DNA of 64,000 bases from positions 3,970 to 67,969 of the forward strand of contig JBCCWF010000001.1 of the NCBI GenBank assembly GCA_039194035.1, read 5' to 3'. The translations under genes were made by a program, and so were the position numbers. A model generated the notes under the pieces. The model had not been told where the DNA came from. It saw only the letters and a list, made by a program, of their open reading frames with translations, and ran no database searches. Shown one piece after another: positions 1 through 64,000 of this stretch. The stretch is from Cyanobacteria bacterium P01_E01_bin.6 (GTDB taxonomy: Bacteria; Cyanobacteriota; Cyanobacteriia; CAKZMO01). How positions within the stretch are numbered: the stretch's first letter is position 1; each line of letters starts with the position of its first letter.

Positions 1-119
1 ACTTTCTTTCAAGGCGATGAACGAAAAATCTCTTCTATCGATTGGTTTGCTGAAAGGAAAATACATTCAATCGATAGCTCAGGAGCAATGAGTATTCCAT
101 TGCTAAAACTTCCTTTGAG

Positions 120-527
120 ATGCTTTTACTTCATCGGAGTTGCACGATGATTCCAGGCCTTGACTCCTATTTTGATGGCAGTGAGTGGATCGAGCACGAC
201 CACTACAAGAGGGAGAAGGCGCGGCGTGCTGAAATTCAGAAATCAAAGTCAACACGATCTAAAAAACTCTTCACAAAGTCGTCATCTCTAAAGAAAAAAA
301 AGAAGGTTCTAAAAACTCTATTTTTAGATTACGAAGATGGTCTTTTATTTGAAGAATTAATGGCTCTAATTATGGGTGAAAACCCCAACGAAGTAGGACA
401 AAGCGACCTGGAATGGGGCGCTGTGATGGTTAACGAAATGGTCAAAAAAGGGATTTTATCTACTCGAAATAATCTGTTGATTTGGCGAGTTCAAGAACTA
501 GAGCTATTTAGTAGCGAAGCAGCATGA
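120..527 (+). CDS. hypothetical protein (prophage-borne), Lys-rich
   Basis: ORF track only. Lies in the phage-like block. No recognisable motif. Confidence 0.3.
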   Translation: MLLLHRSCTMIPGLDSYFDGSEWIEHDHYKREKARRAEIQKSKSTRSKKLFTKSSSLKKKKKVLKTLFLDYEDGLLFEELMALIMGENPNEVGQSDLEWGAVMVNEMVKKGILSTRNNLLIWRVQELELFSSEAA

Positions 528-764
528 TGATTTACCTTTCCATTCTTTTAGTAGGCATTTTGAGTTTTAGTCAAGGCCAGCAATGTCACGACAATAATCC
601 CGTTTGTACTGGGCCGAGACCAGAGAAAAGCTTGATTGTGGGAGGAAATTTATGACCACAGTTTTAGCGTTCTTCGTGTTGTTATTTCTGGGCGCGGTTG
701 TTGGTGTTTGCGCCATTGTCAGGGTTTCTGGTGTGGAAGATTTTGACGAAAGGGAGGGCGATCG

Positions 765-1844
765 ATGAGCGCCTACTACAACGAGAATGATCCAAACGCC
801 GCTGAATGGCTGCGGCAGCTAATTAAGTTAGGGGCGATCGCCCCTGGAGATGTAGACGAAAGGAGTATTGTAGATGTCCCTTCAATTGAGCTTAGGTCTT
901 ACACTCAGCACCACTTCTTCGCAGGCATTGGAGCCTGGTCATATGCCCTCCGATGCGCAGGATGGCCAGACGACAAACCCGTTGTCACCGGATCGTGCCC
1001 ATGTCAACCTTTCTCCAGCGCAGGCAAAAGAAAAGGGGCTGACGATGAGCGGGATCTCTGGTGGGCAATGTTTTGGCACATCCAGCAGTTGCAACCTCAA
1101 ACAATTATTGGTGAACAAGTTGCATCAAAGGATGGGCTCTCATGGTGGGACGTTGTTCAGTCTGATTTGGAAGGAGAGAACTACGCCGCAACTGCGTTCG
1201 ATCTATGCGCTGCGGGCATCAGCGCGCCGCACATCCGACAAAGATTGTTTTGGGTGGCAAACGCCAACGGTTCAAGACAGCAATGGGCGCGATCGCCACA
1301 ACCAAAGAAATGGTTCGGTGATTCCGTCTCTACTAGGGCAAGCAAGGCTAGCACATTGGCCTACCCCGACTGCGAACGAAGACAACAGGACTCCGGAGGC
1401 TCACCTAGAGATGAAGAGGCAGATGGGAGTCCGAGACGGCAGCCAAGCAAACCGAAAAGCAATAACAAGTCTTGCTGTGATGTCAAAGATTGCTTATGCA
1501 GGGGAACAGACAACGATTCAGTTGAGCGGATGGGCAACGCCAAAGGTTCAGAATGCGAATGGACCAGGGGAGCACGGCAATGGAGGTCAGGATCTGCAAA
1601 CTCAGGCATCTGGAGTGACGCGATCTGGATCACCTGCCAAGACGGCAAGCAAAGGCCAATTAAATCCGGCATTTTCCCGCTGGTTGATGGGATTGCCCCC
1701 GATCTGGTGCGAGGCGGCAATCCTTGCATTCAGACAGAAGCGACGGCGGAAGCCCGCACGATGCGAATCAAAGGATACGGAAACGCAATCGTAGCGCCGC
1801 TGGCGATCGCCTTTATTCAATCCGTGATGGAGGTTGAACAGTGA
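765..1844 (+). CDS. DNA (cytosine-5)-methyltransferase
   Basis: N-terminal FAGIGAW resembles C5-MTase motif I (FxGxG). PCQPFSSAGKRKG matches the catalytic PCQ motif IV. Stop overlaps the next gene start by 4 nt. Confidence 0.7.
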   Translation: MSAYYNENDPNAAEWLRQLIKLGAIAPGDVDERSIVDVPSIELRSYTQHHFFAGIGAWSYALRCAGWPDDKPVVTGSCPCQPFSSAGKRKGADDERDLWWAMFWHIQQLQPQTIIGEQVASKDGLSWWDVVQSDLEGENYAATAFDLCAAGISAPHIRQRLFWVANANGSRQQWARSPQPKKWFGDSVSTRASKASTLAYPDCERRQQDSGGSPRDEEADGSPRRQPSKPKSNNKSCCDVKDCLCRGTDNDSVERMGNAKGSECEWTRGARQWRSGSANSGIWSDAIWITCQDGKQRPIKSGIFPLVDGIAPDLVRGGNPCIQTEATAEARTMRIKGYGNAIVAPLAIAFIQSVMEVEQ

Positions 1845-2389
1845 CTCATCCCTTCCCAAATGACAAGTACAACATCATCTACGCCGATCCTCCCTGGACG
1901 TATCGAGACAAAGCAAGCGCCGGTAAGCGCGGTGCATCTCACAAATACAAAGTGATGGCATTAGAGGAGATCTGCGCATTGCCAGTGCAGGCGATCGCCG
2001 CTGACAACTGCCTGTTGGCGATGTGGTGGGTTCCGCCGATGCCAAAGGAAGCGCTACAGGTTGTAGAAGCTTGGGGTTTTGCCTTCAAAACGATGAAGGG
2101 GTTCACCTGGGAAAAGGTGAGTAAGAACGGTAAGCACCTCATAGCAATGGGCAACTACACCCGTGCCAATACAGAGGATTGTTTGATTGCCGTTAAGGGT
2201 AAGCCAAAGCGAATAGACGCAGGGGTGCGGCAATTTATTCAGTCGGAACGCAGGGCGCATTCACAGAAGCCTGATGAAGTGCGCGATCGCCTTGTTCAGC
2301 TCATGGGCAATGTTCCGAGGATTGAGCTTTTTGCACGCAGTACAGCTCCAGGGTGGCACGCCTGGGGAAATGAATTAGCACCGTTTTAG
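1841..2389 (+). CDS. MT-A70 family N6-adenine DNA methyltransferase
   Basis: YADPPW catalytic motif (DPPW) near the N-terminus. Size ~180 aa is typical of phage MT-A70-type methylases. Confidence 0.7.
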   Translation: MTHPFPNDKYNIIYADPPWTYRDKASAGKRGASHKYKVMALEEICALPVQAIAADNCLLAMWWVPPMPKEALQVVEAWGFAFKTMKGFTWEKVSKNGKHLIAMGNYTRANTEDCLIAVKGKPKRIDAGVRQFIQSERRAHSQKPDEVRDRLVQLMGNVPRIELFARSTAPGWHAWGNELAPF

Positions 2390-2400
2390 GAGAGCGTGAG

Positions 2401-2703
2401 ATGAGTCAAGAAGATTTATTAGAAAGACTTGCCAGCGCCTTTGAGCGCAATAACCAACTACTTGAGCAGCTTATTGTAGATCGTCAACCTAAGCCCAAGT
2501 GCATGCCTTTGGCAGATGCATGGAAGGAACTGGGGTACAAGAACTACAAGGCTTGCTACCGAAAGGTGATCAATGGCCATTATCGAGTAGGTCATGAGGT
2601 TGAGGATCGGCGATCGCCCGGTGCCTACAATCCAGAGTACTGGCTCGACATAGAAGCATGTCGAGAGAGAAACAAAGTTATTCCGGCAAAAAGGAGTGTA
2701 TAG
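2401..2703 (+). CDS. hypothetical small phage protein
   Basis: ORF immediately after the methylase. No motif. Confidence 0.35.
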   Translation: MSQEDLLERLASAFERNNQLLEQLIVDRQPKPKCMPLADAWKELGYKNYKACYRKVINGHYRVGHEVEDRRSPGAYNPEYWLDIEACRERNKVIPAKRSV

Positions 2704-2715
2704 GACTTGCGAATA

Positions 2716-3813
2716 TTATTCAATCTTCTCTAAAAATGCTTCAGTCGCTTGAGCTTCGCTAATGTGTTTCTGGTACGTACTGAGATAAACACTTGGATCA
2801 TGCCCCAACCATTTGGCCGATACTGCTGTAGGGAAACCATATTTCAAGGCCGCTCGGATTGCGAATGCATGGCGATAGCTATATGGTTTATGTGGGTTCT
2901 TCTGACGAGTAAACGCTCTGGCAGTGCGATCGCCATACTCTTTATTGGTTCTGACTTTTAGATTAGGTGGACTGCCTTCGGCTAACTCCCACCGTTCAGC
3001 CCATTCTGGTGGCAATGGTGGAATCGATTTCCTGGCTCCGGTTTTGCCATCTGTGATTTCACACATCATCACCGTGCGATCGCCCGTATCAAGACTCACA
3101 ACTTTCGCAAACCAAACTTCATGATCTCTGAGTCCATATGTTGCCATCATTGCGGCGACATGTTTCCACTCAGGATTTTTCATTGAGTCGATCGCTTTCT
3201 CGATTTCTTCATCACTTGGAATATCACGATCGACATTTCTAGGATTGTAGTTTCCTTGATACGGCTTGAGATCGATTTTAATTCCAGCGAACTCGGCAAG
3301 TTTATTCATTCGCTGGCAGCATACTTGCCGACTACGGCTATCAACCTTGGTTTTTTGAACTGCCAAAATAATTGCATCAGCAGTGAGATCGGATTTTGGG
3401 TTTAGTTTTGTAAAGGCTGGATACCAGAATCGCTCTTTCCAATCAATTTCCGCTTGTTCTCCAGTGGTCTTGATGAGGTTTTGCAGAGCATATTTTTTGA
3501 ATGCTTCTATCCATGCTTGGCAGCTATCGGCGTTATGGCGATCGCCCTGCACTTCCAGCCAGCTAAATCGCTTCTGTGCAATCAGTGCCCCAAGCTCCAT
3601 GGCTTTAGACTCGGCGTACTCCAGTCCCGCTGGATTAGCATAGATTTTGAGGCTAATCTCTTGCTGATGTGCCTTCAATTTCCCGCTTCCTGGCTTCGGC
3701 GGCAACGTTCCCCTAAGATAGAGTCGCTCCCCTCGCTGCATCACCACCAACCCAGCAGCGGACGCTCTAAGCCGTTGATTGACAGCCTCCAGAGTTAGCT
3801 TGCGCTTCACCAT
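2716..3813 (-). CDS. int: tyrosine-type site-specific integrase/recombinase
   Basis: The C-terminal catalytic region carries R...HxxR...Y-type residues (YSYRHAFAIRA ... LGHDPSVYLSTYQKHI). Length 365 aa. Adjacent to a tRNA. Confidence 0.85.
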   Translation of the reverse strand: MVKRKLTLEAVNQRLRASAAGLVVMQRGERLYLRGTLPPKPGSGKLKAHQQEISLKIYANPAGLEYAESKAMELGALIAQKRFSWLEVQGDRHNADSCQAWIEAFKKYALQNLIKTTGEQAEIDWKERFWYPAFTKLNPKSDLTADAIILAVQKTKVDSRSRQVCCQRMNKLAEFAGIKIDLKPYQGNYNPRNVDRDIPSDEEIEKAIDSMKNPEWKHVAAMMATYGLRDHEVWFAKVVSLDTGDRTVMMCEITDGKTGARKSIPPLPPEWAERWELAEGSPPNLKVRTNKEYGDRTARAFTRQKNPHKPYSYRHAFAIRAALKYGFPTAVSAKWLGHDPSVYLSTYQKHISEAQATEAFLEKIE

Positions 3814-3930
3814 TTTTCACTAATCCTTCACTAGAAAAGGCGGCATCGTGCGACATCGTATGCCATCAGAAGGAAGCCACTAACCAAAAGAATAATGGCT
3901 GGGAAAGGCTTTGGCAACGGATTTACTGAA

Positions 3931-4003
<73 letters not shown>

Positions 4004-4119
4004 AAATATGCTAACAGCATGCCGTTAACACCTAATGGGAAATGCGCGATTTTCACGCGCGAGTAATGATTATAGCAGACTAATTTGTCACATCCACCTC
4101 AACGTTCAAAAGTTAAGCT

Positions 4120-4827
4120 ATGGTCTTAGGGCTATGCCCATCACTCATCAAGCCAACGTTAAGCCTCAAGCCAGCGTCGCCATCACATATTTTTATGCCA
4201 TCAGGTCGCACTCACGATCGTGTTACGCTTTGGAGCCTTCCTGTCGTTGCCGTCTTAAGCCTTCTACGAACCCGAAGCAGCAGCTTCACGTTGCTATTGC
4301 TTGCAGGTTTTTTGTTTGGTGCTTTGATGCTAGGGCCAGATTTAGATACGCGATCAATTCATTACAAGCGGTGGGGAGTTCTTCGGTGGATTTGGATTCC
4401 CTATCGGGGCAGCATGCGTCATCGATCGCCCATCTCTCACTGGCCGATTGTAGGGACGGTCTTACGGGTTATCTACGTGTTGATCTGGGCTTTTTTGCTG
4501 TGCTTAGGCAGCATGGCTCTGGTCAATGAGGTTTTTCAGATTGGCTGGACATGGAATGATATCGCAACCATCATTGGGCGATCGCTCCATACTCATCAAT
4601 CTGGTTGGGTTGCCGTGGGTATTGGTCTTGAAGCGGGAGCACTAAGCCACTATTTGGCAGATTGGGGGGTGTCAACGAGTAAGCGTGTGCGTCGCCATTA
4701 TCCAACTGAAGGGATTTGGGCGCTAAGACGAATTCTTAACCCCACTCCCAAGAAACGGACGACTAGAAAAAGGCAAAAAAGGCGATCGCCAGCGGCACCA
4801 TCCTCCTCGAGAAACCGGAATCAGTGA
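4120..4827 (+). CDS. hypothetical polytopic membrane protein (possible metal-dependent hydrolase-like, DUF2227-like); true start probably internal (MPSGRTHDR)
   Basis: Several hydrophobic segments and a basic C-terminal tail. Weak family resemblance only. Confidence 0.35.
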   Translation: MVLGLCPSLIKPTLSLKPASPSHIFMPSGRTHDRVTLWSLPVVAVLSLLRTRSSSFTLLLLAGFLFGALMLGPDLDTRSIHYKRWGVLRWIWIPYRGSMRHRSPISHWPIVGTVLRVIYVLIWAFLLCLGSMALVNEVFQIGWTWNDIATIIGRSLHTHQSGWVAVGIGLEAGALSHYLADWGVSTSKRVRRHYPTEGIWALRRILNPTPKKRTTRKRQKRRSPAAPSSSRNRNQ

Positions 4828-5002
4828 GCACGCGTATGACGTCGCGATCGCCTATCATCGCTTTTATTCAGTATTTTCAAAAGAATAAAAATTTAAACTA
4901 CAAAAAAACTCGATAGATTCAAGTAAATTTGAATCTATCGAGTCTATTAATCATGACTTCCGCTATAGCAATAACTTACGATGTCGAGATTGTATTTTAA
5001 GC

Positions 5003-5037
5003 CGGGATTGTGGAGGGCGGAGCACCTCACAATCCCG
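5003..5037. terminator. stem-loop between convergent genes (CGGGATTGTG...CACAATCCCG)
   Basis: 10-bp inverted repeat seen in the sequence, located in the convergent intergenic region. Confidence 0.3.
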
Positions 5038-5061
5038 TTAAAATTTTCTCGACTTACGTGA

Positions 5062-5166
5062 TAAGTAGATAGACATAATTAAACGTATCCTTCCAAATCC
5101 TGTGCCGTCCGCGCAGCGGGCGGCACAGGATTTGGGGTTTTGGTTTTAATGACGTCCAGGTACTTA
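5062..5166. repeat. MITE-like dispersed repeat, family A copy 1 (TAAGTAGATAG...hairpin...GGTTTTAATGACGTCCAGGTACTTA)
   Basis: Shares termini (TAAGTA / TACTTA TIRs), the internal block CATAATTAAACGT, and a GC-rich hairpin AATCCTGTGCCG-CCGCGCAGCGGGCGGCACAGGATT with the other family A copies listed below. Confidence 0.7.
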
Positions 5167-5260
5167 AGCCTTACTTCGAACATTTTATGAGAGTAGAACA
5201 TCCTCATAAAAATGCATCAATTTGAATTAATGTGACAACCTGTATCCATCAATTTAGTGA

Positions 5261-5656
5261 TTAGAAAGGGCAAACAGGAGTGCTATTTGCATTGAGGTTG
5301 ATTGTACGAGTTGCATCACTCACGATGAATGGCTGGTCACCACCACGAGTTTCGCGAACCATCTCAGGAGATAGGCTCATGCAGCCTGCAACGGCTTCTC
5401 CCCATGCTGCAACATCCTCAGACATCGCATCGGTAATGGGGGTATCGGTCGTAACTGAAGCATCTTGAACAATGCTGATTTCCATTGGAAGCGCATATCT
5501 CCAAGGGGTGACAGGAATAGATGGAAGAGAGACGTCACGGCCTCCAACAATTGTCTCCTCATCAGGAGAATAGGTTTCTGCCAACTCTGCATTTGCAGGA
5601 AGAGCAAAACCAATCGCAGCTGCTGCGACGCCTAAGATGGCAATTTTTCTTAACAT
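5261..5656 (-). CDS. small secreted hypothetical protein (signal peptide MLRKIAILGVAAAAIGFALPANA)
   Basis: Start set at the internal Met that gives a canonical signal peptide. No family match. Confidence 0.4.
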   Translation of the reverse strand: MLRKIAILGVAAAAIGFALPANAELAETYSPDEETIVGGRDVSLPSIPVTPWRYALPMEISIVQDASVTTDTPITDAMSEDVAAWGEAVAGCMSLSPEMVRETRGGDQPFIVSDATRTINLNANSTPVCPF

Positions 5657-5913
5657 TTTTTGTACTCCTAGTGATTGGGAAAATGTTCGTCTACAACGAG
5701 GTATCGCCATCGCTAATGAGATATTCAATAATAGAAGCCCTGCCAAAGAAATTACTTCGATAGGATCTTAAGGCTATCTCAATATTCATGGCGACTGTTT
5801 CAATATTCCCAAAAAATATTGCGTGTGTAGCAAAAGGTATTGAAACTGATTTGTGATTTTTCTTCTTCAGAAAAACACGTATATATGAGGTTGTCAAAGA
5901 ATTTGGGGAAATG

Positions 5914-7542
5914 TTAATTACCCCTCTCGGTATGGTTTAAATTTTCTTCAATTTCTATTAGTAAAGAATATGTGAGTGAATGGTCTGGGTTGATCCGAAT
6001 GGCTGTTTCAAGAGCTTCTAATGCATCGTTTGTTTGACCGAGCGCATATAGGGCATGGCCTTGTCCAGCTAGGATGTCGGGGTGATTTGGGGCTTTCGTA
6101 AGCGCTTCATTGTAGGCAATTAACGCATCTTGAAAATGCCCGAGGCTCGCCAATGCAGTGCCTCGGTTATACCAGCCGATATATGAATCCGGCTGACGGG
6201 CGATCGCCTCATCTGCCGAATCGATCGCTTCCTCATACCGTTGGAGATACCAGAGAATAACGCTGCGGTTTGCCCACGCATTTTCTTGTTGGGGAGCTAA
6301 GGCAACCACCTCATCATAGGCTTGGAGCGCAGGTTCATAATCGCCTTGACTTCGGTATGCAATGGCTTGGTTGAACCAGGCGGTCACCAGGCTTCGATCA
6401 ATCGTGAGTGCCTGATTGGATGCAGCGATCGCCTGCTCATACTGTTCAAGATGCCAATGAATGGCGGCCTGATGGGCCCAAGCGGGGGCATAAGTGGGCA
6501 AAAAGCCCACCGCTCGATTTGATAGTGCGAGGGCTGTGTCAAAATTGCCAAGATGAGCATGGCTGATGCTTTGTTGATCCCATACCTGACCGATACCCAG
6601 AGGCCCCCACGTGCCGTCTCCGGCGATCGCCAGTTCACATGCCTCTAGAGCTTCGCTGTGGCGTTCCAATCGATTGAGCACATCACAGCGAAAAACGTGA
6701 GCCTTGCTGGAGCTGGGATTGAGTCGAACGGCTTGCTCAAGGGCATGGAGGCTATCGTCATTGTGGTTTTGAGCAGCAAGCAAGAGTCCCTGTTCTAGCC
6801 ATCTGTCAAAACTGGTGTCGTCAGCGCTGAGGGTGAGGTCGTAGGCGGCGATCGCCCGGTCTGGATCACCAATCTGAGCAAGAGCAATCGCCCGATGATA
6901 GAGCGCCATCTCTGGAGACGTGTTGCCCCAATCTTGGTTGTACCCGAGAGCCGCATCGCAGTTGATCAGGGCTTCACGAGGTTTTCCTAGGTAGTTGAGT
7001 GCTTCACAGCGGCGAGTGCGGAAACCGGAGCGGTCTGGATCGAGATGGATAACGTGGTTGTAACTGGCGATCGCCCCTTCCCAATCCTCCATTCCCGCGA
7101 GGGCGAGTCCTCGATATTCCCAAGCATCATCGGGACTATTTGTTCCCCAATGGCGATCGTGGGCAAGGGCATCGTCACAGGATGCAAGTGCCTCATCATA
7201 CTGTTCTAGAGTGACCTGAATTTGGCACTGGGCTAGGTAACTGGGCGAATCGTCAGCGCCTTCGTTGATGGCGGTATAAATGGCAACGAGTGCTTCCGCA
7301 GGTTCGTCGAGCTGTTGGAGGAGTGCGGTGTAGGTTAGCCAGAGATCGTCATCGTTGGGTTCTATCCCGAGGGCTTGTTCGCAGGCGATGCGGGCGGTTT
7401 CTAGAGCATTGGCGCCGATGAGGATATGACAGCGATCGCGCCAATAGTCCTCGTCATCAATGCCGTAGAGTCTAGCCGGAGTCTGGGCGAGGGCAGGGGT
7501 GGTGAGGAGGAGTGTCAGTGGGAGTGCGATGAGAAGGCGCAT
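5914..7542 (-). CDS. TPR-repeat protein with N-terminal signal peptide
   Basis: Signal peptide MRLLIALPLTLLLTTPALAQ. Many 34-residue repeats with the W-LG-Y / A-Y--A-P signature (e.g. AIAAYDLTLSADDTSFDRWLEQG). Confidence 0.7.
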   Translation of the reverse strand: MRLLIALPLTLLLTTPALAQTPARLYGIDDEDYWRDRCHILIGANALETARIACEQALGIEPNDDDLWLTYTALLQQLDEPAEALVAIYTAINEGADDSPSYLAQCQIQVTLEQYDEALASCDDALAHDRHWGTNSPDDAWEYRGLALAGMEDWEGAIASYNHVIHLDPDRSGFRTRRCEALNYLGKPREALINCDAALGYNQDWGNTSPEMALYHRAIALAQIGDPDRAIAAYDLTLSADDTSFDRWLEQGLLLAAQNHNDDSLHALEQAVRLNPSSSKAHVFRCDVLNRLERHSEALEACELAIAGDGTWGPLGIGQVWDQQSISHAHLGNFDTALALSNRAVGFLPTYAPAWAHQAAIHWHLEQYEQAIAASNQALTIDRSLVTAWFNQAIAYRSQGDYEPALQAYDEVVALAPQQENAWANRSVILWYLQRYEEAIDSADEAIARQPDSYIGWYNRGTALASLGHFQDALIAYNEALTKAPNHPDILAGQGHALYALGQTNDALEALETAIRINPDHSLTYSLLIEIEENLNHTERGN

Positions 7543-7621
7543 GGGAAGGGGGGGATGGGTGAGGGAATGGATGGGCGAGGGAATGGAGGAGTGAGGGAGT
7601 GGGGGAGTAGGGAGGTCGTCG

Positions 7622-10196
7622 CTAGTGGATGAATTGAGGTGGGATTTCGGTGGGGGTTAAGCGATCGGGTTCAGTGGGTCGGGGGGTATGGATGGAGTCG
7701 GGGGTGTTGGTGGCTGCTCCGTCTTGACGAGGGGTGGGCGATCGCCTATTGAGGTCAACCCGTTCTTGAGCACTTGCTTCTGTCACGGGGGGCAGTGGGG
7801 GAATTGTTTCGAGGGTAACGGATCGACTGATGCTTTCTCCCGCTTGATTGGTGACGCGCAGCGTCAGGGTTTCAATGCCGCCTTGGGGACTGAGTGGGTA
7901 GGCGATCGCCCCTTGTCGGGAGACGGTTCCAGGAGCAGGCAATAACTCTACGGTGACTTCTGGATCTCCGTCCACGCTCCACGTGATGGGAATGACTGGA
8001 GCTGGATCCTCCAGGTTTAGGGGAATGACGTACTTGGGTTGAGACGATTCACCATTCACAGCAAAGGATGTAATGGCAAAGGACAGACTGGGACGCTCGA
8101 TTTTGATGGGGTCGGTGATGTGGGTGTCTAGGGCGTCTTCAGTTCTTTCGATGTCAGCACCATCTGGTCGGGTGAAGAGCTGGAGTTCAAAGGTGTAGTG
8201 ACCCACGTTGCGGGCAGGAGTCGGCACGTTCCAACAGGAGAGCGTCCCATCTAGTTGGCAATAGTCTTCTAGTTCTGCTGGAACCCCTCGACTAAAGTCA
8301 AACTCGATGGGGGAAATGAGCGGCGATTGATCCGCGTCTCGGCCAATTAGAACAAGTCGATGCAGTGCTTCGGGATGGGCGATCGCCCAATTTAGGCGAA
8401 TGGGGGGAGTGAGAGTTGACGGAGTCTGAAGGGTGCGGTTGATAGAGTCCGATGACTCGGGGGCGATCGCCGCCACGTATCGAGCCTGAGTCGGCTCGAA
8501 GGTTGTGATGTCTGGCAGGGGAGTAGGGAGGATGGTGATGGGAGCCGTTTGACGGTTGAGCGTCTGGGTGTTCTGCTGATGGCGACGCCCTCGTCTGGTG
8601 TTGACTTCTAGATCAAAGCGATACAGTCCTGCTCGATAGGCATCGGTGGGAACGTTGTGACAAACCAACTGCGCACCCGAAATACAAAAGGGTTTGAGCT
8701 GGGCAGGGATGCCGTCTGAAAAATCAAAGGTGACAGACGGGCTCACGATGGCATCATCCGTGGGCGATCGCCCTACCAGTTCAACAATTTGTACTTGCTT
8801 GGGCTGACTAATATGCCAGTTCAACCGAATGGGCATTCCGTCCATTTCTTGATAGGACACCTCTGCAGAGGAAAATTCCAGAATTTCCGCTGGAGCGGGA
8901 GGGCGCAGCAAGAGCCAGAGCGGAAATCCAACGAGCGTCAGCATCCCAGCTCCTAATAACAGCAATAACATCAGATGCCACCAAGGTCTTGGCTGCCAAA
9001 CCACTCCTCCTTGCAAGGCGTCTTGAGTCAGAGGCAGTGCTTGCTCATCATCCAGTTCCACCATGAAGTTGAACACTTGACCGCCGCCTCGGAAGGGGCG
9101 TTTTCGAGCTGGATAGGGCTGGATGCCCAAGCTCATCGTGATGGATTCGTTGGGCAATACCTGAATAACTGGAGATACAGCGGTGTCTGGTGTTGGAGTT
9201 GCGTAGGATTCGATACGAGCCACCTTTTCTCCCTGGGTGACTTCAGCCCAATGGAACCGACAGATATCCGTGGCTTCATCCAAAACCCTGGCTCGGAGAC
9301 GGACTCGTCGAGCTGTATTTCCCCCATTGTTGAGCCGAATCCAATACAGTCCAGCTTGATGCTTGACAGTGCTTACCAGCGTCTTTAGCTCTGTGGTCAA
9401 CAGATAATGGGGGGCAACTTCCAGATACAGAATGTCTAACAGCACCAGGTCAGGATTGTTGGCTGAATGGAGGCGCAAGGTCGGTGCATGTTGTCCAGCA
9501 AGGGCATGAATCGGCAGGGTGATGGTCAGGCGGATTTCTCCCGTGCTGCGAGGATTTAACTCCAAGCTATCCGCGTCACGCACAAGGCCAACGGTCTCAA
9601 ATCCTTCTGGATAGCGAATGTGATACCAGTTGGGCGCTAAGTCAGGGCAGGTTAGTCGGAATCGATCGACGCGATCCGAGCGGTTGTAGACCATCAGTGC
9701 GACTTCAACTGACCCGCCCGGTTGCATCAGGAGAGGCTGATTTGATCGGGTAATCGGCTGCACTGTAAAGGTTGGGTCATTGACCTCGACAGTGGTTTGG
9801 TATTTCGGAATGACCTGGATGCGCTGGTCGTATTGAATGGGGGTGTCTTCGGGATAGTGATCAGGGGCATCGACGACGACTTGATAGGGATATACCTCTG
9901 GTGGTATTTGCAGAGGCACCTGAAGTTGAAACAGCACCTCACTACTTTGTCCAGCAATCAATGCCAATCGCTGAAACGGATTGCTGCACCACTGCATCAC
10001 TATCTGCGAGACATCGCTCAAATACACATCTATCAGAGCATTGTGTGCCCCTCGATTGTGAACGATGACGCTGAGTTCAACGGTGGAACCAGCCTCGATG
10101 GCGTGTTGTCCTGATGGACTGACAATGGTGGCAATCGGACAGGCGGCGATCGCCGCTGAGGCATCGCTTGATTTATCGCCATAGAAATCATCCATG
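7622..10196 (-). CDS. large membrane protein with multiple Ig-like (CARDB/DUF11-like) ~100-aa repeats and one central TM segment
   Basis: Start placed at MDDFYGDK. The upstream 100 codons of the ORF overlap the preceding gene and a G-rich tract. Repeats of the N-S-[DA]----F-L ... P--WY type; three C-terminal LNW-I--P / ITWSV repeats. TM segment WWHLMLLLLLGAGMLTLVGFPLWLLL. Confidence 0.5.
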
Positions 10197-10349
10197 GGAC
10201 GAGTGTTGGGGGGATGGGGGGAGATGGTCATGGTGGTGATGGAGTGGGGTGGAGTGGTGGAGAGAGTGAAGGGGTGAAGGGTTGGCGGGGTAAAGAGGTA
10301 GAAGTGGAAGGAGGAGGAGTAAATGGGGAGTAAATGAGGGATAGGGGAT

Positions 10350-12509
10350 TTAGGGGGCGTTGGAAAGGTCGCAGAGGGCGTCGTGGGTGCGATCGCGGCG
10401 ACGGACGCTGACTTGGGTGTTCTCGTTCCCGGAGGCGATGAGAAGGTCGTCATCCCAGATTTTGATATCAACGGTGTTGAATGGTGTTCGGACACGCTCG
10501 ACTTGAATACCGTCTCGATATTGGATGGAGCGTGTTCCGGCGGATGAGAGGGGCCACAACATCACGCGGCCATCTGCTCCAGCACTGGCGAGGTAGCACC
10601 CGTAGGGACTCAGAGCAATATCCCGTAACGGTTCACCACCATGTCCGTCATTCCATTCGTCGAGCACTTCGCACGGACGATTCGAAATGAGGCATGGTTT
10701 CAAATCCCATAGGGTGATGTAGCCTTGATTATCTGCTGTGGCCAATAAGTAGGGCTGCAAAAACACAGCCTCAACGCTGGTAATATACTGTGCTTGGCTT
10801 CCGGGGCGCGGGTAGGTGATGTCTAGCACGGTGTCTTGTTGCCAGTCCCAAATCGAAAGACGGTTGTAGCGCCCACCCGCAGCAAGGGTCGATTTTTCGT
10901 TTCCGACCATGGCAATGCCATAGACCGCAAAGTCAAACTGATGGAGCCGCACGGGAAGTTGAGCGATGTCATTGCGATCGCCCTGGGGATAGTCGAGCGC
11001 CCATTGCAGAACGGCACCGCTGCCATGACCACTGAGCAAGTGTCGAGAATCGTGAGTGAATTCCAAATCCATCACTCGATCATCTCGATCGAGGGCGAAG
11101 GTGGTCGTATGCCCCTGCCCGGTAAAAGAGCTGATTTGGATTTCGCCGTTTTCGAGTCCTGCGGCTAGCCAGTCGTTGTTGACTGGGCGATAGCGCACCA
11201 CTCGAATGGCTTTACCGGCGTCGGGCGATCGCCCCAGTTGTTGATTGATGATGGGGTTGAAAAATCCATTCACCCGCCATTGAATGGAGGTTTGGTCGCT
11301 AGACCCACTGATGACGTCATCTGTCGTACCGCTTAACTCAACGGAATTCACCGCTGCGCGATGACCAAAATAGGGATTCCCTGGATTCAGCCAGGAGAAC
11401 CACCAAATCAGATACAACACAATAAAACCCCCTAGCCCCTGGAGCCAAAGGGGAATGCGAGGCGGAATCCGAAGCGTCACCAATTGGGTGTCATCTTGGA
11501 CATCCACACGGGTATCGCTGACGGTGCCTTTCATGACAAACTGCATCTTTTTTGCGAACCCGACCCAGTGCCGCGAAATCAGCGCCCCAAGCTGAATCTC
11601 TGCTTGTTCGCCGGGATGTAAAAGCGTTTGATCGGGCACCACTTGGAGAGGGAGATGCACGCGATCATCTCCTTCGACGTCGAGAGACGCCTTCAGGGGA
11701 ATATTGCTCTCATTGTCAAAGGTCGCATCCCAGTAGACGCCATGACGTCCCCATTGATAATGGCGATCGCGCACCGGGAGCGTGTGCTCTTCGGGTGTGC
11801 AAGCAAAGTGCACCTCACCTTGAGCCAACACATCCAAATTGCCCAGAGCTTCTGACGTGGTTCCCTCAGGCTGGATGGCTCGGAGCGTAAACGGATAAGC
11901 TCCACAGATGGCATTGACATGGTCAGGCAGTCTGACTATCAGTAAGGTTTCAACGGTGCTATCAGCGGGAATATCGATCGCCTGCTCAACACCGCCAACG
12001 ATCCATTCCGGTGGAATTCCGTCTATCCAGAGCGTCGTTTCACTCTTTTCATGGGACGAGTTTTCCAGAAAAACCGGAATCTGAACCTGGTCAAGCGGAT
12101 TTGCCTGAAACTGGCGCACGGGCATCTTGATGCCAATGGGTAGCTCGCCACCCGGATCAACCTGTAGACGGAGAATGCGCCTCTCTTCCCCAAGTTCTAA
12201 GGATGTGACACGTACCGTGAGATTCACAAGCCCAGCAAAGCCTGGAATCGGAGATCCCAAAATGGAGACGTGAAATTCGGTGCGATCGCCCGGTGGTTTT
12301 TTGCTGGCGATTTCTGGCGTGAGGTCGTACCAAGCGTTGGCGCTGTCTTCATTTCCAGGTGCAAAGAGATCCAATTGAAACGTCGCAAAACGATCGCTCT
12401 GATTCACCACCACCACTACGAACTGGGTCGGTTCACTGCCAGGGGTGTAGTGGAGGGTTCGGGGTGGAACCGCAATTCCAATGCGTGTATCGGTTGTTGT
12501 AAGAGTCAT
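10350..12509 (-). CDS. membrane protein: N-terminal Ig-like repeats, TM helix, C-terminal WD40 beta-propeller
   Basis: Three N-terminal ~110-aa repeats (NQSDRFATFQLDLFAPG...WYDL; NSSHEKSET...; NESNIP...). TM segment IPLWLQGLGGFIVLYLIWWFSWL. WD40-like repeats (GHRAAVNSVELS...SGSSDQTSIQW; LLSGHGSGAVLQWAL; WDW, LWDL motifs). Confidence 0.6.
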   Translation of the reverse strand: MTLTTTDTRIGIAVPPRTLHYTPGSEPTQFVVVVVNQSDRFATFQLDLFAPGNEDSANAWYDLTPEIASKKPPGDRTEFHVSILGSPIPGFAGLVNLTVRVTSLELGEERRILRLQVDPGGELPIGIKMPVRQFQANPLDQVQIPVFLENSSHEKSETTLWIDGIPPEWIVGGVEQAIDIPADSTVETLLIVRLPDHVNAICGAYPFTLRAIQPEGTTSEALGNLDVLAQGEVHFACTPEEHTLPVRDRHYQWGRHGVYWDATFDNESNIPLKASLDVEGDDRVHLPLQVVPDQTLLHPGEQAEIQLGALISRHWVGFAKKMQFVMKGTVSDTRVDVQDDTQLVTLRIPPRIPLWLQGLGGFIVLYLIWWFSWLNPGNPYFGHRAAVNSVELSGTTDDVISGSSDQTSIQWRVNGFFNPIINQQLGRSPDAGKAIRVVRYRPVNNDWLAAGLENGEIQISSFTGQGHTTTFALDRDDRVMDLEFTHDSRHLLSGHGSGAVLQWALDYPQGDRNDIAQLPVRLHQFDFAVYGIAMVGNEKSTLAAGGRYNRLSIWDWQQDTVLDITYPRPGSQAQYITSVEAVFLQPYLLATADNQGYITLWDLKPCLISNRPCEVLDEWNDGHGGEPLRDIALSPYGCYLASAGADGRVMLWPLSSAGTRSIQYRDGIQVERVRTPFNTVDIKIWDDDLLIASGNENTQVSVRRRDRTHDALCDLSNAP

Positions 12510-12565
12510 CGCGTTTTAGTTCCTGGTTCAATTCCCTGAGTCAATCGCCTGGGTTATTCCCAGCC

Positions 12566-14485
12566 TCAATCGCCTGCAATCAGTCTTCTTAAGCGGTTTT
12601 GTACCCAGTTCAGATAATTGTGTTGACCCTCTGATTCGGGCATTTGAAGAGTGGTCAAATTGTTTGATAACTCTTGGCTGGATGCTTGGCGCTGCTTCAG
12701 CGTATTGAGGATCCGATCTTCCAACTCTGGATACTCGGTCAGCACCTGACGTAATCCATTGCGATTCAACACAAATAGGGCTATTGGTGTGACCGCTCTG
12801 ACACTGGCAACCCTCGGCACATCTAGGAACAACGAAAACTCTCCCACCACTTCACCCGCTTGAATTGATGTCAAATAACGGGGCGAATCTTCATCCGTTA
12901 AGACCTCTGCTGTGCCATCTAACAAAAAATAGAGTTCATTCCCCTGATCACCCGCACGACAAATAGTCGTACCTGCTGGCACATGCTGCTCTTCCCCAAA
13001 TTCCAATAGGCGATATCGTTCTTCCAACGTAAAGTTTTGGAAGTAAGAAACGATTTGGAGGCGCTCCGCTAGGTTTGGAGCCTGTGCAAGGGCGATCGCA
13101 CTGCGAATTGACTGAGATTGGTGAATTAATTTTTGCCAGGCCGTGACATTCCCCAACTGCGTCAATTGAGCATGCCGGAGAGATTGTTGGGCATGTTCTT
13201 GCTGCAACTGTTGGAGCTGTTGTTGGAGTCCTTGCTGACGGCTATAGACAACCTTTGCCATATCTTGAAAGATGCGGGCTAAGCGCCCCAGTTCATCTTG
13301 TCGTCGGAGGACTGGAGTCAGCAAGTCTGGGTCATGCTTTTCTTCTTCAATTAGACATGCAGCTCGTGTTAATCGGATGATGGGCTGAGTAATCCAGCGT
13401 GCAACAAAAATGCCCATTAAGCTTGCACCAACGGCAACCAACAGTCCCACTTGAATGGTGGAACGTAAACTCGCAAGGGTGATTTCCTTGAAATCAGTGG
13501 ATGGCACCATCACCACGACAATCCAATCGATTCCCGCAGGATCAAAGATCGTGTCAACGCCGATGTATTGCTCAATGCCGGATATCTTTAGAACAAATTC
13601 TTCAGATGTCGTCAGGGTGGAAAACTGTCCCATTTCATCCAAGAGTTGAGTCGTAATATCTCGAATCAATGGGTTGTTGCTCTCGGTCGCGATAATGCGG
13701 TGCTTTTCTTGATCAATTACATCAATTACCTTAAAAAGCTCCGCATGCATGGACGTTGCAATGAGTTCTCCTGAGCGCTCCATCACAAAGGCATGACCCG
13801 CAGGGCTAATTTCCAGTTCTTCAAGGAAATGCCCCAGACTTGCCAGAGAAAGGTCAAGTCCAAAAACGCCCTGCACCTCTCCATCTGCTGTATATATCGG
13901 TTGGGCAGCAGTGACACCCAGAGTTGTTTCTGTGGCAAAGGCATAGACCGGACTCCAAGCAAACTCACCAGATTTGATTGCTTGCTCATACCAGACGCGA
14001 CTCCGTGGATCGTAGATCTGCGACTGAAGCAATTCGGTCGGTTCTCGCTGCTCATTTAGACGATAGGTTAGGCGATTTGGTACCGTGTCTTGATTGCGGA
14101 GCTGAATCGTCCAGCTTCCATCTCCGGCCTCGCTGAATCCCAAGTAATTCCCTTTGGCATTGCCAAAGAAAATGCGTTTGGGCAGATCGGGTTGCTGAAC
14201 CAAATTCCAGAGTGTATCTGCCAAATCCTCATGAGACGAGTAATCGACATCAGATGCACTGCCCTCTAAGGTGGCCAGCATGGTTTGATACAACACCTTG
14301 GAATCGGCGAGATGGTTTTTCACATGGCGCTCAATTGACCCAGTGGCTTTACGACTAATTTCCTCAGCGAGTTCATGCACCACTTCTTGTTCGCTGAGAT
14401 AGGAGAGCCAACTACCCAACCCGACGGCGGCAAAGATGGGCATGACGATGAGAATAGGGAGGGTGACACGGATGGGGAGGCGCAT
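12566..14485 (-). CDS. signal-transduction protein: N-terminal TM + periplasmic Cache-like sensor, HAMP domain, Gln-rich coiled coil, C-terminal cyclic-nucleotide-binding (cNMP) domain; no output enzyme or DNA-binding domain
   Basis: N-terminal TM. Second TM followed by a HAMP-like segment (VARWITQPIIRLTRAACLIEEE). QQLQQLQQE coiled coil. C-terminal cNMP-binding signature (GDQGNELYFLLDGTAEVL ... AGEVVGEFSLF ... RVASVRAVTP). Confidence 0.6.
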   Translation of the reverse strand: MRLPIRVTLPILIVMPIFAAVGLGSWLSYLSEQEVVHELAEEISRKATGSIERHVKNHLADSKVLYQTMLATLEGSASDVDYSSHEDLADTLWNLVQQPDLPKRIFFGNAKGNYLGFSEAGDGSWTIQLRNQDTVPNRLTYRLNEQREPTELLQSQIYDPRSRVWYEQAIKSGEFAWSPVYAFATETTLGVTAAQPIYTADGEVQGVFGLDLSLASLGHFLEELEISPAGHAFVMERSGELIATSMHAELFKVIDVIDQEKHRIIATESNNPLIRDITTQLLDEMGQFSTLTTSEEFVLKISGIEQYIGVDTIFDPAGIDWIVVVMVPSTDFKEITLASLRSTIQVGLLVAVGASLMGIFVARWITQPIIRLTRAACLIEEEKHDPDLLTPVLRRQDELGRLARIFQDMAKVVYSRQQGLQQQLQQLQQEHAQQSLRHAQLTQLGNVTAWQKLIHQSQSIRSAIALAQAPNLAERLQIVSYFQNFTLEERYRLLEFGEEQHVPAGTTICRAGDQGNELYFLLDGTAEVLTDEDSPRYLTSIQAGEVVGEFSLFLDVPRVASVRAVTPIALFVLNRNGLRQVLTEYPELEDRILNTLKQRQASSQELSNNLTTLQMPESEGQHNYLNWVQNRLRRLIAGD

Positions 14486-14560
14486 GGTGGTGGGTAGGGA
14501 AGGAGTAGGGGAGTAGGGGAAGGGGAGTAGGAGTGTGGGAATAAAGGTTTTAGAGGGCTT

Positions 14561-14631
14561 GGGTCGGGGCGCAGGGCATGTGCCTTTGGTCGGATGTTGA
14601 AGATACGGAAATCTTGATGAAAATGAAGGGC
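14561..14631 (-). promoter_or_regulatory. conserved ~70-nt intergenic element, copy 1 (between the 543-aa gene stop and the cNMP-sensor gene start)
   Basis: ~80% identical to 16181-16250. Shared blocks GGGGCGCA..CATG.GCC, TCGG.T.T.GAA.ATACG.GAAT.TTGATGAAAA.GAAGGGC. Contains an imperfect palindrome GGCGCAGGGCATGTGCC. Confidence 0.45.
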
Positions 14632-14646
14632 AAAGAGTTACAGGAG

Positions 14647-16146
14647 TTAGGGTGTTGGGGGTGGAGGGGAGGATGGTGACGGGGCCTGAAGTTGGGTGAG
14701 TCGATGACGTTGCCAGGTGGTGTAGAGGGCATTGATGCCTAGTTCTTCGGCGGCACGAAGATCACCCCGTGACAAAGGTTCACCTAGATAACCTTGGAGC
14801 GCGGAGGTAACGTTGCCTAAAATGACGCTGAATCCTCGTCCTACCAAGATTTTGTGGAGTTGCTGGGCAAAGGTCGGTAGGGTTGAAAAATGGAAGGGTT
14901 GGCATCGGAGGGGATGGAGAGGAGGCAGGTCTTCCCAAGGGGTCAGCGTAATATCGAGGGGTTGGAGAAATGGCTCATAGTGGATGCTGATGGTGGCTAA
15001 TTTTTCGCCAATGAGCACCGAAATTTCGTCGAGTTCTTGAGTCAGTTCACTGTGCATGCGATCCATGTCTGAGTTGGCAGGAGGGGCGTTGGACGAAAAA
15101 GCTTGTTGATTGGGCGATCGCCCCAGTCGAGCATCAGTGACATCCTGCACCGAACTGAGTTGCTTGATGGCATCACTGAGTCGCTGATGCACCATGAGCA
15201 ATTCACCGAGATCATCCTCTTGCATCGGGTGTTCGACGATAATGCTGCCTCCAGATTGAATGTAGTGCTGGAACGCGGCAGCACTATGTTGAATCATCTG
15301 TTGAAAGGAGATGTGGCTGATGAACAGAACCGCACAATCCAATAGTTCGGCTTGCACTGTCGGAGTCATTTCTGTGAAGATGAGTGGCGACAGTGGTTGA
15401 AGTTTGGGATAGAGTCCAGGGAGCGATCGCAACAATGACTCAATGCCCTCCACGAGTGGGGACTCATGACGAATGGCCACGCGAATCGAGGCCGTTGAGC
15501 GGGGACAAACCTGTGGGCGATAGCGCAAATCCAAACGACCTGGCGTCGGATTTAGAACATCTCGCACTGGCTCAAGGGCAACAAAATCTGCTTGTAGCTG
15601 AATTCGGCACAGCTCAATTTCATTGGCTTGAGGTGGACAGTCTTTCTCGTCAATCCGATAGGTCTCGCGCATGATTTGGTTGCGACCATCCCCTTCTAGG
15701 GTTTCGGGGTCGACATAGCGCAACACGATGTAAACAACCTGGCTACCAATTTCACCATTGGATAAAACGCGGCCAGCCTCGTTGCGGGGTTGTCCCCGGT
15801 GGTCGGGTTTGCTTTCGACCTGACTTCCTGGAACGGATGCAATGCGAAAGTCTACAGACTCTGGTACCACGATGGGGTTGCCATTCACATCAATGGCCAA
15901 ACCGGGCTGAATCTGGAGCCAGCGCTGATCGCGAAACTGACTCGCGACCGTAGACGGTGGTGGAATAATGCAAACGCCTAGCCCATCAACGATGCCAGGT
16001 TGGTTGACCGATTGAAAATGCAGGTTTTGGCGCTGTCGGTGATAGGCATGAGCCAATTGCCATCGCTCTGCATTAATCAGCAAGCCATCGGATACTCGCA
16101 ACCGTTCGAAGGGATCAAGTTTTGGAGGGGGGAGAGGATTGGGCAT
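14647..16146 (-). CDS. hypothetical protein in the baseplate-gene string (possible additional baseplate/tail component)
   Basis: Start placed at MPNPLPPPKLDPFERL, downstream of the overlap with the preceding gene. No confident family match. Co-directional and tightly spaced with the GpI-like gene. Confidence 0.45.
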   Translation of the reverse strand: MPNPLPPPKLDPFERLRVSDGLLINAERWQLAHAYHRQRQNLHFQSVNQPGIVDGLGVCIIPPPSTVASQFRDQRWLQIQPGLAIDVNGNPIVVPESVDFRIASVPGSQVESKPDHRGQPRNEAGRVLSNGEIGSQVVYIVLRYVDPETLEGDGRNQIMRETYRIDEKDCPPQANEIELCRIQLQADFVALEPVRDVLNPTPGRLDLRYRPQVCPRSTASIRVAIRHESPLVEGIESLLRSLPGLYPKLQPLSPLIFTEMTPTVQAELLDCAVLFISHISFQQMIQHSAAAFQHYIQSGGSIIVEHPMQEDDLGELLMVHQRLSDAIKQLSSVQDVTDARLGRSPNQQAFSSNAPPANSDMDRMHSELTQELDEISVLIGEKLATISIHYEPFLQPLDITLTPWEDLPPLHPLRCQPFHFSTLPTFAQQLHKILVGRGFSVILGNVTSALQGYLGEPLSRGDLRAAEELGINALYTTWQRHRLTQLQAPSPSSPPPPTP

Positions 16147-16180
16147 GGGGTTTGGGGGAGTGAAGGATTTAGATGACTGG

Positions 16181-16250
16181 GGGAGGGGCGCATCGCATGC
16201 GCCCTTAATCGGGTATGGAAAATACGAGAATGTTGATGAAAACGAAGGGC
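16181..16250 (-). promoter_or_regulatory. conserved ~70-nt intergenic element, copy 2 (between the GpI-like gene stop and the 543-aa gene start)
   Basis: Paralogous to 14561-14631. Contains the perfect 8-bp-stem hairpin GGGCGCAT-CGC-ATGCGCCC. Confidence 0.45.
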
Positions 16251-16258
16251 GATCGCCG

Positions 16259-17338
16259 TTAAGTTGGCCGAGGCTCAATATGTAGGTCGTATGTGCAGTG
16301 GGCTGGTTTTTCTTGGGTGATAATGCGGTGAATTAAAGGGGGATGAATGGTGTCGGTCGTGTCGGGGCGGAGGGTGACGATGAAATGATAGGGACGGCCT
16401 CTGCCGAGGGTGGCGTTGGGGCCAAGATGAACATCCCCAAGGGTGAAGGCTTGGTTGGATGATTCTTGAATGGAAATGGCGCGATCGCCCTCTGACAACT
16501 GGTCATCGAGGGGAAGTCCGGTGGCATAGTGCAAAAACAACCTCAGTCCCCGACGAGTTCCGCGCCATTGGTAGATTTCCATGGCATGACGCATCAGTCG
16601 TCGCTGCTGATTGGGTAACAGCGGCAGCTCATCCATCGGCCAAGCGACCCAATGAGCCAAGAACGGCAGGAGGGCTTCTGGGGCAGTGAGAGGATCGAGG
16701 TAGCGTGTCAGCGCCTCGGTTGTTTCGATAATGGGGCGGAGTGCTTGCTCAAACACCTGCAAATAGCGATGCATGAAATCGACTTCTCGGTATACCGCGG
16801 GTAGCAGTTCCGAGAGTCTTGTGCGGGGACGCACAAACAGATTCAGACCCATGTATTCGAGCCGCCGCTGTTGCCTAAGTTCTGTGTGATTGTCTGTGTT
16901 ATTTGCGGTGTTATGGGCGGTTAGCTGTGGATCGTTCAGCGGTACCTGGTGTTGATAGGCAACCACCACATCCATGCGGTAATCGAGGGTGAGGACTTGC
17001 CGAGGGCTGAGGGCATGATCATCTTCAAAAAAGGAGTCTGGAACCTGGAACCGCAGGACTCCTTCCATTCGCTTGTATGGAGCAATGTCGTGGGCTTCCA
17101 GCCGAATGTGATACCAGTGAGACGGGAAGTTTCCTTCCAGCCGGACTTCGATAGAAATTGGCTCAGCGCTGGTATTCTCAAACAGCATGAGCAGTTCGCT
17201 TGGTTCCCCAGGAAACAGCACCAGATTTAGGCCGCCGCGCCCCAATTCGTCCTCACTCGTCGTCGGGGCGATCGCCTCCGAGGTTTGCATGGGGGCAAAC
17301 CGGAGATTGAGCGCAGGAGCCGGACGAGTGTGAACCAT
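16259..17338 (-). CDS. phage tail protein, P2 GpI-like (TIGR02242-type) with an N-terminal Ig-like domain
   Basis: C-terminal region (LPFLAHWVAWPMDELPLLPNQQRRLMRHAMEIYQWRGTRRGLRLFL) matches the conserved tail-protein-I family signature (W-G--D--W-----R-L-----LY--RGT--GL). The N-terminus carries the same N-S...WYHI Ig-like motif as the neighbouring large proteins. Confidence 0.55.
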   Translation of the reverse strand: MVHTRPAPALNLRFAPMQTSEAIAPTTSEDELGRGGLNLVLFPGEPSELLMLFENTSAEPISIEVRLEGNFPSHWYHIRLEAHDIAPYKRMEGVLRFQVPDSFFEDDHALSPRQVLTLDYRMDVVVAYQHQVPLNDPQLTAHNTANNTDNHTELRQQRRLEYMGLNLFVRPRTRLSELLPAVYREVDFMHRYLQVFEQALRPIIETTEALTRYLDPLTAPEALLPFLAHWVAWPMDELPLLPNQQRRLMRHAMEIYQWRGTRRGLRLFLHYATGLPLDDQLSEGDRAISIQESSNQAFTLGDVHLGPNATLGRGRPYHFIVTLRPDTTDTIHPPLIHRIITQEKPAHCTYDLHIEPRPT

Positions 17339-17389
17339 AAAATCCTTAATCTAAAATCCTTCAATCACAAGAGCGCTGAACCATCGCCA

Positions 17390-19570
17390 TTACATCCTCA
17401 CAAATCGGATAAAATGGCCTGACCGCAAGTCTCGGTCATACCAAGAACAAATGAGGCCATTGGCTCCGGGGTAGACGGAGCCAGGAGAAATTTGCCGAAC
17501 CCATTGTCCCTGGTGATGACGTAGCTCAAACAACTGCACGGTGCCCAGATACTGAACGCCTGGAGCCTGTTGAATCAGAGCAATCACATCAGATGGGTAA
17601 ACCGGACGCCCAAACGACCAACCCGTGCCGTCTTCCCCGCCAGTAATGGGATTCAAAAAGCGGTAGAGGGTCGCCAGCAACGATTGCTGCACCGCATCCT
17701 GTGCCTGGGGAGATTGGTAGGCTGGGGCGAGACCAATTTCGGCTCGCACCGATACGCCGACATAGGTTGGCTGCTCCAACACCACCTGGGTTCCCAGGAG
17801 CTTTCGTTCATCGAGATAGGTTGTCAGGTGAGTTCGGAGGCTGGGGGTGAGGATGAACTGATCCGGTGCAATCCCCTGTCCTTGGGTGACGCCTGTGGTG
17901 GGAACCTGGGGAACCACCAAAACCTTGACAGTTCCAGCTTCCATAGCGGACTGGGCCGACAGGCATCGTGCCTGGGCGATCGCCCCTTCGCCGCCTCGCA
18001 TCACCAAGGCCTCAAAATCTTCGGGAGTGACGGCGCGATCGCGGCTCCGCAATAGCTTTGGCACCCGCATGACCGCTTGTTCGAGGGATTCTGCATCGAC
18101 TCCGTAGCGAGTTGGGTCATGGTTCACCACCTCAGCCACGTAGGGAATCGCGGTTTTCAGAACCCGCACGGTTCCCGCCTGAACATTGCCCCGCACACCA
18201 CCACCTGTCCGATAGCTCACCATCCGCAGCACCGATCCTCGGGGCGGAATCGCGCCATATTGATGTTCGGTTGATACGGCGGGTGCGGTTGCCGTTTGGC
18301 CATAGTCTTGAATTTGGAGACGCACCTGAGTCGCATTCGGCCCGTGAGATGGTTCTCGAATACGGGGGCCAAACTGCACCGTGCCTGCTTGTGAATCGAG
18401 TACGTAATGATGACTTTCTGGAGTGGAATCGGCAAAATCAGCAACTTCATGCCATTGCTGGGGCAATCCGTCAGGTGGCTGTACTTCTAGATACTCGCCA
18501 TCTCGGCGGGGCAACACAGGATGATTCAATAGCTGAAACGTCTGATTAGACGTACCATCGCTGATGCCTAACAATTCATCGCGAATCAGGGTGGCTTGGC
18601 TGGCGCGAACCGAGCCGCCAATGGCTCTCACGGAGAGTCCGACAATGCGAGGCGATCGGCTGTAGGCAGGTTGAGCAGGTGTTGACGGAATACACACACA
18701 CCGAATCCATCGCCCCCGATAGGTTGAAAACGCAGACACAGGCCAATGCTGCGGTAGATGGAGAACCACATCCCCTCCCTGGAGAGGATCCAGGCCTTCT
18801 TCGGTGATCGTGCTAAAGCTAAATCCTTGAGTTCCGTCATCCTCTTCTGTTCGCAGAATGGATGTCCAGGCTGTGCCATCCCATGCTTCCCATCGACGGG
18901 GAGGTGCACTTGGATTAATGCCAGTGGCCGTGGCAGCTTCTCCTTTGACCGTGAGAGAAAGAACGTTGCCATCTAATACTTCATCCGGTTCAAAGACCAA
19001 ATAAAACGCGTTGCCCGATGCGGGTTGATCATCAAAGAGGAGTTGTTCTGGCCCATCCCATCCCCCATCCGGATCTTGAATCCAGCGATTGGTGAGGCGA
19101 TCTCGCAGGGTTTGGGGCACCTCTTCAGTAAGGGAAGAGGTAAGAAAATGCTGGAGATGGGGCTTCCCGACCCGCAATGGACGATCGGTTGTAAATACCA
19201 CGGCCTCTTCTGTTTCCGTGCGCATGGTTGCGACCTCAATTCCGGCTGGAATCATGTAGGGTTCGGGCAGTACCGTATTGAGATAGAAGGTAAGATCGGC
19301 TTGGGCCGGAAGCGGAGGCTGTAGACGAATGCCTAAGAGTTCCAGAAATGAGACATATTGACGGCGTGGTACCTGGTTAAACCGTAGGAGCATTTGCTCC
19401 GTCATCCATCCAAACAGTTCAATCAGCGTCATGCCTGGATCGCTGGGATTGAAATTTGTCCACTCTGGGCAATAGCGAGGAATCCGTAACCGAGATTCGA
19501 CCATCAAGTCATCGAGCTTGCGGTCATCCAGATCCGATTTAGGCAGATTGGGCAAAAAATTGAATTCCAT
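17390..19570 (-). CDS. baseplate J-like protein (gp6-like; TIGR02243 putative baseplate assembly protein)
   Basis: The N-terminus (DLDDRKLDDLMVESRLRIPRYCPEWTNFNPSDPGMTLIELFGWMTEQMLLRFNQVPRRQYVSFLELLGIRLQPP) is a near-textbook match to the TIGR02243/baseplate_J N-terminal signature. Length 726 aa. Confidence 0.75.
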   Translation of the reverse strand: MEFNFLPNLPKSDLDDRKLDDLMVESRLRIPRYCPEWTNFNPSDPGMTLIELFGWMTEQMLLRFNQVPRRQYVSFLELLGIRLQPPLPAQADLTFYLNTVLPEPYMIPAGIEVATMRTETEEAVVFTTDRPLRVGKPHLQHFLTSSLTEEVPQTLRDRLTNRWIQDPDGGWDGPEQLLFDDQPASGNAFYLVFEPDEVLDGNVLSLTVKGEAATATGINPSAPPRRWEAWDGTAWTSILRTEEDDGTQGFSFSTITEEGLDPLQGGDVVLHLPQHWPVSAFSTYRGRWIRCVCIPSTPAQPAYSRSPRIVGLSVRAIGGSVRASQATLIRDELLGISDGTSNQTFQLLNHPVLPRRDGEYLEVQPPDGLPQQWHEVADFADSTPESHHYVLDSQAGTVQFGPRIREPSHGPNATQVRLQIQDYGQTATAPAVSTEHQYGAIPPRGSVLRMVSYRTGGGVRGNVQAGTVRVLKTAIPYVAEVVNHDPTRYGVDAESLEQAVMRVPKLLRSRDRAVTPEDFEALVMRGGEGAIAQARCLSAQSAMEAGTVKVLVVPQVPTTGVTQGQGIAPDQFILTPSLRTHLTTYLDERKLLGTQVVLEQPTYVGVSVRAEIGLAPAYQSPQAQDAVQQSLLATLYRFLNPITGGEDGTGWSFGRPVYPSDVIALIQQAPGVQYLGTVQLFELRHHQGQWVRQISPGSVYPGANGLICSWYDRDLRSGHFIRFVRM

Positions 19571-19658
19571 AGCGCTTCTCAGAGTATGGGGCCGAGAGGT
19601 GAAGCCAGATCATGAGGTGAGTAAGATGCCCGATAGCGCGGCTTATGACACTGCTGCA

Positions 19659-20195
19659 TCACGCCATTACCTCTAGGCTTGTGAATTCGGGTGCGTCAGA
19701 TAACTGATCCGTTGCCAGCTCGGGCGATCGCCCGAGCTGTTTGTCCACGTCTCCTTCTGGTCTGAGATAGAAGGGATAGACCAAACTACGAGCGTTGTAT
19801 TGATCGATCAAGCGATATTGAATGACTAAGTCAATGCGGCCTCGAACCGGATCTGGATCAGCCCGTACATCTTCCAACACAATGCGTGGCTCCCATCGCA
19901 CAAGGGCATCTTCTACCGCGATGCAAAGCTGCACGAGGGTGTCGGTGTTCATCGGCGCAAAGGCAAAATCTGTGAGGACTGACCCAAATTCGGGTTCCCC
20001 CACGCGTTCGCCTACATCGGTGCGAAGAATTAGCCAAATGGATTCCTCGACACTGCGTTCGGCTGAGCTGAACTGGAGACTTCCTTGGGTGCTAATCCGT
20101 AGCGGAAACGCCCACCCAGTTCCCAGCAACATCGATGTGTTTATTGGGGCGATCGCCCCATCCTGTCCATTGGCCATACAGACTCTCCATTCCAA
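19659..20195 (-). CDS. GPW/gp25 family baseplate wedge protein
   Basis: GWAFPL..., VEESIWLILRTDVGERVGEPEFGSVL and VRWEPRI match the PF04965 gp25 signature (I-QSI--IL-T--GER---P-FG ... EPRI). True start may be the internal MANGQDG. Confidence 0.75.
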   Translation of the reverse strand: MEWRVCMANGQDGAIAPINTSMLLGTGWAFPLRISTQGSLQFSSAERSVEESIWLILRTDVGERVGEPEFGSVLTDFAFAPMNTDTLVQLCIAVEDALVRWEPRIVLEDVRADPDPVRGRIDLVIQYRLIDQYNARSLVYPFYLRPEGDVDKQLGRSPELATDQLSDAPEFTSLEVMA

Positions 20196-20259
20196 CGATT
20201 GCCGTCACGATATCGCAGGGATGCGGAGGTCAGTATTCGCCAAAAGTCGAATAACGAAA

Positions 20260-20301
20260 CCTTGTCTAGTCAGAGCAACAACTGTTCCCAACTAGACAAG
20301 G
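20260..20301. promoter_or_regulatory. 11-bp perfect inverted repeat CCTTGTCTAGT-N20-ACTAGACAAGG, 65-105 nt upstream of the gp25-like gene (candidate operator)
   Basis: Seen directly in the sequence. The half-site 13-mer AAACCTTGTCTAG recurs at 24802-24814, and CTAGACAAGG at 34595-34605. Confidence 0.35.
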
Positions 20302-20444
20302 GTTGAGTTTATTGATCCAAATGTGCGAGTACTAGCTGTAATGCTTGTGGGCATACTTAACGTAGGGGTTAATCTCATTGACATCGTTTCTTTGTTATTG
20401 GCCTTTGGCATACTAAACGAATAAGCCCCCTGAGGAGATAGTGC

Positions 20445-21029
20445 ATGCCCACCAAGAGTGCTCTTCAAGAGATCCTGAAAACTAAGTATGGGATTAACAA
20501 AAACATTACTCAATCCCTGTCAGTAGAGGATTGTGAATCGCTATTGCTTCTGTTGCAGAAGCAACCGATTACGACGAAACTGGTAAATTCCTTCGTTGCG
20601 AAAAATATAGAACTGAGCCGCAATAATCGTCAGTATGGTCAGCAACGAAGCCAGGCCGAGCGAAAACTTCAAGTACTTCAGGTTGAGCATGCTCAGTTAG
20701 CAAAAGAGATCGCAGAACTAGAGCGTTCAAATGGAGGTCTTGATAAACGAAGAGGTAAGCTTTCCGAAGAACAGAAAGCTTTAGAAGAGAAGATTCGGCA
20801 ACTGTCTTCTAGTAATGAAGCCTTGGCGAATCAGATTCAGCAGTTGTCGAATCAAAATAATGAATTAACGGATGCCAACGAAAAGCTCAAGAAAGACAAT
20901 AAAGATTTGAAGAATATTGTCGATCAGATTCGGCTAAGGCTAGCTCGAGACACCAAGATGCTGTTGGAATACGAGGATAGTGAGATTCGTAAAGCATTGA
21001 TTAGACTATTTCGCTGGACGTTGGGATAG
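20445..21029 (+). CDS. coiled-coil protein (hypothetical)
   Basis: Long heptad-like Q/E/K/L-rich stretch (KLQVLQVEHAQLAKEIAELERS...). No enzyme motif. Confidence 0.4.
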   Translation: MPTKSALQEILKTKYGINKNITQSLSVEDCESLLLLLQKQPITTKLVNSFVAKNIELSRNNRQYGQQRSQAERKLQVLQVEHAQLAKEIAELERSNGGLDKRRGKLSEEQKALEEKIRQLSSSNEALANQIQQLSNQNNELTDANEKLKKDNKDLKNIVDQIRLRLARDTKMLLEYEDSEIRKALIRLFRWTLG

Positions 21030-21041
21030 GGCGTAAATATT

Positions 21042-21467
21042 ATGACAAGCCGAAAGCCTCAACGACGTAATTTTAGTGGTATGAGTTATCGCGAAGTTCA
21101 GCGATCAAACTCACGACGTAGAGAACAGTTACCTAAACAACGTCGAGTCTGGTTGAAGAAGAATGGTTACAAAAATGTGGGTTGGGAGAATGTTATTCAC
21201 CTCTATCAAAAAATCAATGAACTAATTGCTGAATCTGATGATGAACCCACATTAGAAGAGCTGTTCTTACAAGCCGATCGTATTGGGAAGAAGTATCAGA
21301 CATCGGAGGAACTAGAATCATTCAAACAACAAATGACGGCAGAGGTGAATGCAATATCAACAATCATTGATCAGCAATTTCCTGAGACTGACGTTGAAGT
21401 TATTGATTATCGTCAGTCATCGAACGCTCGTATGAAAAATAAATTTTCTCGGGAAAAATACAACTAA
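21042..21467 (+). CDS. hypothetical basic protein; shares the ELF--AD(R/K)IGKK motif with the N-terminus of the following HNH protein
   Basis: LFLQADRIGKKYQTSEELE here versus LFKRADKIGKKRYHRLTQKDFE in the next ORF. Confidence 0.35.
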   Translation: MTSRKPQRRNFSGMSYREVQRSNSRRREQLPKQRRVWLKKNGYKNVGWENVIHLYQKINELIAESDDEPTLEELFLQADRIGKKYQTSEELESFKQQMTAEVNAISTIIDQQFPETDVEVIDYRQSSNARMKNKFSREKYN

Positions 21468-21516
21468 GCCCAACATGGTTTGGGTTTAAGTAGATAGGCA
21501 TAAATAGACTCACTTT

Positions 21517-21567
21517 AAAAGCCTGGGGAGTGCCCCGGATGGGCGCTCCCCAGGCTTTTGTTTTTTT
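21517..21567 (+). terminator. rho-independent terminator (AAAAGCCTGGGGAG...CTCCCCAGGCTTTTGTTTTTTT)
   Basis: 14-bp perfect stem followed by a T-run, directly after the 21042-21467 ORF. Confidence 0.75.
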
Positions 21568-21612
21568 AGTTTAATAACGCCAAGCTACTTAGATTACAGT
21601 CAAATAGAGAAT

Positions 21613-22071
21613 GTGATGGATTTTGAAGATAAAAACCTAAAAGAGCTCTTTAAACGTGCTGATAAGATTGGGAAGAAGCGCTATCACAGGCTGACACAAA
21701 AAGATTTTGAGGATTATCGAAAGTTTGAACATTGGCGCTATGTTGATGGAAAGGCTGAATGTGGCACAACCCAAGCAAGCAAGGACTGGGCGAGAGATAA
21801 TTCTGAGCCATTTTGTCCAGTGTGTGGTGTCCGATTTGCTGATGTCGGAGGTAGGACAATTGACCATAAACTGCCCCGAGCCCAATACCCTTGGCTATCG
21901 CTAGACTTTCGAAACTTGTGGGTTATATGCCGTGATTGCAACTTAGAAAAAGGAGAGCGCCACTGGTACGAATACGAGCATTACATGTTGATTCGCCATC
22001 CTGAGCGTTATGAAAACATACAGCTATTTAGGCCTAGACAGTTGCTACAGTCGCTCAGGCAAAATAGCTAA
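21613..22071 (+). CDS. HNH endonuclease-domain protein
   Basis: CPVCG...IDHKLP...WVICRDCNLEKG is an HNH motif (Cys pairs flanking DH...N). Confidence 0.6.
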   Translation: MMDFEDKNLKELFKRADKIGKKRYHRLTQKDFEDYRKFEHWRYVDGKAECGTTQASKDWARDNSEPFCPVCGVRFADVGGRTIDHKLPRAQYPWLSLDFRNLWVICRDCNLEKGERHWYEYEHYMLIRHPERYENIQLFRPRQLLQSLRQNS

Positions 22072-22088
22072 AATGTCATTCAGAGCGA

Positions 22089-22742
22089 CTAAATGTTTTC
22101 TTGAGGCCAAACCCGCCCACTTCGCTGAGTATCGATCCGGAAGTCAGAATACTTGCGCTCAAAAATTTCTCGGCCAAGCTGTTCAGCCGCTAGAATGGGC
22201 TCCCCAGGATCGCGCGTCACTTCGCTGCGACTATTGCCTACACCACGAACAACTCCCACAAACTCGGAATGGGTGTAACGGGAATACTCCTGAATCTGGT
22301 GAACAAGACCAAGAGAGGCTCCTGGATAGGTTTCTTCGGAGGAGAGCACCAGTCCGATGCGTTTGTGAGACATTCGCTCAATGACTTGCGCAGAATCGGG
22401 ATGAGACGCAGCGTAGTAGCAGAAAGTCCGATCGAAAAATGCTTTCGTCTGAGCGGACAAGCCATACCAATAAACCGGTGAGCAAAAAACGACGCCATCT
22501 GCAGGAAGGAAGTCGTCGAAGAACAATGTGCGAAAACTATCGGCAATGGCACATTCACCGTTGGGCAGCCGACATGTGCGGCAATCACGAAGGAAGCTTG
22601 AAATTGAGTCGTCGATAAAACGCAGCGCTACTCGCGATCCGACCTGTTCTGCGCCTCGCTGAACGGCAGCAGCGAGTGTGGCTGAATTGCCAGTTCGACG
22701 GGGGCTTCCGACCAGAATCAATAGGTTTAGTGAATCACTCAT
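22089..22742 (-). CDS. NAD(P)H-dependent FMN reductase / flavodoxin-like fold protein (iron-sulfur flavoprotein-like)
   Basis: N-terminal LILVGSPRRTGNS (FMN_red signature) and VFCSPVYWYG. Confidence 0.55.
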   Translation of the reverse strand: MSDSLNLLILVGSPRRTGNSATLAAAVQRGAEQVGSRVALRFIDDSISSFLRDCRTCRLPNGECAIADSFRTLFFDDFLPADGVVFCSPVYWYGLSAQTKAFFDRTFCYYAASHPDSAQVIERMSHKRIGLVLSSEETYPGASLGLVHQIQEYSRYTHSEFVGVVRGVGNSRSEVTRDPGEPILAAEQLGREIFERKYSDFRIDTQRSGRVWPQENI

Positions 22743-22857
22743 GCCGAAGAGTTATGGTTGCTGAAAAAGTTATGGTTACTGAAGTATATAGCAGGAATCA
22801 GTAGAGACGGCTGTACCGCAGAATTCGAGCTATGCCGGAGCTTGTGAACGGCAAACG

Positions 22858-23253
22858 CTATTGATTGCGTTTGCTGTATAACATCCGATTCTCTTCGATC
22901 TGATGCAGATTTTCTTCTGCCCATAATTTGGCAGCTTGAACGATAGGCAATAGACTTTTGCCGAGTACAGTCAATTGGTACTCAACTTTTATTGGAAGTA
23001 CCTCTGTGTAAAGGGTTCGCGTTACTAGTCCATCCCGCTCTAGCTTGCGCAACGTCTGGGTCAGCATTTTTTGTGAAATTCCTTCGCAGAATCTTTTGAG
23101 TTCACCAAAACGCATGATTTCACCGTCTAGCGCTCCAATGATCAACGAAACCCACTTTTCTCCAATCAATGCCAACACCTCTCTAGAAGGGCAGATTGCC
23201 GCATAGACATTAGGTTTGAGTTCTAGATCATGATGTTCAACCATGGTAGTCAC
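22858..23253 (-). CDS. HxlR-family winged-helix transcriptional regulator
   Basis: CPSREVLALIGEKWVSLIIGALDGEIMRFGELKR...ISQKMLTQTLRKLERDGLV matches the HxlR/MarR-like DUF24 signature. Confidence 0.75.
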   Translation of the reverse strand: MTTMVEHHDLELKPNVYAAICPSREVLALIGEKWVSLIIGALDGEIMRFGELKRFCEGISQKMLTQTLRKLERDGLVTRTLYTEVLPIKVEYQLTVLGKSLLPIVQAAKLWAEENLHQIEENRMLYSKRNQ

Positions 23254-23343
23254 CTCCAGGTACCTAGTTTACATCAAATACGACGATGCTTATAGTTCTG
23301 CTATCCCCCTCTTGAAGCACCTAAACCTTTTTGGAGATTATTC

Positions 23344-23961
23344 ATGAAGATTGCCATCTTAGGGTTTGGTAATGTTGGCAAGCAGTTCGCTAATCTATTC
23401 AGCAAAGCCGGACATGAAATTATTATTGGTTTACGCTCGGTCTCAAGCCAAGAATTACCTTATCTCTCTGCAACGTTCAAAGACTCTGCCGAAGCTGCCG
23501 AAGTTATCGCGATCGCCATTCCGTTTGCTGCCTGTGCCACTGTATTGCCAGAACTGGCGGAAGTAACAAAAGGAAAGATTGTTATTGATAGTACTAATCC
23601 ACTCAATGCTGACTGGTCACCGACGTTGCTTGGACAAGAAAACTCCGCATCTGAAGAAATCAGTCGTCTGCTGCCAGAAAGCTATGTTGTCAAAGCGTTC
23701 AATACTATTTTTGCTGATGTCATGAATGAACCGATGAAAGGCGGGCAAGCCATCACCGCATTTATTGCCGGAGATAATTATGAGGCAAAACAACAGGTCA
23801 TGGCTTTAGCCAAGGATATTGGTTATGCGCCCATCGACACTGGCCCTCTTTATACGGCTCGCTATCTTGAAAGTTTGGCTCACCTCAATATCCAAATTGC
23901 CGTTGGTCAAGGTGGTGGGACAAACGCAGCCTTTATTTATCTCCAATTGAAAGGAGCTTGA
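23344..23961 (+). CDS. NADP-dependent oxidoreductase, F420-dependent NADP reductase (NpdG)-like Rossmann protein
   Basis: N-terminal MKIAILGFGNVGKQFA (GxGxxG). ~205 aa. Divergent from the HxlR gene, suggesting a regulated pair. Confidence 0.55.
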   Translation: MKIAILGFGNVGKQFANLFSKAGHEIIIGLRSVSSQELPYLSATFKDSAEAAEVIAIAIPFAACATVLPELAEVTKGKIVIDSTNPLNADWSPTLLGQENSASEEISRLLPESYVVKAFNTIFADVMNEPMKGGQAITAFIAGDNYEAKQQVMALAKDIGYAPIDTGPLYTARYLESLAHLNIQIAVGQGGGTNAAFIYLQLKGA

Positions 23962-23981
23962 GCAATTCAGTGTAAGTTCCC

Positions 23982-24030
23982 AAAAAACTAGGGAGAACCC
24001 CTGAGAGGCTCTCCCTAGTTTTTTGGGTTT
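23982..24030 (+). terminator. rho-independent terminator (AAAAAACTAGGGAGAACCCCTGAGAGGCTCTCCCTAGTTTTTTGGGTTTT)
   Basis: Perfect long stem plus T-run after the reductase gene. Confidence 0.75.
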
Positions 24031-24065
24031 TCAGTTTAATGAATGATTATCTACTTAGTCTGATC

Positions 24066-24168
24066 AGTACCTGGACGCAATTAAAACCAAAACCTCAAAC
24101 CCTGTGCAGCCTGCGCAGCGGGCGGCACAGGGTTTGAAAGTTACCTTTACTTATGTCTAGCTACTTAC
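24066..24168. repeat. MITE-like repeat family A copy 2 (inverted orientation)
   Basis: TAAGTACCTGGACGCAATTAAAACCAAAACC ... CCTGTGCAGCCTGCGCAGCGGGCGGCACAGGG ... TAGCTACTTA. Confidence 0.65.
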
Positions 24169-24173
24169 AACCT

Positions 24174-24641
24174 TTATCGTTGACCAACTTTGAGTGCGTC
24201 AATAAAGAGTGAAAGATAATGATTGACTAACGCCGCTTCTCCAGGAATCATTTGCTCAGTGACAACAGTCTTCATCGCAATATAAAATGCAACCGACTGC
24301 TCTTCCTTGTGCAAAGAAAATAGTATGTTTTGCATCCAAAGGATAAGTTCTTCAATAAATCCATTCTCATCATCTTTAAGAATAGAGAGCGCCACATAGC
24401 GAAGAACATGACTCATGTCACGTTTACAGATATCGCTGTGTTGCTGGATAACCTGCCGATTAGACGGCATCAAGCTCCGGAGAGTCTTTATAATGAGCGT
24501 GTCTTTGTTCTCCTGCAAATAGCGATAGGTGCTGATTCGTTGTGTATAACTGTTAACAAAATTTTGAACAGTAGATAATTCCGAATCTTGTAGATACCGA
24601 CCCTCAGCATTGCTAAGTTCCTTAAAGATTATATTGCTCAT
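24174..24641 (-). CDS. phycobiliprotein-family (allophycocyanin-like) protein, orphan
   Basis: Pattern AEGRYLQDSELSTVQNFV ... DICKRDMSHVLRYVALSIL parallels phycocyanin (AADSQGRFLSSTELQ ... KCARDIGYYLRIVTYCLV), including the bilin-attachment Cys context. ~155 aa. Confidence 0.45.
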   Translation of the reverse strand: MSNIIFKELSNAEGRYLQDSELSTVQNFVNSYTQRISTYRYLQENKDTLIIKTLRSLMPSNRQVIQQHSDICKRDMSHVLRYVALSILKDDENGFIEELILWMQNILFSLHKEEQSVAFYIAMKTVVTEQMIPGEAALVNHYLSLFIDALKVGQR

Positions 24642-25043
24642 AGGTATTGTGAGATGAACATTCCGGTGATACGAATAGAAGTCGATATGCGTAGAGTTCC
24701 CGGTCTCACCCTAGGGTCAACAGCACGCTGCAAAACGTCATTTAGCGACATACGAAGCTGAAGTATTCTCTTCAAAAGGGAACCATGTAAATTCGAGAGC
24801 TAAACCTTGTCTAGCTTGGGCGAAGCAGGTTTGTGGGATTGTGCTCTGCTCGCTAACATGGCCGATCAGCATAGGCTCCACTCATCTTGAATCCAGTAAC
24901 ATGTCGCACAATGGCAGAGAAAGACGATTCAAACTCTATGAGTGATTTACACGCAGTGGATATCAAATGTTCAGGGTTAGCTGATCATGGATCGCAACGA
25001 AACCGGGCATCAGACGATGCCTCTCTTAGAGGTAAGGGCTTAA

Positions 25044-26296
25044 TTGTCATGACGGGGATTGTGCTGATGGCAGCAGGCTGCGGCGATCGCCCCTCCACCA
25101 CTCAAGAACCAGATGGTGACACGGTCACGATCCTGGGTTCCATCACAGGTGATGGACAAGAAAAGCTTGAGCAAATCTTTGAACCGTTTACAGAGGCGAC
25201 TGGCATCCAGGTTGTGTATGAAGGAACCGACGCCTTTGCGACGGTCCTTCCTGTTCGGGTCGATGGTGGTAATGCCCCAGACTTAGCCCTTTTTCCTCAA
25301 CCTGGGCTGATGGCAGATTTGGCTCGTTCTGGAGACTTAATTCCCCTCGACTCGTTTCTAGACAGCACGCAACTCAGCGCCGCCTATGGAGAAGAGTGGC
25401 TCCAGTTAGGGCTGGTCGATGATGGACTCTATGGTCTGTGGGCAAGAGCAGACGTGAAGAGTTTGGTTTGGTATCGTCCAGATGTCTTTGCTGAACAGGG
25501 CTATGAGATTCCCTCGACGTGGGATGCCATGATGGCACTGTCAGACCAAATGGTTGCAGATGGCACCACGCCTTGGTGCATCGGCATTGAAAGTGGTTCG
25601 GCAACTGGATGGGTTGGCACAGATTGGATTGAAGACATCATGCTGCGAACGGCAGGTGCGGATGTATATGACCAGTGGGTGCGGCATGAGATTCCATTTA
25701 CGGCTCCAGAGATTGCCAACGCCTTTGCACAGTTTGGGGCGATCGCCCTCAATCCTGATTATGTCTATGGCGGCACAGTGGGAGTGATTAGCACGCCATT
25801 TGGAGACGCCCCCCAGCCGTTGTTCACCAACCCACCTGGTTGCTATCTCCATCGACAAACTAATTTCATCGCATCATTTTTTCCAGATGATGTCGTTGTG
25901 GGTGAGGATGTGGATGTGTTCTTGCTGCCGTCGATTGAGCCAGAGTGGGGAACTCCTGTATTGGTTGCAGGGACAGCCTTTGCCATGCTCAACGACCGAG
26001 ACAATGTGCGTGCCGTTATGAACTACCTGCTCACTCCAGAACCGCACGAAATTTGGGTGGGTCTCGAAAACTATATTTCGCCCCATCAACAGGTGTCGCT
26101 CGATGCCTATGCTGACCCATTCATGCGCACCCAAGCAGAACTTCTTGCGGAAGCCGTTACGATTCGGTTTGATGGCTCGGATTTGATGCCGGGTGCCGTT
26201 GGCACCGGAACGTTTTGGACTGGTGTGGTGGATTATGTCGGAGGAACAGACGTGGACAGGGTTTTGGAAACCATCGATGACAGTTGGCCTGAATGA
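25044..26296 (+). CDS. ABC transporter substrate-binding lipoprotein (family 1, carbohydrate-type)
   Basis: Start set at the internal Met giving lipoprotein signal MTGIVLMAAGC. Periplasmic SBP-like composition with W-rich sugar-binding segments. The ORF track extends to 24887. Confidence 0.6.
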
Positions 26297-26352
26297 TTTG
26301 GCCTGAATGATTTGGCCTGAATGATTTGGCCTGAATGATTTGGCCTGAATGA
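26287..26352. repeat. 15-bp tandem repeat (TTGGCCTGAATGATT) x ~4.5 overlapping the SBP stop codon
   Basis: Direct reading: tgatttggcctgaatgatttggcctgaatgatttggcctgaatgatttggcctgaatgataatga. Confidence 0.8.
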
Positions 26353-26430
26353 TAATGATAAGGTTTGGCGATCGCGTCCTTTGCCTCAGAGACAACCTCT
26401 CTCAGCACCGTTTACATGATTGGAAAAGTT

Positions 26431-26467
26431 GAGCGATTGAGGCACGCTCAGCGTGCCTCAATCGCTC
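26431..26467. terminator. perfect 17-bp-stem hairpin GAGCGATTGAGGCACGC-TCA-GCGTGCCTCAATCGCTC
   Basis: Seen in the sequence downstream of the SBP gene. No T-run, so it may be a structural or processing element rather than a classical terminator. Confidence 0.4.
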
Positions 26468-26816
26468 ATTTCTTCGTAATGAGACAGTCTTCTATGCAAA
26501 AACAAGATGCTGCAACAAGATGCTGCGTTGTGGCATAGTCCTTCAACACAATGTTGTGTCTCTATGCGCATCGCGAATTGTTTTTATGATTTAACTGCAT
26601 AACCACCCTGCAAATGAAATGGATGATACAAATTTTGCAAGGTAAAAGGCGAAAATCTCTTAACCAATTAAGAAAGCCTACGCCTTATCTATCAACGCTA
26701 AAAATACTGATTGGCTTGCTTTTGAGGGCATCGTTAGCGATCGCCTCTCGACAATAAGCACAAGCTACGTTCACAAGACTGACTAACGTTCTGAGATCTT
26801 TCCAAATACCTGCTCT

Positions 26817-28634
26817 ATGGTTTCGTCTGCCTATCGCTTTCTCGGCTCAATTAAGCTTGCTGTGCCTCTCTTGGCTGCCATCGTTGGCATTCTGATTTGG
26901 GCAACACTTTATGAGTCAACTGTTGGGTCTGCCCTCGTCCAGCAAGAGGTTTACAAAAGCCCTTGGTTTGGAGCGTTGATGTTTATGCTGGCCATGAACT
27001 TGGGCGTGTCAGCCATTAGTCGATACCCCTGGAAAGGCACTCGAAAGGTCGGCTTTGCCCTAGCGCATTTGGGACTCATTGTTCTGATTGCAGGCTCAGC
27101 AGCGGTCATTCACCTGAGTGTAGAAGGCATGATGCTGCTTCGAACCGACCAAGGCGCAAATAGCCTAGTCCGTGTGGACGGGGATTTATTAGACGTGGTC
27201 ACTCCTGATGGGCAGTCTGTCCAGACAGATCTGATGATCAAGCCTGACAACTCAATCATTCCGTCTCGCGTTGCAGGGTTGACTATTCTAGGCTACGAGG
27301 AAAATACGATTCGCACGGTCAGTTTTGAGGAAGGAGAAACGGTCGAAAATCCCGCCGTACGCATCAGTCTCAAGAGCGATCGCATGGGGCAGCTGACGGA
27401 GCGCTGGCTGGCGGCATCTCCCTCCATGTATCAGCAAGAAAATCTTGGCCCCGTGCGGCTTGAATTGTTACGGGTCAGTTCTGACGACGTTCTCCAGCAC
27501 TATTTGGCTGCGCCTGATGCACCCACTGCTGCAGGGCGATTTGGGACGCTGACCGTGACGGTTGATGGGAATGGGCGATCGCTCGACATTGAATCGTTTT
27601 TACAGACGCCTGTGGAGGTCACGCCAGACATCACCCTCACGGTGATGGAGTTTTGGCCAGACTTCCGGTTAGATGCTCAAAATCAACCTGCTACAGCATC
27701 ACAGCAGTTGCGGAACCCCGCTGTACAGCTTGATGTTTCCCGTGGAGAGAATCAAGAGCGTTGGTTTGTTTTTGCCAGTAGTGAGTTCGATCCTGTTCGC
27801 ACGGTCGTATCCGGATCAAGCCTGGAAAATATCGATATTCAATATGCGGCACAACCTCAGCGCCAGCAAAATCTCTTCCAGGTCATTGCTGCGCCTAACG
27901 AAAAGTTCTTCTATACAGCCCAATCATCGAAAGCGTTTACGTCTGGATCGTTGGACGTAGGTCAACCCATCTCCCCTGGCTGGGTTGATTTTCAGATCAC
28001 CCTGGAGGACGTGGTGTCCCATGCCGTGCCCAATCGTCAGGTGATTCCCGTAGACGCCAATGAAATCCAGGGTTCTCCATCGCTCCAGGTCGCCACACCC
28101 GATGGCGAAACGCATTGGTTGACCTGGGCAGAACCGACCACTCTGTCTACTCCGTCTGGGGATTACTTCGCGGCGTTTAGCCCCAAAATGCTGCAGTTGC
28201 CCTTTGCAGTCGCGCTTGATGATTTCATCGTGGAACGCAATGAGGGAAGTGAGTCTGTGGCCATGTGGACGAGTCAGATTCAGATCCAAGATGCTCACCG
28301 AGGAGAACTGAGTGAGCGACGAGTATGGATGAATCACCCAACCTGGTATCAGGGATGGAAAATGGCTCAGGCCTCCTGGAATCCTGGGGATTTACGCCAA
28401 TCAACCTTACAGGTGAAACGGGAACCATGGTGGGTCACCGCCCTGACGTGGAGCGGTTCTTTACTGGTTGTGATGGGTATTGTGGTGATGTTCTATGGCG
28501 CTTCTGTGGTGAAAGCGGTGAATAAGGTCCTGCCAACGACTTCTACTGATCCATCGATGAACGAAAAGACTCAGGGAAATGCAGAGGGCGATCGCCCTCC
28601 AGTTCCCGCTCCAGCATTGATTACCCAAGACTAG
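26817..28634 (+). CDS. ccsB: cytochrome c biogenesis protein CcsB/Ccs1 (ResB family)
   Basis: N-terminus YRFLGSIKLAVPLLAAIVGILIWATLYES is the ResB/Ccs1 signature. Large soluble central domain, C-terminal TM. 605 aa. Confidence 0.8.
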   Translation: MVSSAYRFLGSIKLAVPLLAAIVGILIWATLYESTVGSALVQQEVYKSPWFGALMFMLAMNLGVSAISRYPWKGTRKVGFALAHLGLIVLIAGSAAVIHLSVEGMMLLRTDQGANSLVRVDGDLLDVVTPDGQSVQTDLMIKPDNSIIPSRVAGLTILGYEENTIRTVSFEEGETVENPAVRISLKSDRMGQLTERWLAASPSMYQQENLGPVRLELLRVSSDDVLQHYLAAPDAPTAAGRFGTLTVTVDGNGRSLDIESFLQTPVEVTPDITLTVMEFWPDFRLDAQNQPATASQQLRNPAVQLDVSRGENQERWFVFASSEFDPVRTVVSGSSLENIDIQYAAQPQRQQNLFQVIAAPNEKFFYTAQSSKAFTSGSLDVGQPISPGWVDFQITLEDVVSHAVPNRQVIPVDANEIQGSPSLQVATPDGETHWLTWAEPTTLSTPSGDYFAAFSPKMLQLPFAVALDDFIVERNEGSESVAMWTSQIQIQDAHRGELSERRVWMNHPTWYQGWKMAQASWNPGDLRQSTLQVKREPWWVTALTWSGSLLVVMGIVVMFYGASVVKAVNKVLPTTSTDPSMNEKTQGNAEGDRPPVPAPALITQD

Positions 28635-28761
28635 ATTCTGTCGCTTTCGAAGGAATCACGATGCTTCCGACTCTCTGTACTTCGTAATGAGTAAGATACT
28701 GAACCAGACGATTCTGGTGCTATCGAGATAGAATCCGCCCATTTGATTACCTCTTTTAAAC

Positions 28762-30507
28762 ATGAAACCTTGGAAATTTCTGATCGGTCTGCTCCTCGGA
28801 GCGCTCATTCTCATTCTCCCGTTGAGCCAATTTCAGCCCGATCCGCTGGATTCGCTCAAAACACTGACTGTTCAGCTTGACGGACGAAAGAAGCCACTGG
28901 ATACCGTGGCACTCGAAACCGTTGAAAAACTCCATGGGTCTACCCACTACAAACAGGCAGATGGAGAGACTCTGAACTATCTGCAAACGTATCTTTCAAT
29001 GGAAGTGAATGATCGGGATTGGAATCAAGAACCGTTCATTTTGTTTAGCTATCGCCCTCTCAAAGAAGAGATTGGCCTCGAACCAGAGCGTAAATACTTT
29101 AGCTTCCGTGAATTATTAAATTCTGAGCCACTGGCTCGGGTCGTCAATGATGCACACCGCAGGCAACTTTCCGATGAGGATCTAACCCGCAATGAGCGCG
29201 AAGCGCTCACGATTGAGGACCGCGTTACGCTCTTGTTCAGAACCGTGGGCACAAGTAGCTTGCCGCTGGTGCCCCATCCAGATGATGTGAAAGGAGCCTG
29301 GGCAACCATCCCCGATGCTCCCAAGCTCTATGAACCTGACCAGGTTGCTCCAGTGATGGCTCAGTTTGAGCTACTCAAACGAGCCTATCGAATGAGCCGC
29401 GATCATTCGGATGCGGTTGGTATGATGGCCTCAGAACTTCATCAAGGGTTAGCCGCTCTGAGTCCAGCCGTATATCCAGGCGATCGCACCATGGCTCGGG
29501 AAGTGTATTACAACGGTTTCCACCCCTTTGCAAAAGCTTGGATGCTTTATGGCGCAGCTTTTCTCGTGATGTTAGGTGCGCTTTGGGTCAAATCATTGGA
29601 ACGTTTTGGGCTTTATTGGACATCCCTCGGTTTATTTGTGGCAGGTATTGGCCTCCAAACCTACGGCTTTTTCTTACGGATGCAAATTGCGGGACGCCCT
29701 CCGGTCACCAACATGTATGAGTCGGTGGTCTGGGTCGGACTTGGCGTGGCGGCGATCGCCCTTCTGTTTGAACTGACCTCGCGCGCGAAGTACTACCTAC
29801 TGGCGGCGGCTCCTCTATCGGTGCTCTGTCTGGTGCTTGCCGATCGGTTGCCAGCGGTTCTCGACCCGAGCATTTCTCCATTAGTTCCAGTGCTGCGCGA
29901 TAACTTCTGGCTTAGTATCCATGTCCCGACCATTACTCTCGGATATGCAAGCTTCGCCCTCGCCATGGGGCTGGGGCATGTCGCCCTTGGTCATTATTTG
30001 TTTGCACCAGCGGCAAAAGAGCGCATTCGCACCATTGCCCAATTCAACTATCGCGTTCTCCAAGTTGGCGTGCTGTTGCTGACCACTGGCATCATCCTCG
30101 GGGGTATCTGGGCTCACTTCTCGTGGGGACGCTTTTGGGGCTGGGATCCAAAAGAGACCTGGGCACTCATTGCCCTGATGTGTTATCTCGTTCCCTTGCA
30201 TGGACGATTGGTCGGGTGGATTAGCAACTTTGGTATTACCGTCACCAGTGTGGTGTCATTTAATGCCGTGCTGATGGCATGGTACGGCGTCAACTTTGTG
30301 TTGGGAACAGGCCTACACAGCTATGGATTTAGCACGGGTGGATCAGAGCTGATCGTTGGTGCATTTGTCGGCCTCGACTTGTTATTTGTCTTGGTTGCAG
30401 CCATCCGTCATAAGCAATGGTGGCCTCAGTTCGCGTCATCCCAAGGTAATGCGGTAGAGCCATCTCTAACTGCTGAGTCTATTCCGAGTGCGTCAGAATC
30501 TGCTTAA
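28762..30507 (+). CDS. ccsA: cytochrome c-type biogenesis protein CcsA (heme lyase subunit) with ~250-aa N-terminal periplasmic extension
   Basis: WWD domain [29 protein letters not shown]. Multiple TM helices with conserved His. N-terminal signal/TM plus extra domain. 581 aa. Confidence 0.8.
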   Translation: MKPWKFLIGLLLGALILILPLSQFQPDPLDSLKTLTVQLDGRKKPLDTVALETVEKLHGSTHYKQADGETLNYLQTYLSMEVNDRDWNQEPFILFSYRPLKEEIGLEPERKYFSFRELLNSEPLARVVNDAHRRQLSDEDLTRNEREALTIEDRVTLLFRTVGTSSLPLVPHPDDVKGAWATIPDAPKLYEPDQVAPVMAQFELLKRAYRMSRDHSDAVGMMASELHQGLAALSPAVYPGDRTMAREVYYNGFHPFAKAWMLYGAAFLVMLGALWVKSLERFGLYWTSLGLFVAGIGLQTYGFFLRMQIAGRPPVTNMYESVVWVGLGVAAIALLFELTSRAKYYLLAAAPLSVLCLVLADRLPAVLDPSISPLVPVLRDNFWLSIHVPTITLGYASFALAMGLGHVALGHYLFAPAAKERIRTIAQFNYRVLQVGVLLLTTGIILGGIWAHFSWGRFWGWDPKETWALIALMCYLVPLHGRLVGWISNFGITVTSVVSFNAVLMAWYGVNFVLGTGLHSYGFSTGGSELIVGAFVGLDLLFVLVAAIRHKQWWPQFASSQGNAVEPSLTAESIPSASESA

Positions 30508-30518
30508 GGAGGAAACCG

Positions 30519-31001
30519 ATGGATCGTCGTAAATTTTTGAACTGGGTGGGTTTGGGAGCCTTGGCAACATCGCTTCCGGTGGCGATCGCCGCTTGCCAAT
30601 CCGAGTCATCATCCCCAGCCGATACAGCATCAGATTCTCCAGAATCATCTGCTGCGTCATCTGAGGTGGGGACGGTTCGACCCGACGGCTCATTTGTTGT
30701 GGGTACTGTTGCCGATTTAGATGAAAATGGAGTCCTCAAAGGCCGACCAGCGTTTTCCTCTGGAGCTGTTCTTGTGATTCGTGCTCCCGACGCTGCAGAT
30801 ACCCTTTATGTCGTGGACTCCCTTTGTACCCATCAGGGTTGCTCTGTTGATTGGGAATCATCAGCTTCTGAATTTGCTTGTCCGTGTCATGGCTCAACTT
30901 TTTCAGCGGATGGCAGCGTGACGACTGGTCCGGCAACGGATCCTCTGGCTACATTCCAAGCCACGATTGATGGTGAGCTTGTCTTGGTTCAACCAAGCTA
31001 G
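30519..31001 (+). CDS. Rieske [2Fe-2S] protein with Tat signal and probable lipobox (periplasmic lipoprotein)
   Basis: MDRRKFLNWVGLGALATSLPVAIAAC (twin-Arg plus lipobox-like IAAC). Ser-rich linker. Rieske boxes CTHQGC ... CPCHGS. Confidence 0.8.
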   Translation: MDRRKFLNWVGLGALATSLPVAIAACQSESSSPADTASDSPESSAASSEVGTVRPDGSFVVGTVADLDENGVLKGRPAFSSGAVLVIRAPDAADTLYVVDSLCTHQGCSVDWESSASEFACPCHGSTFSADGSVTTGPATDPLATFQATIDGELVLVQPS

Positions 31002-31011
31002 TCAGTAAATG

Positions 31012-31104
31012 GCCATTATTAAACGTGCTGTTCCAACCCCTATGCCGCCTTCGCAGTGGGCGGCATAGGGGTTGGGGATTTGGTTTCATTCTGTCCAGGT
31101 ACGT
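31012..31104. repeat. MITE-like repeat family A copy 3 (hairpin variant CCCCTATGCCGCC / GGCGGCATAGGGG)
   Basis: TTAAACGTGCTGTTCCAA...GGTTTCATTCTGTCCAGGTAC. Confidence 0.6.
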
Positions 31105-31189
31105 AGTGTGTTGTCTCGTATTGTGTCTCTTATCGAGCAGCCTATTTTCCATTCGTTGTCTCATTCAGCTCATTTATTAGCCGTTCATC

Positions 31190-31522
31190 ATGGATGATAA
31201 AAAACAGCTTTTAGCTCAAACAATGGCGTTGTTAATGTCAACAACACCTGAAACAACACTGGGTCGATTTTTGAATTTTTGCCTTGCTACGAAAGTTGAA
31301 ACGGCGATCGCCCACAAGACTCCCTTTGAAATAGCTGAAGAATTAATGGAGCATCCTGAAAAACTCTCCCAATGGATCTCTGAAACAATTGATGGCGATG
31401 ATGATTATACAGTTGATGAAATGGTTGCCCTTTCAGATATGCACATCCAAAATCCTCATACTTTCATGGCTCAATTAATAGAAGAATTGAATCAAATTCA
31501 GTTGGACGACGTAAATCCTTAA
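31190..31522 (+). CDS. hypothetical acidic protein
   Basis: ORF only. Confidence 0.3.
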   Translation: MDDKKQLLAQTMALLMSTTPETTLGRFLNFCLATKVETAIAHKTPFEIAEELMEHPEKLSQWISETIDGDDDYTVDEMVALSDMHIQNPHTFMAQLIEELNQIQLDDVNP

Positions 31523-31650
31523 ATCACTGTTCAATTACTTAGGTAATGAGAGCTTTCTACTTGCTCCCCATCAATCATGCGGCGATGCCAGGATGCTTTC
31601 CTAAAGCGACCTTGTAGATGCGTATTCTTTTTACTTGTGATTTTTCATTG

Positions 31651-31690
31651 AGCGATCGCCATAAACAATTAAATGTTTGTGGCGATCGCT
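31651..31690. promoter_or_regulatory. near-perfect palindrome built around two HIP1 sites (AGCGATCGCCATAAACAATTAAATGTTTGTGGCGATCGCT), ~300 nt upstream of the globin gene
   Basis: Seen in the sequence. Candidate operator. Confidence 0.3.
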
Positions 31691-31979
31691 TTCTTCCTAT
31701 TGGTTAAAGGGAAAGGCATGTTATGTCAAAAAGGTGAGAAATGATTAAAGATCTGACATCGATTCGCATCGATGCGGTTTATGCAACTCGTGCAAGCAAG
31801 TTCTGCATGACCTGCTGGTATTTGTATCAGAAAATGCAAAACAGCTCATTTTTTTTTCGTAATCTCTCATCTTGATAGCAGTGTTTTTCATCCATACACT
31901 TGCCAGAAAAGCATCTTTTATTTGCGTGAAATTTGCCTCAAAAAAGTGCTTCTCTATGTGTCGCCAAGGAGTCTAGGTC

Positions 31980-33014
31980 ATGTCTCTTCAAGTTGAACTT
32001 CTCGAAACAAGTTTCGAGAAAGTTAAGCCCCATGCTAATGAATTCGTTACGAGTTTTTATGACAATTTGTTCGCTGACTACCCTGCAGCAAAACCCCTGT
32101 TTGAGCACACCGATATGCCCAAACAAATACAGCAGCTTAAGGGGGGGCTCGTCATGGTGGTGGAGAATCTGCGCAACCCTGAAGTGCTCACCAAAGCGCT
32201 TGGTGGACTCGGCGCTCGCCATGTCAAGTATGGTGCGCTGCCTGACCATTACCCCCTAGTCGGCAACAGTCTGCTCAAAACCTTTGATCAGTACCTCAAG
32301 GAAGACTGGACGCCCGAGGTTAAGCAGGCTTGGGTTGACGCCTACGGCGCGATCACCGCGCTGATGCTCGAAGGCGCTGATTACTCTGAGGAACAGGTGG
32401 ATCTCTCTGCGGCTCCCCCTGCGACAGCCGCAGCGGCTGTCGACGAACCTGCCGAAGAGTCAGGCGGGTTGAAGGTTGAACTGTTAGAAGAAAGTTTTGG
32501 CAAGGTTGCGCCCCAGGCCGACGAATTTGTGGCAAGCTTCTACGACAATCTGTTCACCGACTATCCGGCATCCAAGCCACTGTTTGAGCATACCGATATG
32601 CCCAAGCAAATGCAGCAGCTCAAGGGTGGTTTGGTCATGGTGATTCAAAATCTGCGCAAGCCTGAGGTGCTCAGCAAGGCTCTGGGAGGGCTGGGTGCAC
32701 GACACGTAAAATATGGTGCGTTGCCAGAGCACTATCCACTCGTTGGGAACAGCCTGCTCAAGACATTTGGTCAGTATCTCAAAGAAGATTGGACCCCTGA
32801 GGTGAAGGGCGCGTGGGTCGATGCCTATGGTGCCATTACTGCGCTCATGTTGGAAGGAGCTGATTATTCCAAGGAAGACGTTCAGCTTGAGACTCCAGTT
32901 GCTGCGGTTGCCACTGCTGCTCCGCAGGAAGATGACGGGTCCAATGTTGCGCCTATTGTCGGTGGTCTTGTGGGTGGCGGCATTCTAATTGCTCTTTTGC
33001 TTATTCTTCTTTAA
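31980..33014 (+). CDS. tandem two-domain globin (bacterial haemoglobin-like) with C-terminal hydrophobic membrane anchor
   Basis: Two ~150-aa repeats ~80% identical to each other. Each resembles Vitreoscilla Hb (FYDNLFADYPAAKPLFEHTDM ... LGARHVKYGALPDHYPLVGNSLLKTF ... AWVDAYGAITALML). C-terminal tail PIVGGLVGGGILIALLLILL. Confidence 0.7.
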   Translation: MSLQVELLETSFEKVKPHANEFVTSFYDNLFADYPAAKPLFEHTDMPKQIQQLKGGLVMVVENLRNPEVLTKALGGLGARHVKYGALPDHYPLVGNSLLKTFDQYLKEDWTPEVKQAWVDAYGAITALMLEGADYSEEQVDLSAAPPATAAAAVDEPAEESGGLKVELLEESFGKVAPQADEFVASFYDNLFTDYPASKPLFEHTDMPKQMQQLKGGLVMVIQNLRKPEVLSKALGGLGARHVKYGALPEHYPLVGNSLLKTFGQYLKEDWTPEVKGAWVDAYGAITALMLEGADYSKEDVQLETPVAAVATAAPQEDDGSNVAPIVGGLVGGGILIALLLILL

Positions 33015-33031
33015 GACAACAGTGATAAGTT

Positions 33032-33685
33032 ATGGCGTTCAATTTTGGAAGAATGCTTAGACGAAAATCGTTCTTCAGTCTTCAAACGGCCATTATTGCT
33101 GCTGGCATTATTTTACTGGTTGGGCTTGTTGGGGTCTTCGCGCTGGAAACGGATCAGCAGACGATCTTCTTACCTGGTGAAACATCTGAAGGCCATTTTT
33201 TGTTTGAAGCATCCTGTGCATCCTGTCATGAGGGGTTTAAGCCGGTGACGAACGAGACATGCATGCGTTGTCATGAAGCCGAAATGGCGGACGACAAGCA
33301 TGGCCCCAAGAAGTTTCGTGATCCTCGTTGGGCTGCTGACCTCGAAAAGCTTGAAGTGTTGACCTGTACAACTTGCCACAACGAACATGTGCATATGTTT
33401 GGGCGGGGTGTTCATCTTCAGCCAGATTTATGTATGGCTTGTCATCAGGGCATCATTGAGGGCGATATGCAGAGCCATGACGGATTTACTCCTGATGGCT
33501 GCTGGACAGCAGGGTGCCATAACTTCCACGATCACCGTTCGATTTCCACTGGGTTCCTCGCTGACACGCTCGATCAGCCTCCGATGTTGCCTGTTCAGGA
33601 GCTGCCAATCCTGGACGTGATAACAACACTGGACTCAGCACCCGACGCTGATTTGTGGGATGAGTTTTTAGGAGGTGAATCATGA
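33032..33685 (+). CDS. membrane-anchored pentaheme c-type cytochrome (four CxxCH + one CX4CH)
   Basis: N-terminal TM IIAAGIILLVGLVGVFAL. Heme motifs CASCHE, CMRCHE, CTTCHN, CMACHQ and CWTAGCH. Confidence 0.7.
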   Translation: MAFNFGRMLRRKSFFSLQTAIIAAGIILLVGLVGVFALETDQQTIFLPGETSEGHFLFEASCASCHEGFKPVTNETCMRCHEAEMADDKHGPKKFRDPRWAADLEKLEVLTCTTCHNEHVHMFGRGVHLQPDLCMACHQGIIEGDMQSHDGFTPDGCWTAGCHNFHDHRSISTGFLADTLDQPPMLPVQELPILDVITTLDSAPDADLWDEFLGGES

Positions 33686-34485
33686 GGCGATCGCTCGTTC
33701 TCTTGGTTGCCATCCTGATGGGATTGGTCGGATATATGCTGGGACATCCACAGCCAGTCTTCGCTCATGCGTCTGAGGCTGACCTTCAGGAGATTCAAAC
33801 ACTCTGGGAAGGCAGTGTTCATGCTCTGGCTGATGTGAATTGCTCAAGTTGTCATCAGCAGGATGAGACGAATGCATTTATTGCTCATCCTGATCATGAA
33901 AGCTGTCAATCCTGTCATGACGCACAGGTCGATACTTTCTTACTCGGGAAACACGGGATCCGGTTGTTCGAAGGGATGAGTCCACTGACTCCTGCCATGG
34001 CTCGATTGCCGATGAAGGCTGACGCGCACAATCGCCAAATGACCTGCAATACTTGCCATGATGTTCATTCGGTCAATACCGTGCAAGCCTCTGTTGACTC
34101 GTGTCTGACCTGCCATAACGATACACACTCGTTGAACTATGAAAATTCCAGACACGCTGAGCTGTTTATGGCGGATCAAGGCTTGCCTCGCCCGTCAAGC
34201 CAGGCCGTCAGTTGTTCGACCTGCCATATGCCCCGCCAAGATTTGGGTAGCCCGAGCAGCCCCCAAGTTGTGGTAAATCACAACAACACGTTTACCCTAT
34301 TACCGCGCGATCGCATGGTCATTGAAGTCTGTATGAACTGCCATGGCGTTGAGTATAGCTACAACAGTATTTTTGACGATGATTTGGTAGAGGCAAATTT
34401 CGACAAGCCTCCTAGCCTATCGCTAGAGACCTTTGACTTGGTGCGTACCTTTGAAAAACAGCGTACCAGCCAGGATAGCGAATAA
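33682..34485 (+). CDS. periplasmic hexaheme c-type cytochrome
   Basis: Signal peptide. CSSCH, CQSCH, CNTCH, CLTCH, CSTCH, CMNCH. Start overlaps the upstream stop (ATGA), indicating translational coupling. Confidence 0.75.
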   Translation: MRRSLVLLVAILMGLVGYMLGHPQPVFAHASEADLQEIQTLWEGSVHALADVNCSSCHQQDETNAFIAHPDHESCQSCHDAQVDTFLLGKHGIRLFEGMSPLTPAMARLPMKADAHNRQMTCNTCHDVHSVNTVQASVDSCLTCHNDTHSLNYENSRHAELFMADQGLPRPSSQAVSCSTCHMPRQDLGSPSSPQVVVNHNNTFTLLPRDRMVIEVCMNCHGVEYSYNSIFDDDLVEANFDKPPSLSLETFDLVRTFEKQRTSQDSE

Positions 34486-34610
34486 CGGCAGTCGTCAATT
34501 CCAGTGTTCGCATCAACGAACTTTCTCACACGTTCACGCCCTCAAATCCTGTTATGTCAGGTACGTGATTATCACCGATACAACAGTCTTACTCTCTAGA
34601 CAAGGAGTTC

Positions 34611-35276
34611 ATGTTTATGAAAACTATCAATCAATGGATGGATGCGATTCGCACCCGGACAGTCGCATTCATTGCGATTATCCTAGCGGTTGCAGTTACT
34701 GCAATTTCTTGTAGTGGTAGTCCTGCTCCCGACGCAGGAGAAACCGTTAGCGGCATCTCTCCCGAAATCGTTGTGGATTATATTCATACGGTTGCTGCAT
34801 CCGATCGGACGGCTTACACCAAGCATGTTGTGGCTCGTCTGAAAACATTGGAAGGCAACGATAAGCCAGATGGTGTTGTTCCAGCTGAAGCCACCGAAGC
34901 TTGGCAGCAAACCGACGGTATTCCACTCCCCGCTCAGATGTTCCGACTCGGAGCAGAGCTAGCGTCAGAAGGTGGCGATTTTACCATTGGTCTCATTTCC
35001 CCTTGGAATATTAATGACAGCCAGGCTCCGAAGGGAGAATTTGAAGAAGTTGGGATGCAGGAAGTGATTGACACTGGTGAACCCTACAAAGGGTATCAAG
35101 AAATTGGTGGTCAACAATACTATTCTGCAATTTACCCCGACCCTGCGGTTGCCGATGCCTGTGTCAGCTGTCACAACAATCATCCGACCCATCAGGAACG
35201 GTATCCAGACAAAGTGTTCGAACTGAATGATGTGATGGGTGGCGTTGTCATCAACCTTCCTCTAGAGGGTGCTTAA
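34611..35276 (+). CDS. c-type monoheme protein, Tll0287/DUF3365-like PAS-type heme sensor domain; N-terminal anchor or lipoprotein signal
   Basis: Single CVSCHNNH motif near the C-terminus, as in Tll0287-like proteins. ~220 aa. N-terminal hydrophobic segment ending ISCSG. Confidence 0.5.
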   Translation: MFMKTINQWMDAIRTRTVAFIAIILAVAVTAISCSGSPAPDAGETVSGISPEIVVDYIHTVAASDRTAYTKHVVARLKTLEGNDKPDGVVPAEATEAWQQTDGIPLPAQMFRLGAELASEGGDFTIGLISPWNINDSQAPKGEFEEVGMQEVIDTGEPYKGYQEIGGQQYYSAIYPDPAVADACVSCHNNHPTHQERYPDKVFELNDVMGGVVINLPLEGA

Positions 35277-35451
35277 GCGAGGTACGGGGTTCTAGTTTCT
35301 CGCTGGGGTCGTGAAGTGTTCATGTCGAACATTTCACGACCCCAAGTCGCTAGACACTAGGTAAATGATTAATTTTGATGTCTGCCTGTAACGTGCCCTT
35401 AACGTTATTAAGCATCGACCGAGTTCTTCTTTTGCTCGATTTCTCACTTGT

Positions 35452-36279
35452 TTGTTCCGACACGCTTATCATCCAAGACCCATGAAACCCAGGTTTTCAA
35501 CGCTCATTCTCCTAACTCTTTTAACGGCCATTATTTTGGTTCCGTTTGCCCTAAGCAGCACCTATCTGCCGCTGTTGCGCGATCGCGCATTTACGCTATA
35601 CGAGCTGTTTCGGACTGACCTGTATAAGCAAATTACGGGGTTTGTACTGTTGGCGCTTGTGCTCGCAGAAATGGGCTTAGCGCTCAGGAAGCGAGGCCGG
35701 AAGTGGAAGGTTAAATTGCCAGGAACGATGATGCTTTGGAGAAGTGTTCACATTTTCTTGGGCGTCTTCTTAATTGCAGCCGTTTTGGTTCATACCATCG
35801 GCTCAACTGGGTTGAATTTCAATGCGGTTTTTTTATGGGTGTTTTTTGGTGTGGCGCTGACTGCTCTGATTGGCGTGGTGGCAGAGACCGGTATTTTGGA
35901 AACCGATGTTGTTCAGGTGTTACGACTCCGGTTCTTGCGCCGCGATGGATTCGTTAAGCCAGCACCTGCTGGTTCCGTCGCCAAGCTGACTGGAGAGATG
36001 GCGGCGGCCCATTCACCTGACCAGTTCGTCGGCAGCGTATCGGCCTCTCCTGCAACCGTGTCCATTGGGCAACCTAGTATGGTGGCTGGCAACCCTGAAC
36101 CCGAGCCGATTTTCACCCCCGAAGGAGCCGCAAAACTTCCGTGGGTCATTGCAGCGATGTCAAAAGGCCCTATTATTCGAGGGCTTCGGGCGATTTGGCT
36201 GTCGTCTCATATTTTCCTTGTGAGTGTGTTTACAATCATGCTCGGCTTCCATATTTTCCTCGCGTTTTATTATCAATAG
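35452..36279 (+). CDS. polytopic membrane protein with conserved His in TM helices (possible b-type heme or ferric-reductase-like membrane subunit)
   Basis: TM helices containing WRSVHIFLGV ... LVHTIG and SSHIFLVS ... FHIFLAFY. Confidence 0.35.
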   Translation: MFRHAYHPRPMKPRFSTLILLTLLTAIILVPFALSSTYLPLLRDRAFTLYELFRTDLYKQITGFVLLALVLAEMGLALRKRGRKWKVKLPGTMMLWRSVHIFLGVFLIAAVLVHTIGSTGLNFNAVFLWVFFGVALTALIGVVAETGILETDVVQVLRLRFLRRDGFVKPAPAGSVAKLTGEMAAAHSPDQFVGSVSASPATVSIGQPSMVAGNPEPEPIFTPEGAAKLPWVIAAMSKGPIIRGLRAIWLSSHIFLVSVFTIMLGFHIFLAFYYQ

Positions 36280-36297
36280 GGTAAGAGGCTTCAACCT

Positions 36298-36774
36298 ATG
36301 GCTTCTGGACGTAGTGAACCGCCAGCAATGCGACGCATTGGTGTCACGTTTATTGTTCTGATTGGGTTTGCAATTGCAACCTTTTTTCTAACCCGCCCAG
36401 TCACAGCCTCGTCAAGCATGTCCCCTGTCTCTGGCCTGGTGATGCTGAAAGCCATGGCACAGGCATCCGTTCCCTATGAAGAGGCGATCGCCAGCGGTAA
36501 ACCCACCTTCATGGAGTTCTACGCAGACTGGTGCACGACTTGTCAGTCCATGGCATTAACGGTTGCGGAGCTGCACACTCACTATGGGGCAGATCTGAAT
36601 TTTGTCATGCTGAATATTGACGACCCCAAATGGCGATCGCAAGTTGAACAATTTCATGTCGGTGGAGTCCCTGAGTATTTCTTACTGGACAACGACCAAT
36701 CAATACATCGCTCGTTTATTGGTCGGGTTCCTTACGGGATTATGGCTCAATCCGTAAATAATCTAATAAATTAA
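36298..36774 (+). CDS. thioredoxin-like thiol:disulfide oxidoreductase (CcsX/ResA/TlpA-like, membrane-anchored)
   Basis: N-terminal TM then the thioredoxin fold with WCTTCQ (CxxC) active site. Confidence 0.65.
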   Translation: MASGRSEPPAMRRIGVTFIVLIGFAIATFFLTRPVTASSSMSPVSGLVMLKAMAQASVPYEEAIASGKPTFMEFYADWCTTCQSMALTVAELHTHYGADLNFVMLNIDDPKWRSQVEQFHVGGVPEYFLLDNDQSIHRSFIGRVPYGIMAQSVNNLIN

Positions 36775-37380
36775 TGCGTGTGATTGCGGCTTGCAGTATT
36801 GTTTTTTACAGCAATTATGAATGTAAGAGAGCACTACTGAGTCATCGCATTTTGGATATACTCCATGACCATATCAAATGAGCAACCCGGCGATCGCCCT
36901 TGTTTAAGCAACGAAGAGCAAGCGCTGAAAAGTTACATGGCCTATCTTCAACTCTGTGAATCGATATGGCCAGAGGTTTCAATCGAGCTGATGACGAAAG
37001 CATTTCAGGGCAATTCTTCCCTATCTGAGTCGATCATCCAAAGTAATTAATGATGCAATTTGTTACAGTCACAGATAGTAAGCTGCAAAGATAATCTGTT
37101 TGCACTTGGTGTTTAGATATCAGCAACTCACCGTTGTCCTGACCTGTATTCGTTATGCGCTCTCACCCAGATGGTTTTACTGTCTATTATTAGGTGCTAT
37201 GACTAAAGTTTCTAAGGGGTTACTCCTGAGTGTGACAATGCTTCTAGATGCATTAGAGTTTTTAAGCGATCCGTTTGTGCTTGCCTCAGGCATTGTTCTC
37301 AGTACCTACTATTTCGGACTACACATACTAAACATTAGTTCGTCTAGTGGGTAAGTTGTTAGCTATTGAATTAGTTATTG

Positions 37381-37494
37381 AAATGGCGTGGTTGTCCTCC
37401 GACGGAGGCGGGAGACAACCAACAAAATACGCAAGATAAATGGCGTAGTTGCCCTCCGACGAAGGCGGGAGACAACCAACAAAATACGCAAAAT
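37381..37494. repeat. two tandem copies of a 57-bp unit, each with a nested GC hairpin (GTTGTCCTCCGACGGAGGCGGGAGACAAC)
   Basis: Direct reading. The units differ at 5 positions. Confidence 0.8.
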
Positions 37495-37529
37495 AGGTGA
37501 GTTTTAGCTTATGAAGCAACTCGCTATAA

Positions 37530-37618
37530 TTGAACGTACCCTCCCAAATCCTGCGCTGCCTGCGCAGCGGACAGCACAGGATTTGAGTTTTTGTTTCTAA
37601 TTACGCCCAGTTACTGAA
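37530..37618. repeat. MITE-like repeat family A copy 4 (hairpin variant CCTGCGCTGCC / GGACAGCACAGG)
   Basis: ATAATTGAACGTACCCTCCCAAATCCTG...GGATTTGAGTTTTTGTTTCTAATTACGCCCAGTTACTGAAC. Confidence 0.6.
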
Positions 37619-37634
37619 CTAACGTGGTGTCCTA

Positions 37635-38552
37635 TTGACTGTTATGCAACCGATGACTTCGAAAGCACTCATCCGCCTTGTGGGAGTGTTGCTCATGACA
37701 CTCCTCCCGTATGGATGTAGCACTGTTGGCAAAATGGCATCACTTCCAAGCGTGGTTGCTCAACGGTCAGATACCGTTGATGTCAGCGATCGCATTCAAC
37801 CCTTTGCCCAGGTAGATGTGGTGTATCTCGGGGAGACCCATGACAGCACTGCTGATCATGATGCTCAGCTACAGATTGTTCAGGCACTCTACGCCCAAAA
37901 TCCAGAGATGGCGATCGCTCTGGAAATGTTTCAACACCCTTTCCAGGAAAGTCTGGATAACTATATCAGTGGCACTATCGACGAAGAAACGCTTCGCGAA
38001 CAAACTCAATATGACTTGCGATGGGGATTTCCATGGGAATACTACGCTCCGATACTGCGTTTTGCGAGAGAGCATCAAATTCCGTTGCTTGCTCTCAATG
38101 CTCCATCCGAAGTTGTGAGTAAGATTGCCCGCGAAGGACTCGACAGTTTAAGCGAATCAGAGCAACAGGTCATTCCTCCCCGGTCAGAAATCCGAACTGA
38201 CAACGAGGGCTACCGTGAATACGTTGGGGCCGTGTTTGGACATGCGCACCACAGTGGCCATTCTGGCATGAGTTTTGAGAATTTTTTCTCGGCTCAAGTG
38301 GTTTGGGATGAAACGATGGCTGAACAGATTACTGCGTTTCTTACCCGTGAGCCTGGCCATCAAGTGGTGGTGCTGGCGGGTCAAGGCCATGTGATTTACG
38401 GCTATGGCATTCCAGATCGAGTGGCTCGTCGGTTGGGTGACTCCATCGAGCAATATACGATCTTGCTCAATCCCATCGGGGAGTTCCTTGATGAAGGAGA
38501 AGGGGCGATCGCTGATTCCTTTTGGTTCAGTGAAAATGGACAGAAGCCATAA
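37635..38552 (+). CDS. ChaN-family (Tiki/haem-binding uptake, PF04187-like) lipoprotein
   Basis: Lipobox LLPYGCST. Conserved VVYLGETHDSTADHDAQLQIVQAL ... ALEMF and GHAHHSG motifs typical of ChaN/DUF399. Confidence 0.6.
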   Translation: MTVMQPMTSKALIRLVGVLLMTLLPYGCSTVGKMASLPSVVAQRSDTVDVSDRIQPFAQVDVVYLGETHDSTADHDAQLQIVQALYAQNPEMAIALEMFQHPFQESLDNYISGTIDEETLREQTQYDLRWGFPWEYYAPILRFAREHQIPLLALNAPSEVVSKIAREGLDSLSESEQQVIPPRSEIRTDNEGYREYVGAVFGHAHHSGHSGMSFENFFSAQVVWDETMAEQITAFLTREPGHQVVVLAGQGHVIYGYGIPDRVARRLGDSIEQYTILLNPIGEFLDEGEGAIADSFWFSENGQKP

Positions 38553-38560
38553 CCGCTATT

Positions 38561-38611
38561 GTCTGTTGCGACTCTCTGTTGCGACTCTCTGTTGCGAACC
38601 TCTGTTGAGAA
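38561..38611. repeat. 13-bp tandem repeat (TCTGTTGCGACTC) x ~4, directly after the ChaN stop
   Basis: Direct reading. Confidence 0.75.
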
Positions 38612-38735
38612 CTAATGTCCATTTAATGTAAGCCATGTTCTATCGAATTCTCTGATGGAAGCGATAGACCCAATCGTTTGTTGATGATGCACAGAGTCTT
38701 TTACAGTAAGCCATATTCTTGTTATCGAGGGTTTT

Positions 38736-39614
38736 ATGGTTGCTGTATCTCTGACCGTTGCTCAAAAGAAAGTTCATCGCAACGGGATACTCCTTTTGCT
38801 GTTGACGACTATCATTTTTGGCACGTCGTTTCCTGTCCTTAAGAACACGATTAGCAGCTTATCTCCCTCTGTATTGATTGCTGTGCGCTACAGCATTGCG
38901 GCGATCGCCCTGCTGCCATGGCTGCGAAATCTGAATCGTCGCCTCCTGCGAGATGGGGCGCTGCTTGGTTTTGTGCTGTTTTTGGAAACAGCCTGCGCGC
39001 TCACAGGACTAGAAACTATTTCTGCCAATCGGTCGGCATTTATCATTGGGTTAAACGTGATTTTGGTGCCCTTGTTAGGGGTACTGCTTGGTCACCACGT
39101 GCCAAAGAAGGTGTTGTTTGCGGCAGGGCTGGCGGTCGTGGGCGTTAGCATCATGTCTGGCGATGGCGGTGGCATTAGTTCCGGAGACGTGCTCTCGCTG
39201 GCATCGGCGCTCGGCATTGCTATCTATATTATGTTGCTAGAAGCGATCGCCCCTCGACATCCATCGCTGCCCCTAGCGTCTGTGCAAATTTGGGTCATGT
39301 TGATGTTGGGTGTCGCGTGGGCTCTTCCAGATTTACTGAGTCAAATGGCGATGATTGGCGATCGCCTTCCTGCTTTGGTGTACTTAGGTATCGTTGTTAC
39401 TATCGGTCCTCTATGGGGGCAGGCCATGGGGCAACGCTCGGTTCCAGCCCATGAAGCCGCATTGGTTTATACCCTGGAACCTGTATTTGCTACGGTCTTC
39501 TCGTTTTGGCTCTTGGGAGAAGGACTAGGAATAAAAGGTGCACTGGGAGCTGTCTGTATTTTGACTGCAACAGTCGTGAGTCAGTATCAACGCCGCTCAA
39601 AGCCAGTGCCGTAG
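38736..39614 (+). CDS. EamA/DMT-superfamily transporter
   Basis: Ten predicted TM helices in two duplicated EamA-like halves. 292 aa. Confidence 0.65.
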   Translation: MVAVSLTVAQKKVHRNGILLLLLTTIIFGTSFPVLKNTISSLSPSVLIAVRYSIAAIALLPWLRNLNRRLLRDGALLGFVLFLETACALTGLETISANRSAFIIGLNVILVPLLGVLLGHHVPKKVLFAAGLAVVGVSIMSGDGGGISSGDVLSLASALGIAIYIMLLEAIAPRHPSLPLASVQIWVMLMLGVAWALPDLLSQMAMIGDRLPALVYLGIVVTIGPLWGQAMGQRSVPAHEAALVYTLEPVFATVFSFWLLGEGLGIKGALGAVCILTATVVSQYQRRSKPVP

Positions 39615-39637
39615 CCAGTGCCGTAACCAGTGCTGTA
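39602..39637. repeat. 12-bp tandem repeat (GCCAGTGCCGTA) x 3 spanning the EamA stop codon
   Basis: Direct reading. Confidence 0.7.
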
Positions 39638-39916
39638 GATTCATGGATCGGTCATGATCCGATGATGAGCAAAAAGGGCGATCGCCCTTTTTGCTCATCA
39701 TCTTAATTTCTTCTTTTACTGTCGTCACTCCCTTCGTCCTCCCCACCCCTTCACTCAGTATCGTGAGAGCGTATTTTGCAATCGTGATAAACAATCTGCA
39801 AAAGGCTCATGTCCTCGGTAGGATAGTAAGCATAGTTACAGAATTTTAGATGTTGTATTGACGCTGCGGGATGATCGTCAGTGAGCTGTCTAAGTTGTCT
39901 GTTTTGAATCGATTGT

Positions 39917-41014
39917 TTGGGAGAGATACGAATGGATCTGGTCACACTTCAAGGTTGGCTTGACAATGCGTCCTTTGCCGTCATGTTCGCAACGATGTTG
40001 ATCTACTGGGTTAGCGCTGCATTTCCTGGTCTGTCTGTGCTGAGCAGCTTGGGAACAACTGGGATGGCGATCGCCAACTTGTTGATAGCAGCCCTCCTCA
40101 CCGCTCGCTGGATAGAAGGCGGATACTTCCCATTGAGCAATTTGTATGAGTCCCTATTTTTTGTGGCCTGGGGCATCACGGCGGTTCATTTGCTGGCAGA
40201 GCGCATGAGCCAGAGCCGTTTGGTTGGGACGGTTACAGCGCCTGTTGTCATGGGAATTACAGCATTTGCAGCGCTCTCGTTGCCCGACACAATGCAGACA
40301 TCAGAGCCACTGGTGCCTGCTCTCAAGTCCAATTGGTTGATGATGCATGTCAGCGTGATGCTCATCAGCTATGCGGCTCTGATGGTTGGGTCTCTGATGG
40401 CGATCGCCTTTTTGGTGATCACACGAGGCCAAGCGGTTGAGCTAAAAGGGAGTTCGGTGGGAACAGGAAGCTTCCGAACTAGACGGGAAAAGTTGAAACC
40501 GATTCAATTACCAGAAGATGGAGAGATGTCGTCATCCATTCCCAGTGAGTCCTTGCTGTCGTCCCCGGCCCAAGCTTTTTCTCCCTCTTCAGGGGCCACA
40601 GCTGTCTTAGCGACATCTCCCGTGGCAACTGCTGCGAGCAAGCAGACCTCCATTCCTTCCCCTATAGCGGCTGCACCCCTATCTCCCCAGCGATTGACCT
40701 TGGCAGATACCTTGGACAACATTAGCTATCGCATCATTGGATTAGGATTTCCACTCCTCACCATCGGCATTATTGCCGGAGCGGTTTGGGCCAATGAAGC
40801 GTGGGGGTCTTACTGGAGCTGGGATCCAAAGGAAACATGGGCGCTCATTACGTGGTTAGTGTTTGCGGCCTATCTCCATGCTCGCATTACCCGAGGATGG
40901 CAGGGACGTCGTCCTGCGATCCTTGCCGCGTCAGGATTTTTTGTGGTGTGGATTTGCTATCTCGGCGTCAATATTCTGGGCAAGGGACTGCACAGCTATG
41001 GCTGGTTTTTCTAG
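39917..41014 (+). CDS. ccsA: CcsA-family cytochrome c biogenesis protein, second paralogue, with Ser/Pro/Ala-rich insertion
   Basis: WWD domain [29 protein letters not shown]. Internal low-complexity insert [36 protein letters not shown]. Confidence 0.7.
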
Positions 41015-41127
41015 CTGGTAAGTACCTGGACGTCATTAAAACCCAAAATCCAAATCCTGTACCGCCCGCGCAGCGGGCGGTACAGGATTTGGAAGAATAC
41101 GTTTAATTATGGCTATCTACTTATTGT
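41015..41127. repeat. MITE-like repeat family A copy 5 (inverted; hairpin variant CCTGTACCGCC / GGCGGTACAGG)
   Basis: GTAAGTACCTGGACGTCATTAAAACCCAAAATCC...ACGTTTAATTATGGCTATCTACTTA. Confidence 0.7.
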
Positions 41128-41139
41128 TTTACTTTTCGT

Positions 41140-41544
41140 TCAAATCACTGGGAGATGCTTCTGTTCTAGTGCTGCTTTTAATTCTTTTGGATTGAAGAGA
41201 ATTGGCAAAAAATGAATGCTGTTTACTTCTTTGAAATAGAACAGCACGGGGACAGGTTGCGAGAAGATGCGCCAGTTTTGCCATTCTGCATAGGGAAACT
41301 GGCGTATCAGGCTTTCTCCGCGATGGATATCTAGCGCTGTTGAGGTGAACGTTAGACGTAGCGTCACGGCTTGATAGAGCAAAAATAGGCCAAACAATGC
41401 AAGGACTGCACTTGCCCAAACCTGAATGAGCAGAAGCGGCATGGAAAAAAGAACAAGAGCAATTGGGATGCTATAGCTGGGAGCTAAGGTCGTTGATGCC
41501 TCGCCGGAGGGGGCGGATACAGAGACAGATGCAGATTCAGACAC
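41140..41544 (-). CDS. small membrane protein (cyanobacterial DUF-type)
   Basis: Two TM helices. No motif. Confidence 0.35.
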   Translation of the reverse strand: MSESASVSVSAPSGEASTTLAPSYSIPIALVLFSMPLLLIQVWASAVLALFGLFLLYQAVTLRLTFTSTALDIHRGESLIRQFPYAEWQNWRIFSQPVPVLFYFKEVNSIHFLPILFNPKELKAALEQKHLPVI

Positions 41545-41673
41545 GGGTCACATTCTCCTGAGCGAACAGCTAATGGATAAACATGAAATCTTCAGGCTTA
41601 TCTATCTAGCTTTCACCCTAGCGAATTCTCAAGCGAATGGGAAGTTTGGCCTCACGTGTGCCGTCATTGGCGA

Positions 41674-41756
41674 TAAGTAACTAGCCATCATTAAACGTAA
41701 CCTTCCAAATCCTGCCAGGATTTGGATTTTTGGTTTTAATGATGTCCAGGTACTTA
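41674..41756. repeat. MITE-like repeat family A copy 6 (hairpin truncated)
   Basis: GATAAGTAACTAGCCATCATTAAACGTAACCTTCCAAATCCTGCCAGGATTTGGATTTTTGGTTTTAATGATGTCCAGGTACTTA. Confidence 0.65.
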
Positions 41757-41800
41757 TATGATGCCTCTACAGATATGATGCTTTTTTCATCAAGCGCAGC

Positions 41801-42187
41801 ATGACAGATATACGCGACGTTCAAACAGCAAATGAAGCTTTTTACCGTGCCTTCGAGAAAAAGAATATCGACGATATGGAACAGCGGTGGTCAAAAGGGT
41901 CAGGATGTCTCTGTATTCATCCTGGGCGATCGCCCTTGAAAGGTTGGGACGATATTCGTGGTTCGTGGGAGCAGATTTTCAAAAACACGCAGTATCTGGA
42001 AATTGATATTGACGTGATTGCCACAGAGGTCAATGGAATAATTGCTTATGTGGTGCTAACGGAGACAGTTCGTCAGGTGGTTCGTGGACGCCAGCTATCC
42101 GCACAGTCTGTTGCAACCAATATTTTTGAGAAAATGGGCGATCGCTGGTACATGATTCACCATCACGGCAGTCCCATCGCAAACTGA
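41801..42187 (+). CDS. SnoaL-like / NTF2-fold protein (DUF4440-like)
   Basis: ~128 aa with a W-rich NTF2-like pattern. Weak. Confidence 0.4.
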   Translation: MTDIRDVQTANEAFYRAFEKKNIDDMEQRWSKGSGCLCIHPGRSPLKGWDDIRGSWEQIFKNTQYLEIDIDVIATEVNGIIAYVVLTETVRQVVRGRQLSAQSVATNIFEKMGDRWYMIHHHGSPIAN

Positions 42188-42235
42188 CAATTCACCGCCA
42201 GCACTATAGCAGTCCGCACGTCGGTTAGGACATAT

Positions 42236-42276
42236 ATTTTTGTGGAAAGCCGCGCGGAGCGCGGCTTTCCACAAAA
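42236..42276. terminator. perfect ~19-bp-stem hairpin (TTTTTGTGGAAAGCCGCGC-GGA-GCGCGGCTTTCCACAAAAA) flanked by T and A runs; candidate bidirectional terminator
   Basis: Seen in the sequence between convergent genes. Confidence 0.6.
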
Positions 42277-42307
42277 ATATTGGTTCAACTTAAGCGCGGA
42301 GCGCTAT

Positions 42308-42405
42308 AGAGGTACAAGACTTGGCAACGTTTACAGAACAATGAGAGTTTGGGGTGCGCAACGCACACCCCAAACTCTCATTTCTTCATTTCAATTTTGA
42401 GACGT
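42308..42405. repeat. MITE-like repeat family B copy 1 (GACTTGGCAACGTTTACAGA ... TTGAGACGTTTGCCAAGTC)
   Basis: ~19-bp terminal inverted repeats plus an internal GC hairpin. Confidence 0.7.
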
Positions 42406-42503
42406 TTGCCAAGTCGTGCAGAAATGAGACGTCCCCTTGTGGATGAGCTTCCAGTTTCTCGCGATGGGCTGAACGTGAATGGATTAGGGCATGTCAGCCA
42501 TTA

Positions 42504-43133
42504 CTAGGGCACAGAAATCATAACCGTTGAACCAACAATTTCCCCTTGATTGATGAATTCCTCATGGCCATTTGCGTTGAGCGTCACAGTAATGGTATTC
42601 ATCCCCGGCTCTAGGGAGGGCACATGGTGCCAATGACTGTAGATACGCATAATTTTTTCACCATTAATGTAGAGATGCGCGTGACCCTCATTCATTGAGC
42701 TTTGCCCATTCACCTGTTCAGGAGCAAAGGCAAAGTTTTCTGTTACCAGATGAAGATTCCAGCCATTGATGGGGTCGTCATTTGCAATCAGTTGTACAGA
42801 CGGGATGGCTGATGCACTAGAGACATCAATGGAACCATGATGGTGCCCACCACCATGATCAGCCGCATTCCCATGGGAATCTCCGTGAGAATCGCTATGA
42901 GGAACTTCCTGCTCTGCGTGTTGCTCATGGTGATGCCCCTCTCCTTCCGCAATCATCTCTGCTCGATTAGTCTGGACATGAGGCTCGACGTTACTCTCCG
43001 ACGGCAGTGACGAATCTATGGTTGGCTGGATGGCCACAGCGGAGGTCACGGCGCTGATTGAGAGCCCAACAAAAATTTGGATGAACAGCAGAGTCGGCCT
43101 GACGTATTTAGAATTCATGGTATTTCTTTTCAA
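42504..43133 (-). CDS. His-rich secreted or periplasmic metal-binding protein
   Basis: Signal peptide. HGDSHGNAADHGGGHHHGS tract. C-terminal beta-rich domain. Confidence 0.4.
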   Translation of the reverse strand: MKRNTMNSKYVRPTLLFIQIFVGLSISAVTSAVAIQPTIDSSLPSESNVEPHVQTNRAEMIAEGEGHHHEQHAEQEVPHSDSHGDSHGNAADHGGGHHHGSIDVSSASAIPSVQLIANDDPINGWNLHLVTENFAFAPEQVNGQSSMNEGHAHLYINGEKIMRIYSHWHHVPSLEPGMNTITVTLNANGHEEFINQGEIVGSTVMISVP

Positions 43134-43171
43134 ATCTTCCTCAAAAAACTAGCAATCAGATTCAGTAACAC

Positions 43172-43269
43172 GACGTGGCAACGTTTACAAAGAAATAAGG
43201 GATTGGGTCGCGCCACGCGCGACCCAATCCCTTATTTCTTCGTTGCAATTTTGAGACGTTTGCCAAGTC
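43172..43269. repeat. MITE-like repeat family B copy 2
   Basis: GACGTGGCAACGTTTACAAAGAAATAAGGGATTGGGTCGCGCCACGCGCGACCCAATCCCTTATTTCTTCGTTGCAATTTTGAGACGTTTGCCAAGTC. Confidence 0.7.
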
Positions 43270-43424
43270 ATGTCAGTAAGTCTGGTTTCTGTCGATATGC
43301 GACAACGCTAAAACGGGTTCCCATCGTCTTAGGAATAGGCATGCAATAGAACCAAAACGTCGTTTGGTGGTAGCGGCGCAACCATCACCACTAAATTATC
43401 TCGGAGTCTTTTGATGTTTATTCC

Positions 43425-44519
43425 TTAGCCAATCGCAGACAGATGGGTATGCAATTGGCGAATTAGCTTGATTGTGTTGTGCTGAGCGATGGATGCGCCC
43501 TGTTCTTCGAATCGATGAGCCGCCGCTTTCAGATCGGCGATCGCCCTTTCTGACTGGCCGAGCTGACGATAGAGCATGCCTCGATTGAAGTAGGCTTGGG
43601 CAAATCCAGGATCACGTGCTAGGGCAGCAGTGAAATCTTGCCGCGCTTGCCACAAGTGCCCCTCAAGATGATAGGCACAAGCGCGATTATAGTAAATCTG
43701 GGCTGTTTCATCATTAAATCGAAGCGCCATACTTAAATCGGCGATCGCCCCTACTGCATTGCCTTGCTGCAGTCGAGTAATTCCCCTATCGCTATAGATA
43801 TTGGCAAGGGTCAGATCATTCGCATGATTGGCATGACGAAGGGCCTGGTTGAAATCTTCAATGGCTTGGGCATGCTGTCCTTGAATAGCCTCGGCTAGCC
43901 CCCGGTTGTAACGGGCTTGGACATCATACGGACGTTGATTGAGAACCGCCGTAAAATCTCGAACAGCTTTCAATTGGTTGCCCTGACGATAGAGTGCGAG
44001 TCCTCGATTCAGCCGTGCGTTCATATGATCAGGCTGTAGCACAATGGCTTTGTCGCAGTCGGCGATCGCCTCGTGATAATGACTCATCTGAAGAAAGATT
44101 AGGCATCGATTCGCATAGGCATCAGTTAATTTCGCATCGGACTGAATTGCCTTTGAAAAAGCAATCAGAGCCGCAGGATAGTCTCCTTCCTGAGCGAATC
44201 GGATGCCTGTTTGAAACGATGATGGTAAGGCTGGCAACTCATGCTTAATGGGGGCGTTATCGATTGTCGTCACCCTCGCCATTGGCGATGCAACACTTTC
44301 CCCTGAATTTACCCCCACAAGCATCAATATCAGGAGGCTAATGATCACGTTGTATGCCATGGAGCACAGCCGACGTCGCCCAGGATTGTTGGCGAGTCCA
44401 AATTGGGACTCGCCAAACCCAAACACCGAGCTAATACGACTCAGGCACGTCATGCCTTCCGAGGTCAAGAATTTACAGGAGCCAAGCAATTTGTCTGCAA
44501 TCTTATCGTTAACCCTCAT
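43425..44519 (-). CDS. TPR-repeat protein (membrane-anchored or secreted)
   Basis: Repeated 34-aa TPR units (AYANRCLIFLQMSHYHEAIADCDKAIVLQPDH ..., YFNRGMLYRQLGQSERAIADLKAA). An internal Met followed by a hydrophobic segment is the likely start. Confidence 0.6.
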   Translation of the reverse strand: MRVNDKIADKLLGSCKFLTSEGMTCLSRISSVFGFGESQFGLANNPGRRRLCSMAYNVIISLLILMLVGVNSGESVASPMARVTTIDNAPIKHELPALPSSFQTGIRFAQEGDYPAALIAFSKAIQSDAKLTDAYANRCLIFLQMSHYHEAIADCDKAIVLQPDHMNARLNRGLALYRQGNQLKAVRDFTAVLNQRPYDVQARYNRGLAEAIQGQHAQAIEDFNQALRHANHANDLTLANIYSDRGITRLQQGNAVGAIADLSMALRFNDETAQIYYNRACAYHLEGHLWQARQDFTAALARDPGFAQAYFNRGMLYRQLGQSERAIADLKAAAHRFEEQGASIAQHNTIKLIRQLHTHLSAIG

Positions 44520-44596
44520 ACATATCCTAGAGACGTTGACTCAGCAAACCTGAACACCAATTCCGAACACCAGTAGGAATCAAAGCAACGAGTGAG

Positions 44597-44943
44597 TTAC
44601 CAGCCTTTCTCCGCTTGATCGAGAACATAAGCCGCAACATCTTCAATATCTTGATCGGATAGCTTACTGCCAAACGCTGGCATTGCCATTTTTCCGTTGA
44701 TCACCTGAGTTTTGATAGCCTCAAGAGATGCCATCTCGTATTTTTCCAAGTCACCTTTGCTCAACGTCTTAGCTGCATTGACGTAATTATTTCCACCTGC
44801 ATGGCATGCATTACAGTTGGCCGTGAAGACTCTGGCACCATTGGCTAAATCAGCTGCAAACGCAGGTGCCGCGCCAAGACTGCTGACCACCATGACCATG
44901 GCTAATGCAAATCCAATAACAAGACGACCCATAGATTTCATAG
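44597..44943 (-). CDS. petJ: cytochrome c6
   Basis: Signal peptide [29 protein letters not shown], then [23 protein letters not shown] ... [11 protein letters not shown], the canonical cyt c6 sequence with CxxCH and Met ligand. Confidence 0.8.
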
Positions 44944-45030
44944 ATACTCCTTCACAAAAAAATGCTAGACCATCACACGTCCCCTGCATGCCCATACTGA
45001 AGAAGACCACGCGTCTCGTCAAAAGACAGC

Positions 45031-45570
45031 GTGTCAATTATTACGACATATAACGAGGCTTCTGTGGGTAGTGCAGTGAGGTCAAATCTGCACGTTAGAC
45101 TACACTCAACCATTATTGCTTTTACCCATTATTTGCTTTTATTTTGTATGGTTCCTTTGCCAGACCATCGCCCCAACCAACTCTCTTTAGGGCCGCTAGA
45201 ATCAGAAGTTTTAGCCATTATTTGGGAACAGGCACCGATTACTGCGACGTTAATTCACGATCACCTCACGCGTGATCCGAATCGTGAGTTGACCTACCCG
45301 TCGGTGATGACGGTGCTTCGCCGCATTGAGAAGAAAGGCTGGGTCACCTGTGAACGAAAAGACCGATCGCTCTGGTGGAAGGCGCGGATGTCTCGCCACG
45401 AAGCAGACATGGTTTTGGCCCATCAACAGCTCCAGAATTTTCTCTCCGTTGGAAATCCCGATATTGTGGCAGCCTTTGCCGATAGCCTCGATTATGCAAG
45501 CCTGGAACAAATTGAGGCGATCGCCCAACGATTGCGAGACGTTCGCCAAGCTCAGCAGCAGGAGGAGTGA
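45031..45570 (+). CDS. petR: BlaI/MecI/CopY-family transcriptional repressor (PetR-like)
   Basis: [27 protein letters not shown] ... [17 protein letters not shown] is the penicillinase-repressor winged-helix signature. The true start is probably an internal Met. Confidence 0.65.
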
Positions 45571-45573
45571 GCC

Positions 45574-46452
45574 ATGCATGTATGGATAATTCTAGTCAGT
45601 CTCATGCTTGCTGTAGGGATACGATGGTTGCTATCGCTGCCCAATGAGGCCCAATCAACGGCCCCCCTGTCACACAACGCCTATGCTCAACAATGGCGTC
45701 GTGTATTAGGTGCTTTTTTGATTCCTCCGGTGCTGCTGCTGCTTACTGCTGTCACCATGCTTCAAATGGGGCCAACGGGAGTCATGCTCGGTGTGCCAGT
45801 CGGACACATCGGTTTCATTGTTGGCCTTGGATTTATCAGCAGTGCAGCAATCATTGCTGCCTATTTGGGAATCCAAGGATGGCGATCGCTCCGCCAGATT
45901 CGCACCCATTCCAATGTTGCGATTTACGGTTACTCAGGTCGAGTCTTGAATACGGAGATGCCTTTTGCCGGACAAGTTGGGTTCTGGAACCCAGAACTGG
46001 TCGTCAGTCAGGGCTTATTAGATGTCCTTACACCGGAACAAATGGCCACCGTCTTGACCCACGAAGACGCTCATCAGCACTATCACGACACCTTTTGGTT
46101 CTTCTGGTTGGGATGGTTGCGAACACTCACCTGCTGGCTTCCCCAGACTCGTGCATTGTGGCAAGAATTGCTATTGCTTCGAGAAATTCGCGCAGATTGG
46201 TGGGCAACTCAGGTTCAGGGTATCGATCCGATTCTGCTGGCGGAATCATTGCTACAGGTTGTTCGACTCTCGGCCCAGTCTCCACTTCCCAACTGCGCTA
46301 CGTTCAATCTCCTCTCATCCACTCATCGCCTAGATGTCCGCATTAATGCTCTTCTCGCATCAGGTGATTGGGCTGAGTCAACACCGACGATTATGTCATG
46401 GCAGTTTGGTATTGCCCTTTTACCCCTAGTGGCGATCGCCCTTCACCACTAA
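45574..46452 (+). CDS. petP: BlaR1-like M56-family membrane metalloprotease (PetP-like)
   Basis: Polytopic N-terminus. HExxH-type motif VLTHEDAHQHYHD. 4-nt gap from the repressor gene. Confidence 0.65.
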   Translation: MHVWIILVSLMLAVGIRWLLSLPNEAQSTAPLSHNAYAQQWRRVLGAFLIPPVLLLLTAVTMLQMGPTGVMLGVPVGHIGFIVGLGFISSAAIIAAYLGIQGWRSLRQIRTHSNVAIYGYSGRVLNTEMPFAGQVGFWNPELVVSQGLLDVLTPEQMATVLTHEDAHQHYHDTFWFFWLGWLRTLTCWLPQTRALWQELLLLREIRADWWATQVQGIDPILLAESLLQVVRLSAQSPLPNCATFNLLSSTHRLDVRINALLASGDWAESTPTIMSWQFGIALLPLVAIALHH

Positions 46453-46492
46453 CTCAAAGGCATCAGATCAAAATTGCAATGAAGAAATGAGA

Positions 46493-46536
46493 ATTTAGGG
46501 TTTTGGTTTTAATGACGCCCAGGTATTGAGTAAGCC
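46493..46536. repeat. MITE family A fragment (3' half only: GGGTTTTGGTTTTAATGACGCCCAGGTATTGAGTAAG)
   Basis: Matches the conserved right arm of family A. Confidence 0.5.
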
Positions 46537-47517
46537 TCTTTAAAACAATAAATGCATTATCTAAACCGTAACTTTATCTATTCAATGCCTTGCCTGGAAA
46601 TGGTTTTGTGGTTGCTCTAGTTTAAGGCAACGTTCTTCCATGAACTTTCCATGAAGTAGGCAACCTATTTGATTCTTCAATGGTCATACTGATAAAGTGA
46701 GGGAGCAAGAACACTCGGGTATTTTTGTTAGGTCGTTACTTTGATTTGACAATTCTTGGGTGATAATTATGTCTCTCATTCATCAGAAGTCGAGAGGATT
46801 TGGTCTACCGAATATAAGGTGTTAACGGTCATTGCGTGGCATCAAATTAGTCAATGGTTAGTTGATTGATTTAACGATTCATTTAGATTCATCAGTTATT
46901 GAGTGTACTGCCATCAACGAATATTTCTATTGATAGTCACTATCCTTGCAAGGGCGATCGCGTTAGTAGAAGAAGATGGCAATACGTTCCGATTCATCAG
47001 TAGCTGAGATAGTTTGTTGATTTAGACGATTCTTTTGGATGGAGAAAAATTTCTTCCATCTAGGGAAACATTCATGAATGATTAGCGACCGTTGACGCGA
47101 CTCATCAACAGAGATTCGCCGCCATCGGTACTCGATTTTGCTGCTTCTTTTGGCAACCAATAGCTATTGAAATGCTGTTGATAGAGTGTTCTAGAAACTC
47201 TTGTGACCTGTCTATCATACTGATTGAATAGATAAGCCAGTCTGCCTTGAGAAACATGGCTTTACCTGTCAATGAATTAACGCCTTAATGTCACGAAGTA
47301 GACGTGTTCTGTTCGGCTTATTACGTTCGTCCAAGAGTATTGTGTTTCCTTTCCCCTTCTAAATGGGAGAGTGTTCTGTATTTATTCATGACCTAAACAA
47401 TGTTATCCACTGCATGACTGAATGCAGTAGGTAAGACTAGTTCACTCACTGTGATTTTCGAGGCTTTTATTGATTAGAAGCCACAGATTCTAGTACAAAG
47501 TATTTTGGAGAAATATC

Positions 47518-49683
47518 ATGTTTGAAGCGCAATCAAGCAGTCAGTTTGAACAAGAGCTAGAGATTAAGAATAATGTTCTGTTCGGAGCTTTCGATGACGA
47601 CGACGACGATGACGATGATGATGATGACGACGACGATAACTCAACGGTAATCATTGAACGAGATAAGAATATCTTTGGATTCACCAGTGTCTTTATAGAA
47701 GGTCGCAGTAGTGTTGTCAGCAAAGAATTTACAACCTTCGGTGGATTAACGACCTCTGCGAATCTCTTTGTAGCCAAGCAATATGATTCCTCTGTGACCA
47801 TTTCAATGACGAGTGCCTCTGGAATTACTGACTCAATTGGCTATGTAGATGACGATGGCAATCTGATGCCAACGAAGGAAAATCCACTTGCTGGCAAGAA
47901 ATCAGGTGATATCTCTCAGCTTGATATTGAGAAATCGCTTAAGTTCAACCATGAATTAGTTCTCGTGAGCCTTACCCGACAACACATTGTTCAACTGCTT
48001 GAATATGCGCTGTCGACTGGTGATGCTAATCGTGCAGAGTCGTTGTTTCCTCAGGTGACTGGGCTGTCCTTCAGCTATGACCTTACGATGCCAGTAGGTA
48101 AGCGCGTGCGATCGCTTTCTGTGACCGATGAAGCAGGAAAAATACTCGACATTATTGTCAAGAAAGGTACCTTCCAGGGAAAGCAAAACAAGTCTTACCG
48201 GGTTGTAACCACCAATTTCTTGGCAAATGGTGGGGATGGATATTTGTTTCCGCAGCTTGCCTCGAATCGCATTAACCTCACAGAAGTCAATATCCAAAAT
48301 CAAACCAACATTGTAAAGTTCGCAAAATTTGGAACTGAGCAAAATGCATTGGCTGAATATTTAGCTCGTACGTATCGCACAACCCCATTCAAGACTCGAG
48401 AAACTACGATTGATCAAGACATTCGTATCCAAAATCTGAGCTTCCGATCAGATACGGTCATCGATATCAATGTGAACCAGTTTTTCCTCGTGGGCGGGAA
48501 GAAGAAAGATAAGATATTGGGTGGTAATCTAGACGATATCTTGAAAGGACAGGGAGGCGATGATCGGGTCGTGGGTCGTGGTGGTCACGACGATCTCTAT
48601 GGCAATAACGGGAACGACAAAGTCAAAGGAGGCTCCGGAAATGACAACATTTATGGAGGAAAAGGCAACGATAGACTCGTTGGTAGTAAAGGGGATGACA
48701 TCATCGATGGAGGTAAGGGCAATGACGTCATCATTGGCTCAAAAGGTGATGATACTTTGTTTGGGGGAGATGGGGATGACAGGATTTTAGGCGGTTCAGG
48801 TGACGATGATATGGATGGTGGCAAAGGCGATGATCGTCTCTCAGGAGGGCGTGGCAATGACGTGATCGCTGGCGGTGATGGAGATGATTTGCTTGTAGGA
48901 GGCCAGGGGGATGATGTTCTGCGAGGCGGCAAGGGAGATGACATCTTACTTGCTACTGGCGGTAATACGCTCTTAGATGGCGGAACAGGTGATGATTTAC
49001 TGGTTGGAGGGAAAGGGAACGATACGTTTGTGATTGCTGGTGCCGGAACTAAAACCATCCGTGAGTTTGGCTCAAATGGAAGCGATCGCCTCTTCTTTCA
49101 GGATTATTCGTTTGATGAACTATCCATTGAGCAATCGGGTAATGACACCGTCATTCAATTTGAGGACAACATTCTGGCGGTGCTTCTGAATGTTCAAGTT
49201 GAGACGATTGACGATTCACTCATTAACTCCCCTGACTCTAATACGGATCTATCTGAGCGTTTAGGAAAACCAAAATCTCTGACATTTGAGTATGTCGGGG
49301 GGACTGACCTTGTGACCGGGCAAGATTCTAAAAAAGCAACCGTTAATGGAGATGGCGATGAAGATGATGATTTAGCTTACTTTGTTGTTTCCGATCGGAA
49401 TAAAGTGTCTGATGTTCTAGACAACAAAGGCTCTACTTATTTCGAGGGTGAAGTCAACCTCGGGGATGAGTTTACGGCTGATATTGACATTGCAGGAACT
49501 AAAAAGTTCAAATCCAAGACGTTCATCTATCTTTTTGAGGATGCCAACGCATTCCAAGATGGAAAGCAACCTCTTCAATCTTTGCAATATCATACCTCCG
49601 GCTCAGAACCCATGAAGCTTGGGGACATCATCGGCGGTGTTGAATTGACCGCATATACCGGAGACTTAGGCAGCGCGAGTTAA
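47518..49683 (+). CDS. secreted RTX-type calcium-binding protein with N-terminal poly-Asp tract, 5'-nucleotidase C-terminal-like domain and haemolysin-type Ca-binding nonapeptide repeats
   Basis: D15 run (47596-47640). NFLANGGDGYLFPQ (5_nucleotid_C-like). More than 15 GGxGxDxLxG repeats (GGKGNDRLVGSKGDDIIDGGKGNDVIIG...). No N-terminal signal peptide, consistent with type I secretion. Confidence 0.7.
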   Translation: MFEAQSSSQFEQELEIKNNVLFGAFDDDDDDDDDDDDDDDNSTVIIERDKNIFGFTSVFIEGRSSVVSKEFTTFGGLTTSANLFVAKQYDSSVTISMTSASGITDSIGYVDDDGNLMPTKENPLAGKKSGDISQLDIEKSLKFNHELVLVSLTRQHIVQLLEYALSTGDANRAESLFPQVTGLSFSYDLTMPVGKRVRSLSVTDEAGKILDIIVKKGTFQGKQNKSYRVVTTNFLANGGDGYLFPQLASNRINLTEVNIQNQTNIVKFAKFGTEQNALAEYLARTYRTTPFKTRETTIDQDIRIQNLSFRSDTVIDINVNQFFLVGGKKKDKILGGNLDDILKGQGGDDRVVGRGGHDDLYGNNGNDKVKGGSGNDNIYGGKGNDRLVGSKGDDIIDGGKGNDVIIGSKGDDTLFGGDGDDRILGGSGDDDMDGGKGDDRLSGGRGNDVIAGGDGDDLLVGGQGDDVLRGGKGDDILLATGGNTLLDGGTGDDLLVGGKGNDTFVIAGAGTKTIREFGSNGSDRLFFQDYSFDELSIEQSGNDTVIQFEDNILAVLLNVQVETIDDSLINSPDSNTDLSERLGKPKSLTFEYVGGTDLVTGQDSKKATVNGDGDEDDDLAYFVVSDRNKVSDVLDNKGSTYFEGEVNLGDEFTADIDIAGTKKFKSKTFIYLFEDANAFQDGKQPLQSLQYHTSGSEPMKLGDIIGGVELTAYTGDLGSAS

Positions 49684-49860
49684 CTTAAAATTGATAAAGG
49701 CTCGTTACATTGCAATGGGCTTTTATCAATATCTTACCCGTGTCTTATTCATGCTTCTCGTGGTCATAGTCTGAAGAGAGAGATGTTTATGGGGATATTA
49801 CGTGTCCTCGTGAACATGTCTCTTGTGTCAACTAACGGATCTACTGACAGCTAAGTAAGT

Positions 49861-49945
49861 GGCCACAAAACCCATAAAACCCTTCGCCGTCCACTGCTCG
49901 GGTGGCGAAGGGTTGTGAATGTGGATCCTAATTGTGCCGAGGTAC
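49861..49945. repeat. divergent MITE family A-like copy (hairpin CCCTTCGCCGTCCACTGCTCGGGTGGCGAAGGG)
   Basis: Flanks resemble AAAACCCATAAAACC and GAGGTACTTATAG of family A. Lower confidence. Confidence 0.35.
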
Positions 49946-50168
49946 TTATAGCGTTTACCCTATGTCACGAACGCCTATATCACGAACGAGAGATGGCAGC
50001 GCCTTTTCTCCAGACTGCTGTGCATACACATCGTGTTTCATATACGCAAGATCGAAGAACCCTTTCTTAGTTCTCTTTGATGACTTCTTTCACCATTTCT
50101 GGGGATGGATGACGGGTTCTTTGCGTCAAAGAATGAATTAAAAATTTATGGCTATGGTTATTAAAGCT

Positions 50169-50265
50169 GACTTGGCAACGTTTGCAGAGGACTAGGGTTT
50201 GGAGCGCGCAACGCACGCCCCAAACCCTTAATTCTTCGTTGCCATTGTGAGAGGTTTGCCAAGTC
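50169..50265. repeat. MITE-like repeat family B copy 3
   Basis: GACTTGGCAACGTTTGCAGAGGACTAGGGTTTGGAGCGCGCAACGCACGCCCCAAACCCTTAATTCTTCGTTGCCATTGTGAGAGGTTTGCCAAGTC. Confidence 0.7.
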
Positions 50266-50422
50266 ATGTATTACCCCCGCGACTTGCTATGGAGAAATGA
50301 GAGGAGGGCTAGCTTCCTTTGACTAGGGTAATAAGCTGTTAGCGATTCAATTGCATGGCTGTACCCCTAATCCGGCAGGGTACAGCTACCAAAATACTCA
50401 AAACACGTGAATTTTAAGCTTA

Positions 50423-51526
50423 TCAAGCTGGGCAACGATGCTGATAAGCCTGCCAGGTTAAGCCTAAGAGGCAGATGGTGGCGATCGCCAATGTAATGAC
50501 ACCTATCGGACGATTGATCAACAACAGTGCAAAACTACTTGCCCAAGCGGTTAACGCATAAATGAGCAACACCGTTAGGCGGTGGGGAATGCCTGCAGAA
50601 AGTAGCCGATGGTGGAGGTGGCGCTGATCGGCTCTAAAGGGGGATTGTCCGTGTAAAAGGCGAGTTGCAATGACCGCGGACATGTCGACCAGCGGAACCG
50701 CTAACACAAGTGCAGGGAGGGCGATCGCCGTTACGGTTGCTGTTTTTGCTAGCCCCAGAATGCTAACACTCGCTAGTAAAAAGCCAATCAGATAAGACCC
50801 ACCATCTCCCATGAAAATAGTGGCTGGGTTGAAGTTGTAATAGAGAAATCCAATGAGGCTACCAATGAGTGGTAGTAATATGATGACCATAAATGGCTGA
50901 TGGGTTTGGATGCCAATGATGAGCATGACGGTGGCCGCGATGCCAGACACCCCAGCGGCAAGACCATCTAATCCATCTGTCCAATTAATTGCATTGACCA
51001 CTCCAGTGAGCCACAGAATCGTAATTGGCAAACTCAACCACTCTAATTGCACGATGCCGATGTTGGGAATCGATACAAAGTCAATGCGGACTCCCAATCC
51101 CCAAACCATGATGGCGATCGCACTTTGCATCCACAGGCGATGAAATGCCGAGAGATTGATCAAATCATCGGACAGGCCAATCAAAAAAAAGCTTGTGCTT
51201 CCGAGTAAAATACCCCACATGGGTGTCGGTAACTCAGTGAGCAACAGAGACTGACTCCACGCTGCCATTCCAAATCCAGCCAGCGTTCCAACTGCGATGG
51301 CAATGCCTCCGAGGCGCACGATGGGGCGCTGATGTACTTTTCGGGTGGACGGCCGATCAACTTGATTATAGCGTTGAGCAGTTCGATTAATGGCCGGAAT
51401 CGTCAGCAGGACAATCCCGAGGGAGCAGAGTGGAGCCAGCAAAATCCACAGGGAGATGGACGGACGCGATTCAAACAGAGGGGAAGACGAAAGCAGACTG
51501 AAACCAATGTCTGGAAGGAGTGGCAT
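50423..51526 (-). CDS. UDP-HexNAc:undecaprenyl-phosphate HexNAc-1-phosphate transferase (MraY/WecA/WbpL GT4 family), initiating glycosyltransferase
   Basis: 10-11 TM helices with conserved DD and NxxNxxDGxDGL motifs (NAINWTDGLDGLAAG). Confidence 0.7.
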   Translation of the reverse strand: MPLLPDIGFSLLSSSPLFESRPSISLWILLAPLCSLGIVLLTIPAINRTAQRYNQVDRPSTRKVHQRPIVRLGGIAIAVGTLAGFGMAAWSQSLLLTELPTPMWGILLGSTSFFLIGLSDDLINLSAFHRLWMQSAIAIMVWGLGVRIDFVSIPNIGIVQLEWLSLPITILWLTGVVNAINWTDGLDGLAAGVSGIAATVMLIIGIQTHQPFMVIILLPLIGSLIGFLYYNFNPATIFMGDGGSYLIGFLLASVSILGLAKTATVTAIALPALVLAVPLVDMSAVIATRLLHGQSPFRADQRHLHHRLLSAGIPHRLTVLLIYALTAWASSFALLLINRPIGVITLAIATICLLGLTWQAYQHRCPA

Positions 51527-51650
51527 GGTTCAAATGCATAGGTTGAGAGAACTGATGAATCGAGTCGGTTTAAAGGATGGGCACGCTTCATTCTTGTTGC
51601 AGAAGGCTTTGGAGACGGGTGATTATGTGACTGGCCTGCAACTATCGACA

Positions 51651-53192
51651 TCACGGTCGATTGGCTAATGTAAGCGTGTTGGCATACGACGTAAGTCGTT
51701 CCGACTGAACAACACCCTCAAACAAAACACTGTGATACTGACGAGCAATATGGTCAGGAGTGAAATGGTGCTGAAGATAGAGTCGTCCACTTTGCCCCAT
51801 TTGTTGTGCAATCGCTGGGGTTGAATGGAGCAGTCGAATAAAATCTGCCAGTCCTTGACTATCTCCACTCGTGAAGGTTGCTCCACATTCTGCATCGTGG
51901 ATCAGAGACGTCAGATAAGACTGGCGATCGCAAATGGCTGCAATCGGTCGTTGGGAGGCAAGTGCAGAATACAACTTACTGGGAGCGACAAGACCTTCTG
52001 CTTCTGGGGTGACACTGACCAGAGAGAGGTCGCAAGCCGTTAACGAAAAGGGCAGGTCAGCCTTATCTTGGTAGGGTAAAAAGAGGCCATTTTTCAATCC
52101 CAGAGCGTCGGCCTGCTCAATGAGATGCGTGCGCTTTGCTCCCCCTCCAATGAACACAAATTGGATGGGGTCATCCTTGAGCAATTGCATGGTCTCCAAA
52201 ATGGTTTGGGCATCATGGCACCGCCCCATATTCCCGGAATACATGACAGTAAATGGCGTGACTAAATTATGCTTGTGAGCGAACCAGTTTTCGTCCTTCT
52301 TCCGAGGAACAATGACCTCAGGATTTGCCCAACTGTGGATGATCGAAATTTTATCTGAGACCTCTGGGCAGTGGGCGATCACTCGTTCTTTCATCGATGA
52401 ACTAAGCACAATGATACTATCGGCCCGATTCCAGACTTGGCGATTGATCCAGCGCCAGAGTCGAGACACCCAATGGTCCTCATGAATGACGCTCAACTGA
52501 ATGGCAACATCAGGATACAGATCGTAGATAAGACAAACGTAAGACATGCCCAGAAACATCTTGGCGAGATATCCCAATACGGGGAGAAATGGGGGGGCCG
52601 TCGTAATTAAAATCTGATCCGTATGATGAGCGTTTCGAATCAGGTGGAGTGCTGCTCGGAGGCAATAAAATAGTCCATTTACCGCTTTACCCCGAATTCG
52701 GGAGGGCCAGAGACTCGCAAGGCGCGATCGCCGAATACTCACATGGCCATGGGTTTCTCGACTGGGTGCATCGGTGGATTGAAAGGCATAGGCAGGTTGT
52801 CCTGCAAAGACACGAATCCTGACCCCTTGCTGGCTAAGGTTCGTTACCAATTCGCTGAGCAATTGACCGGTGGGTGCATAGTCAGGCGTGAAGAACTGAT
52901 TGAGAATAATGAGCCTCGGAGAAACAGTACGTGAGGTGGTGTTGGCGTCTTCTGACTGAGGAGTAGATCGCTGGCCAAACAACGCACTGTGCTGTTTGTT
53001 GAAGTGGAGTCTTGGAGCTGATCGCACGAGGAATAGACCTCCAGAATAAGTGAGCACAGAGGCCATCGGATCAACAAGAGCACGAGCAACAATAATGCAC
53101 ATGTCTGCTAGTCCTGGACTCAAGGTTCTGGAGATGCACCGAGGTAGCCATGATGATTGAGCCAGATAGGGCATTGCCCTAGTGCTCAACAA
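51651..53192 (-). CDS. glycosyltransferase family 4 (GT-B, group 1); N-terminal start uncertain
   Basis: PRLIILNQFFTPDYAPTG (GT4 N-terminal domain). C-terminal E-x7-E region. Confidence 0.6.
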   Translation of the reverse strand: MLSTRAMPYLAQSSWLPRCISRTLSPGLADMCIIVARALVDPMASVLTYSGGLFLVRSAPRLHFNKQHSALFGQRSTPQSEDANTTSRTVSPRLIILNQFFTPDYAPTGQLLSELVTNLSQQGVRIRVFAGQPAYAFQSTDAPSRETHGHVSIRRSRLASLWPSRIRGKAVNGLFYCLRAALHLIRNAHHTDQILITTAPPFLPVLGYLAKMFLGMSYVCLIYDLYPDVAIQLSVIHEDHWVSRLWRWINRQVWNRADSIIVLSSSMKERVIAHCPEVSDKISIIHSWANPEVIVPRKKDENWFAHKHNLVTPFTVMYSGNMGRCHDAQTILETMQLLKDDPIQFVFIGGGAKRTHLIEQADALGLKNGLFLPYQDKADLPFSLTACDLSLVSVTPEAEGLVAPSKLYSALASQRPIAAICDRQSYLTSLIHDAECGATFTSGDSQGLADFIRLLHSTPAIAQQMGQSGRLYLQHHFTPDHIARQYHSVLFEGVVQSERLTSYANTLTLANRP

Positions 53193-53652
53193 TCTATTGG
53201 AAAGTGAAAGATAACGTTGCCTGGAGAAGAAATGTGACCCGATGGTGTTTGCGTTCAGGGAACCTAGATCTCAGTGCTTTTACACCTGCTTTCTATACAC
53301 GTTTCACACGCTAAGAGTGTTATACAAGCCTTTTACTTAGTGTCAGAACAAAATAGTGTCAGAACAAAATAAATTTATTTGCTCATATGGCAGGGATAAC
53401 GTTGGTACATAAAAGCCAATCAGAATCAGGCTGACTCATCGTTGATTAGTTCGCAATGGCCTATTGGAATCAGCACACGTTGAGCATACATTTATACTTT
53501 CAATGATCCGCAAGGTAGTCAGAAGAAAACGGGGTCAAACAATATAAATTTGCTGTAAAAAAAAAGAACGTCCTTGTGGAATTTACGTATAGTTATCCGG
53601 AATCAGAAACCCCACGTTCGATCAGCTGATGTGGAAAATGTTGCTGCTGTGA

Positions 53653-54261
53653 CTACATTCGTAATTGAGGATGGAGGCTAGCTCCAGTGTGACCTGTCAC
53701 TATCCAAAGAATCGATCGCCCAATATCCCGTGCAACCTTAATGAGAGATTCATTGGGTTGCTGGGAGGGGATGATGACGGGGGTAGTGGTGATTCCCCGA
53801 CTGCCGAAGACGAAAAAGGCGATCGCCCGTGCGCGGCGCATATGGAAATCTGAGGTGATGAGGTAAAGGTGGTGAATGTCGCGATCGCGAAAGTCTTTGA
53901 CGAGGGAGGTGAAGTTGGTGACGGTGTCGATAGCTCGGCGATCGATGTTGATGCGGTTATCGGCGATCGCGGCGCGTCGAAAAATGTCTTTGGCCTGTTG
54001 GGTCGATGCGCCAGAGGACACCCAAATATCTAAAGTTGGATGTTGTTGGGCAAAGAGTGCAGTGAATTCTTCCCGACCGGAGCCTCCTCCAAGGGTAAAG
54101 ATGACTTGAGGAATTGGAGATCGCATCTGAGCAAGGACTAAGCGAATTGGAATGAAACTAATGAGAAGGACGAGGATACTTGTGGTAAAAGCAACCCACA
54201 TAGTGCGATAGTTTTTTGAGCGGAGATACATCGAGATTCGGCTGATAAAGATTTTCAGCAT
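53653..54261 (-). CDS. DUF218 / YdcF-ElyC-SanA-like envelope biogenesis protein
   Basis: N-terminal TM. Conserved LGGGSGREEF...WVSSGAS pattern of DUF218. Confidence 0.5.
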   Translation of the reverse strand: MLKIFISRISMYLRSKNYRTMWVAFTTSILVLLISFIPIRLVLAQMRSPIPQVIFTLGGGSGREEFTALFAQQHPTLDIWVSSGASTQQAKDIFRRAAIADNRINIDRRAIDTVTNFTSLVKDFRDRDIHHLYLITSDFHMRRARAIAFFVFGSRGITTTPVIIPSQQPNESLIKVARDIGRSILWIVTGHTGASLHPQLRM

Positions 54262-54361
54262 TCCGCTCCAGTCTATCTATAAGAAGTGATTATCATCTAG
54301 TATTTGAGCCAAGCAGTTAGTATTTGAGCCAAGCAGTAGATGATTCTCGTGATTGTCTTTA

Positions 54362-55579
54362 TCAATGAGTACTTGTCACATCAGCCTTTATGGGTGTTTC
54401 CAAAATTCGGGAATATTCCAATTTCAGCTTACTGGCAATTTGATCCCATGAGTAATTTTCAAAAATGAATTGACGAGCGCGCTCGCCCATATCCTTTGCT
54501 TCAGAAGGATGATGGAGACAAGTCATTAACGCTGTTTCAATAGCATTTGGATTTGGATTAACAACATGGGCAACTCCATGCTTTGCTGCCTCAGGGAAAT
54601 TACATTCAGTTGTAATAATGCAGGGTAACCCTGATGCCATACCTTCCAAAATCGACATGCTACATCCTTCTGAGTAGGAAGGGGAGACGTAGAGATTAGC
54701 TGCTGCCAAAGCAGCATATTTCAGAGATCCTGACAGCATACCTGTAAAGGTTACAGCATCCAAACAATTTCTATCAGCAAAGTAACTTTGGACTGTGGGT
54801 GTAAAATTGATGCTATCTGGGCCTGCAACAATTAAGTGAATGTTATGAAACGTGGTACGAACGTTAGCAAATGCAGGAGCTAAAAGATCTAGCCCTTTTT
54901 TAGGATCAATGCGCCCTAAAAAAAGAATAAGTATCTTTCCCTTGAGCTCAGGAAAGTGTTGATAAAACAATTCCACGCTTGGCAATCGTTCAAATTCTTG
55001 TGGATGAATCCCATTGGGGATGAATGTTGTTTGAAGATGTCCTAATTGATTAACTTGTTCAGTTTCAGATAGAGAGAGAACCTGAATGGATTTGGCACAT
55101 TCAAGGGCACTTTTTTCAAAGCACGCGTAATAGACGCGTTTTTTCCATGCTTTGTAAGCGAGTGCCCAAGAATCAAGCATGCCGTGAGGGGTCATGATGT
55201 AAGGGCGTTGATGAATACGACAAATTGCATGAGTTAGTGTAACGATCGGCGCAAAAAGAGTATGAGTGTGAACAATGTCGTAATGTTGGATATTCTCTAC
55301 AAGCCATTGAATCAATGATGGACTGAATACTAGATCGCTACGATGCCAACTGGAAAAATAGCGTACTCGATAATGGTGCTCGCTAATCCACTGATTAATC
55401 GGAACAGATAATGTTTGAGAATCTTCTGCGTTGGTCGTCACAACGTCAACATTGATGTTGAGCTGTCCTAAAGTATTGGCTAAAGACTGAACGACCTGCG
55501 ATGTTCCTCCATAGGCAGACGCTAAGTACGGAATAACCATTAAAATTTTCATAAAATCAATTAGAGAAAGAAGGCTCAC
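54362..55579 (-). CDS. glycosyltransferase family 1 (GT4-type GT-B)
   Basis: MKILMVIPYLASAYGG N-terminus. C-terminal EGCSMSILEGMASGLPCI (E-x7-E). Confidence 0.7.
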   Translation of the reverse strand: MSLLSLIDFMKILMVIPYLASAYGGTSQVVQSLANTLGQLNINVDVVTTNAEDSQTLSVPINQWISEHHYRVRYFSSWHRSDLVFSPSLIQWLVENIQHYDIVHTHTLFAPIVTLTHAICRIHQRPYIMTPHGMLDSWALAYKAWKKRVYYACFEKSALECAKSIQVLSLSETEQVNQLGHLQTTFIPNGIHPQEFERLPSVELFYQHFPELKGKILILFLGRIDPKKGLDLLAPAFANVRTTFHNIHLIVAGPDSINFTPTVQSYFADRNCLDAVTFTGMLSGSLKYAALAAANLYVSPSYSEGCSMSILEGMASGLPCIITTECNFPEAAKHGVAHVVNPNPNAIETALMTCLHHPSEAKDMGERARQFIFENYSWDQIASKLKLEYSRILETPIKADVTSTH

Positions 55580-56757
55580 ATTGCTTCTAAAGCGTAGTCA
55601 ATGGCTTGTTCTAGACCATTACCAAAGGAAGCTGGAGAGAATTTCTGAACATGGGTCAGCGCTGCCTGTCCCATTTGTACTAAATCTAGATCCTTACGAC
55701 TGCTTAGTTTTTGCATCAACGCTGCCAATTGCATTACATTTTCAGGATCAAATCCAAAACCATTGCTCCCTTCAATAATCAACTCTGAATAGCAACCGCA
55801 TCGATTTGATACGAGAGCAGGCAGCCCAGCTGCTAATGCTTCGTTAACGACCAACCCCCACTGCTCACTTAATGCGGGGTGAATAAATCCACTCGCTAGA
55901 CCGAACCAATATGGAATCGCTTTGTAAGGCTGAAATCCAGGTAAATGTACACTTTGCTCGAGCTGACGATTTTGGATATGTGTCCTAATGCGATCGCTCT
56001 CTTGTCCACTCCCACAAATGACTAAATCCCATGCATTTTCTAAACCCACGGTTTTGCGATATTGGTCAAATGCTTCTATCAACCGTAGAACATTTTTACG
56101 GGGAATAAATCTAGTCACTGTAATAAAATAAGGGCGTATTGGAATCTGAGGATGATATTGGCGAATCGTGCAAGGATTATGCCGTGCTTGAGCAGCCTTC
56201 TCTGTGAAGTAATCATTATCAACGATATCGTACCCGTAAAAAATTCCTTGCGTTGAAAACCCTAGTTTCACTAAATACTCTTTATGTAATGCTCCACCGA
56301 CTAAGGCAGATTGAAACTTGCGCGTATATAAAAGCGATTTAAGTAATTCTTTCCACCTCGATCGGGGCGCGTCATCCCATTTACTTTCACTCATGAGGAT
56401 GGCCGGTCGTCGATGATGTTGTGCCCACTTCAGGGCCACTCGCGACATGGGATAGCCCCACCCTGGAATGACCAGAATATCTGGGTTCAGGTGTCGTAAG
56501 CAATTCGGTAATCGTTTTGCCGCGAGAGTGGATTGGGGATGGCGATGTCTAACATTGGGAACCTCTTTGGCAGGCAACAAAGTGACGAGAGGAAAACTAA
56601 TCTCTTTCTCTAAGTCTCCCCAAGGATGTTCGTCGGCATTATCTGTTTCCTGAATCGCTGTCAGCCGCCACCCTCGCTGTCTGAAAACAGCCTCGGCTGC
56701 ACGCAATCGAGCTGCATGATAGCCCCCAATATTATGAAATAAAACAACAATATGCAT
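55576..56757 (-). CDS. glycosyltransferase family 1
   Basis: MHIVVLFHNIGGYHAARL. C-terminal EQWGLVVNEALAAGLPALVS motif. Stop overlaps the downstream gene start by 4 nt. Confidence 0.7.
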   Translation of the reverse strand: MHIVVLFHNIGGYHAARLRAAEAVFRQRGWRLTAIQETDNADEHPWGDLEKEISFPLVTLLPAKEVPNVRHRHPQSTLAAKRLPNCLRHLNPDILVIPGWGYPMSRVALKWAQHHRRPAILMSESKWDDAPRSRWKELLKSLLYTRKFQSALVGGALHKEYLVKLGFSTQGIFYGYDIVDNDYFTEKAAQARHNPCTIRQYHPQIPIRPYFITVTRFIPRKNVLRLIEAFDQYRKTVGLENAWDLVICGSGQESDRIRTHIQNRQLEQSVHLPGFQPYKAIPYWFGLASGFIHPALSEQWGLVVNEALAAGLPALVSNRCGCYSELIIEGSNGFGFDPENVMQLAALMQKLSSRKDLDLVQMGQAALTHVQKFSPASFGNGLEQAIDYALEAM

Positions 56758-56822
56758 AAATGGAAGAAAGCATAACTCCTAGTAAGCCATCAGCCAGTAA
56801 TCACTATATGTATTTAGAGACC

Positions 56823-58193
56823 TCATTCAGAGGCATTTTCATGGTTTTTAGAAATATTGCTCCCAACTGAATGGGCTGAACCTCCATATGATTGCTGATA
56901 CCACTCCTGGTATAGGCGCTTTAAATCAAACTCTTTGCGCTTAATCCACAGCACTAGGAAACAGGGCCAAAACGCCATGCCTAACCAAGCTACTATCCCT
57001 GCCATGTCTCCTCCTCGTAAAACAGGCACCAGTGAAGCACATATCATTGCTCGTACCAATACACCTGCAAAGGGATGAAGCCACACCGTCCAGCGAACAA
57101 GTCGAGCCAGAACAATGCCGTAACCAATTGCCAGAGCTACCATGGCAATCATGCCGCCTTCGCTGTAGAAATCGCCAAATAAGGTTGGCGAAATACCAAT
57201 GGTGAATCCTCCATGTGCACTGGACAGTCCGGCTTGAGCCATATAACCTCCTCCCACTGGCTTATATGGCCAAATGGCCCTTGGGATTGGTCGAAGTAAT
57301 ATCTCCAAATGGGTCATTCCGAGGCGAAAGGGTACGCGATTAGGCATAAAGCGCCTGAGGATTACAAAACCATCCAGCATGTTGGCATCCTCTGCGCCGA
57401 TGAAACGTTCAAGAGCAACAGCCTGCAACGTTCCATCAGCGCCGTGACTGCGCAGCGCACCAGCAATCGCAAATACACTGGCGGCTAAAACAAGAAATCC
57501 ACCCAAAAAACACAACCGATATTTTGGCTTGAAAGAAGATGAGAAGATAATACCTGTAGTTGCGAGCCAACCAATAAGTTGAAAGCGACCGCTTACTTTG
57601 AAGGTTAAATTCGCAACACCCACCAAAATAATGATGGCTGCGACTTTATGCCACCGGCGCGGCATTCCTCCAAATTTCCACATACACATAATCAGCGTAG
57701 CAATTCCGACCAAGACGAAAGGAAACTGATACAGATATCCACTGACCTGAAAAGCTAAGGATCGTCCTGCTCGGAGTTGTCCCACAACACTGCCACGAGT
57801 AATGAGCACCAACGGCAGACAGAATAAGCCAAATGTGATTACCTTGGGTCGAAGCCACACCAGAAATGGGCTGAGAGTCATTGATTCGACGATTGGCATT
57901 CGCCGCTTTTGGTTCCAGAGATATGCAATTAAAAAGCAGCTTTGAGCCAATACTAAGTAAGCTAGTGCCTCAAGCGATTCAGAGGTTGTAACGCGAGGAA
58001 TACCAAATTGGGACAAATTGACCCAATTGTTTAACCCGATGGAAACCACCCAGTACCGATAGCCCGTTACGTACAGAAGGAAAAAGCTAACTAGCAAGGG
58101 AATTTCATCATTGCGGCGCAATAACCAAAAACAACCAATAGCTAGCCAGCCAAGCTGTATTCCAATCAGTTCTGGGTAGTTAAGCAGAGGCAT
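56823..58193 (-). CDS. O-antigen ligase / Wzy-like polysaccharide polymerase membrane protein
   Basis: ~12 TM helices with a large periplasmic loop. Sits in the glycosyltransferase cluster. Confidence 0.5.
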   Translation of the reverse strand: MPLLNYPELIGIQLGWLAIGCFWLLRRNDEIPLLVSFFLLYVTGYRYWVVSIGLNNWVNLSQFGIPRVTTSESLEALAYLVLAQSCFLIAYLWNQKRRMPIVESMTLSPFLVWLRPKVITFGLFCLPLVLITRGSVVGQLRAGRSLAFQVSGYLYQFPFVLVGIATLIMCMWKFGGMPRRWHKVAAIIILVGVANLTFKVSGRFQLIGWLATTGIIFSSSFKPKYRLCFLGGFLVLAASVFAIAGALRSHGADGTLQAVALERFIGAEDANMLDGFVILRRFMPNRVPFRLGMTHLEILLRPIPRAIWPYKPVGGGYMAQAGLSSAHGGFTIGISPTLFGDFYSEGGMIAMVALAIGYGIVLARLVRWTVWLHPFAGVLVRAMICASLVPVLRGGDMAGIVAWLGMAFWPCFLVLWIKRKEFDLKRLYQEWYQQSYGGSAHSVGSNISKNHENASE

Positions 58194-59433
58194 TGACTAA
58201 ATTTTGTAGAGTGCAGGCTAACTGATTCAAGCTGTAGCAACTCATCGCATGCCGCGAATGAATTTGGTTTGCCCAGTACTGTAGATATTCAGGGTGTCGA
58301 CAGCAGCTTAATAGGGCATCTGCTATTGCTTTACCAGATATCTCAGGCAGGATCAGGCCATTTTGTTGATGATTCACAACTGCTCCGCAGTGACGCGACG
58401 CAATCACTGGCAGTTTCCATGTCTGGGCTTCAAGTTGAGTCAGCCCAAATCCATCTGAATGAGTCGGAAGTAAAAAGACATCGGCCTGCTGATAATAGTT
58501 TTGAACATGACTTCTGGGAACTCGTTCCACCCATTTGAGTTGTGGGTGTTTCATTAATGCTGATGGGAGAGTTAAGTCTGATGGTCCTACCAGCCAAATT
58601 TCGACGGGGTTTTGGTGGAGATAGGGAAGTGATTCCATTAACGCGGCAATGCCTTTTCGGAGAATAATTTGCCCTAAGAACAAAACGCGTAAGGGACGAA
58701 CGGATGTGAATTGGGTTGGGTAGGTTCGGGAAAACGTTGTGGCTTCTATCGGAGCTTGATGTGCCAGGGGGGCGATCGCTATTTTTTTCTTAGGAATACT
58801 CGCCTGAACTAGTGCTGTTTCGGACCAGGTGGAATTCACAATAATATGGTCGGCTAGCTCACATTCCTGCTGCCATTTCTGCCAATACAATTCAGGTGCA
58901 GGTGTCCAAGAAGATTGGTAGTGCGAACCGTAGCAAGCATGTAGTGTTGCGACTTGCTGTTCCTCGACAATGCCAGGATCAATCTGCCCAAGAACGTTAC
59001 ACCAACCCTGTTGCTTGGCATAGCGAAAGAGCTCTAACGCTGCGTAGCTGTAGCTGAAGAGAATGGGGCGATCGCCCGGTTTCAACTTAGCAGATAATGC
59101 TTTCAAAGATATTAGTGCATGGTGCTGAAACCATTGATTGCGGGCCAAAATCCTTGACCACCCAGTGGTTTGTGAAACAGTTTGCCTCAGTTCAAATGGA
59201 ATCAGTGAAGCGGTAAAGGATTGAACATGAGCTGTCTTTAGATCTGTGTGGTAGCGTTCGGCCAGTGATTGAGAAACGCTACCAGGTAAGTGATGAATCG
59301 GAGAGCGAGGGGGAACCCATGCATCAGTAATGAGGTATTGTAATTGCCCCGCCTGATGTAGTGCGCGAGGAATAGAGTAGTGTTCTCGTGCCCCAATTTG
59401 GCAACAAATCCAGGAATAGGTAGGCATTCTCAA
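58180..59433 (-). CDS. glycosyltransferase family 1
   Basis: C-terminal GT1 motif (DVFLLPTHSDGFGLTQLEAQTWKLPVIAS). Confidence 0.65.
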   Translation of the reverse strand: MRMPTYSWICCQIGAREHYSIPRALHQAGQLQYLITDAWVPPRSPIHHLPGSVSQSLAERYHTDLKTAHVQSFTASLIPFELRQTVSQTTGWSRILARNQWFQHHALISLKALSAKLKPGDRPILFSYSYAALELFRYAKQQGWCNVLGQIDPGIVEEQQVATLHACYGSHYQSSWTPAPELYWQKWQQECELADHIIVNSTWSETALVQASIPKKKIAIAPLAHQAPIEATTFSRTYPTQFTSVRPLRVLFLGQIILRKGIAALMESLPYLHQNPVEIWLVGPSDLTLPSALMKHPQLKWVERVPRSHVQNYYQQADVFLLPTHSDGFGLTQLEAQTWKLPVIASRHCGAVVNHQQNGLILPEISGKAIADALLSCCRHPEYLQYWANQIHSRHAMSCYSLNQLACTLQNLVNASA

Positions 59434-59439
59434 ATGTCT

Positions 59440-60279
59440 CTATTTAGGTTGAAACACAGTGTTGTTTACCCATGTGTCATCCGTGAGATAGCCAAGTTTG
59501 AGCAGCAAATCCCCTGCTTCTTGGTGGAAAAAAACGCGATCGCTCTCCTTAAACGCCTCTTGCCATTGTTGGGTCTTTTGACCATTGTAGTAACCAATGA
59601 TGGCACTACTTTCCGGTTGCCATTGGGTCAACCGAGCCCAGCGCCCTTGCCAAATATTCTGAGGTGATTGAGGCAATAATGGTTCTACGTAACGTGGCAT
59701 CAACTCTAAACTTTCAGCGAGGCTAGCAATAGTCTGACGAGGTTTTTTGATAAGGTCTTCAAATTTCAGTACATAAATATCTGGCAAATCGGCCCAGGCT
59801 TTTACGTGCTCAGCCCATGCGCGAACTCTACTTTTTCCGTTTACCTGTTGTTGGAGAAATTCACTCAAGGAACATCGAGTTTCTGGCGAAAAGCTTTGCA
59901 TAAATACGTGCAATGAGCACAATACTGAACGACCATCCCTTACGACATAAATCTTGTGGGCTTTTTGATGAATCCATTCCTGCAATCCACCGTGCTCAGA
60001 TGTCAGATGTGCAAGTGCTGGATACGCATGGGTTTTAATCAAAGGACGTGGCGATCGCCCTAGGATGGTTATCGCTGTTTGTAGAGGAATACCCTTGCGT
60101 TTAGCTATTAATCCTTCAAGAGGAACATAAAGACGATCGAGCGGTTCGCCAGGGTATTTCCAGGACGCACAGGCTAAAAACTGTTTCCGGAGGGTATCAA
60201 TAGTGAGGTGAGTTCCTGAGCGGGGATGGCTGGCTACCAAAACTGGATTGGCCAAAGACCCTAGACAATTAGGCATCAA
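59440..60279 (-). CDS. sulfotransferase (PAPS-dependent)
   Basis: N-terminal 5'-PSB-like VLVASHPRSGTHLT. KIYVVRDGRSVLCSL (3'-PB-like RDxR). Confidence 0.6.
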   Translation of the reverse strand: MMPNCLGSLANPVLVASHPRSGTHLTIDTLRKQFLACASWKYPGEPLDRLYVPLEGLIAKRKGIPLQTAITILGRSPRPLIKTHAYPALAHLTSEHGGLQEWIHQKAHKIYVVRDGRSVLCSLHVFMQSFSPETRCSLSEFLQQQVNGKSRVRAWAEHVKAWADLPDIYVLKFEDLIKKPRQTIASLAESLELMPRYVEPLLPQSPQNIWQGRWARLTQWQPESSAIIGYYNGQKTQQWQEAFKESDRVFFHQEAGDLLLKLGYLTDDTWVNNTVFQPK

Positions 60280-60304
60280 GTGATGGTCTCTTTAATTAGG
60301 ATGG

Positions 60305-60844
60305 CTACAGAAGAAATGGAGCATAATTTAGGGAATACATAAGTTTAGATGTGCGATCGCCAATCTTCCGAGCTGGGTTGCCAGCTACAATTGTGTAAGG
60401 TTCTACATCCCTCGTGACCACAGCACCTGCACCGACAACGGCTCCGTCACCGATGGTGACACCAGGGAGAATAATGGCTCGATAAGCAATCCAAGCGCGA
60501 TCGCCAATCACCACATCCCCTCCCTTATCACTGAAGCTAGGACACTGAGGATCATGGCCTAACGTCAGAATTGTCGCTTCTGGACCAATCGATACATCAT
60601 TTCCTGTTTTGATAGTGTAGCGGCGACCATCAAATAAACAGCCAAAGTTAATGATGTTGCGATCGCCCAAATAAACTTTGCGACCATTTAGAAACCGACA
60701 TCCTATTTGGACAGAAGATTGTTTTCCTAGCAGAGCTAGATAGTGCCTTAGATAGAAATGACGAAGGCTACTAATGGGAAGATTACCAAATATAGAACTG
60801 TAAGAAAAGCTGAGGATAGAGCCGATAATAACTTTGTAGCTCAT
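60305..60844 (-). CDS. hexapeptide-repeat (LbH) acetyltransferase, WcaF/colanic-acid-type
   Basis: Repeated [LIV]GxxxxI hexapeptides (VVIGDRAWIAYRAIILPGVTIGDGAVVGAGAVV). Confidence 0.65.
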   Translation of the reverse strand: MSYKVIIGSILSFSYSSIFGNLPISSLRHFYLRHYLALLGKQSSVQIGCRFLNGRKVYLGDRNIINFGCLFDGRRYTIKTGNDVSIGPEATILTLGHDPQCPSFSDKGGDVVIGDRAWIAYRAIILPGVTIGDGAVVGAGAVVTRDVEPYTIVAGNPARKIGDRTSKLMYSLNYAPFLL

Positions 60845-60855
60845 AGAGAATCAAA

Positions 60856-61674
60856 TTATTTTTGAGCTTGGTAAGCTAATATAACTTCACAAGGTGAAGC
60901 TTCATTCTCCCCACCTTCAACAATATAGTTATGAACTTTGAGTAAATCGACAATAGATCTACCTTTAGTGTCAAAGTCATGAATTTCCATGCTAATCCAA
61001 CGAGGATATTGTTTTTGTTCAAGAAGAGTAGGGAGTACTTCATATTCAGCCCCTTCTATATCCAACTTCAACCAGCAATTCTCGCGAATTTGAGGCAAAA
61101 TACAGCGAATGGGAACTCCAGGTGGGTTTTCATTCACAAAGCCAGTTTCAGAAGACTTTGTATGATAGTAGAGCGTAGTATCTTTTGACCAAAGTCCAAG
61201 TTTATGGGTCTTAACCTGAAAGTTGTTCCGCTTGAGATTGTTGCAGAGTAGTTGGAAGTTGTCTGGATCGGGTTCATAGCAAACTATAGTTGCATTAGGA
61301 AATTGATGCGCAGCTTGTATTGCAAACATTCCGATGTTGGCTCCGCCATCGATAATCATCTCTGGTTCAAAATTAGGAACTTGATATCCCCCTCTTACAA
61401 ACTCTCCTGCCATCAAATAGTCGCCTTCATTGCCACGACGCATCAGAAATTTTACTTGCTTATTTTTATTCTTATTCCTAATTTCCAGTTTAACTTCGAT
61501 TAAGTTGTCAACGGTAACTGCATCGATTTGTTGGCGAAACCAAGATCTTATTTTAGGACGATGATGACCAATTACCCCCAATCCTGCAATTAGGAAGGCA
61601 ACTTTCTTATCTCGGAGAGAAATGCCTTGATTTGCATGACCTGAAAGTTGGAAAAGAGTTGAAAGAGTAGACAT
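60856..61674 (-). CDS. FkbM-family SAM-dependent methyltransferase
   Basis: IIDGGANIGMFAIQAAHQFPNATIVCYEPDPDNF matches the FkbM domain signature. Confidence 0.65.
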   Translation of the reverse strand: MSTLSTLFQLSGHANQGISLRDKKVAFLIAGLGVIGHHRPKIRSWFRQQIDAVTVDNLIEVKLEIRNKNKNKQVKFLMRRGNEGDYLMAGEFVRGGYQVPNFEPEMIIDGGANIGMFAIQAAHQFPNATIVCYEPDPDNFQLLCNNLKRNNFQVKTHKLGLWSKDTTLYYHTKSSETGFVNENPPGVPIRCILPQIRENCWLKLDIEGAEYEVLPTLLEQKQYPRWISMEIHDFDTKGRSIVDLLKVHNYIVEGGENEASPCEVILAYQAQK

Positions 61675-61724
61675 TTGTAAAGACTATAGACAGCTAGTTT
61701 AGAACTTCAGGAAAAGCTAATTCA

Positions 61725-62873
61725 TCAGTGCTCTAATGCTTTTAAGGTAAGATGAGCATTGCTTTCCCAAGAGTTCTCTTTAATGTAGGTATTCCAGTTC
61801 GCGGACGATGTTGCGGAACCTGAAAGCCATTGACTCAGTCCTAGTGCAATTGCTTTTGAGTTATCCGGCTCTACCCAAATTCCTAAGTTGTGACGATGGA
61901 TGACTGAAGTAAGACAACCCTCTCCTCCAGAAGCAAGACAAAGCTTATGGCACTGAACTGCCGTATTAAGAACACCACTAGCCGAACGAAAATTGCGGCT
62001 GTAAGTTAGCAAAATCAGATCTGTTGCCATAAAAAAGTCGGCAACCTCGCCATCTGGAATAAATCGAATCTGCCAACGAATGCGATCGCCCACTCCCAGT
62101 TCTTTCGCGAGTTCCTGGTAACCACGGGCTAATGGCCGACTAGATGATGATTCTTCACCTGCAATTACCAGGTAAACATCTGAAACTTCAGCCATAGCGC
62201 GAATTACCAAATCTAGATTCTTATTGGGTCGCAGGTGTCCAAATGCAAGCATGACTTTAGCTTCAATAGGTAAGTTGAGGCGCGATCGAATTTCCTCTCT
62301 CGATAGACTTGACTCTGGAAAACGATAAGGTCCGTGAGGAATAACTGTTGTTCGCAGTTGGGACATGGAGCGCACGGTATCTAGCTCAATGGCCTCATGG
62401 ACAAACGCTTCTCTCAGAAATGAGTAGCCACTGGCGATTGACCAACGGTGCCACCAGAGTGGCCCCAACACAAAGTCACGTACTGGGTCATGTACAACAG
62501 CCCCAAAAACAACTCCTTGGTGAGCCAAACGCCTTAGCGGACCAGTCCACAGGGGGGCAATATACTCTGAGTAGCTGCCGAATAAGACATGGCGAATCTG
62601 CTGCTGCCGAATCACCTGGACCAGGGTTTTGATATTGGCAATCGTGATAATAGTGTAGCGGCTGACCTTCAATATTGTGTTGTTGATAGGAGTATTGGGC
62701 TTCAGCTCTTGCAGCGTAGGGAGAATTTTATATTTCTCTCCCCGTCCAGTTGGGTAGTGGGGTGTGGTGAGCAGCGTGACATCAGCTCCAAGGTCAACTA
62801 ATGCGTTAGCTTGCTCATGGGCATAGTCAGCAATACCCCCATGGCTAACGGGAGAGTAATAAATTAGTTTCAT
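61725..62873 (-). CDS. glycosyltransferase family 1
   Basis: MKLIYYSPVSHGGIADYAHEQ. GT-B C-terminal domain. Confidence 0.6.
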   Translation of the reverse strand: MKLIYYSPVSHGGIADYAHEQANALVDLGADVTLLTTPHYPTGRGEKYKILPTLQELKPNTPINNTILKVSRYTIITIANIKTLVQVIRQQQIRHVLFGSYSEYIAPLWTGPLRRLAHQGVVFGAVVHDPVRDFVLGPLWWHRWSIASGYSFLREAFVHEAIELDTVRSMSQLRTTVIPHGPYRFPESSLSREEIRSRLNLPIEAKVMLAFGHLRPNKNLDLVIRAMAEVSDVYLVIAGEESSSSRPLARGYQELAKELGVGDRIRWQIRFIPDGEVADFFMATDLILLTYSRNFRSASGVLNTAVQCHKLCLASGGEGCLTSVIHRHNLGIWVEPDNSKAIALGLSQWLSGSATSSANWNTYIKENSWESNAHLTLKALEH

Positions 62874-62881
62874 TAGCTAGC

Positions 62882-63670
62882 TTAATTAAGTTGATATGCA
62901 TATTCATAAATCTCATATTCAAGCTCATGCCGTTGCTTAAAAGTTATAATTGACTTCTGAGAAGGTCTATTATCCCTTTCTGTAACATTTGAAATGGGAA
63001 TTTCAATGGATTGAAATCCTAGTTTTGAAGCTAAAATGTCAATAGATTTTTGATATTTTTCAAGAATACAGATATGGATGAAATTCTTGTTGATTATTTC
63101 TTTAAAGTTTCTGCTTGAAACTTCCCAAGGTAAAAGCTTTAACAGGTAAAAATCTCTATTCAAAAGCCATTCATCAATATTAGGAAATTCAAAGTCATTT
63201 TGCAGCTCTCCCTCCCAGTATAAATTTCCAGATAAAATCATTTTTCTCATGTAGTGAAAAAGAGAAATATGCATCTCTAATGGATCACGTAAAGTCATTA
63301 TGAATTGACATGCATCAGGATAATGATCGAATACATTTTCATTTGAGATATAGGGTTGAAAATGTCCATGAACACATTCAGGTTGTTTTACGCGCCTAAT
63401 AAATCCATACGTTCTATCCAGAGAAACTATCCTTTTTTTGGCAACCTTCCGGTGATTTTTGTAATGTAAATAGAGACCACATCCTAGAACTTGTTGTAGC
63501 TTGAGATCAATACCTTTGAATGTTAATAGACTAGCTAATCTAGGATGATCATTAAGATTTGGAAACGTAGTCTTATTAAACCACTTACTTAGAGCATATT
63601 CCAAACTGGAGCCACCTGTCTTAGGGATATGAAGAGAAAACAAAGGCTTACTTGGATCATATACTCTCAT
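62882..63670 (-). CDS. sulfotransferase family protein (Sulfotransfer_2/3-like)
   Basis: N-terminal LHIPKTGGSSLEY PAPS-binding motif typical of carbohydrate sulfotransferases. Confidence 0.55.
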   Translation of the reverse strand: MRVYDPSKPLFSLHIPKTGGSSLEYALSKWFNKTTFPNLNDHPRLASLLTFKGIDLKLQQVLGCGLYLHYKNHRKVAKKRIVSLDRTYGFIRRVKQPECVHGHFQPYISNENVFDHYPDACQFIMTLRDPLEMHISLFHYMRKMILSGNLYWEGELQNDFEFPNIDEWLLNRDFYLLKLLPWEVSSRNFKEIINKNFIHICILEKYQKSIDILASKLGFQSIEIPISNVTERDNRPSQKSIITFKQRHELEYEIYEYAYQLN

Positions 63671-63682
63671 AATTATGGCGTA

Positions 63683-63787
63683 ATAAGTACCTGAACGTAA
63701 TTAAAACTAAAAAAAAATCCTTTGCCACCCATGCAGCACGCAGGCGGCAAAGGATCTTGAAGGACACGTTTAAATTATGGCTATCTA
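63683..63787. repeat. MITE-like repeat family A copy 9 (inverted; hairpin variant CCTTTGCCACC / GGCGGCAAAGG)
   Basis: AAGTACCTGAACGTAATTAAAACTAAAAAAAAATCCTTTGCC...ACGTTTAAATTATGGCTATCTACTTA. Confidence 0.65.
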
Positions 63788-64000
63788 CTTACAATGTATC
63801 TACCAGTCTTCATTTCTGTAAAAATAGTGAGATATTTCTTCCACAGAGTTTCGAATTTTAGTAATTTCTTGAATATCGAGTTCTTTTTTCCATCGCATAA
63901 TATTTTCACGACTATTACGTTTTCTAAATGCCCAATCGCTTCCTGATGCTTTAGTAGGATTAGAAGTATTCGTGAAATCTTGAATGTAATTTTCAACAGG

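Follow-up and report, generated by a model that had tools for sequence, protein, structure and literature searches.

The cluster at positions 26817-36774 of the window, the whole stretch of 64,000 nucleotides that was analyzed, is one of a widespread family of electron-transfer modules that span the membrane and are as yet uncharacterised. Such a module combines a predicted b-type cytochrome with a haem-binding Cache protein, a globin and a total of eleven c-haems. We infer, with a probability of roughly 0.5, that the cluster serves as a transmembrane electron relay for nitrogen-oxide (NO) detoxification, which in cyanobacteria has its own maturation set. All ten open reading frames were confirmed on the plus strand of the 64-kb window with unchanged coordinates, and family searches (HMM/Pfam) assigned most of them. 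The anatomy outlined in a preliminary description of the region was borne out. Export or anchoring features were present in the c-haem proteins, the Rieske protein and the thioredoxin. The cluster proteins were found identical in two independent read-set assemblies and in one NCBI MAG, and all 11 haem motifs, including a CX4CH site, were invariant in 28-30 homologues with 60-85% identity, which rules out that the haem counts are frameshift artefacts.

The data largely show that the region comprises two transcription units, unit 1 (26817-31001) and unit 2 (31980-36774 plus a gene for a ChaN-like protein). A terminator-like hairpin with a 20-bp stem and a T-run at the 3′ end of the ResB-CcsA-Rieske unit (31031-31077, plus strand) and the divergent arrangement in most other genomes are consistent with this division. 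The small ORF orf110 (31190-31522, plus strand), for which the family search gave no match, is a lineage-specific insert outside the conserved cluster. It has hairpins on both sides (31031-31077 and 31650-31691), and among the loci searched its homologues were confined to L003 and the assembly of the window itself.

Unit 2 is, as far as the evidence largely shows, the cyanobacterial version of a four-part redox module that crosses phyla. Its c-haems reside mainly in c5, a pentahaem cytochrome of 217 aa (33032-33685, plus strand) with an N-terminal TM segment, four CXXCH motifs and one CWTAGCH, and in c6, a secreted hexahaem cytochrome of 267 aa (33682-34485, plus strand) with a signal peptide and six CXXCH motifs. 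The two genes overlap at ATGA, which amounts to translational coupling. Both proteins matched PF14537 (28.3 bits for c5, 43.1 bits for c6), and the kinship of c5 with NapC/NrfH proposed earlier was not upheld, since no PF03264 match was obtained at E<=0.01. While c5 aligned with residues ~15-190 of fused proteins of 400-480 aa, these homologues aligned end to end with the c5/c6 pair; the undecahaem family (c11) gave 3966 matches at E<=1e-10. By these alignments, c5 and c6 are the split form of a TM-anchored undecahaem cytochrome common in other phyla, with c5 matching its N-terminal and c6 its C-terminal half. The c6 profile also matched the Kuenenia HAO-like protein 6h5l (E 6e-8) and the haem 2-3 region of NrfA (E 1e-4), both similarities being local. 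In c5 the five haem motifs as well as His55, 90, 119, 149, 166 and 168 were invariant in 28 homologues, and in c6 the six CXXCH motifs were joined by six further invariant His (47, 91, 129, 149, 158 and 200). The surplus of invariant His, six in c6 and five or more in c5, speaks for bis-His wires; the eleven c-haems, periplasmic or lumenal, are likely all bis-His and hence a wire, which would leave the Cache haem as the sole possible catalytic site. The pLDDT values of AF2 models (46.5 and 51.9) were too low for judging haem packing.

The Cache haem is carried by a Tll0287-like/sCache_haem c-haem lipoprotein of 221 aa (34611-35276, plus strand; PF11845, 53.5 bits; lipobox, CVSCH). In the gene calls of L001, an independent assembly of the same sequence, it starts at an internal ATG at position 34617 of the window. 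The gene always adjoined c6 or c11, in cyanobacteria as well as in other phyla. Lipobox Cys34, C184-x-x-C187-H188, His191, Met110 and Met209 were invariant, and the orthologue alignment contained no further conserved Cys. The protein differs from Tll0287 in that it lacks the Cys axial ligand of the latter, and its haem therefore probably has an exchangeable sixth ligand. The sole stand-alone sCache_haem member studied, from P. putida, behaves as a redox protein and not as an NO binder; Cys-less sCache_haem proteins have been reported to bind NO tightly (PMC12889525). The sensor role that the preliminary description gave to the protein is doubtful, as it stands alone, without an output domain and without the Cys ligand. 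We also regard it as very improbable that the whole cluster is a sensing device, in which the globin would monitor cytoplasmic O2/NO and the Tll0287-like haem periplasmic redox state or NO, with the cytochromes only poising the system. The Tll0287/sCache_haem family does include NO sensors fused to kinases and MCPs, and globin-coupled sensors exist, but in 160 loci no output domain (kinase, GGDEF, MCP, HTH) was fused or conserved in an adjacent position. Moreover, eleven wire haems and a dedicated synthase would be a heavy investment for sensing, and the possession of its own NAD(P)H reductase by the proteobacterial form implies turnover.

The protein formerly listed as a His-rich membrane protein (275 aa, 5 TM; 35452-36279, plus strand) is a predicted di-haem cytochrome b. 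Its likely start is the internal ATG at position 35482 of the window found in the L001 gene calls. Four His are invariant and form the pairs H100-x13-H114 in TM3 and H253-x13-H267 in TM5, which lie in parallel TM helices; H-x13-H pairs are typical of cytochrome b. Sub-threshold matches to DUF4405 (15/36 members), Ni_hydr_CYTB (7/36) and Ferric_reduct (2/36) all fell in families of two-haem membrane cytochromes, and the cytochrome b families PF00033/PF00032 gave no match. All four His recurred, with 100% conservation, in the TM domain at the C-terminus of Pyr_redox_2/Rubredoxin_C/Fer2_BFD fusions of other phyla; in Proteobacteria the b domain is fused to an NAD(P)H/FAD/[2Fe-2S] reductase. This fusion fixes the partner of the b cytochrome as a cytoplasmic NAD(P)H-linked reductase. 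The reductase domain is missing in cyanobacteria and in locus L083, which is closest to a Thermoanaerobaculia protein.

At the 5′ end of unit 2 lies the gene of a tandem (2x) flavohaemoglobin-type globin of 344 aa (31980-33014, plus strand; two PF00042 domains, E 7.7e-36), which scored 141 bits on NF009805 (Hmp), with the globin part only. The proximal His81/His242 as well as Tyr27/Tyr188 and Tyr91/Tyr252 are conserved. An N-terminal signal peptide is absent and a TM segment occupies residues 326-344 at the C-terminus; the globin domains are predicted to be cytoplasmic and held by this tail anchor, and would therefore not take part in the periplasmic pathway to which they had been ascribed. 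The globin gene opens the operon in about 76 loci and encodes 1-5 tandem domains. A hydrophobic C-terminal tail was present in 69 of 95 globin ORFs of this family at the cyanobacterial loci, a total including a soluble second paralogue and partial ORFs. Because some proteobacterial loci are devoid of the globin, we consider it accessory and not core.

Genomes of at least 213 cyanobacterial species encode c5. The order globin - c5 - c6 - Tll0287-like - membrane protein - thioredoxin (- ChaN) was kept in essentially every sufficiently long locus among the 80 cyanobacterial loci examined, and in most of the 80 a ResB - long CcsA - PetC3-type Rieske group adjoined the globin operon, usually in divergent transcription. 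The preliminary description had named wide occurrence, together with annotation as a known pathway, as a finding that would refute it; the cluster is widespread, but it is not annotated as any known pathway. In agreement with the earlier claim of novelty, full-text literature searches gave no published description of the cluster, and no function-bearing annotation was found for family members. One NCBI protein name in the family is suggestive, the putative "NrfA- nitrite reduction protein", though as a name only.

Unit 1 begins with a ResB/CcsB-like protein of 605 aa (26817-28634, plus strand; PF05140, 58.5 bits) with three predicted TM segments and with His84, His99 and His507 conserved in 53 orthologues; its gene adjoins the module in 54 of the 80 loci. 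In the CcsBA fusions 7s9y and 25vk it aligned with residues 215-326 and 15-119, and it corresponds to the N-terminal half of a cytochrome c synthase of the CcsBA type that is here split in two. The long CcsA that follows (581 aa; 28762-30507, plus strand; PF01578 at residues 316-514) is composed of TM1, a periplasmic domain of ~230 aa and the WWD haem-handling core, with the motif WGRFWGWD and His387, 406, 452, 480 and 519 invariant. In one stretch, its residues 38-548 matched CcsBA of B. thetaiotaomicron (291-801, E 4e-50) and of Helicobacter (407-925, E 3e-40). Together, ResB and the long CcsA are by these matches a split synthase spanning the length of CcsBA fusions. A housekeeping CcsA, which is not a cluster member, lies 3 kb downstream (39917-41014, plus strand) and shares about 40% identity with the long CcsA over the core. 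On TIGR03144 (cut-off 187.6 bits) it reached 354.8 bits versus 153.8 bits for the long CcsA, which by this comparison is a divergent paralogue; a second, divergent synthase pair next to the multihaem genes, as first proposed, was thereby confirmed. Within the flanks (<=10 kb per side) of the other 80 loci there was no second CcsA copy, and all CcsA2 matches lay inside the long CcsA gene. The CX4CH site is standard in the cytochrome c3 family and is also kept in homologues of other phyla whose loci lack ccs genes; contrary to what had been suggested, it is unlikely to explain the presence of a dedicated lyase.

The last gene of the interval encodes a membrane-anchored thioredoxin of 158 aa (36298-36774, plus strand; PF00085, 51.8 bits; WCTTC), present in 59 of the 80 cyanobacterial loci. 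It has an N-terminal TM anchor, W78-C79-x-x-C82 invariant in 60 orthologues and weak ResA/DsbE matches, and was assigned as a putative CcsX/ResA-like supplier of reductant for apocytochrome cysteines. A ChaN-like (Cofac_haem_bdg) lipoprotein (37635-38552, plus strand; PF04187, E 3e-75) with an invariant lipobox Cys28 is encoded in 22 loci, in most of them directly 3′ of the thioredoxin gene. This gene is a cluster member in many genomes, yet lies beyond the interval considered originally.

Downstream of the long CcsA, in 39 of the 80 loci as in the window, lies the gene of a PetC3-type Rieske [2Fe-2S] lipoprotein (160 aa; 30519-31001, plus strand; PF00355, Tat signal RRKF, lipobox Cys26). Its CTHxGC...CPCHG signature and Cys26 were invariant in 40 orthologues, and its top PDB match, over the entire soluble domain, was Synechocystis PetC3 (5cxm, E 6.8e-19). 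A linked PetC-like Rieske protein, the H-x13-H pairs of the b protein and the second-best PDB match of the Rieske protein, an anammox Rieske, would fit a bc-like complex similar to the multihaem-containing Rieske/cytochrome b complexes of anammox bacteria, in which Rieske and b protein oxidise plastoquinol and feed c5/c6. We hold this to be rather improbable. The Rieske gene shares a transcription unit with the maturation genes, apart from the module and usually divergent from it; the search detected no Rieske homologue beside the module in the non-cyanobacterial metagenome loci, the Rieske-domain genes of L163 and L165 being of the NirD type; and PetC3 has been described as a plasma-membrane lipoprotein that also occurs in cyanobacteria such as Synechocystis and PCC 7002. 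The b protein itself, with only 5 TM and without a PF00033/PF00032 domain, is in other phyla wired to an NAD(P)H flavoprotein and not to quinol.

The handling of nitrogen oxides, one of the roles originally envisaged, gained real support from homologous modules. In nearly all long metagenome loci outside cyanobacteria the order mem/FAD-b > c11 > Tll (> cyt c) > globin was found, and in Proteobacteria the reductase-b - c11 - Tll0287-like - globin operon resides inside NasT/NrtABC/NirBD/NasA nitrate-assimilation clusters. The module of L163 and L165 is flanked by NasT on one side and NrtABC on the other, and the cluster there also holds NirBD and NasA; NasT and/or NrtABC were adjacent in 16 of 32 long metagenome loci, though the homologues carrying this link are distant (35-45% identity). 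In Bradyrhizobium, a single-domain haemoglobin (Bjgb) and an FAD reductase (Flp), encoded in a NasT-controlled nas operon, detoxify NO arising from nitrate assimilation (PMC4724949). The location inside nitrate-assimilation operons suggests that the job of the module is most likely the handling of NO or related nitrogen oxides. GTA-N8-TAC (NtcA-type) sites occurred 5′ of the globin gene in 32 of 70 cyanobacterial loci, versus 3.1 +/- 1.6 in shuffles. As the flanks (<=10 kb per side) of the cyanobacterial loci contain no conserved nitrate-assimilation gene and the window has no such site upstream of the globin gene, the nitrogen link is weak in cyanobacteria and is transferred from distant homologues.

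It is unlikely that the module exports electrons, by extracellular or periplasmic metal reduction, to sustain anaerobic respiration in the dark or to take up iron reductively. In such a conduit the b haems and the 11-haem wire would deliver electrons to Fe(III), S0 or another external acceptor, while ChaN handles iron or haem. The eleven likely bis-His haems look wire-like, there is weak similarity to MtrC/DmsE-type cytochromes (Pfam, NCBIfam), a linked gene encodes a haem/iron lipoprotein of the ChaN type, and the NAD(P)H reductase fused to the b protein in Proteobacteria implies outward electron flow; judged by record titles, most carriers are cyanobacteria that live in benthic, mat-forming or marine settings and experience nightly anoxia. 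However, no outer-membrane porin, outer-membrane cytochrome or export component was conserved nearby in 80 cyanobacterial and 80 other loci, which also speaks against the extracellular electron transfer proposed at the outset. The conserved neighbours in Proteobacteria are nitrate-assimilation genes and not metal-reduction genes, and a cytoplasmic NO/O2-binding globin would have no obvious role.

In the nitrogen-oxide relay that we favor, the two predicted b haems, stacked across the bilayer, would carry electrons through the membrane, from where they would pass along the 11-haem wire of TM-anchored c5 and soluble c6 to the Cache haem. There, the exchangeable sixth ligand would make room for a small nitrogen oxide, either NO or perhaps nitrite or hydroxylamine. 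The cytoplasmic globin, which the same membrane relay would keep reduced, may convert NO as a dioxygenase or a reductase. In Proteobacteria, electrons would enter from the cytoplasm through the NAD(P)H/FAD/[2Fe-2S] domain that the b cytochrome carries as a fusion; the cyanobacterial globin would instead be tethered to the membrane, with ferredoxin, plastoquinol or the Rieske protein as candidate inputs there. The host makes few, simple c-cytochromes apart from those of the cluster. As far as the evidence largely shows, unit 1 supplies ResB and the long CcsA as a dedicated split CcsBA-type synthase, and the thioredoxin and the ChaN-like haem-binding lipoprotein of unit 2 complete a private maturation kit for 12 c-haems. 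For the cell, the relay would offer protection, on both sides of the membrane, from NO and related by-products of nitrate and nitrite reduction.

The cluster comprises two groups of genes on the plus strand. The first one encodes a ResB-like protein (26817-28634, 605 aa), a long form of CcsA (28762-30507, 581 aa) and a Rieske protein (30519-31001, 160 aa) with the Tat motif RRKF and a lipobox cysteine (Cys26). The second group starts with the gene for a protein with two globin domains (31980-33014, 344 aa). It is followed by the genes for the pentahaem cytochrome c5 (33032-33685, 217 aa; N-terminal transmembrane (TM) anchor, four CXXCH motifs and one CWTAGCH motif), the hexahaem cytochrome c6 (33682-34485, 267 aa; cleavable signal, six CXXCH motifs), which overlaps the c5 gene by ATGA, a Tll0287-like c-haem lipoprotein (Tll; 34611-35276; CVSCH, lipobox Cys34), a polytopic membrane protein (mem; 35452-36279, 275 aa) and a thioredoxin with an N-terminal TM anchor (36298-36774). 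Genes for a ChaN/Cofac_haem_bdg lipoprotein (37635-38552; PF04187, E 3e-75) and for another CcsA (39917-41014) lie further downstream. Families were assigned by Pfam and NCBIfam, topologies from a hydropathy scan and the N-terminal sequences. All ORFs listed in a preliminary description of the cluster were found on the plus strand and their families were confirmed. That description had considered frameshift artefacts in the haem motif counts as a possible objection. They can be excluded, since all eleven c-haem motifs were invariant in 28-30 homologues, orthologues were of the same length and the same proteins occurred in two independent read-set assemblies as well as in the NCBI MAG "Cyanobacteria bacterium P01_E01_bin.6".

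The proposed periplasmic location agrees with the signals, anchors or lipoboxes of c5, c6, Tll, the Rieske protein and the thioredoxin, but had to be rejected for the globin, which has no signal and ends in a C-terminal TM tail. Two transcription units are suggested by a strong hairpin with a 20-bp stem (31031-31077) directly after the Rieske gene and by a promoter-like site at 31872-31900. Between them we found the small orf110 (31190-31522, plus strand), which belongs to no family and is confined to the lineage of the window. It is flanked on both sides by long hairpins, the second of which (31650-31691) has an 18-bp stem containing GCGATCGC. The region 31031-31691 looks like an insertion between two conserved units. 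The GC content of the cluster (0.46-0.52) is similar to that of the remaining window, so that a horizontally acquired island marked by its composition was rejected.

Elsewhere in the window, proteins with Baseplate_J (17390-19570) and Tail_P2_I (16259-17338) domains suggest that the region 14647-19570 on the minus strand encodes the baseplate of a phage-tail-like particle or a contractile injection system. Beside these genes, including the minus-strand region 5914-14485, reside genes for WD40, TPR and dCache-HAMP-cNMP-binding proteins and two large ORFs without a family match. The GC content here (0.53-0.56) is above the window average. A 721-aa protein with RTX-type calcium-binding repeats is encoded at 47518-49683 (plus strand), and an isolated 155-aa ORF of the phycobilisome protein family (24174-24641, minus strand; PF00502, E 6e-20) is located between genes for an F420/NADP oxidoreductase-like protein and an ABC substrate-binding protein.

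Besides their haem motifs, c5 contains at least six and c6 exactly six further invariant histidines, so that all eleven haems can be bis-His coordinated. If realized throughout, this coordination speaks for a wire and not for an enzyme. With 28.3 (c5) and 43.1 bits (c6), both proteins passed the cut-off of 25 for PF14537 (Cytochrom_c3_2), and by this match and their multihaem motifs including CX4CH they belong to the cytochrome c3 superfamily. When 1.84 billion representative proteins were searched with the c5 profile, 508 clusters were obtained, many of which were proteins of 400-480 aa, in which a c5-like N-terminal half is joined to a c6-like C-terminal half. The N-terminal half of these fusions keeps the TM anchor and the site C-x4-CH-N-[YF]-H-D-N. 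From the fusions we infer that c5 and c6 are a split undecahaem cytochrome. One fused member used as query gave 3966 matches at E<=1e-10 in Gammaproteobacteria, Burkholderiales and others; tblastn of one fused protein against the PLSDB plasmids gave none.

A kinship of c5 to quinol dehydrogenases of the NapC/NrfH type, as initially suggested, was rejected, because c5 gave no match to PF03264 (Cytochrom_NNT) at E<=0.01 and possesses five haem sites, while PF03264 is a tetrahaem family. The likeness to NrfH-NrfA and NapC is restricted to topology, i.e. to a small TM-anchored multihaem protein translationally coupled to a soluble multihaem partner. In contrast to NrfH-NrfA, neither a CXXCK motif nor an obvious five-coordinate catalytic haem was detected in c5 and c6, and the membrane entry point is likely a separate b cytochrome instead of c5. 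The c6 profile revealed local similarity to the Kuenenia HAO-like octahaem protein 6h5l (E 6e-8) and to the haem 2-3 region of NrfA (E 1e-4), the latter through the common motif C-x-T-C-H-x-P ... LPR-x-x-M ... C-x-x-C-H-x-VEY-x-YN. As the similarity is only local and CXXCK is missing, c6 does not rank among NrfA, HAO or ONR, which are characterized by a catalytic five-coordinate haem, bound at CXXCK or present as Tyr-crosslinked P460, within a full five- or eight-haem core. The c5 profile disclosed nothing in the PDB beyond CXXCH-local noise. AlphaFold2 models of c5 (28-sequence alignment, pLDDT 46.5) and c6 (30 sequences, pLDDT 51.9) were too poor to allow a fold-level statement on haem packing or likeness to NrfH/NrfA, and a Foldseek search of the PDB with the low-confidence c6 model returned noise alone (best E 1.8).

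In a profile scan covering one genome per GTDB species, relatives of c5 were encoded by at least 213 genomes, and all of the best 80 loci were cyanobacterial (80/80). Among the carriers of these 80 loci are Halomicronema, Leptolyngbya sp. Heron Island J, Moorena producens 3L, Adonisia, Coleofasciculus, Prochloron, Acaryochloris, Geitlerinema BBD, Xenococcaceae, Limnothrix, Prochlorothrix and others; a c6 homologue (S7335_5184) was also found in Synechococcus sp. PCC 7335. The cluster is widespread in cyanobacteria, which the preliminary description had named as part of a possible objection, but it does lack annotation as any known pathway: the NCBI names of its genes are only "cytochrome c3 family protein" or "hypothetical". 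Comparison of the loci by tblastn and ORF clustering revealed the order globin, c5, c6, Tll, mem, thioredoxin in essentially every sufficiently long locus, with an optional second globin gene ahead of the thioredoxin gene and an optional ChaN gene at the end. The ChaN lipoprotein gene occurred in 22 loci and mostly followed the thioredoxin gene directly. ResB, long CcsA and Rieske genes adjoin the module, mostly divergent from the globin gene; only in the window and a few other loci are they co-oriented with it. A pentapeptide-repeat protein of approximately 300 aa flanks the cluster in 46 of the 80 cyanobacterial loci; its gene was not seen beside the cluster in the window.

The module is also present outside cyanobacteria, where a metagenome scan revealed at least 434 loci. 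Nearly all long ones exhibited the order mem homologue, undecahaem cytochrome (c11), Tll0287-like protein, an optional monohaem cytochrome c and globin. Here, the mem homologue makes up the C-terminal domain of a fusion protein of roughly 660 aa (reductase-b), the N-terminal part of which consists of Pyr_redox_2, Rubredoxin_C and Fer2_BFD domains and, by this domain content, is predicted to be an NAD(P)H/FAD/[2Fe-2S] reductase of the NirB-N-terminal type. Since some loci contain no globin gene, the core of the module is composed of reductase-b, c11 and Tll, and genes of this Tll subfamily were always adjacent to an undecahaem gene. In one locus (L083), the b protein stands alone as in cyanobacteria and the order is c11, Tll, b; its undecahaem protein is nearest (54% identity) to protein P0243 of Thermoanaerobaculia (Acidobacteriota). 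Two other loci (L092, L094) harbor 860-aa reductase-b fusions in the order Tll, fusion, c11, and two more (L117, L157) encode elongated undecahaem proteins of 660 aa.

Mem contains four invariant histidines, H100 and H114 in TM3 and H253 and H267 in TM5, both pairs being spaced H-x13-H. Hydropathy segments and the distribution of positive charges predict that both helices run from the cytoplasm to the periplasm. The geometry of two parallel helices would thus fit two haems b stacked across the membrane, and we infer that mem binds two of them. The four histidines were 100% conserved between cyanobacterial mem and the reductase-b fusions. Thresholds of two-haem cytochrome b families were not reached (best scores 22.4 bits at a cut-off of 30.1 and 17.6 bits at a cut-off of 26.7), and the sub-threshold matches of the members comprised DUF4405 (15/36), Ni_hydr_CYTB (7/36) and Ferric_reduct (2/36), all of which we take to be families of two-haem membrane cytochromes. 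A search of the PDB with the mem profile did not find a homologue. NADPH oxidases and ferric-reductase-domain proteins pass electrons from NAD(P)H via a flavin and two stacked b haems to an acceptor outside. The proteobacterial form of the module, with its histidine pairs on TM3 and TM5, would follow the same logic. Unlike these enzymes, however, its flavoprotein belongs to the NirB/rubredoxin-reductase type, has a BFD [2Fe-2S] domain and is not of the FNR type, its acceptor would be a multihaem cytochrome and not O2 or Fe(III), and cyanobacterial mem has no flavin domain.

The gene neighborhood of the module in other phyla pointed to nitrogen metabolism. In two genome contexts with precomputed Pfam assignments, the module is situated within assimilatory nitrate-reduction clusters: the genes for reductase-b, c11, Tll, cytochrome c and globin are embedded in the arrangement NasA-CobA-NasT-[module]-NrtA-NrtB-NrtC-NirB-NirD, or those for reductase-b, c11, Tll and globin in NasT-[module]-NrtABC ... 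NirB-NirD-NasA. NasT and/or NrtABC resided directly beside the module in half of the long metagenome loci (16/32). On two Burkholderiales contigs, a 47-aa ORF (L163:7877-8020, L164:308-451) lies between NasT and the reductase-b gene and overlaps the latter at its start; a leader peptide or an ANTAR-target region would be possible interpretations. Within cyanobacterial loci, including flanks of up to 10 kb per side, we detected neither a flavoprotein nor NasT or nas genes. A role in nitrogen-oxide handling, one of the functions originally put forward, is therefore backed by the nas context of the proteobacterial homologues but not by neighboring nas genes in cyanobacteria. In the latter, NtcA-type sites (GTA-N8-TAC) within 400 nt upstream of the globin gene hint at a tie to nitrogen control. 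They were found in 32 of 70 loci among the best 80, as against 3.1 +/- 1.6 expected from dinucleotide shuffles and 5.9 +/- 2.2 from random windows of the same loci, although these counts are not independent owing to the phylogenetic relatedness of the loci. The window has no exact consensus site upstream of its globin gene. The nas context also bears on the idea that the module exports electrons to extracellular or metal acceptors. Export would agree with the wire-like cytochromes and with the benthic habitats of the carriers, but the 80 cyanobacterial and 80 other loci contain no conserved outer-membrane partner and the nas genes conflict with it, so that we regard it as unlikely.

The globin harbors two PF00042 domains, and NF009805 matched with 141 bits across the globin part alone. 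Each domain has a conserved proximal histidine (His81/242) and two conserved tyrosines (Tyr27/188, Tyr91/252), which we presume to be B10 and G5; these positions, as well as Gln E7, were assigned from an alignment by eye to Vitreoscilla haemoglobin. By its 3-on-3 Globin domains the protein is assigned to the Hmp/Vgb type. It is not a true flavohaemoglobin, as the NF009805 score remained below the cut-off of 432 and a TM tail takes the place of the reductase domain. The globin gene that opens the cyanobacterial operon encodes one to about five tandem domains (e.g., 784 aa in locus L054), and a hydrophobic C-terminal tail was present in 69 of the 95 globin ORFs of the family, with partial ORFs and the soluble second paralogue counted in. 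This second paralogue, which is absent from the window, has approximately 175 aa and a conserved C-terminal extension ELTFYEWLDLYGESSP...HFKYG. It was found in about 15 of the best 80 loci (e.g., L012:13359-13886, L013:13292-13822 and L037:13776-14303) 3' of the mem gene, mostly ahead of and in some loci behind the thioredoxin gene. The non-cyanobacterial globins are soluble single domains.

The closest counterpart of the proteobacterial form is the NasT-controlled narK-bjgb-flp-nasC cluster of Bradyrhizobium, where the single-domain haemoglobin Bjgb and the FAD/NAD(P)H reductase Flp detoxify NO arising from nitrate assimilation (PMC4724949). Both systems possess a Hmp/Vgb-like globin without its own reductase and a separate flavin-dependent NAD(P)H reductase (domains Pyr_redox_2/Fer2_BFD, read on the side of the module only), and a nitrate-assimilation cluster under NasT is the exact context of both. 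However, the reductase of the module is fused to a di-haem b domain and tied to eleven periplasmic c-haems and a haem-Cache protein, for which Bradyrhizobium has no equivalent, and the cyanobacterial form is devoid of any flavoprotein and has a tandem, membrane-anchored globin.

Tll matched PF11845 with 53.5 bits (cut-off 24.1). Like Thermosynechococcus Tll0287 (PDB 5B82) and other sCache_haem proteins, it is extracytoplasmic and stand-alone and carries its CXXCH motif (C184-x-x-C187-H188, invariant in 73 orthologues and in the non-cyanobacterial neighbors) in an insert of the Cache domain. In contrast to Tll0287, the axial Cys ligand is not conserved: the orthologue alignment contains no conserved cysteine beyond the lipobox and CXXCH, which argues against Cys/His axial ligation, and the only conserved candidates for a sixth ligand are Met110, Met209 and His191. 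sCache_haem proteins lacking the axial Cys bind NO tightly, but the one stand-alone member studied behaves as a redox protein (PMC12889525). A pure sensing role of the module seems very unlikely to us, as no output domain was found in any locus examined.

The best PDB match of the Rieske protein was Synechocystis PetC3 (5cxm, E 6.8e-19), with which it shares the Tat signal, the lipobox and the cluster-binding motifs; RRKF, AAC26 and the cluster ligands were invariant, as expected for a PetC3 lipoprotein. PetC3 mutants are reported to be disturbed in nitrogen-related metabolism (PMC10172866). The Rieske gene of the window differs from that of Synechocystis in being genetically tied to ResB and long CcsA. 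A PetC-like Rieske protein together with the H-x13-H pairs of mem might suggest a new quinol oxidase of the Rieske/b/c kind, which we consider quite improbable: the Rieske gene travels with the maturation genes, no Rieske homologue was detected beside the module in the non-cyanobacterial metagenome loci, the Rieske-domain genes in two nitrate-assimilation clusters (L163, L165) are of the NirD type, and the b protein of other phyla is coupled to NAD(P)H.

Long CcsA scored 103.5 bits with PF01578, and the WWD motif (WGRFWGWD) and His387/406/452/480/519 were invariant in 47 orthologues. ResB exceeded the cut-off of PF05140 (58.5 versus 24.6 bits), with region 457-525 alone matching, and has three predicted TM segments with His84 and His99 in or near TM2. 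Residues 38-548 of long CcsA aligned in one stretch with two CcsBA fusions, that of Bacteroides (291-801, E 4e-50) and that of Helicobacter (407-925, E 3e-40), while ResB aligned with the N-terminal part of both. These alignments argue that the pair is a split CcsBA-type synthase. Long CcsA had been described as N-terminally extended; a longer form it is, but the extension corresponds to the normal middle domain of the CcsBA type. With 153.8 bits, long CcsA stayed below the TIGR03144 equivalog cut-off of 187.6 and thus is a divergent paralogue, whereas the CcsA encoded at 39917-41014 (354.8 bits) is the housekeeping copy. A linkage of the latter to the cluster was seen in the window alone and was rejected. 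Wolinella NrfI and CcsA1 are dedicated System II synthases for CXXCK and CX15CH, respectively. The window resembles such systems in having a second CcsB/CcsA set beside multihaem genes in addition to the housekeeping copy, but its synthase is split, not fused. The supposition that CX4CH of c5 demands a dedicated lyase was abandoned, since the site is kept in homologues of phyla whose loci have no adjacent ccs genes. Capacity, compartment or multihaem processivity may instead be the reason for the extra synthase. Together with the thioredoxin and ChaN, the ResB/long CcsA pair probably forms a private maturation kit. The undecahaem uet cluster of Tenderiales also carries ccsAB (bioRxiv 10.1101/2022.05.06.490989); it was rejected as the same system because it comprises an extracellular UetJ with a porin.

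Taken together, we tentatively regard the module as an as yet undescribed cross-phylum class of nitrogen-oxide machinery, a reading to which we assign a probability of roughly 0.3. Cytoplasmic reducing power, supplied by NAD(P)H via the fused flavoprotein or by another donor in cyanobacteria, would be carried across the membrane by the two b haems and passed on through the eleven c-haems to the haem-Cache protein. Among the components, this protein alone is likely to offer an exchangeable ligand site, and it may act as a new type of periplasmic reductase of NO, nitrite or hydroxylamine. The cytoplasmic globin would remove NO and might be re-reduced by the same reductase or the b unit. In proteobacterial homologues, globin, NAD(P)H flavoprotein and nas genes are co-encoded under NasT. 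The lack of a flavoprotein and the membrane tether of the globin in cyanobacteria fit a globin that draws its electrons from the b cytochrome. There, the module would constitute the first multihaem-cytochrome pathway to be described, equipped with its own synthase.

All parts of the module can be assigned to known families or superfamilies; full-text searches of open-access papers and preprints revealed neither their combination nor a description of the cluster. According to textbooks, cyanobacteria have just a few mono-haem c-cytochromes and a single System II synthase. At least 213 cyanobacterial species, by contrast, would have a module of twelve c-haems, b haems and globin together with a second synthase, which is of the CcsBA type, and the family to which it belongs has thousands of members, is embedded in proteobacterial nitrate-assimilation operons and apparently has never been studied. 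From the module one may learn how cells that assimilate nitrate get rid of NO and related by-products, by which reductase single-domain globins are served and which roles stand-alone Tll0287/sCache_haem proteins and PetC3 play. In addition, it is a natural test case of how two System II synthases within the same cell select their substrates.

Follow-up and report, generated by a model that had tools for sequence, protein, structure and literature searches.

PetC3, or periplasmic Rieske protein (Prp), represented by Sll1182 of Synechocystis PCC 6803 (PDB 5CXM) and A1097 of Synechococcus PCC 7002, is the closest described relative of the protein considered here. Another Rieske protein that is exported by the Tat pathway and acts outside a bc complex is AioB, which connects a periplasmic enzyme with c-type cytochromes or cupredoxins by electron transfer. 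As a family of Rieske lipoproteins in the periplasm, PetC3 proteins have been described before, and a crystal structure has been solved (5CXM; Veit et al. 2016, to the extent reported in PMC10172866 and PMC12341915); the type of protein found in this locus is therefore not novel. The family has been known for more than 20 years, during which its structure, its redox potential, and the proteome of a mutant have been determined; its function was called unresolved in 2023 and again in 2025 (PMC10172866, PMC12341915). The proteins are located at the plasma membrane or in the periplasm, outside the cytochrome b6f complex (PMC10172866, PMC12341915). What seems to be new here is the context, in which a PetC3 paralogue adjoins an additional cytochrome c synthase and a so far undescribed multiheme cluster.

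Family placement and fold of the Rieske protein

The window (the whole stretch of 64,000 nucleotides from Cyanobacteria bacterium P01_E01_bin.6 that was analyzed) contains the following Rieske gene features.

30519 to 31001, plus strand: gene for a predicted Rieske [2Fe-2S] lipoprotein of the PetC3/Prp family, 160 amino acids (ATG start; ORF call)
30684 to 30998, plus strand: Rieske domain (AF2 pLDDT, Foldseek, invariant cysteines)
30825 to 30842, plus strand: box I, C103-T-H105-Q-G-C108 (Rieske cluster ligands and disulfide)
30879 to 30890, plus strand: box II, C121-P-C123-H124 (Rieske cluster ligands and disulfide)
within the Rieske domain (30684 to 30998), plus strand: Pro loop, G137-P138-A139

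By sequence and modeled fold, the protein is a member of the PetC3 family and no orphan. The Pfam Rieske model matched residues 60 to 146 (E value of 7.9e-13), and a Pfam scan at E values of ≤10 returned no family beyond Rieske and a weak TM_PetC match. The ligand and disulfide residues (C103, H105, C108, C121, C123, and H124) are invariant in 20 homologues. The top PDB sequence match in a phmmer search was 5cxm_A, Synechocystis PetC3 (E value of 6.8e-19), with b6f PetC (∼5e-15), AioB (7e-7 to ∼1e-6), and ferredoxins (∼3.5e-5 to 4e-5) ranking lower. The AF2 model has block-mean pLDDT values of 89 to 97 across the Rieske domain, and Foldseek also placed 5cxm_A at the top (TM-score of 0.92 normalized to 5CXM, root mean square deviation of 1.3 Å, 39% identity), with 8HN2 (the Chlorobaculum tepidum Rieske soluble domain) and 9RK3 (anammox kustd1480) as the second and third structural matches. 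All Rieske proteins with a Tat signal and a lipobox, 5CXM and the window protein among them, were monophyletic in 99% of 200 NJ bootstraps in a comparison with PetC1-like, PetC2, and anammox Rieske proteins. The original prediction, made from the sequence of the window, had called the protein not PetC-like, which is wrong on kinship, as its nearest relatives by sequence, fold, and tree are PetC3 and then b6f PetC1/2; the phylogeny does set it apart from b6f-type Rieske proteins, but it groups with the PetC3 family.

The window protein shares with PetC3/Prp a small Rieske domain, the same fold and clade, the twin arginine and lipobox, and a place outside b6f. With b6f PetC1 and PetC2 it has in common the bc-type boxes CTHxGC and CPCHG, the disulfide cysteines, and a Tat-type N terminus, whereas it differs from them in having a lipobox instead of an uncleaved anchor, a smaller domain, Phe for Tyr, and another gene context. 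8HN2 and 9RK3 are low-potential, compact Rieske domains, but both proteins function as subunits within Rieske/cytochrome b complexes, with transmembrane anchors, and the candidate membrane protein of the window does not belong to that cytochrome b family. AioB resembles the window protein as a Tat-exported Rieske protein outside a bc complex; in contrast to AioB systems, sequence similarity is weak and there is no AioA neighbor.

Export signal and tether

30519 to 30596, plus strand: predicted Tat signal peptide, with the twin arginine at residues 3 and 4, ending in the lipobox IAAC (motif conservation in homologues)
30597 to 30683, plus strand: Ser/Ala/Pro/Glu-rich flexible tether, residues 27 to 55 (composition, pLDDT)

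Signal calls were made by motif conservation. The twin arginine R3-R4 sits in DRRKFLN and the lipobox is I23-A24-A25-C26, with Cys26 as the predicted lipidated N terminus. R3, R4, A22, I23, A24, A25, and C26 are invariant in 20 aligned homologues. In a set of 83 homologues, which are roughly 37 to 72% identical to the window Rieske protein as the reference, the twin arginine is kept in 80, the lipobox ([IL][AT]AC) in 82, and the spacing between twin arginine and Cys is 21 in 80 of 80 scorable proteins; judged from these alignments, such conservation far exceeds chance. The signal peptide is nearly identical to those of Nostoc and Trichormus PetC3, and the named Synechocystis PetC3 also has a twin arginine and a lipobox. 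The original prediction was of a 160-amino-acid Rieske protein that carries a twin-arginine signal, the lipobox-like sequence IAAC, and a linker rich in Ser, and all of these elements are present according to the ORF call, Pfam, and the motifs; the conserved motifs and fixed spacing also support the assignment as a Tat-type lipoprotein. As the lipobox is conserved, the only hydrophobic segment of the protein is predicted to be cleaved off. Together with the published localization of homologues, the signal points to a lipidated protein at a plasma-membrane or periplasmic site.

The tether comprises 29 residues, 10 of which are Ser, and varies in length and sequence among the 20 aligned homologues. 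In the AF2 model, mean pLDDT is ∼50 at residues 21 to 40 and 75 at residues 41 to 50. The tether is longer than in canonical PetC3: the stretch between Cys26 and the Gly conserved in GTV has 35 residues, in contrast to 12 to 16 there.

Cluster environment and redox potential

Both cluster hydrogen-bond donors are lost in PetC3 (Ser to Ala and Tyr to Phe), which has an Em of +135 mV; cluster hydrogen bonds correlate with Rieske Em, and the C. tepidum Rieske protein, with seven hydrogen bonds, has an Em of +160 mV (PMC10172866). All 83 homologues have Phe at the position of the cluster-proximal Tyr, and the window protein thus resembles PetC3/Prp in this respect. Immediately after CPCHG, 81 of 83 homologues, the window protein included, have Ser, unlike the Ala of Synechocystis PetC3, so that one more hydrogen bond to the cluster is predicted than in the latter. 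Because the Ser donor is kept and only Tyr is lost, the sequence suggests an Em between the +135 mV of PetC3 and the roughly +300 mV of b6f.

The Rieske gene and the ResB-CcsA unit

26430 to 26468: strong hairpin upstream of the ResB gene
26817 to 28634, plus strand: ResB/Ccs1-like cytochrome c biogenesis protein, 605 amino acids, first gene of the unit (Pfam ResB, E value of 6.9e-16)
28762 to 30507, plus strand: divergent second CcsA, 581 amino acids, System II cytochrome c synthase subunit (Pfam Cytochrom_C_asm, E value of 1.6e-29)
30506 to 30512, plus strand: Shine-Dalgarno sequence AAGGAGG of the Rieske gene (read from the sequence; 6 nt 5′ of the ATG)
31031 to 31077, plus strand: strong, terminator-like hairpin (20-bp stem) lying 30 nt past the stop codon of the Rieske gene

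The Rieske gene is flanked by the CcsA-like gene on one side and by globin and multiheme genes, starting at position 31980, on the other, with one small ORF (31190 to 31522) between it and the latter. Its ATG follows the CcsA stop codon after 11 nt, and its Shine-Dalgarno sequence overlaps that stop codon (TAA, 30505 to 30507). The hairpin at 31031 to 31077 is likely to mark the end of the ResB-CcsA-Rieske unit, and the Rieske gene is likely the last gene of this transcription unit. The gene had been placed between ccsA and a globin-cytochrome operon. Its position is as described, but the "ccsA" is a divergent paralogue and not the housekeeping gene, and the hairpin assigns the Rieske gene to the ResB-CcsA transcription unit instead of the globin-cytochrome operon. 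A promoter scan was uninformative (9 sites versus 12.7 expected), and an Rfam scan of the window found one tRNA only and no regulatory RNA near the cluster.

In the divergent CcsA, the Cytochrom_C_asm match spans residues 316 to 514 only, and the protein scores 153.8 bits with TIGR03144, under the cut-off of 187.6, whereas the canonical ccsA at 39917 to 41014 scores 354.8 bits, over the cut-off. The two proteins are 35 to 42% identical, in conserved blocks only. By these comparisons, the divergent CcsA and the canonical one are paralogues, and we read the former as a synthase subunit dedicated to the cluster. It resembles NrfI and CcsA1 of Wolinella succinogenes in being a second, divergent CcsA beside cytochromes with a nonstandard heme motif (here CX4CH), but ResB and CcsA are separate in the window and not fused, and systems of the NrfI/CcsA1 type have no Rieske gene. 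System II synthases dedicated to CXXCK and to CX15CH have been described (PMC12285233), and by analogy the divergent CcsA may be specific for CX4CH.

The neighboring multiheme and globin genes

31190 to 31522, plus strand: small acidic ORF, 110 amino acids (no Pfam or NCBIfam family found)
31650 to 31691: hairpin after the small acidic ORF
31980 to 33014, plus strand: globin with two tandem domains and a hydrophobic tail at the C terminus (Pfam Globin, E value of 7.7e-36, two matched stretches)
33032 to 33685, plus strand: MHC1, membrane-anchored five-heme cytochrome c (four CXXCH and an invariant CX4CH)
33682 to 34485, plus strand: MHC2, six-heme periplasmic cytochrome c (six invariant CXXCH and six invariant extra His)
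34611 to 35276, plus strand: Tll0287-like (DUF3365, sCache_heme) c-heme protein (Pfam E value of 4.8e-14; described in PMC12889525)
35452 to 36279, plus strand: four-His membrane protein, putative di-heme b transmembrane conduit (His pairs H100/H114 and H253/H267)
36298 to 36774, plus strand: membrane-anchored thioredoxin-like protein with a WCTTC motif, kept at the cluster end (Pfam Thioredoxin, E value of 9.1e-14)
37635 to 38552, plus strand: ChaN-like heme-binding protein, which recurs as an accessory where the cluster ends (Pfam Cofac_haem_bdg, E value of 3.1e-75)

The globin, the first gene of the conserved core cluster, resembles the globin domain of flavohemoproteins. In MHC1, the five heme motifs and five further His are invariant, distant relatives included (alignment A4), which gives 11 heme motifs and 11 further invariant His for MHC1 and MHC2 together, and all eleven c-hemes appear to be bis-His ligated. 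Bis-His ligation usually means a low heme potential. MHC2 is found in many cyanobacteria, where its database names are only "hypothetical" or "cytochrome c3 family." Searches for solved relatives of MHC1 and MHC2 gave marginal matches only (best E value of 2.7e-4, to an HAO-like protein), none of them close for MHC2, and pointed to no enzymatic function.

The four His of the membrane protein are invariant in alignment A3, including L152 and L155, in which the four-His membrane domain forms one polypeptide with an NAD(P)H flavoprotein that has a [2Fe-2S] domain of the BFD type; weak Pfam matches are to the cytochrome b561 and DUF4405 families. The thioredoxin-like protein is likely a thiol reductant for apocytochromes. 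Homologues of the small acidic ORF occur in L003, L005, L087, and L127, and the ChaN-like gene is also present in L003, L005, L087, L089, L092, and other loci. No description of the multiheme/globin/di-heme b cluster was found in the searchable literature, which covered Veit et al. 2016 through papers that cite it, and our analysis draws attention to this cluster, which is widespread in cyanobacteria.

Conservation of the linkage

The order ResB-CcsA-Rieske is found in 58 of 76 scorable Rieske loci, and those with enough flanking sequence also carry the multiheme cluster. ResB adjoins the CcsA paralogue in these 58 loci, the median gap between CcsA and Rieske genes is ∼100 bp, and their Rieske proteins are only ∼48 to 72% identical to the window protein. 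Eight genomes have both a linked PetC3 copy and a separate stand-alone copy, so that the linked copy is an extra, retained gene. In L067, the Rieske gene survives after decay of the neighboring CcsA.

Viewed from the cytochromes, the linkage is not constant. Among 20 scorable clusters found through MHC2, 11 have the Rieske gene after CcsA and 9 have ResB/CcsA without a Rieske gene (e.g., Rubidibacter, L086). The functional tie to the multiheme genes suggested by the original prediction thus has conserved synteny on its side but is not obligatory. In two metagenome contigs (L131 and L151), the gene for a PetC3-like lipoprotein follows that for the membrane protein instead, an independent arrangement. 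The core cluster is present without a CcsA or Rieske gene in L122 and L140 (8 kb or more to either side of MHC2), Coleofasciculus L085 has neither gene within 4.3 kb upstream and 10 kb downstream, and a Rieske gene is also missing from L152 and L155, the distant versions with an NAD(P)H flavoprotein.

Linked and stand-alone copies interleave in NJ trees (∼117 columns), with bootstraps of 11 to 34% for deep subclades. These unresolved trees do not divide the copies cleanly by linkage, and we therefore do not claim a distinct linked subfamily. The stand-alone copies share no common neighborhood overall and have lineage-specific contexts only: four loci have a cytochrome c peroxidase operon, the Trichormus gene lies with nirA-nrt-narB, and the Synechocystis salina gene lies with an ABC exporter and a peptidase. 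No cytochrome genes were found within 10 kb of the PetC3 gene of S. salina, a close relative of the PCC 6803 protein. The window gene differs from the S. salina and Trichormus genes, which lie in unrelated contexts, in ending a ResB-CcsA unit beside a multiheme cluster. One stand-alone PetC3 subclade lies behind a di-heme cytochrome c peroxidase gene, which fits the idea of a c-heme partner.

Possible roles of the Rieske protein

On balance, we favor the view that the Rieske protein probably serves as an accessory, membrane-tethered periplasmic electron carrier for the multiheme module. From its motifs and the published work on PetC3, the protein would fold and gain its [2Fe-2S] cluster in the cytoplasm, be exported in folded form by the Tat pathway, and then be cleaved and lipidated at Cys26, after which the flexible tether of roughly 30 residues would hold the Rieske domain on the periplasmic face of the inner membrane. 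Here and in many Leptolyngbya-like cyanobacteria, a dedicated Rieske paralogue would be cotranscribed with the divergent ResB/CcsA, and the protein could act as a mobile one-electron carrier between the multiheme chain and a higher-potential partner, in either direction. We infer its partnership with the cytochromes from the gene order. The original prediction had suggested an electron entry or exit point of the module. Given eleven c-hemes with apparent bis-His ligation, which usually means low potentials, and the Em suggested for the Rieske protein, the direction is tentatively from the multiheme chain to the Rieske protein, making it the exit point. Several observations run against the accessory-carrier reading: the Rieske gene appears to be transcribed with the maturation genes and not with the cytochromes, Rieske genes are inconstant in the clusters and missing from the distant relatives L152 and L155, stand-alone members lie in unrelated contexts, and the trees do not part linked from stand-alone copies.

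That the protein might be an alternative Rieske subunit of cytochrome b6f (a PetC isoform) is implied by many database names ("cytochrome b6-f complex iron-sulfur subunit"), and b6f PetC proteins are indeed the next-best sequence relatives, with NCBIfam PetC models aligning over residues 1 to 158. However, the scores are 75.1 versus 154 bits for NF010001 and 74.1 versus 250 bits for NF045928, and TM_PetC (PF25471), the anchor model, reaches 13.2 bits against a cut-off of 37.1. The TM-score normalized to b6f chains is ∼0.46, compared with 0.92 for PetC3, and the larger b6f subdomain is absent; moreover, the lipobox predicts loss of the only hydrophobic segment, and published PetC3 is found outside b6f. 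We consider this identity very improbable and reject it on family scores, anchor model, and fold size, in agreement with the original view that the protein is no b6f subunit. It is scarcely credible that the protein belongs to a periplasmic molybdoenzyme as its small, AioB-like Rieske subunit or serves an oxygenase as a Rieske ferredoxin. The Tat signal, as in AioB, and weak matches (AioB, ∼1e-6; oxygenase ferredoxins, ∼4e-5) speak for such an origin, but TIGR02694 gives 34.4 bits against a cut-off of 95.65, and the NCBIfam ferredoxin models give 28 to 33 bits against cut-offs of 113 to 150. Box II is CPCH with both disulfide cysteines, i.e., of the bc type and not the CXXH of ferredoxins, the window protein has an export signal whereas oxygenase ferredoxins are cytoplasmic, and no molybdopterin or oxygenase gene flanks the Rieske gene, which had rightly been described as lying outside a b6f or oxygenase context. 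On scores, box II type, and neighbors, we reject both identities.

Two further explanations concern function and not identity. The protein could be a generic PetC3/Prp member with the cell-envelope role of the family, its adjacency to the cluster reflecting historical gene order; the stand-alone members in many unrelated contexts, the clusters that lack a Rieske gene, the interleaving of linked and stand-alone copies, and the survival of the L067 gene beside a decayed CcsA would all fit. We regard this as possible but less probable, since the linkage has been kept in 58 loci despite the divergence of their Rieske proteins, eight genomes keep a second, unlinked copy, a PetC3-like gene was independently placed elsewhere in the cluster in L131 and L151, and in the window the spacing is tight, with the Shine-Dalgarno sequence over the CcsA stop codon. 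Alternatively, the protein may serve cytochrome c maturation, e.g., as a redox helper of ResB/CcsA that keeps heme iron or the synthase site reduced, for which we know of no precedent in System II. The gene always directly follows the CcsA paralogue within the ResB-CcsA unit, at the short distances given above, the hairpin parts it from the cytochrome genes, and several clusters with rearranged ResB and CcsA (L110, L114, L119, L124, L133, and L134) have no Rieske gene. Nevertheless, nine clusters have ResB/CcsA without it, in L131 and L151 it follows the membrane cytochrome gene and not CcsA, stand-alone paralogues have no CcsA nearby, and a review of maturation describes only synthases and thiol oxidoreductases (PMC12285233), so that we consider a maturation role quite unlikely.

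The accessory-carrier reading can be extended, at a level that we regard as speculative and rather unlikely, to a machine in which the lipid-tethered Rieske protein, the di-heme b protein, and the eleven c-hemes form either an undescribed analogue of the Rieske/cytochrome b complex or a transmembrane electron conduit between a globin that is tail-anchored on the cytoplasmic side and either the quinone pool or carriers in the periplasm. Such a membrane redox machine of mat-forming cyanobacteria would be built from parts that are not homologous to those of the Rieske/cytochrome b complex. If true, this would reveal a function for PetC3-type proteins, as periplasmic partners of c-heme enzymes. 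Apart from this extension, the conserved linkage provides a testable partner hypothesis for PetC3, in a gene context that the studied model strains seem to be without (as judged from S. salina as a relative of PCC 6803). Record titles describe many carriers as filamentous cyanobacteria that are benthic or live with mats, turf, sponges, or stromatolites, and such habitats make a putative role under nightly anoxia, sulfide, or nitrosative stress plausible.

The Rieske gene encodes a member of the PetC3 family

The Rieske reading frame and its ribosome-binding site lie as follows.

30506..30512 (+), Shine-Dalgarno sequence AAGGAGG, overlapping the stop codon of the upstream CcsA-like gene
30519..31001 (+), Rieske open reading frame (ORF), ATG start, 160 codons

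The originally predicted 160-amino-acid Rieske ORF was confirmed by its start, its Shine-Dalgarno sequence, and a match to the Pfam Rieske domain (E value, 7.9e-13). Its N terminus (MDRRKFLNWVGLGALATSLPVAIAAC) carries the twin arginine and lipobox that had been proposed, followed by the expected Ser-rich linker (10 Ser among 29 residues), and the cluster boxes read CTHQGC and CPCH. Homologues numbered 591 at an E value of ≤1e-5, and the named ones in the best 120 were all cyanobacterial. The twin arginine was kept in 80 of 83 homologues and the lipobox [IL][AT]AC in 82, the RR-to-Cys distance was 21 in all scorable cases, and R3, R4, A22, I23, A24, A25, and C26 were invariant across a 20-sequence alignment. 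Judged by these motifs, the signal is predicted to be of the Tat-type lipoprotein class.

The best solved sequence relative was Synechocystis PetC3 (5cxm_A; E value, 6.8e-19), with an anammox Rieske protein second and b6f PetC2/PetC1 next (about 5e-15); matches to AioB (7e-7), bc1 (6e-6), and oxygenase ferredoxins (3.5e-5) were far weaker. The AlphaFold2 model (block-mean pLDDT of 89 to 97 in the domain, lower in signal and tether) gave a TM-score of 0.92 against 5CXM (normalised to 5CXM; rmsd 1.3 Å, 39% identity), the next structural match being a Chlorobaculum Rieske domain (0.75); the larger subdomain of b6f chains held their score to about 0.46. In neighbor-joining (NJ) trees, which were built from short alignments, the Tat-lipobox Rieske proteins (the window protein, 5CXM, and Synechocystis salina, Nostoc, Trichormus, and Spirulina proteins) formed one clade in 99% of 200 bootstraps, apart from a PetC1-like protein, PetC2, and the anammox protein, outgroups that were fragmentary and taken from PDB alignments. 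The signal peptide is nearly that of Nostoc/Trichormus PetC3, MKRRDF[LI]NWVGLG..ASSLPVAIAAC. Sequence, fold, phylogeny, and signal peptide thus agree that the window protein is a PetC3 family member, and the protein type itself is already known. The earlier description as "not PetC-like" holds for the missing b6f-type anchor, but not for a protein whose closest sequence match and clade partner is PetC3. PetC3 is periplasmic and anchored to the plasma membrane via a lipidated N-terminal cysteine, and its function is still described as unresolved (PMC10172866); the PCC 7002 homologue has served to place a reporter on the inner membrane, facing the periplasm (PMC12341915).

That the protein might be an alternative Rieske subunit of b6f (a PetC isoform) would fit its similarity to PetC2/PetC1, but it scored about 75 bits against NCBIfam cut-offs of 154 and 250, and the Pfam model of the transmembrane anchor gave 13 bits versus 37; we regard this as very improbable. 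An AioB-like or ferredoxin role, for which the weak matches could speak, is even harder to credit: the AioB model scored 34 bits versus 96, and box II, CPCH with its two disulfide cysteines, is of the bc type, whereas oxygenase ferredoxins have CXXH.

The potential of Rieske proteins tracks how many hydrogen bonds the cluster receives, with eight bonds giving about +300 mV, seven (C. tepidum) +160 mV, and six the Em of +135 mV of PetC3 (PMC10172866). A Ser follows CPCHG in 81 of the 83 family members found, the window protein included, as in b6f and unlike in Synechocystis PetC3, and all 83 have Phe in place of the b6f/bc1 Tyr. The window protein would by inference form seven hydrogen bonds to its cluster, and its potential would therefore be intermediate.

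The gene closes a ResB-CcsA unit beside a multiheme cluster

The surrounding genes and hairpins are listed in order.

26430..26468, terminator-like hairpin upstream of the unit
26817..28634 (+), ResB-like gene, first of the three-gene unit
28762..30507 (+), CcsA-like gene, second of the unit, 581 amino acids
31031..31077, terminator-like hairpin downstream of the unit
31190..31522 (+), unknown acidic ORF of 110 amino acids with no family match, between the Rieske and globin genes
31650..31691, hairpin belonging to the 110-amino-acid ORF
31980..33014 (+), tandem two-domain globin resembling the flavohemoprotein globin domain
33032..33685 (+), MHC1, membrane-anchored five-heme cytochrome with four CXXCH and an invariant CX4CH
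33682..34485, MHC2, six-heme cytochrome c
downstream of MHC2, Tll0287-like c-heme protein
35452..36279 (+), membrane protein with two invariant His pairs, H100/H114 and H253/H267
downstream of the membrane-protein gene, membrane-anchored thioredoxin
37635..38552 (+), ChaN-like heme-binding protein (Pfam Cofac_haem_bdg; E value, 3e-75)
39917..41014 (+), canonical CcsA, 365 amino acids

The Rieske gene is the third and last of its unit, which is bracketed by the two strongest terminator-like hairpins of the region. The position beside ccsA was correctly noted, the gap being 11 nt, but the neighbor is a divergent copy and not the housekeeping gene: it scored 153.8 bits with TIGR03144, below the cut-off of 187.6, versus 354.8 bits for the canonical CcsA located 9 kb downstream of the cluster, and the two proteins share 35 to 42% identity in conserved blocks only. 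The genome thus has two CcsA genes.

The 110-amino-acid ORF is kept in the closest relatives, L003 and L005, and elsewhere in L087 and L127. The globin has a hydrophobic C-terminal tail (GGLVGGGILIALLLILL) and no signal peptide and is therefore probably tail anchored and cytoplasmic; other genomes have a single-domain globin, and some clusters have a second globin gene. The CX4CH of MHC1 (C157-W-T-A-G-C162-H163) is kept even at 33 to 35% identity, in the metagenome loci L152 and L155, and the divergent synthase may be needed for this site; in Wolinella, dedicated System II synthases serve unusual heme motifs (PMC12285233). Besides its heme motifs, MHC1 has five further invariant His, and MHC2 has six alongside six invariant CXXCH; with eleven spare His for eleven hemes, all eleven may be bis-His ligated. 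A recent preprint on stand-alone Tll0287-type proteins reports Cys/His-ligated heme and redox-protein rather than gas-sensor behavior (PMC12889525). In the membrane protein, 14 residues separate the His of each pair, and the pairs lie on two hydrophobic segments, a di-heme b pattern. The ChaN-like gene recurs at the cluster end in many loci.

In L152 and L155, distant relatives with 37 to 39% identity in MHC2, this membrane domain is fused to the C terminus of an NAD(P)H-flavoprotein with Pyr_redox_2, rubredoxin-reductase C-terminal, and BFD-type [2Fe-2S] domains (7338..9416 and 7353..9380, respectively). This fusion suggests that the membrane protein is a transmembrane conduit, carrying electrons between the periplasmic heme chain and a donor in the cytoplasm. 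MHC1 and MHC2 form one fused protein there, followed by Tll0287-like and globin genes; the Rieske gene and the private synthase are both absent from the fetched flanks.

The linkage recurs in other genomes

A Rieske-seeded scan with one genome per species yielded at least 80 loci, plus further contigs, with two duplicate loci removed. This and an MHC2-seeded survey are biased by their queries, and "absent" refers to the fetched flank only. Among the matches listed, the order ResB-CcsA-Rieske was found in 58 of the 76 loci with enough flank (median CcsA-Rieske gap, about 100 bp), and 18 loci were stand-alone. The core block (globin, MHC1, MHC2, Tll0287-like protein, membrane protein, and thioredoxin) was present at linked loci wherever the flank was long enough, usually divergent from the Rieske unit; the window and the two loci closest to it have a collinear arrangement. 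Linked and stand-alone copies occurred together in at least 8 genomes among the matches listed, which makes the linked gene an extra paralogue that has been retained. At the stand-alone locus L067, 43 residues of the CcsA C terminus survive just upstream of the Rieske gene (9771..9899), evidence of cluster decay around a retained Rieske gene. Internal branches of the Rieske family tree had 11 to 34% bootstrap support, so no distinct subfamily of linked copies is proposed here.

The core block was constant in the MHC2-seeded survey, where, among the loci listed, the Rieske gene followed CcsA in 11 of 20 scorable clusters and the other 9 loci lacked it. Neither CcsA nor a Rieske gene accompanies the core block of L122 and L140 (8 kb or more of flank to either side of MHC2) or that of Coleofasciculus L085 (4.3 kb upstream and 10 kb downstream), and Rubidibacter L086 has ResB-CcsA with no Rieske gene at the locus. 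In L131 (about 4097 onward) and L151 (about 9746 onward), a PetC3-like gene (about 140 amino acids; RR; lipobox VALAAC and VALVAC, respectively; CPCH[AN]AK) follows the membrane-protein gene instead of CcsA, a second, independent joining of a PetC3-type protein to the cluster.

Possible role in electron transfer

Identity, motifs, fold, operon position, and linkage are observed; that the protein is an electron partner of the multiheme chain is the reading we lean toward, with some reserve. Tat export of Rieske proteins with an inserted cluster is established. The window protein would likewise be exported with its cluster in place and then cleaved and lipidated at Cys26, and its flexible tether would leave the Rieske domain free to move along the periplasmic side of the membrane and exchange single electrons with the multiheme chain. 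Flow might run from the cytochromes via the Rieske protein to a higher-potential acceptor, which would be downhill because bis-His c-hemes are normally of low potential and the Rieske center lies well above them; such an exit point is a tentative assignment, somewhat short of an even chance. The opposite flow, with the Rieske protein feeding the cytochromes as the b6f Rieske protein feeds cytochrome f, is possible.

A generic PetC3 that neighbors the cluster by coincidence would fit the stand-alone loci and the clusters lacking the gene, but not readily the recurrent gene order or the second joining; we consider it unlikely, if still a serious contender. A helper of the divergent ResB/CcsA synthase could be read from the shared unit, but Rubidibacter keeps the synthase with no Rieske gene at the locus and L131 and L151 place the gene elsewhere, which makes this role improbable. 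Our search, confined to the open-access literature, found no description of the multiheme/globin/di-heme b cluster or of a PetC3 link to it and a second ResB/CcsA. The canonical PetC3 gene has genes for an ABC exporter and a PBP4-type peptidase as neighbors in S. salina (L167), whereas in Trichormus variabilis (L168, 1..10411) it and the nirA-nrtABCD-narB nitrate assimilation genes diverge; these unrelated contexts may explain how a link could have escaped notice in model strains. The proteome of a PetC3 mutant showed disturbed nitrogen-related functions (PMC10172866).

Other genomic contexts

A stand-alone PetC3-like subclade (100% bootstrap) comprises L045, L058, L060, L062, and L070. In the first four (L045, 4519..9973), the Rieske gene lies directly behind genes for a CCP_MauG di-heme cytochrome c peroxidase, a DAHL-domain protein, and a PBP-like protein, another c-heme context for PetC3-type proteins; L045, L060, and L062 also have a Cache-HAMP adenylate cyclase gene upstream, and the upstream genes differ in L070. 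A regular PetC1-like b6f Rieske gene with transmembrane anchor and CTHLGC closely follows the cluster of the metagenome contig L108 on the opposite strand (about 2900..3475, −), probably by coincidence.

Further features of the window are as follows.

3931..4003 (−), single tRNA
17390..19570 (−), baseplate J-like protein
24174..24641 (−), phycobilisome-family protein ORF, just upstream of the cluster region
47518..49683 (+), RTX-repeat/5'-nucleotidase protein

The baseplate J-like gene stands in a run of large minus-strand ORFs that may be a contractile-injection or prophage-like block.

Follow-up and report, generated by a model that had tools for sequence, protein, structure and literature searches.

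A c3-type CX4CH haem motif in a predicted split 11-haem cytochrome of cyanobacteria, with genes for a second System II nearby

CX4CH is a textbook haem-attachment site of c3-type cytochromes. Desulfovibrio cytochromes c3 are soluble tetrahaem proteins of 107 aa that carry two such sites, and in solved chains the first CX4CH site, that of haem 2, reads CGTAGCH (2CTH set) or CATAGCH (1J0O set). Herbaud and colleagues (2000) reportedly obtained mature c3 in E. coli by way of System I. NCBIfam holds a curated Geobacter 'CxxxxCH/CxxCH domain' family (TIGR01904), and CX4CH is among the haem motifs listed as known in a survey of Desulfuromonadia cytochromes (bioRxiv 10.1101/2024.01.05.574438). Dedicated lyases of System II have been documented for other motifs, NrfI for CXXCK and CcsA1 for CX15CH (PMC12285233). 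A literature search for experimental data on System II maturation of CX3CH or CX4CH found none in the accessible papers, and the eLife 2021 reconstitution paper makes no mention of either motif.

The window analysed here is a 64,000-nucleotide stretch of DNA from Cyanobacteria bacterium P01_E01_bin.6. Whereas Desulfovibrio c3 is soluble and tetrahaem with two CX4CH sites, the window encodes a membrane-anchored pentahaem protein with one, which aligns as one half of an 11-haem cytochrome. Its features are as follows, invariance being scored in a 97-sequence alignment.

33032..33685, + strand: pentahaem c-type cytochrome gene, 217 aa, ATG to TGA; predicted N-terminal half of a split 11-haem cytochrome
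33062..33145, + strand: N-terminal transmembrane anchor, about aa 11-38, a hydrophobic run after RRK
33215..33229, + strand: haem 1 motif CASCH, aa 62-66; C62, C65 and H66 invariant
33260..33274, + strand: haem 2 motif CMRCH, aa 77-81; C77, C80 and H81 invariant
33365..33379, + strand: haem 3 motif CTTCH, aa 112-116; C112, C115 and H116 invariant
33431..33445, + strand: haem 4 motif CMACH, aa 134-138; C134, C137 and H138 invariant
33500..33520, + strand: haem 5 motif CWTAGCH (CX4CH), aa 157-163; C157, C162 and H163 invariant

The first-pass annotation described a transmembrane-anchored pentahaem cytochrome with four CxxCH sites and one CX4CH, a description that can be read directly off the sequence. 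An AF2 model adds a helix at residues 11-37 (pLDDT 83-97), and basic residues followed by a hydrophobic helix would fit an anchor with its N-terminus inside. Because no Cys lies three residues ahead of C162, CX4CH is the sole possible reading of site 5. In a Pfam scan the protein matches PF14537 (Cytochrom_c3_2) with 28.3 bits, above the gathering threshold of 25, over residues 56-139 only, which is the stretch of haems 1-4. All 97 aligned family members match the same model (best E 1.9e-20), and family members also match Cytochrom_CIII and Cytochrome_C7 of the same Pfam clan.

Conservation within the 97-sequence alignment, which reaches down to about 25% identity, points to the likely axial ligands. 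The only invariant residues are the five Cys-Cys-His triplets together with H55, H119, H149 and H166, and H90 is nearly invariant (>90%). With five extra His for five haems, five bis-His haems are expected, and all five haems of the pentahaem protein are probably ligated in this way. The placement of a CX4CH inside a run of close-set bis-His haems is shared with Desulfovibrio c3, and CWTAGCH has the same x-T-A-G spacer as CGTAGCH and CATAGCH; the earlier remark that CX4CH is known from Desulfovibrio c3 is borne out by these solved chains. Judged from its sequence, CWTAGCH can be assigned as a genuine c3-type haem attachment site. Fold searches returned no structural match, and none at fold level to c3, so the equivalence of haem 5 to c3 haem 2 is drawn from the motif. 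A PDB sequence search with an orthologue profile gave chance-level matches only, and with a wider profile it was the hexahaem half alone, described below, that found counterparts, in modules of MtrA, NrfA and octahaem nitrite reductases.

The motif is strongly conserved among close relatives. All 120 listed closest homologues (65-100% identity) keep the motif spacing order 2,2,2,2,4, the last motif being CWTAGCH in 110 and a one-residue variant in the other 10. The annotation of a marine cyanobacterial MAG includes an identical (100%) protein, and the named close homologues are all cyanobacterial and annotated 'cytochrome c3 family protein'. Scanning one genome per species turned up 184 relatives, from which 80 loci were retained, all from cyanobacteria and including Moorena, Coleofasciculus, Leptolyngbyaceae, Geitlerinema, Prochloron, Acaryochloris and Spirulina. 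Site 5 reads CWTAGCH in 79 of these and CWTAACH in one, in a set that is biased towards the motif since the motif itself was one of the two search patterns. The alignment check proposed in the first-pass annotation, conservation of CX4CH in orthologues, therefore comes out in its favour, with 120/120 listed close homologues and 80/80 cyanobacterial loci.

More distant relatives show that the site also occurs in another form. Searched with a profile, 1.84 billion cluster representatives yielded 468 matches, mostly of 400-480 aa with 11 haem motifs. Among the roughly 120 distant representatives that cover site 5, about 101 (~85%) have CX4CH and about 16-18 have CxxCH, the latter keeping the same downstream CHN[YF]HD context as the former; CX4CH is present in a further 115/115 11-haem homologues. 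Across 350 sequences the CX4CH spacer follows the consensus x-[T/S]-[A/S]-G, with Gly as the last residue in 347. Conservation of this extent excludes a chance origin, and plain CxxCH at the same position in the ~16-18 distant homologues marks site 5 as a haem site at which the two forms are interchangeable. Canonical CxxCH in orthologues had been named as the finding that would speak against the motif: it is seen in none of the cyanobacterial orthologues but does occur in those ~16-18 of about 120 distant representatives. Rather than being peculiar to cyanobacteria, CX4CH is best taken as the form that is ancestral to the 11-haem family as a whole or is held by most of its members.

The pentahaem gene lies within a larger set of redox genes, listed here with their neighbours.

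30519..31001, + strand: small Rieske [2Fe-2S] protein with a twin-arginine leader (PF00355, 48.6 bits; PetC-like 75 bits, far below cut-off)
31980..33014, + strand: tandem globin of Hmp type, ending in a hydrophobic C-terminal tail (two PF00042 stretches, 123.6 bits; 141 bits to the globin domain of flavohaemoproteins)
33682..34485, + strand: hexahaem c-type cytochrome, six CxxCH, own signal/anchor (Pfam c3_2, Paired_CXXCH, c554)
34611..35276, + strand: Tll0287-like (DUF3365, sCache_haem) single-haem c protein, CVSCH (PF11845, 53.5 bits)
35452..36279, + strand: polytopic membrane protein, putative dihaem cytochrome b (Ni_hydr_CYTB and DUF4405 matches weak, below cut-off)
36298..36774, + strand: membrane-anchored thioredoxin, WCTTC (PF00085, 51.8 bits; weak ResA, DsbE and slr1796 matches)
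37635..38552, + strand: ChaN-like haem-binding protein

The stop codon of the pentahaem gene overlaps the start of the hexahaem gene by 4 bp (ATGA, 33682-33685), and the two are probably translationally coupled. Compared with P0123, a 433-aa 11-haem protein from Thermoanaerobaculia, the pentahaem protein aligns with residues 34-201 (42% identity, E 5e-47) and the hexahaem protein with residues 188-428 (38% identity, E 2e-52). This collinear alignment with two parts of one protein identifies the pair as a split version of a single-chain 11-haem cytochrome. Outside cyanobacteria, the 11-haem cytochrome is a single protein of 400-480 aa. The family comprises over 3000 clusters at E <= 1e-10, which makes it a large one, and is found in Burkholderiales, other Gammaproteobacteria, Entotheonella and Acidobacteriota without an informative name; none of the curated NCBIfam models covers it (97 members screened). 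It may be the periplasmic 11-haem cluster of the Desulfuromonadia cytochromome survey (bioRxiv 10.1101/2024.01.05.574438).

Several described families resemble one or the other half. The hexahaem half, with six CxxCH and six conserved extra His, shares the pattern CxTCHMP ... HN ... CxxCH with modules of the decahaem MtrA/DmsE, NrfA and octahaem nitrite reductases. Over the corresponding half, the family profile reaches E values of 1e-10 to 1e-6 against MtrA, NrfA and octahaem nitrite reductases, with scores far below family cut-offs, and the DmsE-family model gives a weak match in 76/97 family members. Unlike these proteins, the hexahaem half has neither CXXCK nor an obvious five-coordinate catalytic haem. 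A catalytic enzyme like NrfA or octahaem nitrite reductase was rejected on the grounds that CXXCK is absent and that the count of conserved extra His equals the count of haems. With six extra His for six haems and CXXCK absent, the 11 haems would, tentatively, resemble a wire for electrons more than a catalytic centre. On the pentahaem side, one N-terminal transmembrane helix and a small outer-face multihaem domain are shared with the tetra- and pentahaem quinol dehydrogenases of the NapC/NirT/NrfH and TorC types, but those families use CxxCH only, whereas the window protein has CX4CH. A quinol dehydrogenase of the NapC/NrfH type was likewise rejected, the window protein having no match to Cytochrom_NNT (NapC/NirT) or TIGR03153 (NrfH); weak matches to the NrfH model occur in only 6/97 family members.

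Loci outside cyanobacteria allow the gene neighbourhoods to be compared. The set comprises 87 non-cyanobacterial 11-haem loci (1.04 Mb in total), 7 found by exact look-up and 80 from metagenomes, the latter sought with an alignment of 14 closer sequences. The region examined was +/-10 kb around each gene, and 23/87 loci have at least 8 kb on both sides. Site 5 is CX4CH in 85/87. A gene for a flavoprotein resembling the N-terminal part of NirB precedes the 11-haem gene in 77/87, and 63/87 have a single globin, usually downstream, homologous to the cyanobacterial one (38% identical). In L086 and L087 the whole module lies inside a nitrate/nitrite assimilation cluster, and in L081 an H-NOX gene adjoins it. 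The cyanobacterial form and the single-chain family thus share end-to-end alignment, CX4CH at site 5, and Tll0287-like and globin neighbours. The cyanobacterial form differs in having two cytochrome genes and its own System II set, and, where the others have the NirB-like flavoprotein, in carrying a Rieske protein along with a tandem globin anchored by its tail.

Within cyanobacteria the arrangement is highly regular. Among the 59 loci with enough flank, the globin gene lies directly upstream of the pentahaem gene in all 59, and the hexahaem gene accompanies it in all 59. The Tll0287-like gene follows the multihaem gene or genes in 59/59 cyanobacterial and 84/87 other loci. For Tll0287-type Cache-haem proteins that stand alone, Cys/His ligation and redox-type behaviour are reported, and for signalling-linked ones NO binding (bioRxiv 10.64898/2026.02.01.703092). 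The gene for the polytopic membrane protein is present in 59/59 cyanobacterial loci and 40/87 others; H100, H114, H253 and H267 of its product lie in helices and are invariant relative to homologues from two other phyla, a pattern compatible with four His holding two b haems. The thioredoxin gene is found in 53/59 of the sufficiently flanked cyanobacterial loci, and its product is a candidate apocytochrome thiol reductase, similar to CcsX/ResA.

Features of the upstream region suggest two transcription units. Two terminator-like hairpins (31031-31077 and 31650-31691) are followed by a promoter-like site (31872-31900), which would set the Rieske gene and the two System II genes listed below, ResB' and CcsA', apart from the cytochrome operon. 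An Rfam scan of the window finds one tRNA only, so no riboswitch explains the regulation. A 110-aa ORF at 31190-31522 is conserved no further than the closest genome and was left out of the system.

The genes assigned to System II, and a housekeeping gene for comparison, are the following.

26817..28634, + strand: ResB', a ResB/CcsB paralogue (PF05140, 58.5 bits)
28762..30507, + strand: CcsA', a CcsA paralogue of 581 aa with a periplasmic N-terminal domain of fused-CcsBA type (PF01578, 103.5 bits)
39917..41014, + strand: housekeeping plastid-type CcsA, full-length, a comparator outside the operon (PF01578, 246.1 bits over the full profile)

Sequence comparisons relate ResB' and CcsA' to fused synthetases. 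ResB' aligns with the CcsBA of H. hepaticus (7S9Y) over residues 14-117 and 215-326 (E 9e-16). Residues 38-548 of CcsA' align with residues 291-801 of the CcsBA of B. thetaiotaomicron (25VK; E 4e-50) and with residues 407-925 of the H. hepaticus protein (E 3e-40). The WWD motif of CcsA', WGRFWGWDPKETW, is intact, and the His residues in the HVPT and PLHGR contexts are kept. The housekeeping CcsA is 42% identical to CcsA' in the WWD region only, and the periplasmic N-terminal domain of about 250 aa found in CcsA' is absent from this plastid-type protein. Since ResB' and CcsA' together align along the whole of fused CcsBA, they amount to a split CcsBA-type synthetase with an architecture unlike that of the housekeeping enzyme. 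With the thioredoxin, they are predicted to make up a complete extra System II of fused-CcsBA type.

The linkage of this set to the operon is close, if not constant. Of the 41 fully flanked cyanobacterial loci, 38 have ResB' and CcsA' genes no more than 10 kb from the operon; in the fully flanked loci L023, L052 and L070, the CcsA' gene is absent within that distance. The Rieske gene follows CcsA' in most cyanobacterial loci, and the ResB'-CcsA'-Rieske block is usually divergent from the cytochrome operon, while in some genomes, including the window, it is co-oriented. The first-pass annotation had placed a CcsA paralogue beside the pentahaem gene; the linked System II stands, in those 38/41 loci, but the paralogue lies 2.5 kb upstream and apparently in a separate transcription unit. 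As with NrfI and CcsA1 of Wolinella succinogenes, a CcsBA-type synthetase over and above the housekeeping one is encoded beside the multihaem protein that it presumably serves. However, the Wolinella enzymes are fused synthetases that serve CXXCK and CX15CH, whereas the synthetase in the window is split into ResB' and CcsA' genes and the motif concerned is CX4CH, which elsewhere occurs without a linked lyase.

The same linkage is lacking in the regions examined outside cyanobacteria. The lyase screen used tblastn at E <= 1e-5 with three ResB/CcsA queries, together with a WWD-motif search that would also expose CcmC or CcmF. It found no ResB, CcsA or WWD-motif gene near any of the 87 non-cyanobacterial loci within the +/-10 kb, at most, that they span. 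The identical screen flags 48/80 cyanobacterial loci and scores two matches in the window.

The reading favoured here, at a probability of about 0.72, is that CWTAGCH is a c3-type haem site in a split 11-haem cytochrome and that the second System II came with, or has been kept for, the whole operon. C157 and C162 would form thioether bonds and H163 would serve as proximal ligand to haem 5, the last in the protein, the two extra spacer residues relative to CxxCH forming a small loop that ends in the near-invariant Gly. We infer that the pentahaem subunit is the membrane-anchored, extracytoplasmic, N-terminal half of an 11-haem electron-transfer cytochrome. It is very improbable that site 5 is instead a CX4C-H stretch without haem, serving as a structural disulfide or metal site in a tetrahaem protein. 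The Pfam c3_2 match does end at haem 4, as such a protein would have it, but the Cys-Cys-His is invariant, a fifth conserved distal-type His is available, canonical CxxCH takes the position in the ~16-18 distant homologues, and the spacer is that of a crystallographically proven c3 haem site. On the favoured reading, CX4CH alone would need no special lyase; the second System II would most likely have arrived with the operon or been retained for all 12 c-haems, which are probably matured at another membrane or scale than the few monohaem photosynthetic cytochromes.

What the second System II serves is the point on which the remaining explanations diverge. If it is motif-driven, CX4CH is the sole candidate, being the only non-standard haem motif among the 12 c-haem sites of the operon. 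CcsA', ResB' and the thioredoxin would then form a lyase co-evolved for CX4CH, the housekeeping plastid-type CcsBA being unable to handle the wider spacing. The 38/41 linkage, the separate housekeeping CcsA in the same window and the precedent of substrate-dedicated System II isoenzymes in Wolinella (PMC12285233) agree with this, but CXXCK and CX15CH are the only motifs for which dedicated lyases are documented (PMC12285233), the WWD domain of CcsA' is canonical, and CcsA' is missing within 10 kb in three fully flanked loci. CX4CH is, moreover, frequent among c3-type cytochromes, in organisms from which no lyase specific to the motif is known. Most directly, lyase genes lie near 38/41 cyanobacterial but 0/87 other loci, 85 of which have CX4CH, so the linkage goes with the cyanobacterial operon and not with the motif. 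Because non-cyanobacterial carriers could have a dedicated lyase gene farther away than the +/-10 kb screened, and plastid-type CcsBA might be unusually strict, a motif-dedicated lyase keeps a small probability, on the order of an outside chance. The earlier suggestions that a CX4CH variant calls for a specialised lyase, and that its maturation co-evolved with the CcsA paralogue in a motif-specific way, are thus not upheld. A System II dedicated to the operon rather than to the motif is held at slightly better than even odds; this account concerns the lyase only and is compatible with a c3-type haem site at position 5. The set would have been acquired horizontally with the multihaem genes and would offer either capacity for densely packed multihaem proteins or service in another compartment, which may be the cytoplasmic membrane and periplasm rather than the thylakoid lumen. 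In its favour, ResB' and CcsA' rebuild the fused CcsBA architecture seen in Bacteroidota and Campylobacterota, from which the window's plastid-type CcsA departs; the ResB'-CcsA'-Rieske block moves as a unit across genomes in either orientation; the thioredoxin gene is part of the operon; and the multihaem family is very large (>3000 clusters) and otherwise non-cyanobacterial. Against it, none of the 87 non-cyanobacterial loci carries the 11-haem gene together with a CcsBA set in the region examined, as a donor for such a co-transfer might.

A further proposal, tentative and rated well below even odds, joins these elements. ResB', CcsA' and the thioredoxin would be a horizontally acquired, dedicated System II, the first in an oxygenic phototroph, which handles what the plastid-type CcsBA is unable to, CX4CH being one recognition problem; the operon would be an undescribed transmembrane conduit. 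In this proposal, the conduit couples a tail-anchored globin in the cytoplasm to the 11 haems outside it, as well as to a haem-Cache protein with Cys/His ligation and a Rieske protein. As a best guess held with low confidence, electrons would pass between the cytoplasmic globin, with its NO or O2 chemistry, and the extracytoplasmic haems, and haem 5 would sit near the junction with the hexahaem subunit, a placement of equally low confidence.

As a haem site, the motif is of an already known kind, and here it forms the conserved site 5 of a large family that has no name; the surrounding operon is the more interesting lead. The cluster of globin, 11 haems, haem-Cache protein, putative cytochrome b and Rieske protein appears to be uncharacterised in the literature that could be searched, in which no account of comparable multihaem cytochromes from cyanobacteria turned up. 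To our knowledge, standard cyanobacterial bioenergetics includes no multihaem cytochromes, and the split 11-haem operon, with its own CcsBA-type system, is present in many mat-forming and marine filamentous cyanobacteria. Homologues of the operon in other phyla stand in nitrate/nitrite-assimilation and NO-related contexts. The cross-phylum pairing with a globin and a Cache-haem protein and, outside cyanobacteria, with a NirB-like flavoprotein in nitrate-assimilation clusters suggests an as yet uncharacterised role, for which nitrogen-oxide handling or redox balancing is plausible.

The genes around the pentahaem gene lie in a common orientation within the window, as follows.

Features of the window
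26817-30507, +, split CcsBA-type pair, ResB' and CcsA' (581 aa)
30519-31001, +, Rieske protein, 160 aa
31031-31077 and 31650-31691, +, pair of long hairpins with perfect stems of 20 bp and 18 bp
31980-33014, +, tandem Hmp-type globin with two globin domains
35452-36279, +, membrane protein with four invariant His
37635-38552, +, ChaN-like haem-binding protein (PF04187, 253 bits)
39917-41014, +, plastid-type housekeeping CcsA, about 9 kb 3' of the ResB'-CcsA' pair

The tandem globin gene lies immediately 5' of the pentahaem gene in all 59 cyanobacterial loci with enough flank. In other phyla, the single-chain 11-haem gene is accompanied by a single-domain globin homologue (38% identity) in 63 of 87 loci. 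The window's tandem globin has no signal peptide. Separately, its C-terminal end forms a hydrophobic tail.

Two System II synthetases are encoded in the 64-kb window, and ResB' and CcsA' together align over the full length of fused CcsBA structures. The Rieske gene shares their orientation and accompanies them in other genomes. Its product carries an RRKF twin-arginine leader, as well as AIAAC as a possible lipobox, and is PetC-like with a score far under the family cut-off. Between the Rieske and globin genes, the hairpins, each followed by a T-rich tail, bracket a non-conserved 110-aa ORF (31190-31522).

The membrane protein shares H100, H114, H253 and H267 without exception among the homologues compared, from cyanobacteria, from Thermoanaerobaculia and from one other metagenomic source, and its Pfam matches (Ni_hydr_CYTB, DUF4405) are sub-threshold only; this putative dihaem cytochrome b may mediate transmembrane electron transfer. 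The ChaN-like gene sits 3' of the cytochrome operon, an arrangement shared by about 25 of the 80 cyanobacterial loci.

Outside cyanobacteria, a 656-aa NirB-N-terminal-like flavoprotein (Pyr_redox_2, Rubredoxin_C, Fer2_BFD) is encoded immediately 5' of the 11-haem gene in 77/87 loci.

Features of non-cyanobacterial loci
L086, 8028-9998 and 1-7140 (L087 likewise), NirB-N-like flavoprotein and nitrate/nitrite cluster regions
L085, 10001-12496, MFS transporter domain fused to the 11-haem cytochrome (P0126)
L081, 12529-13068, -, H-NOX (HNOB) and V4R protein

In L086 and L087, a nitrate/nitrite assimilation cluster comprising NirB, NirD, a Nas molybdoenzyme, an ANTAR regulator and an NrtA-type ABC transporter surrounds the 11-haem module. 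The MFS-cytochrome fusion P0126, from one relative, is 831 aa long. In L081, from a Thermoanaerobaculia genome, the H-NOX gene directly follows the trio of 11-haem, Tll0287-like (haem-c Cache) and membrane-protein genes, a neighbour that hints further at a connection with NO.
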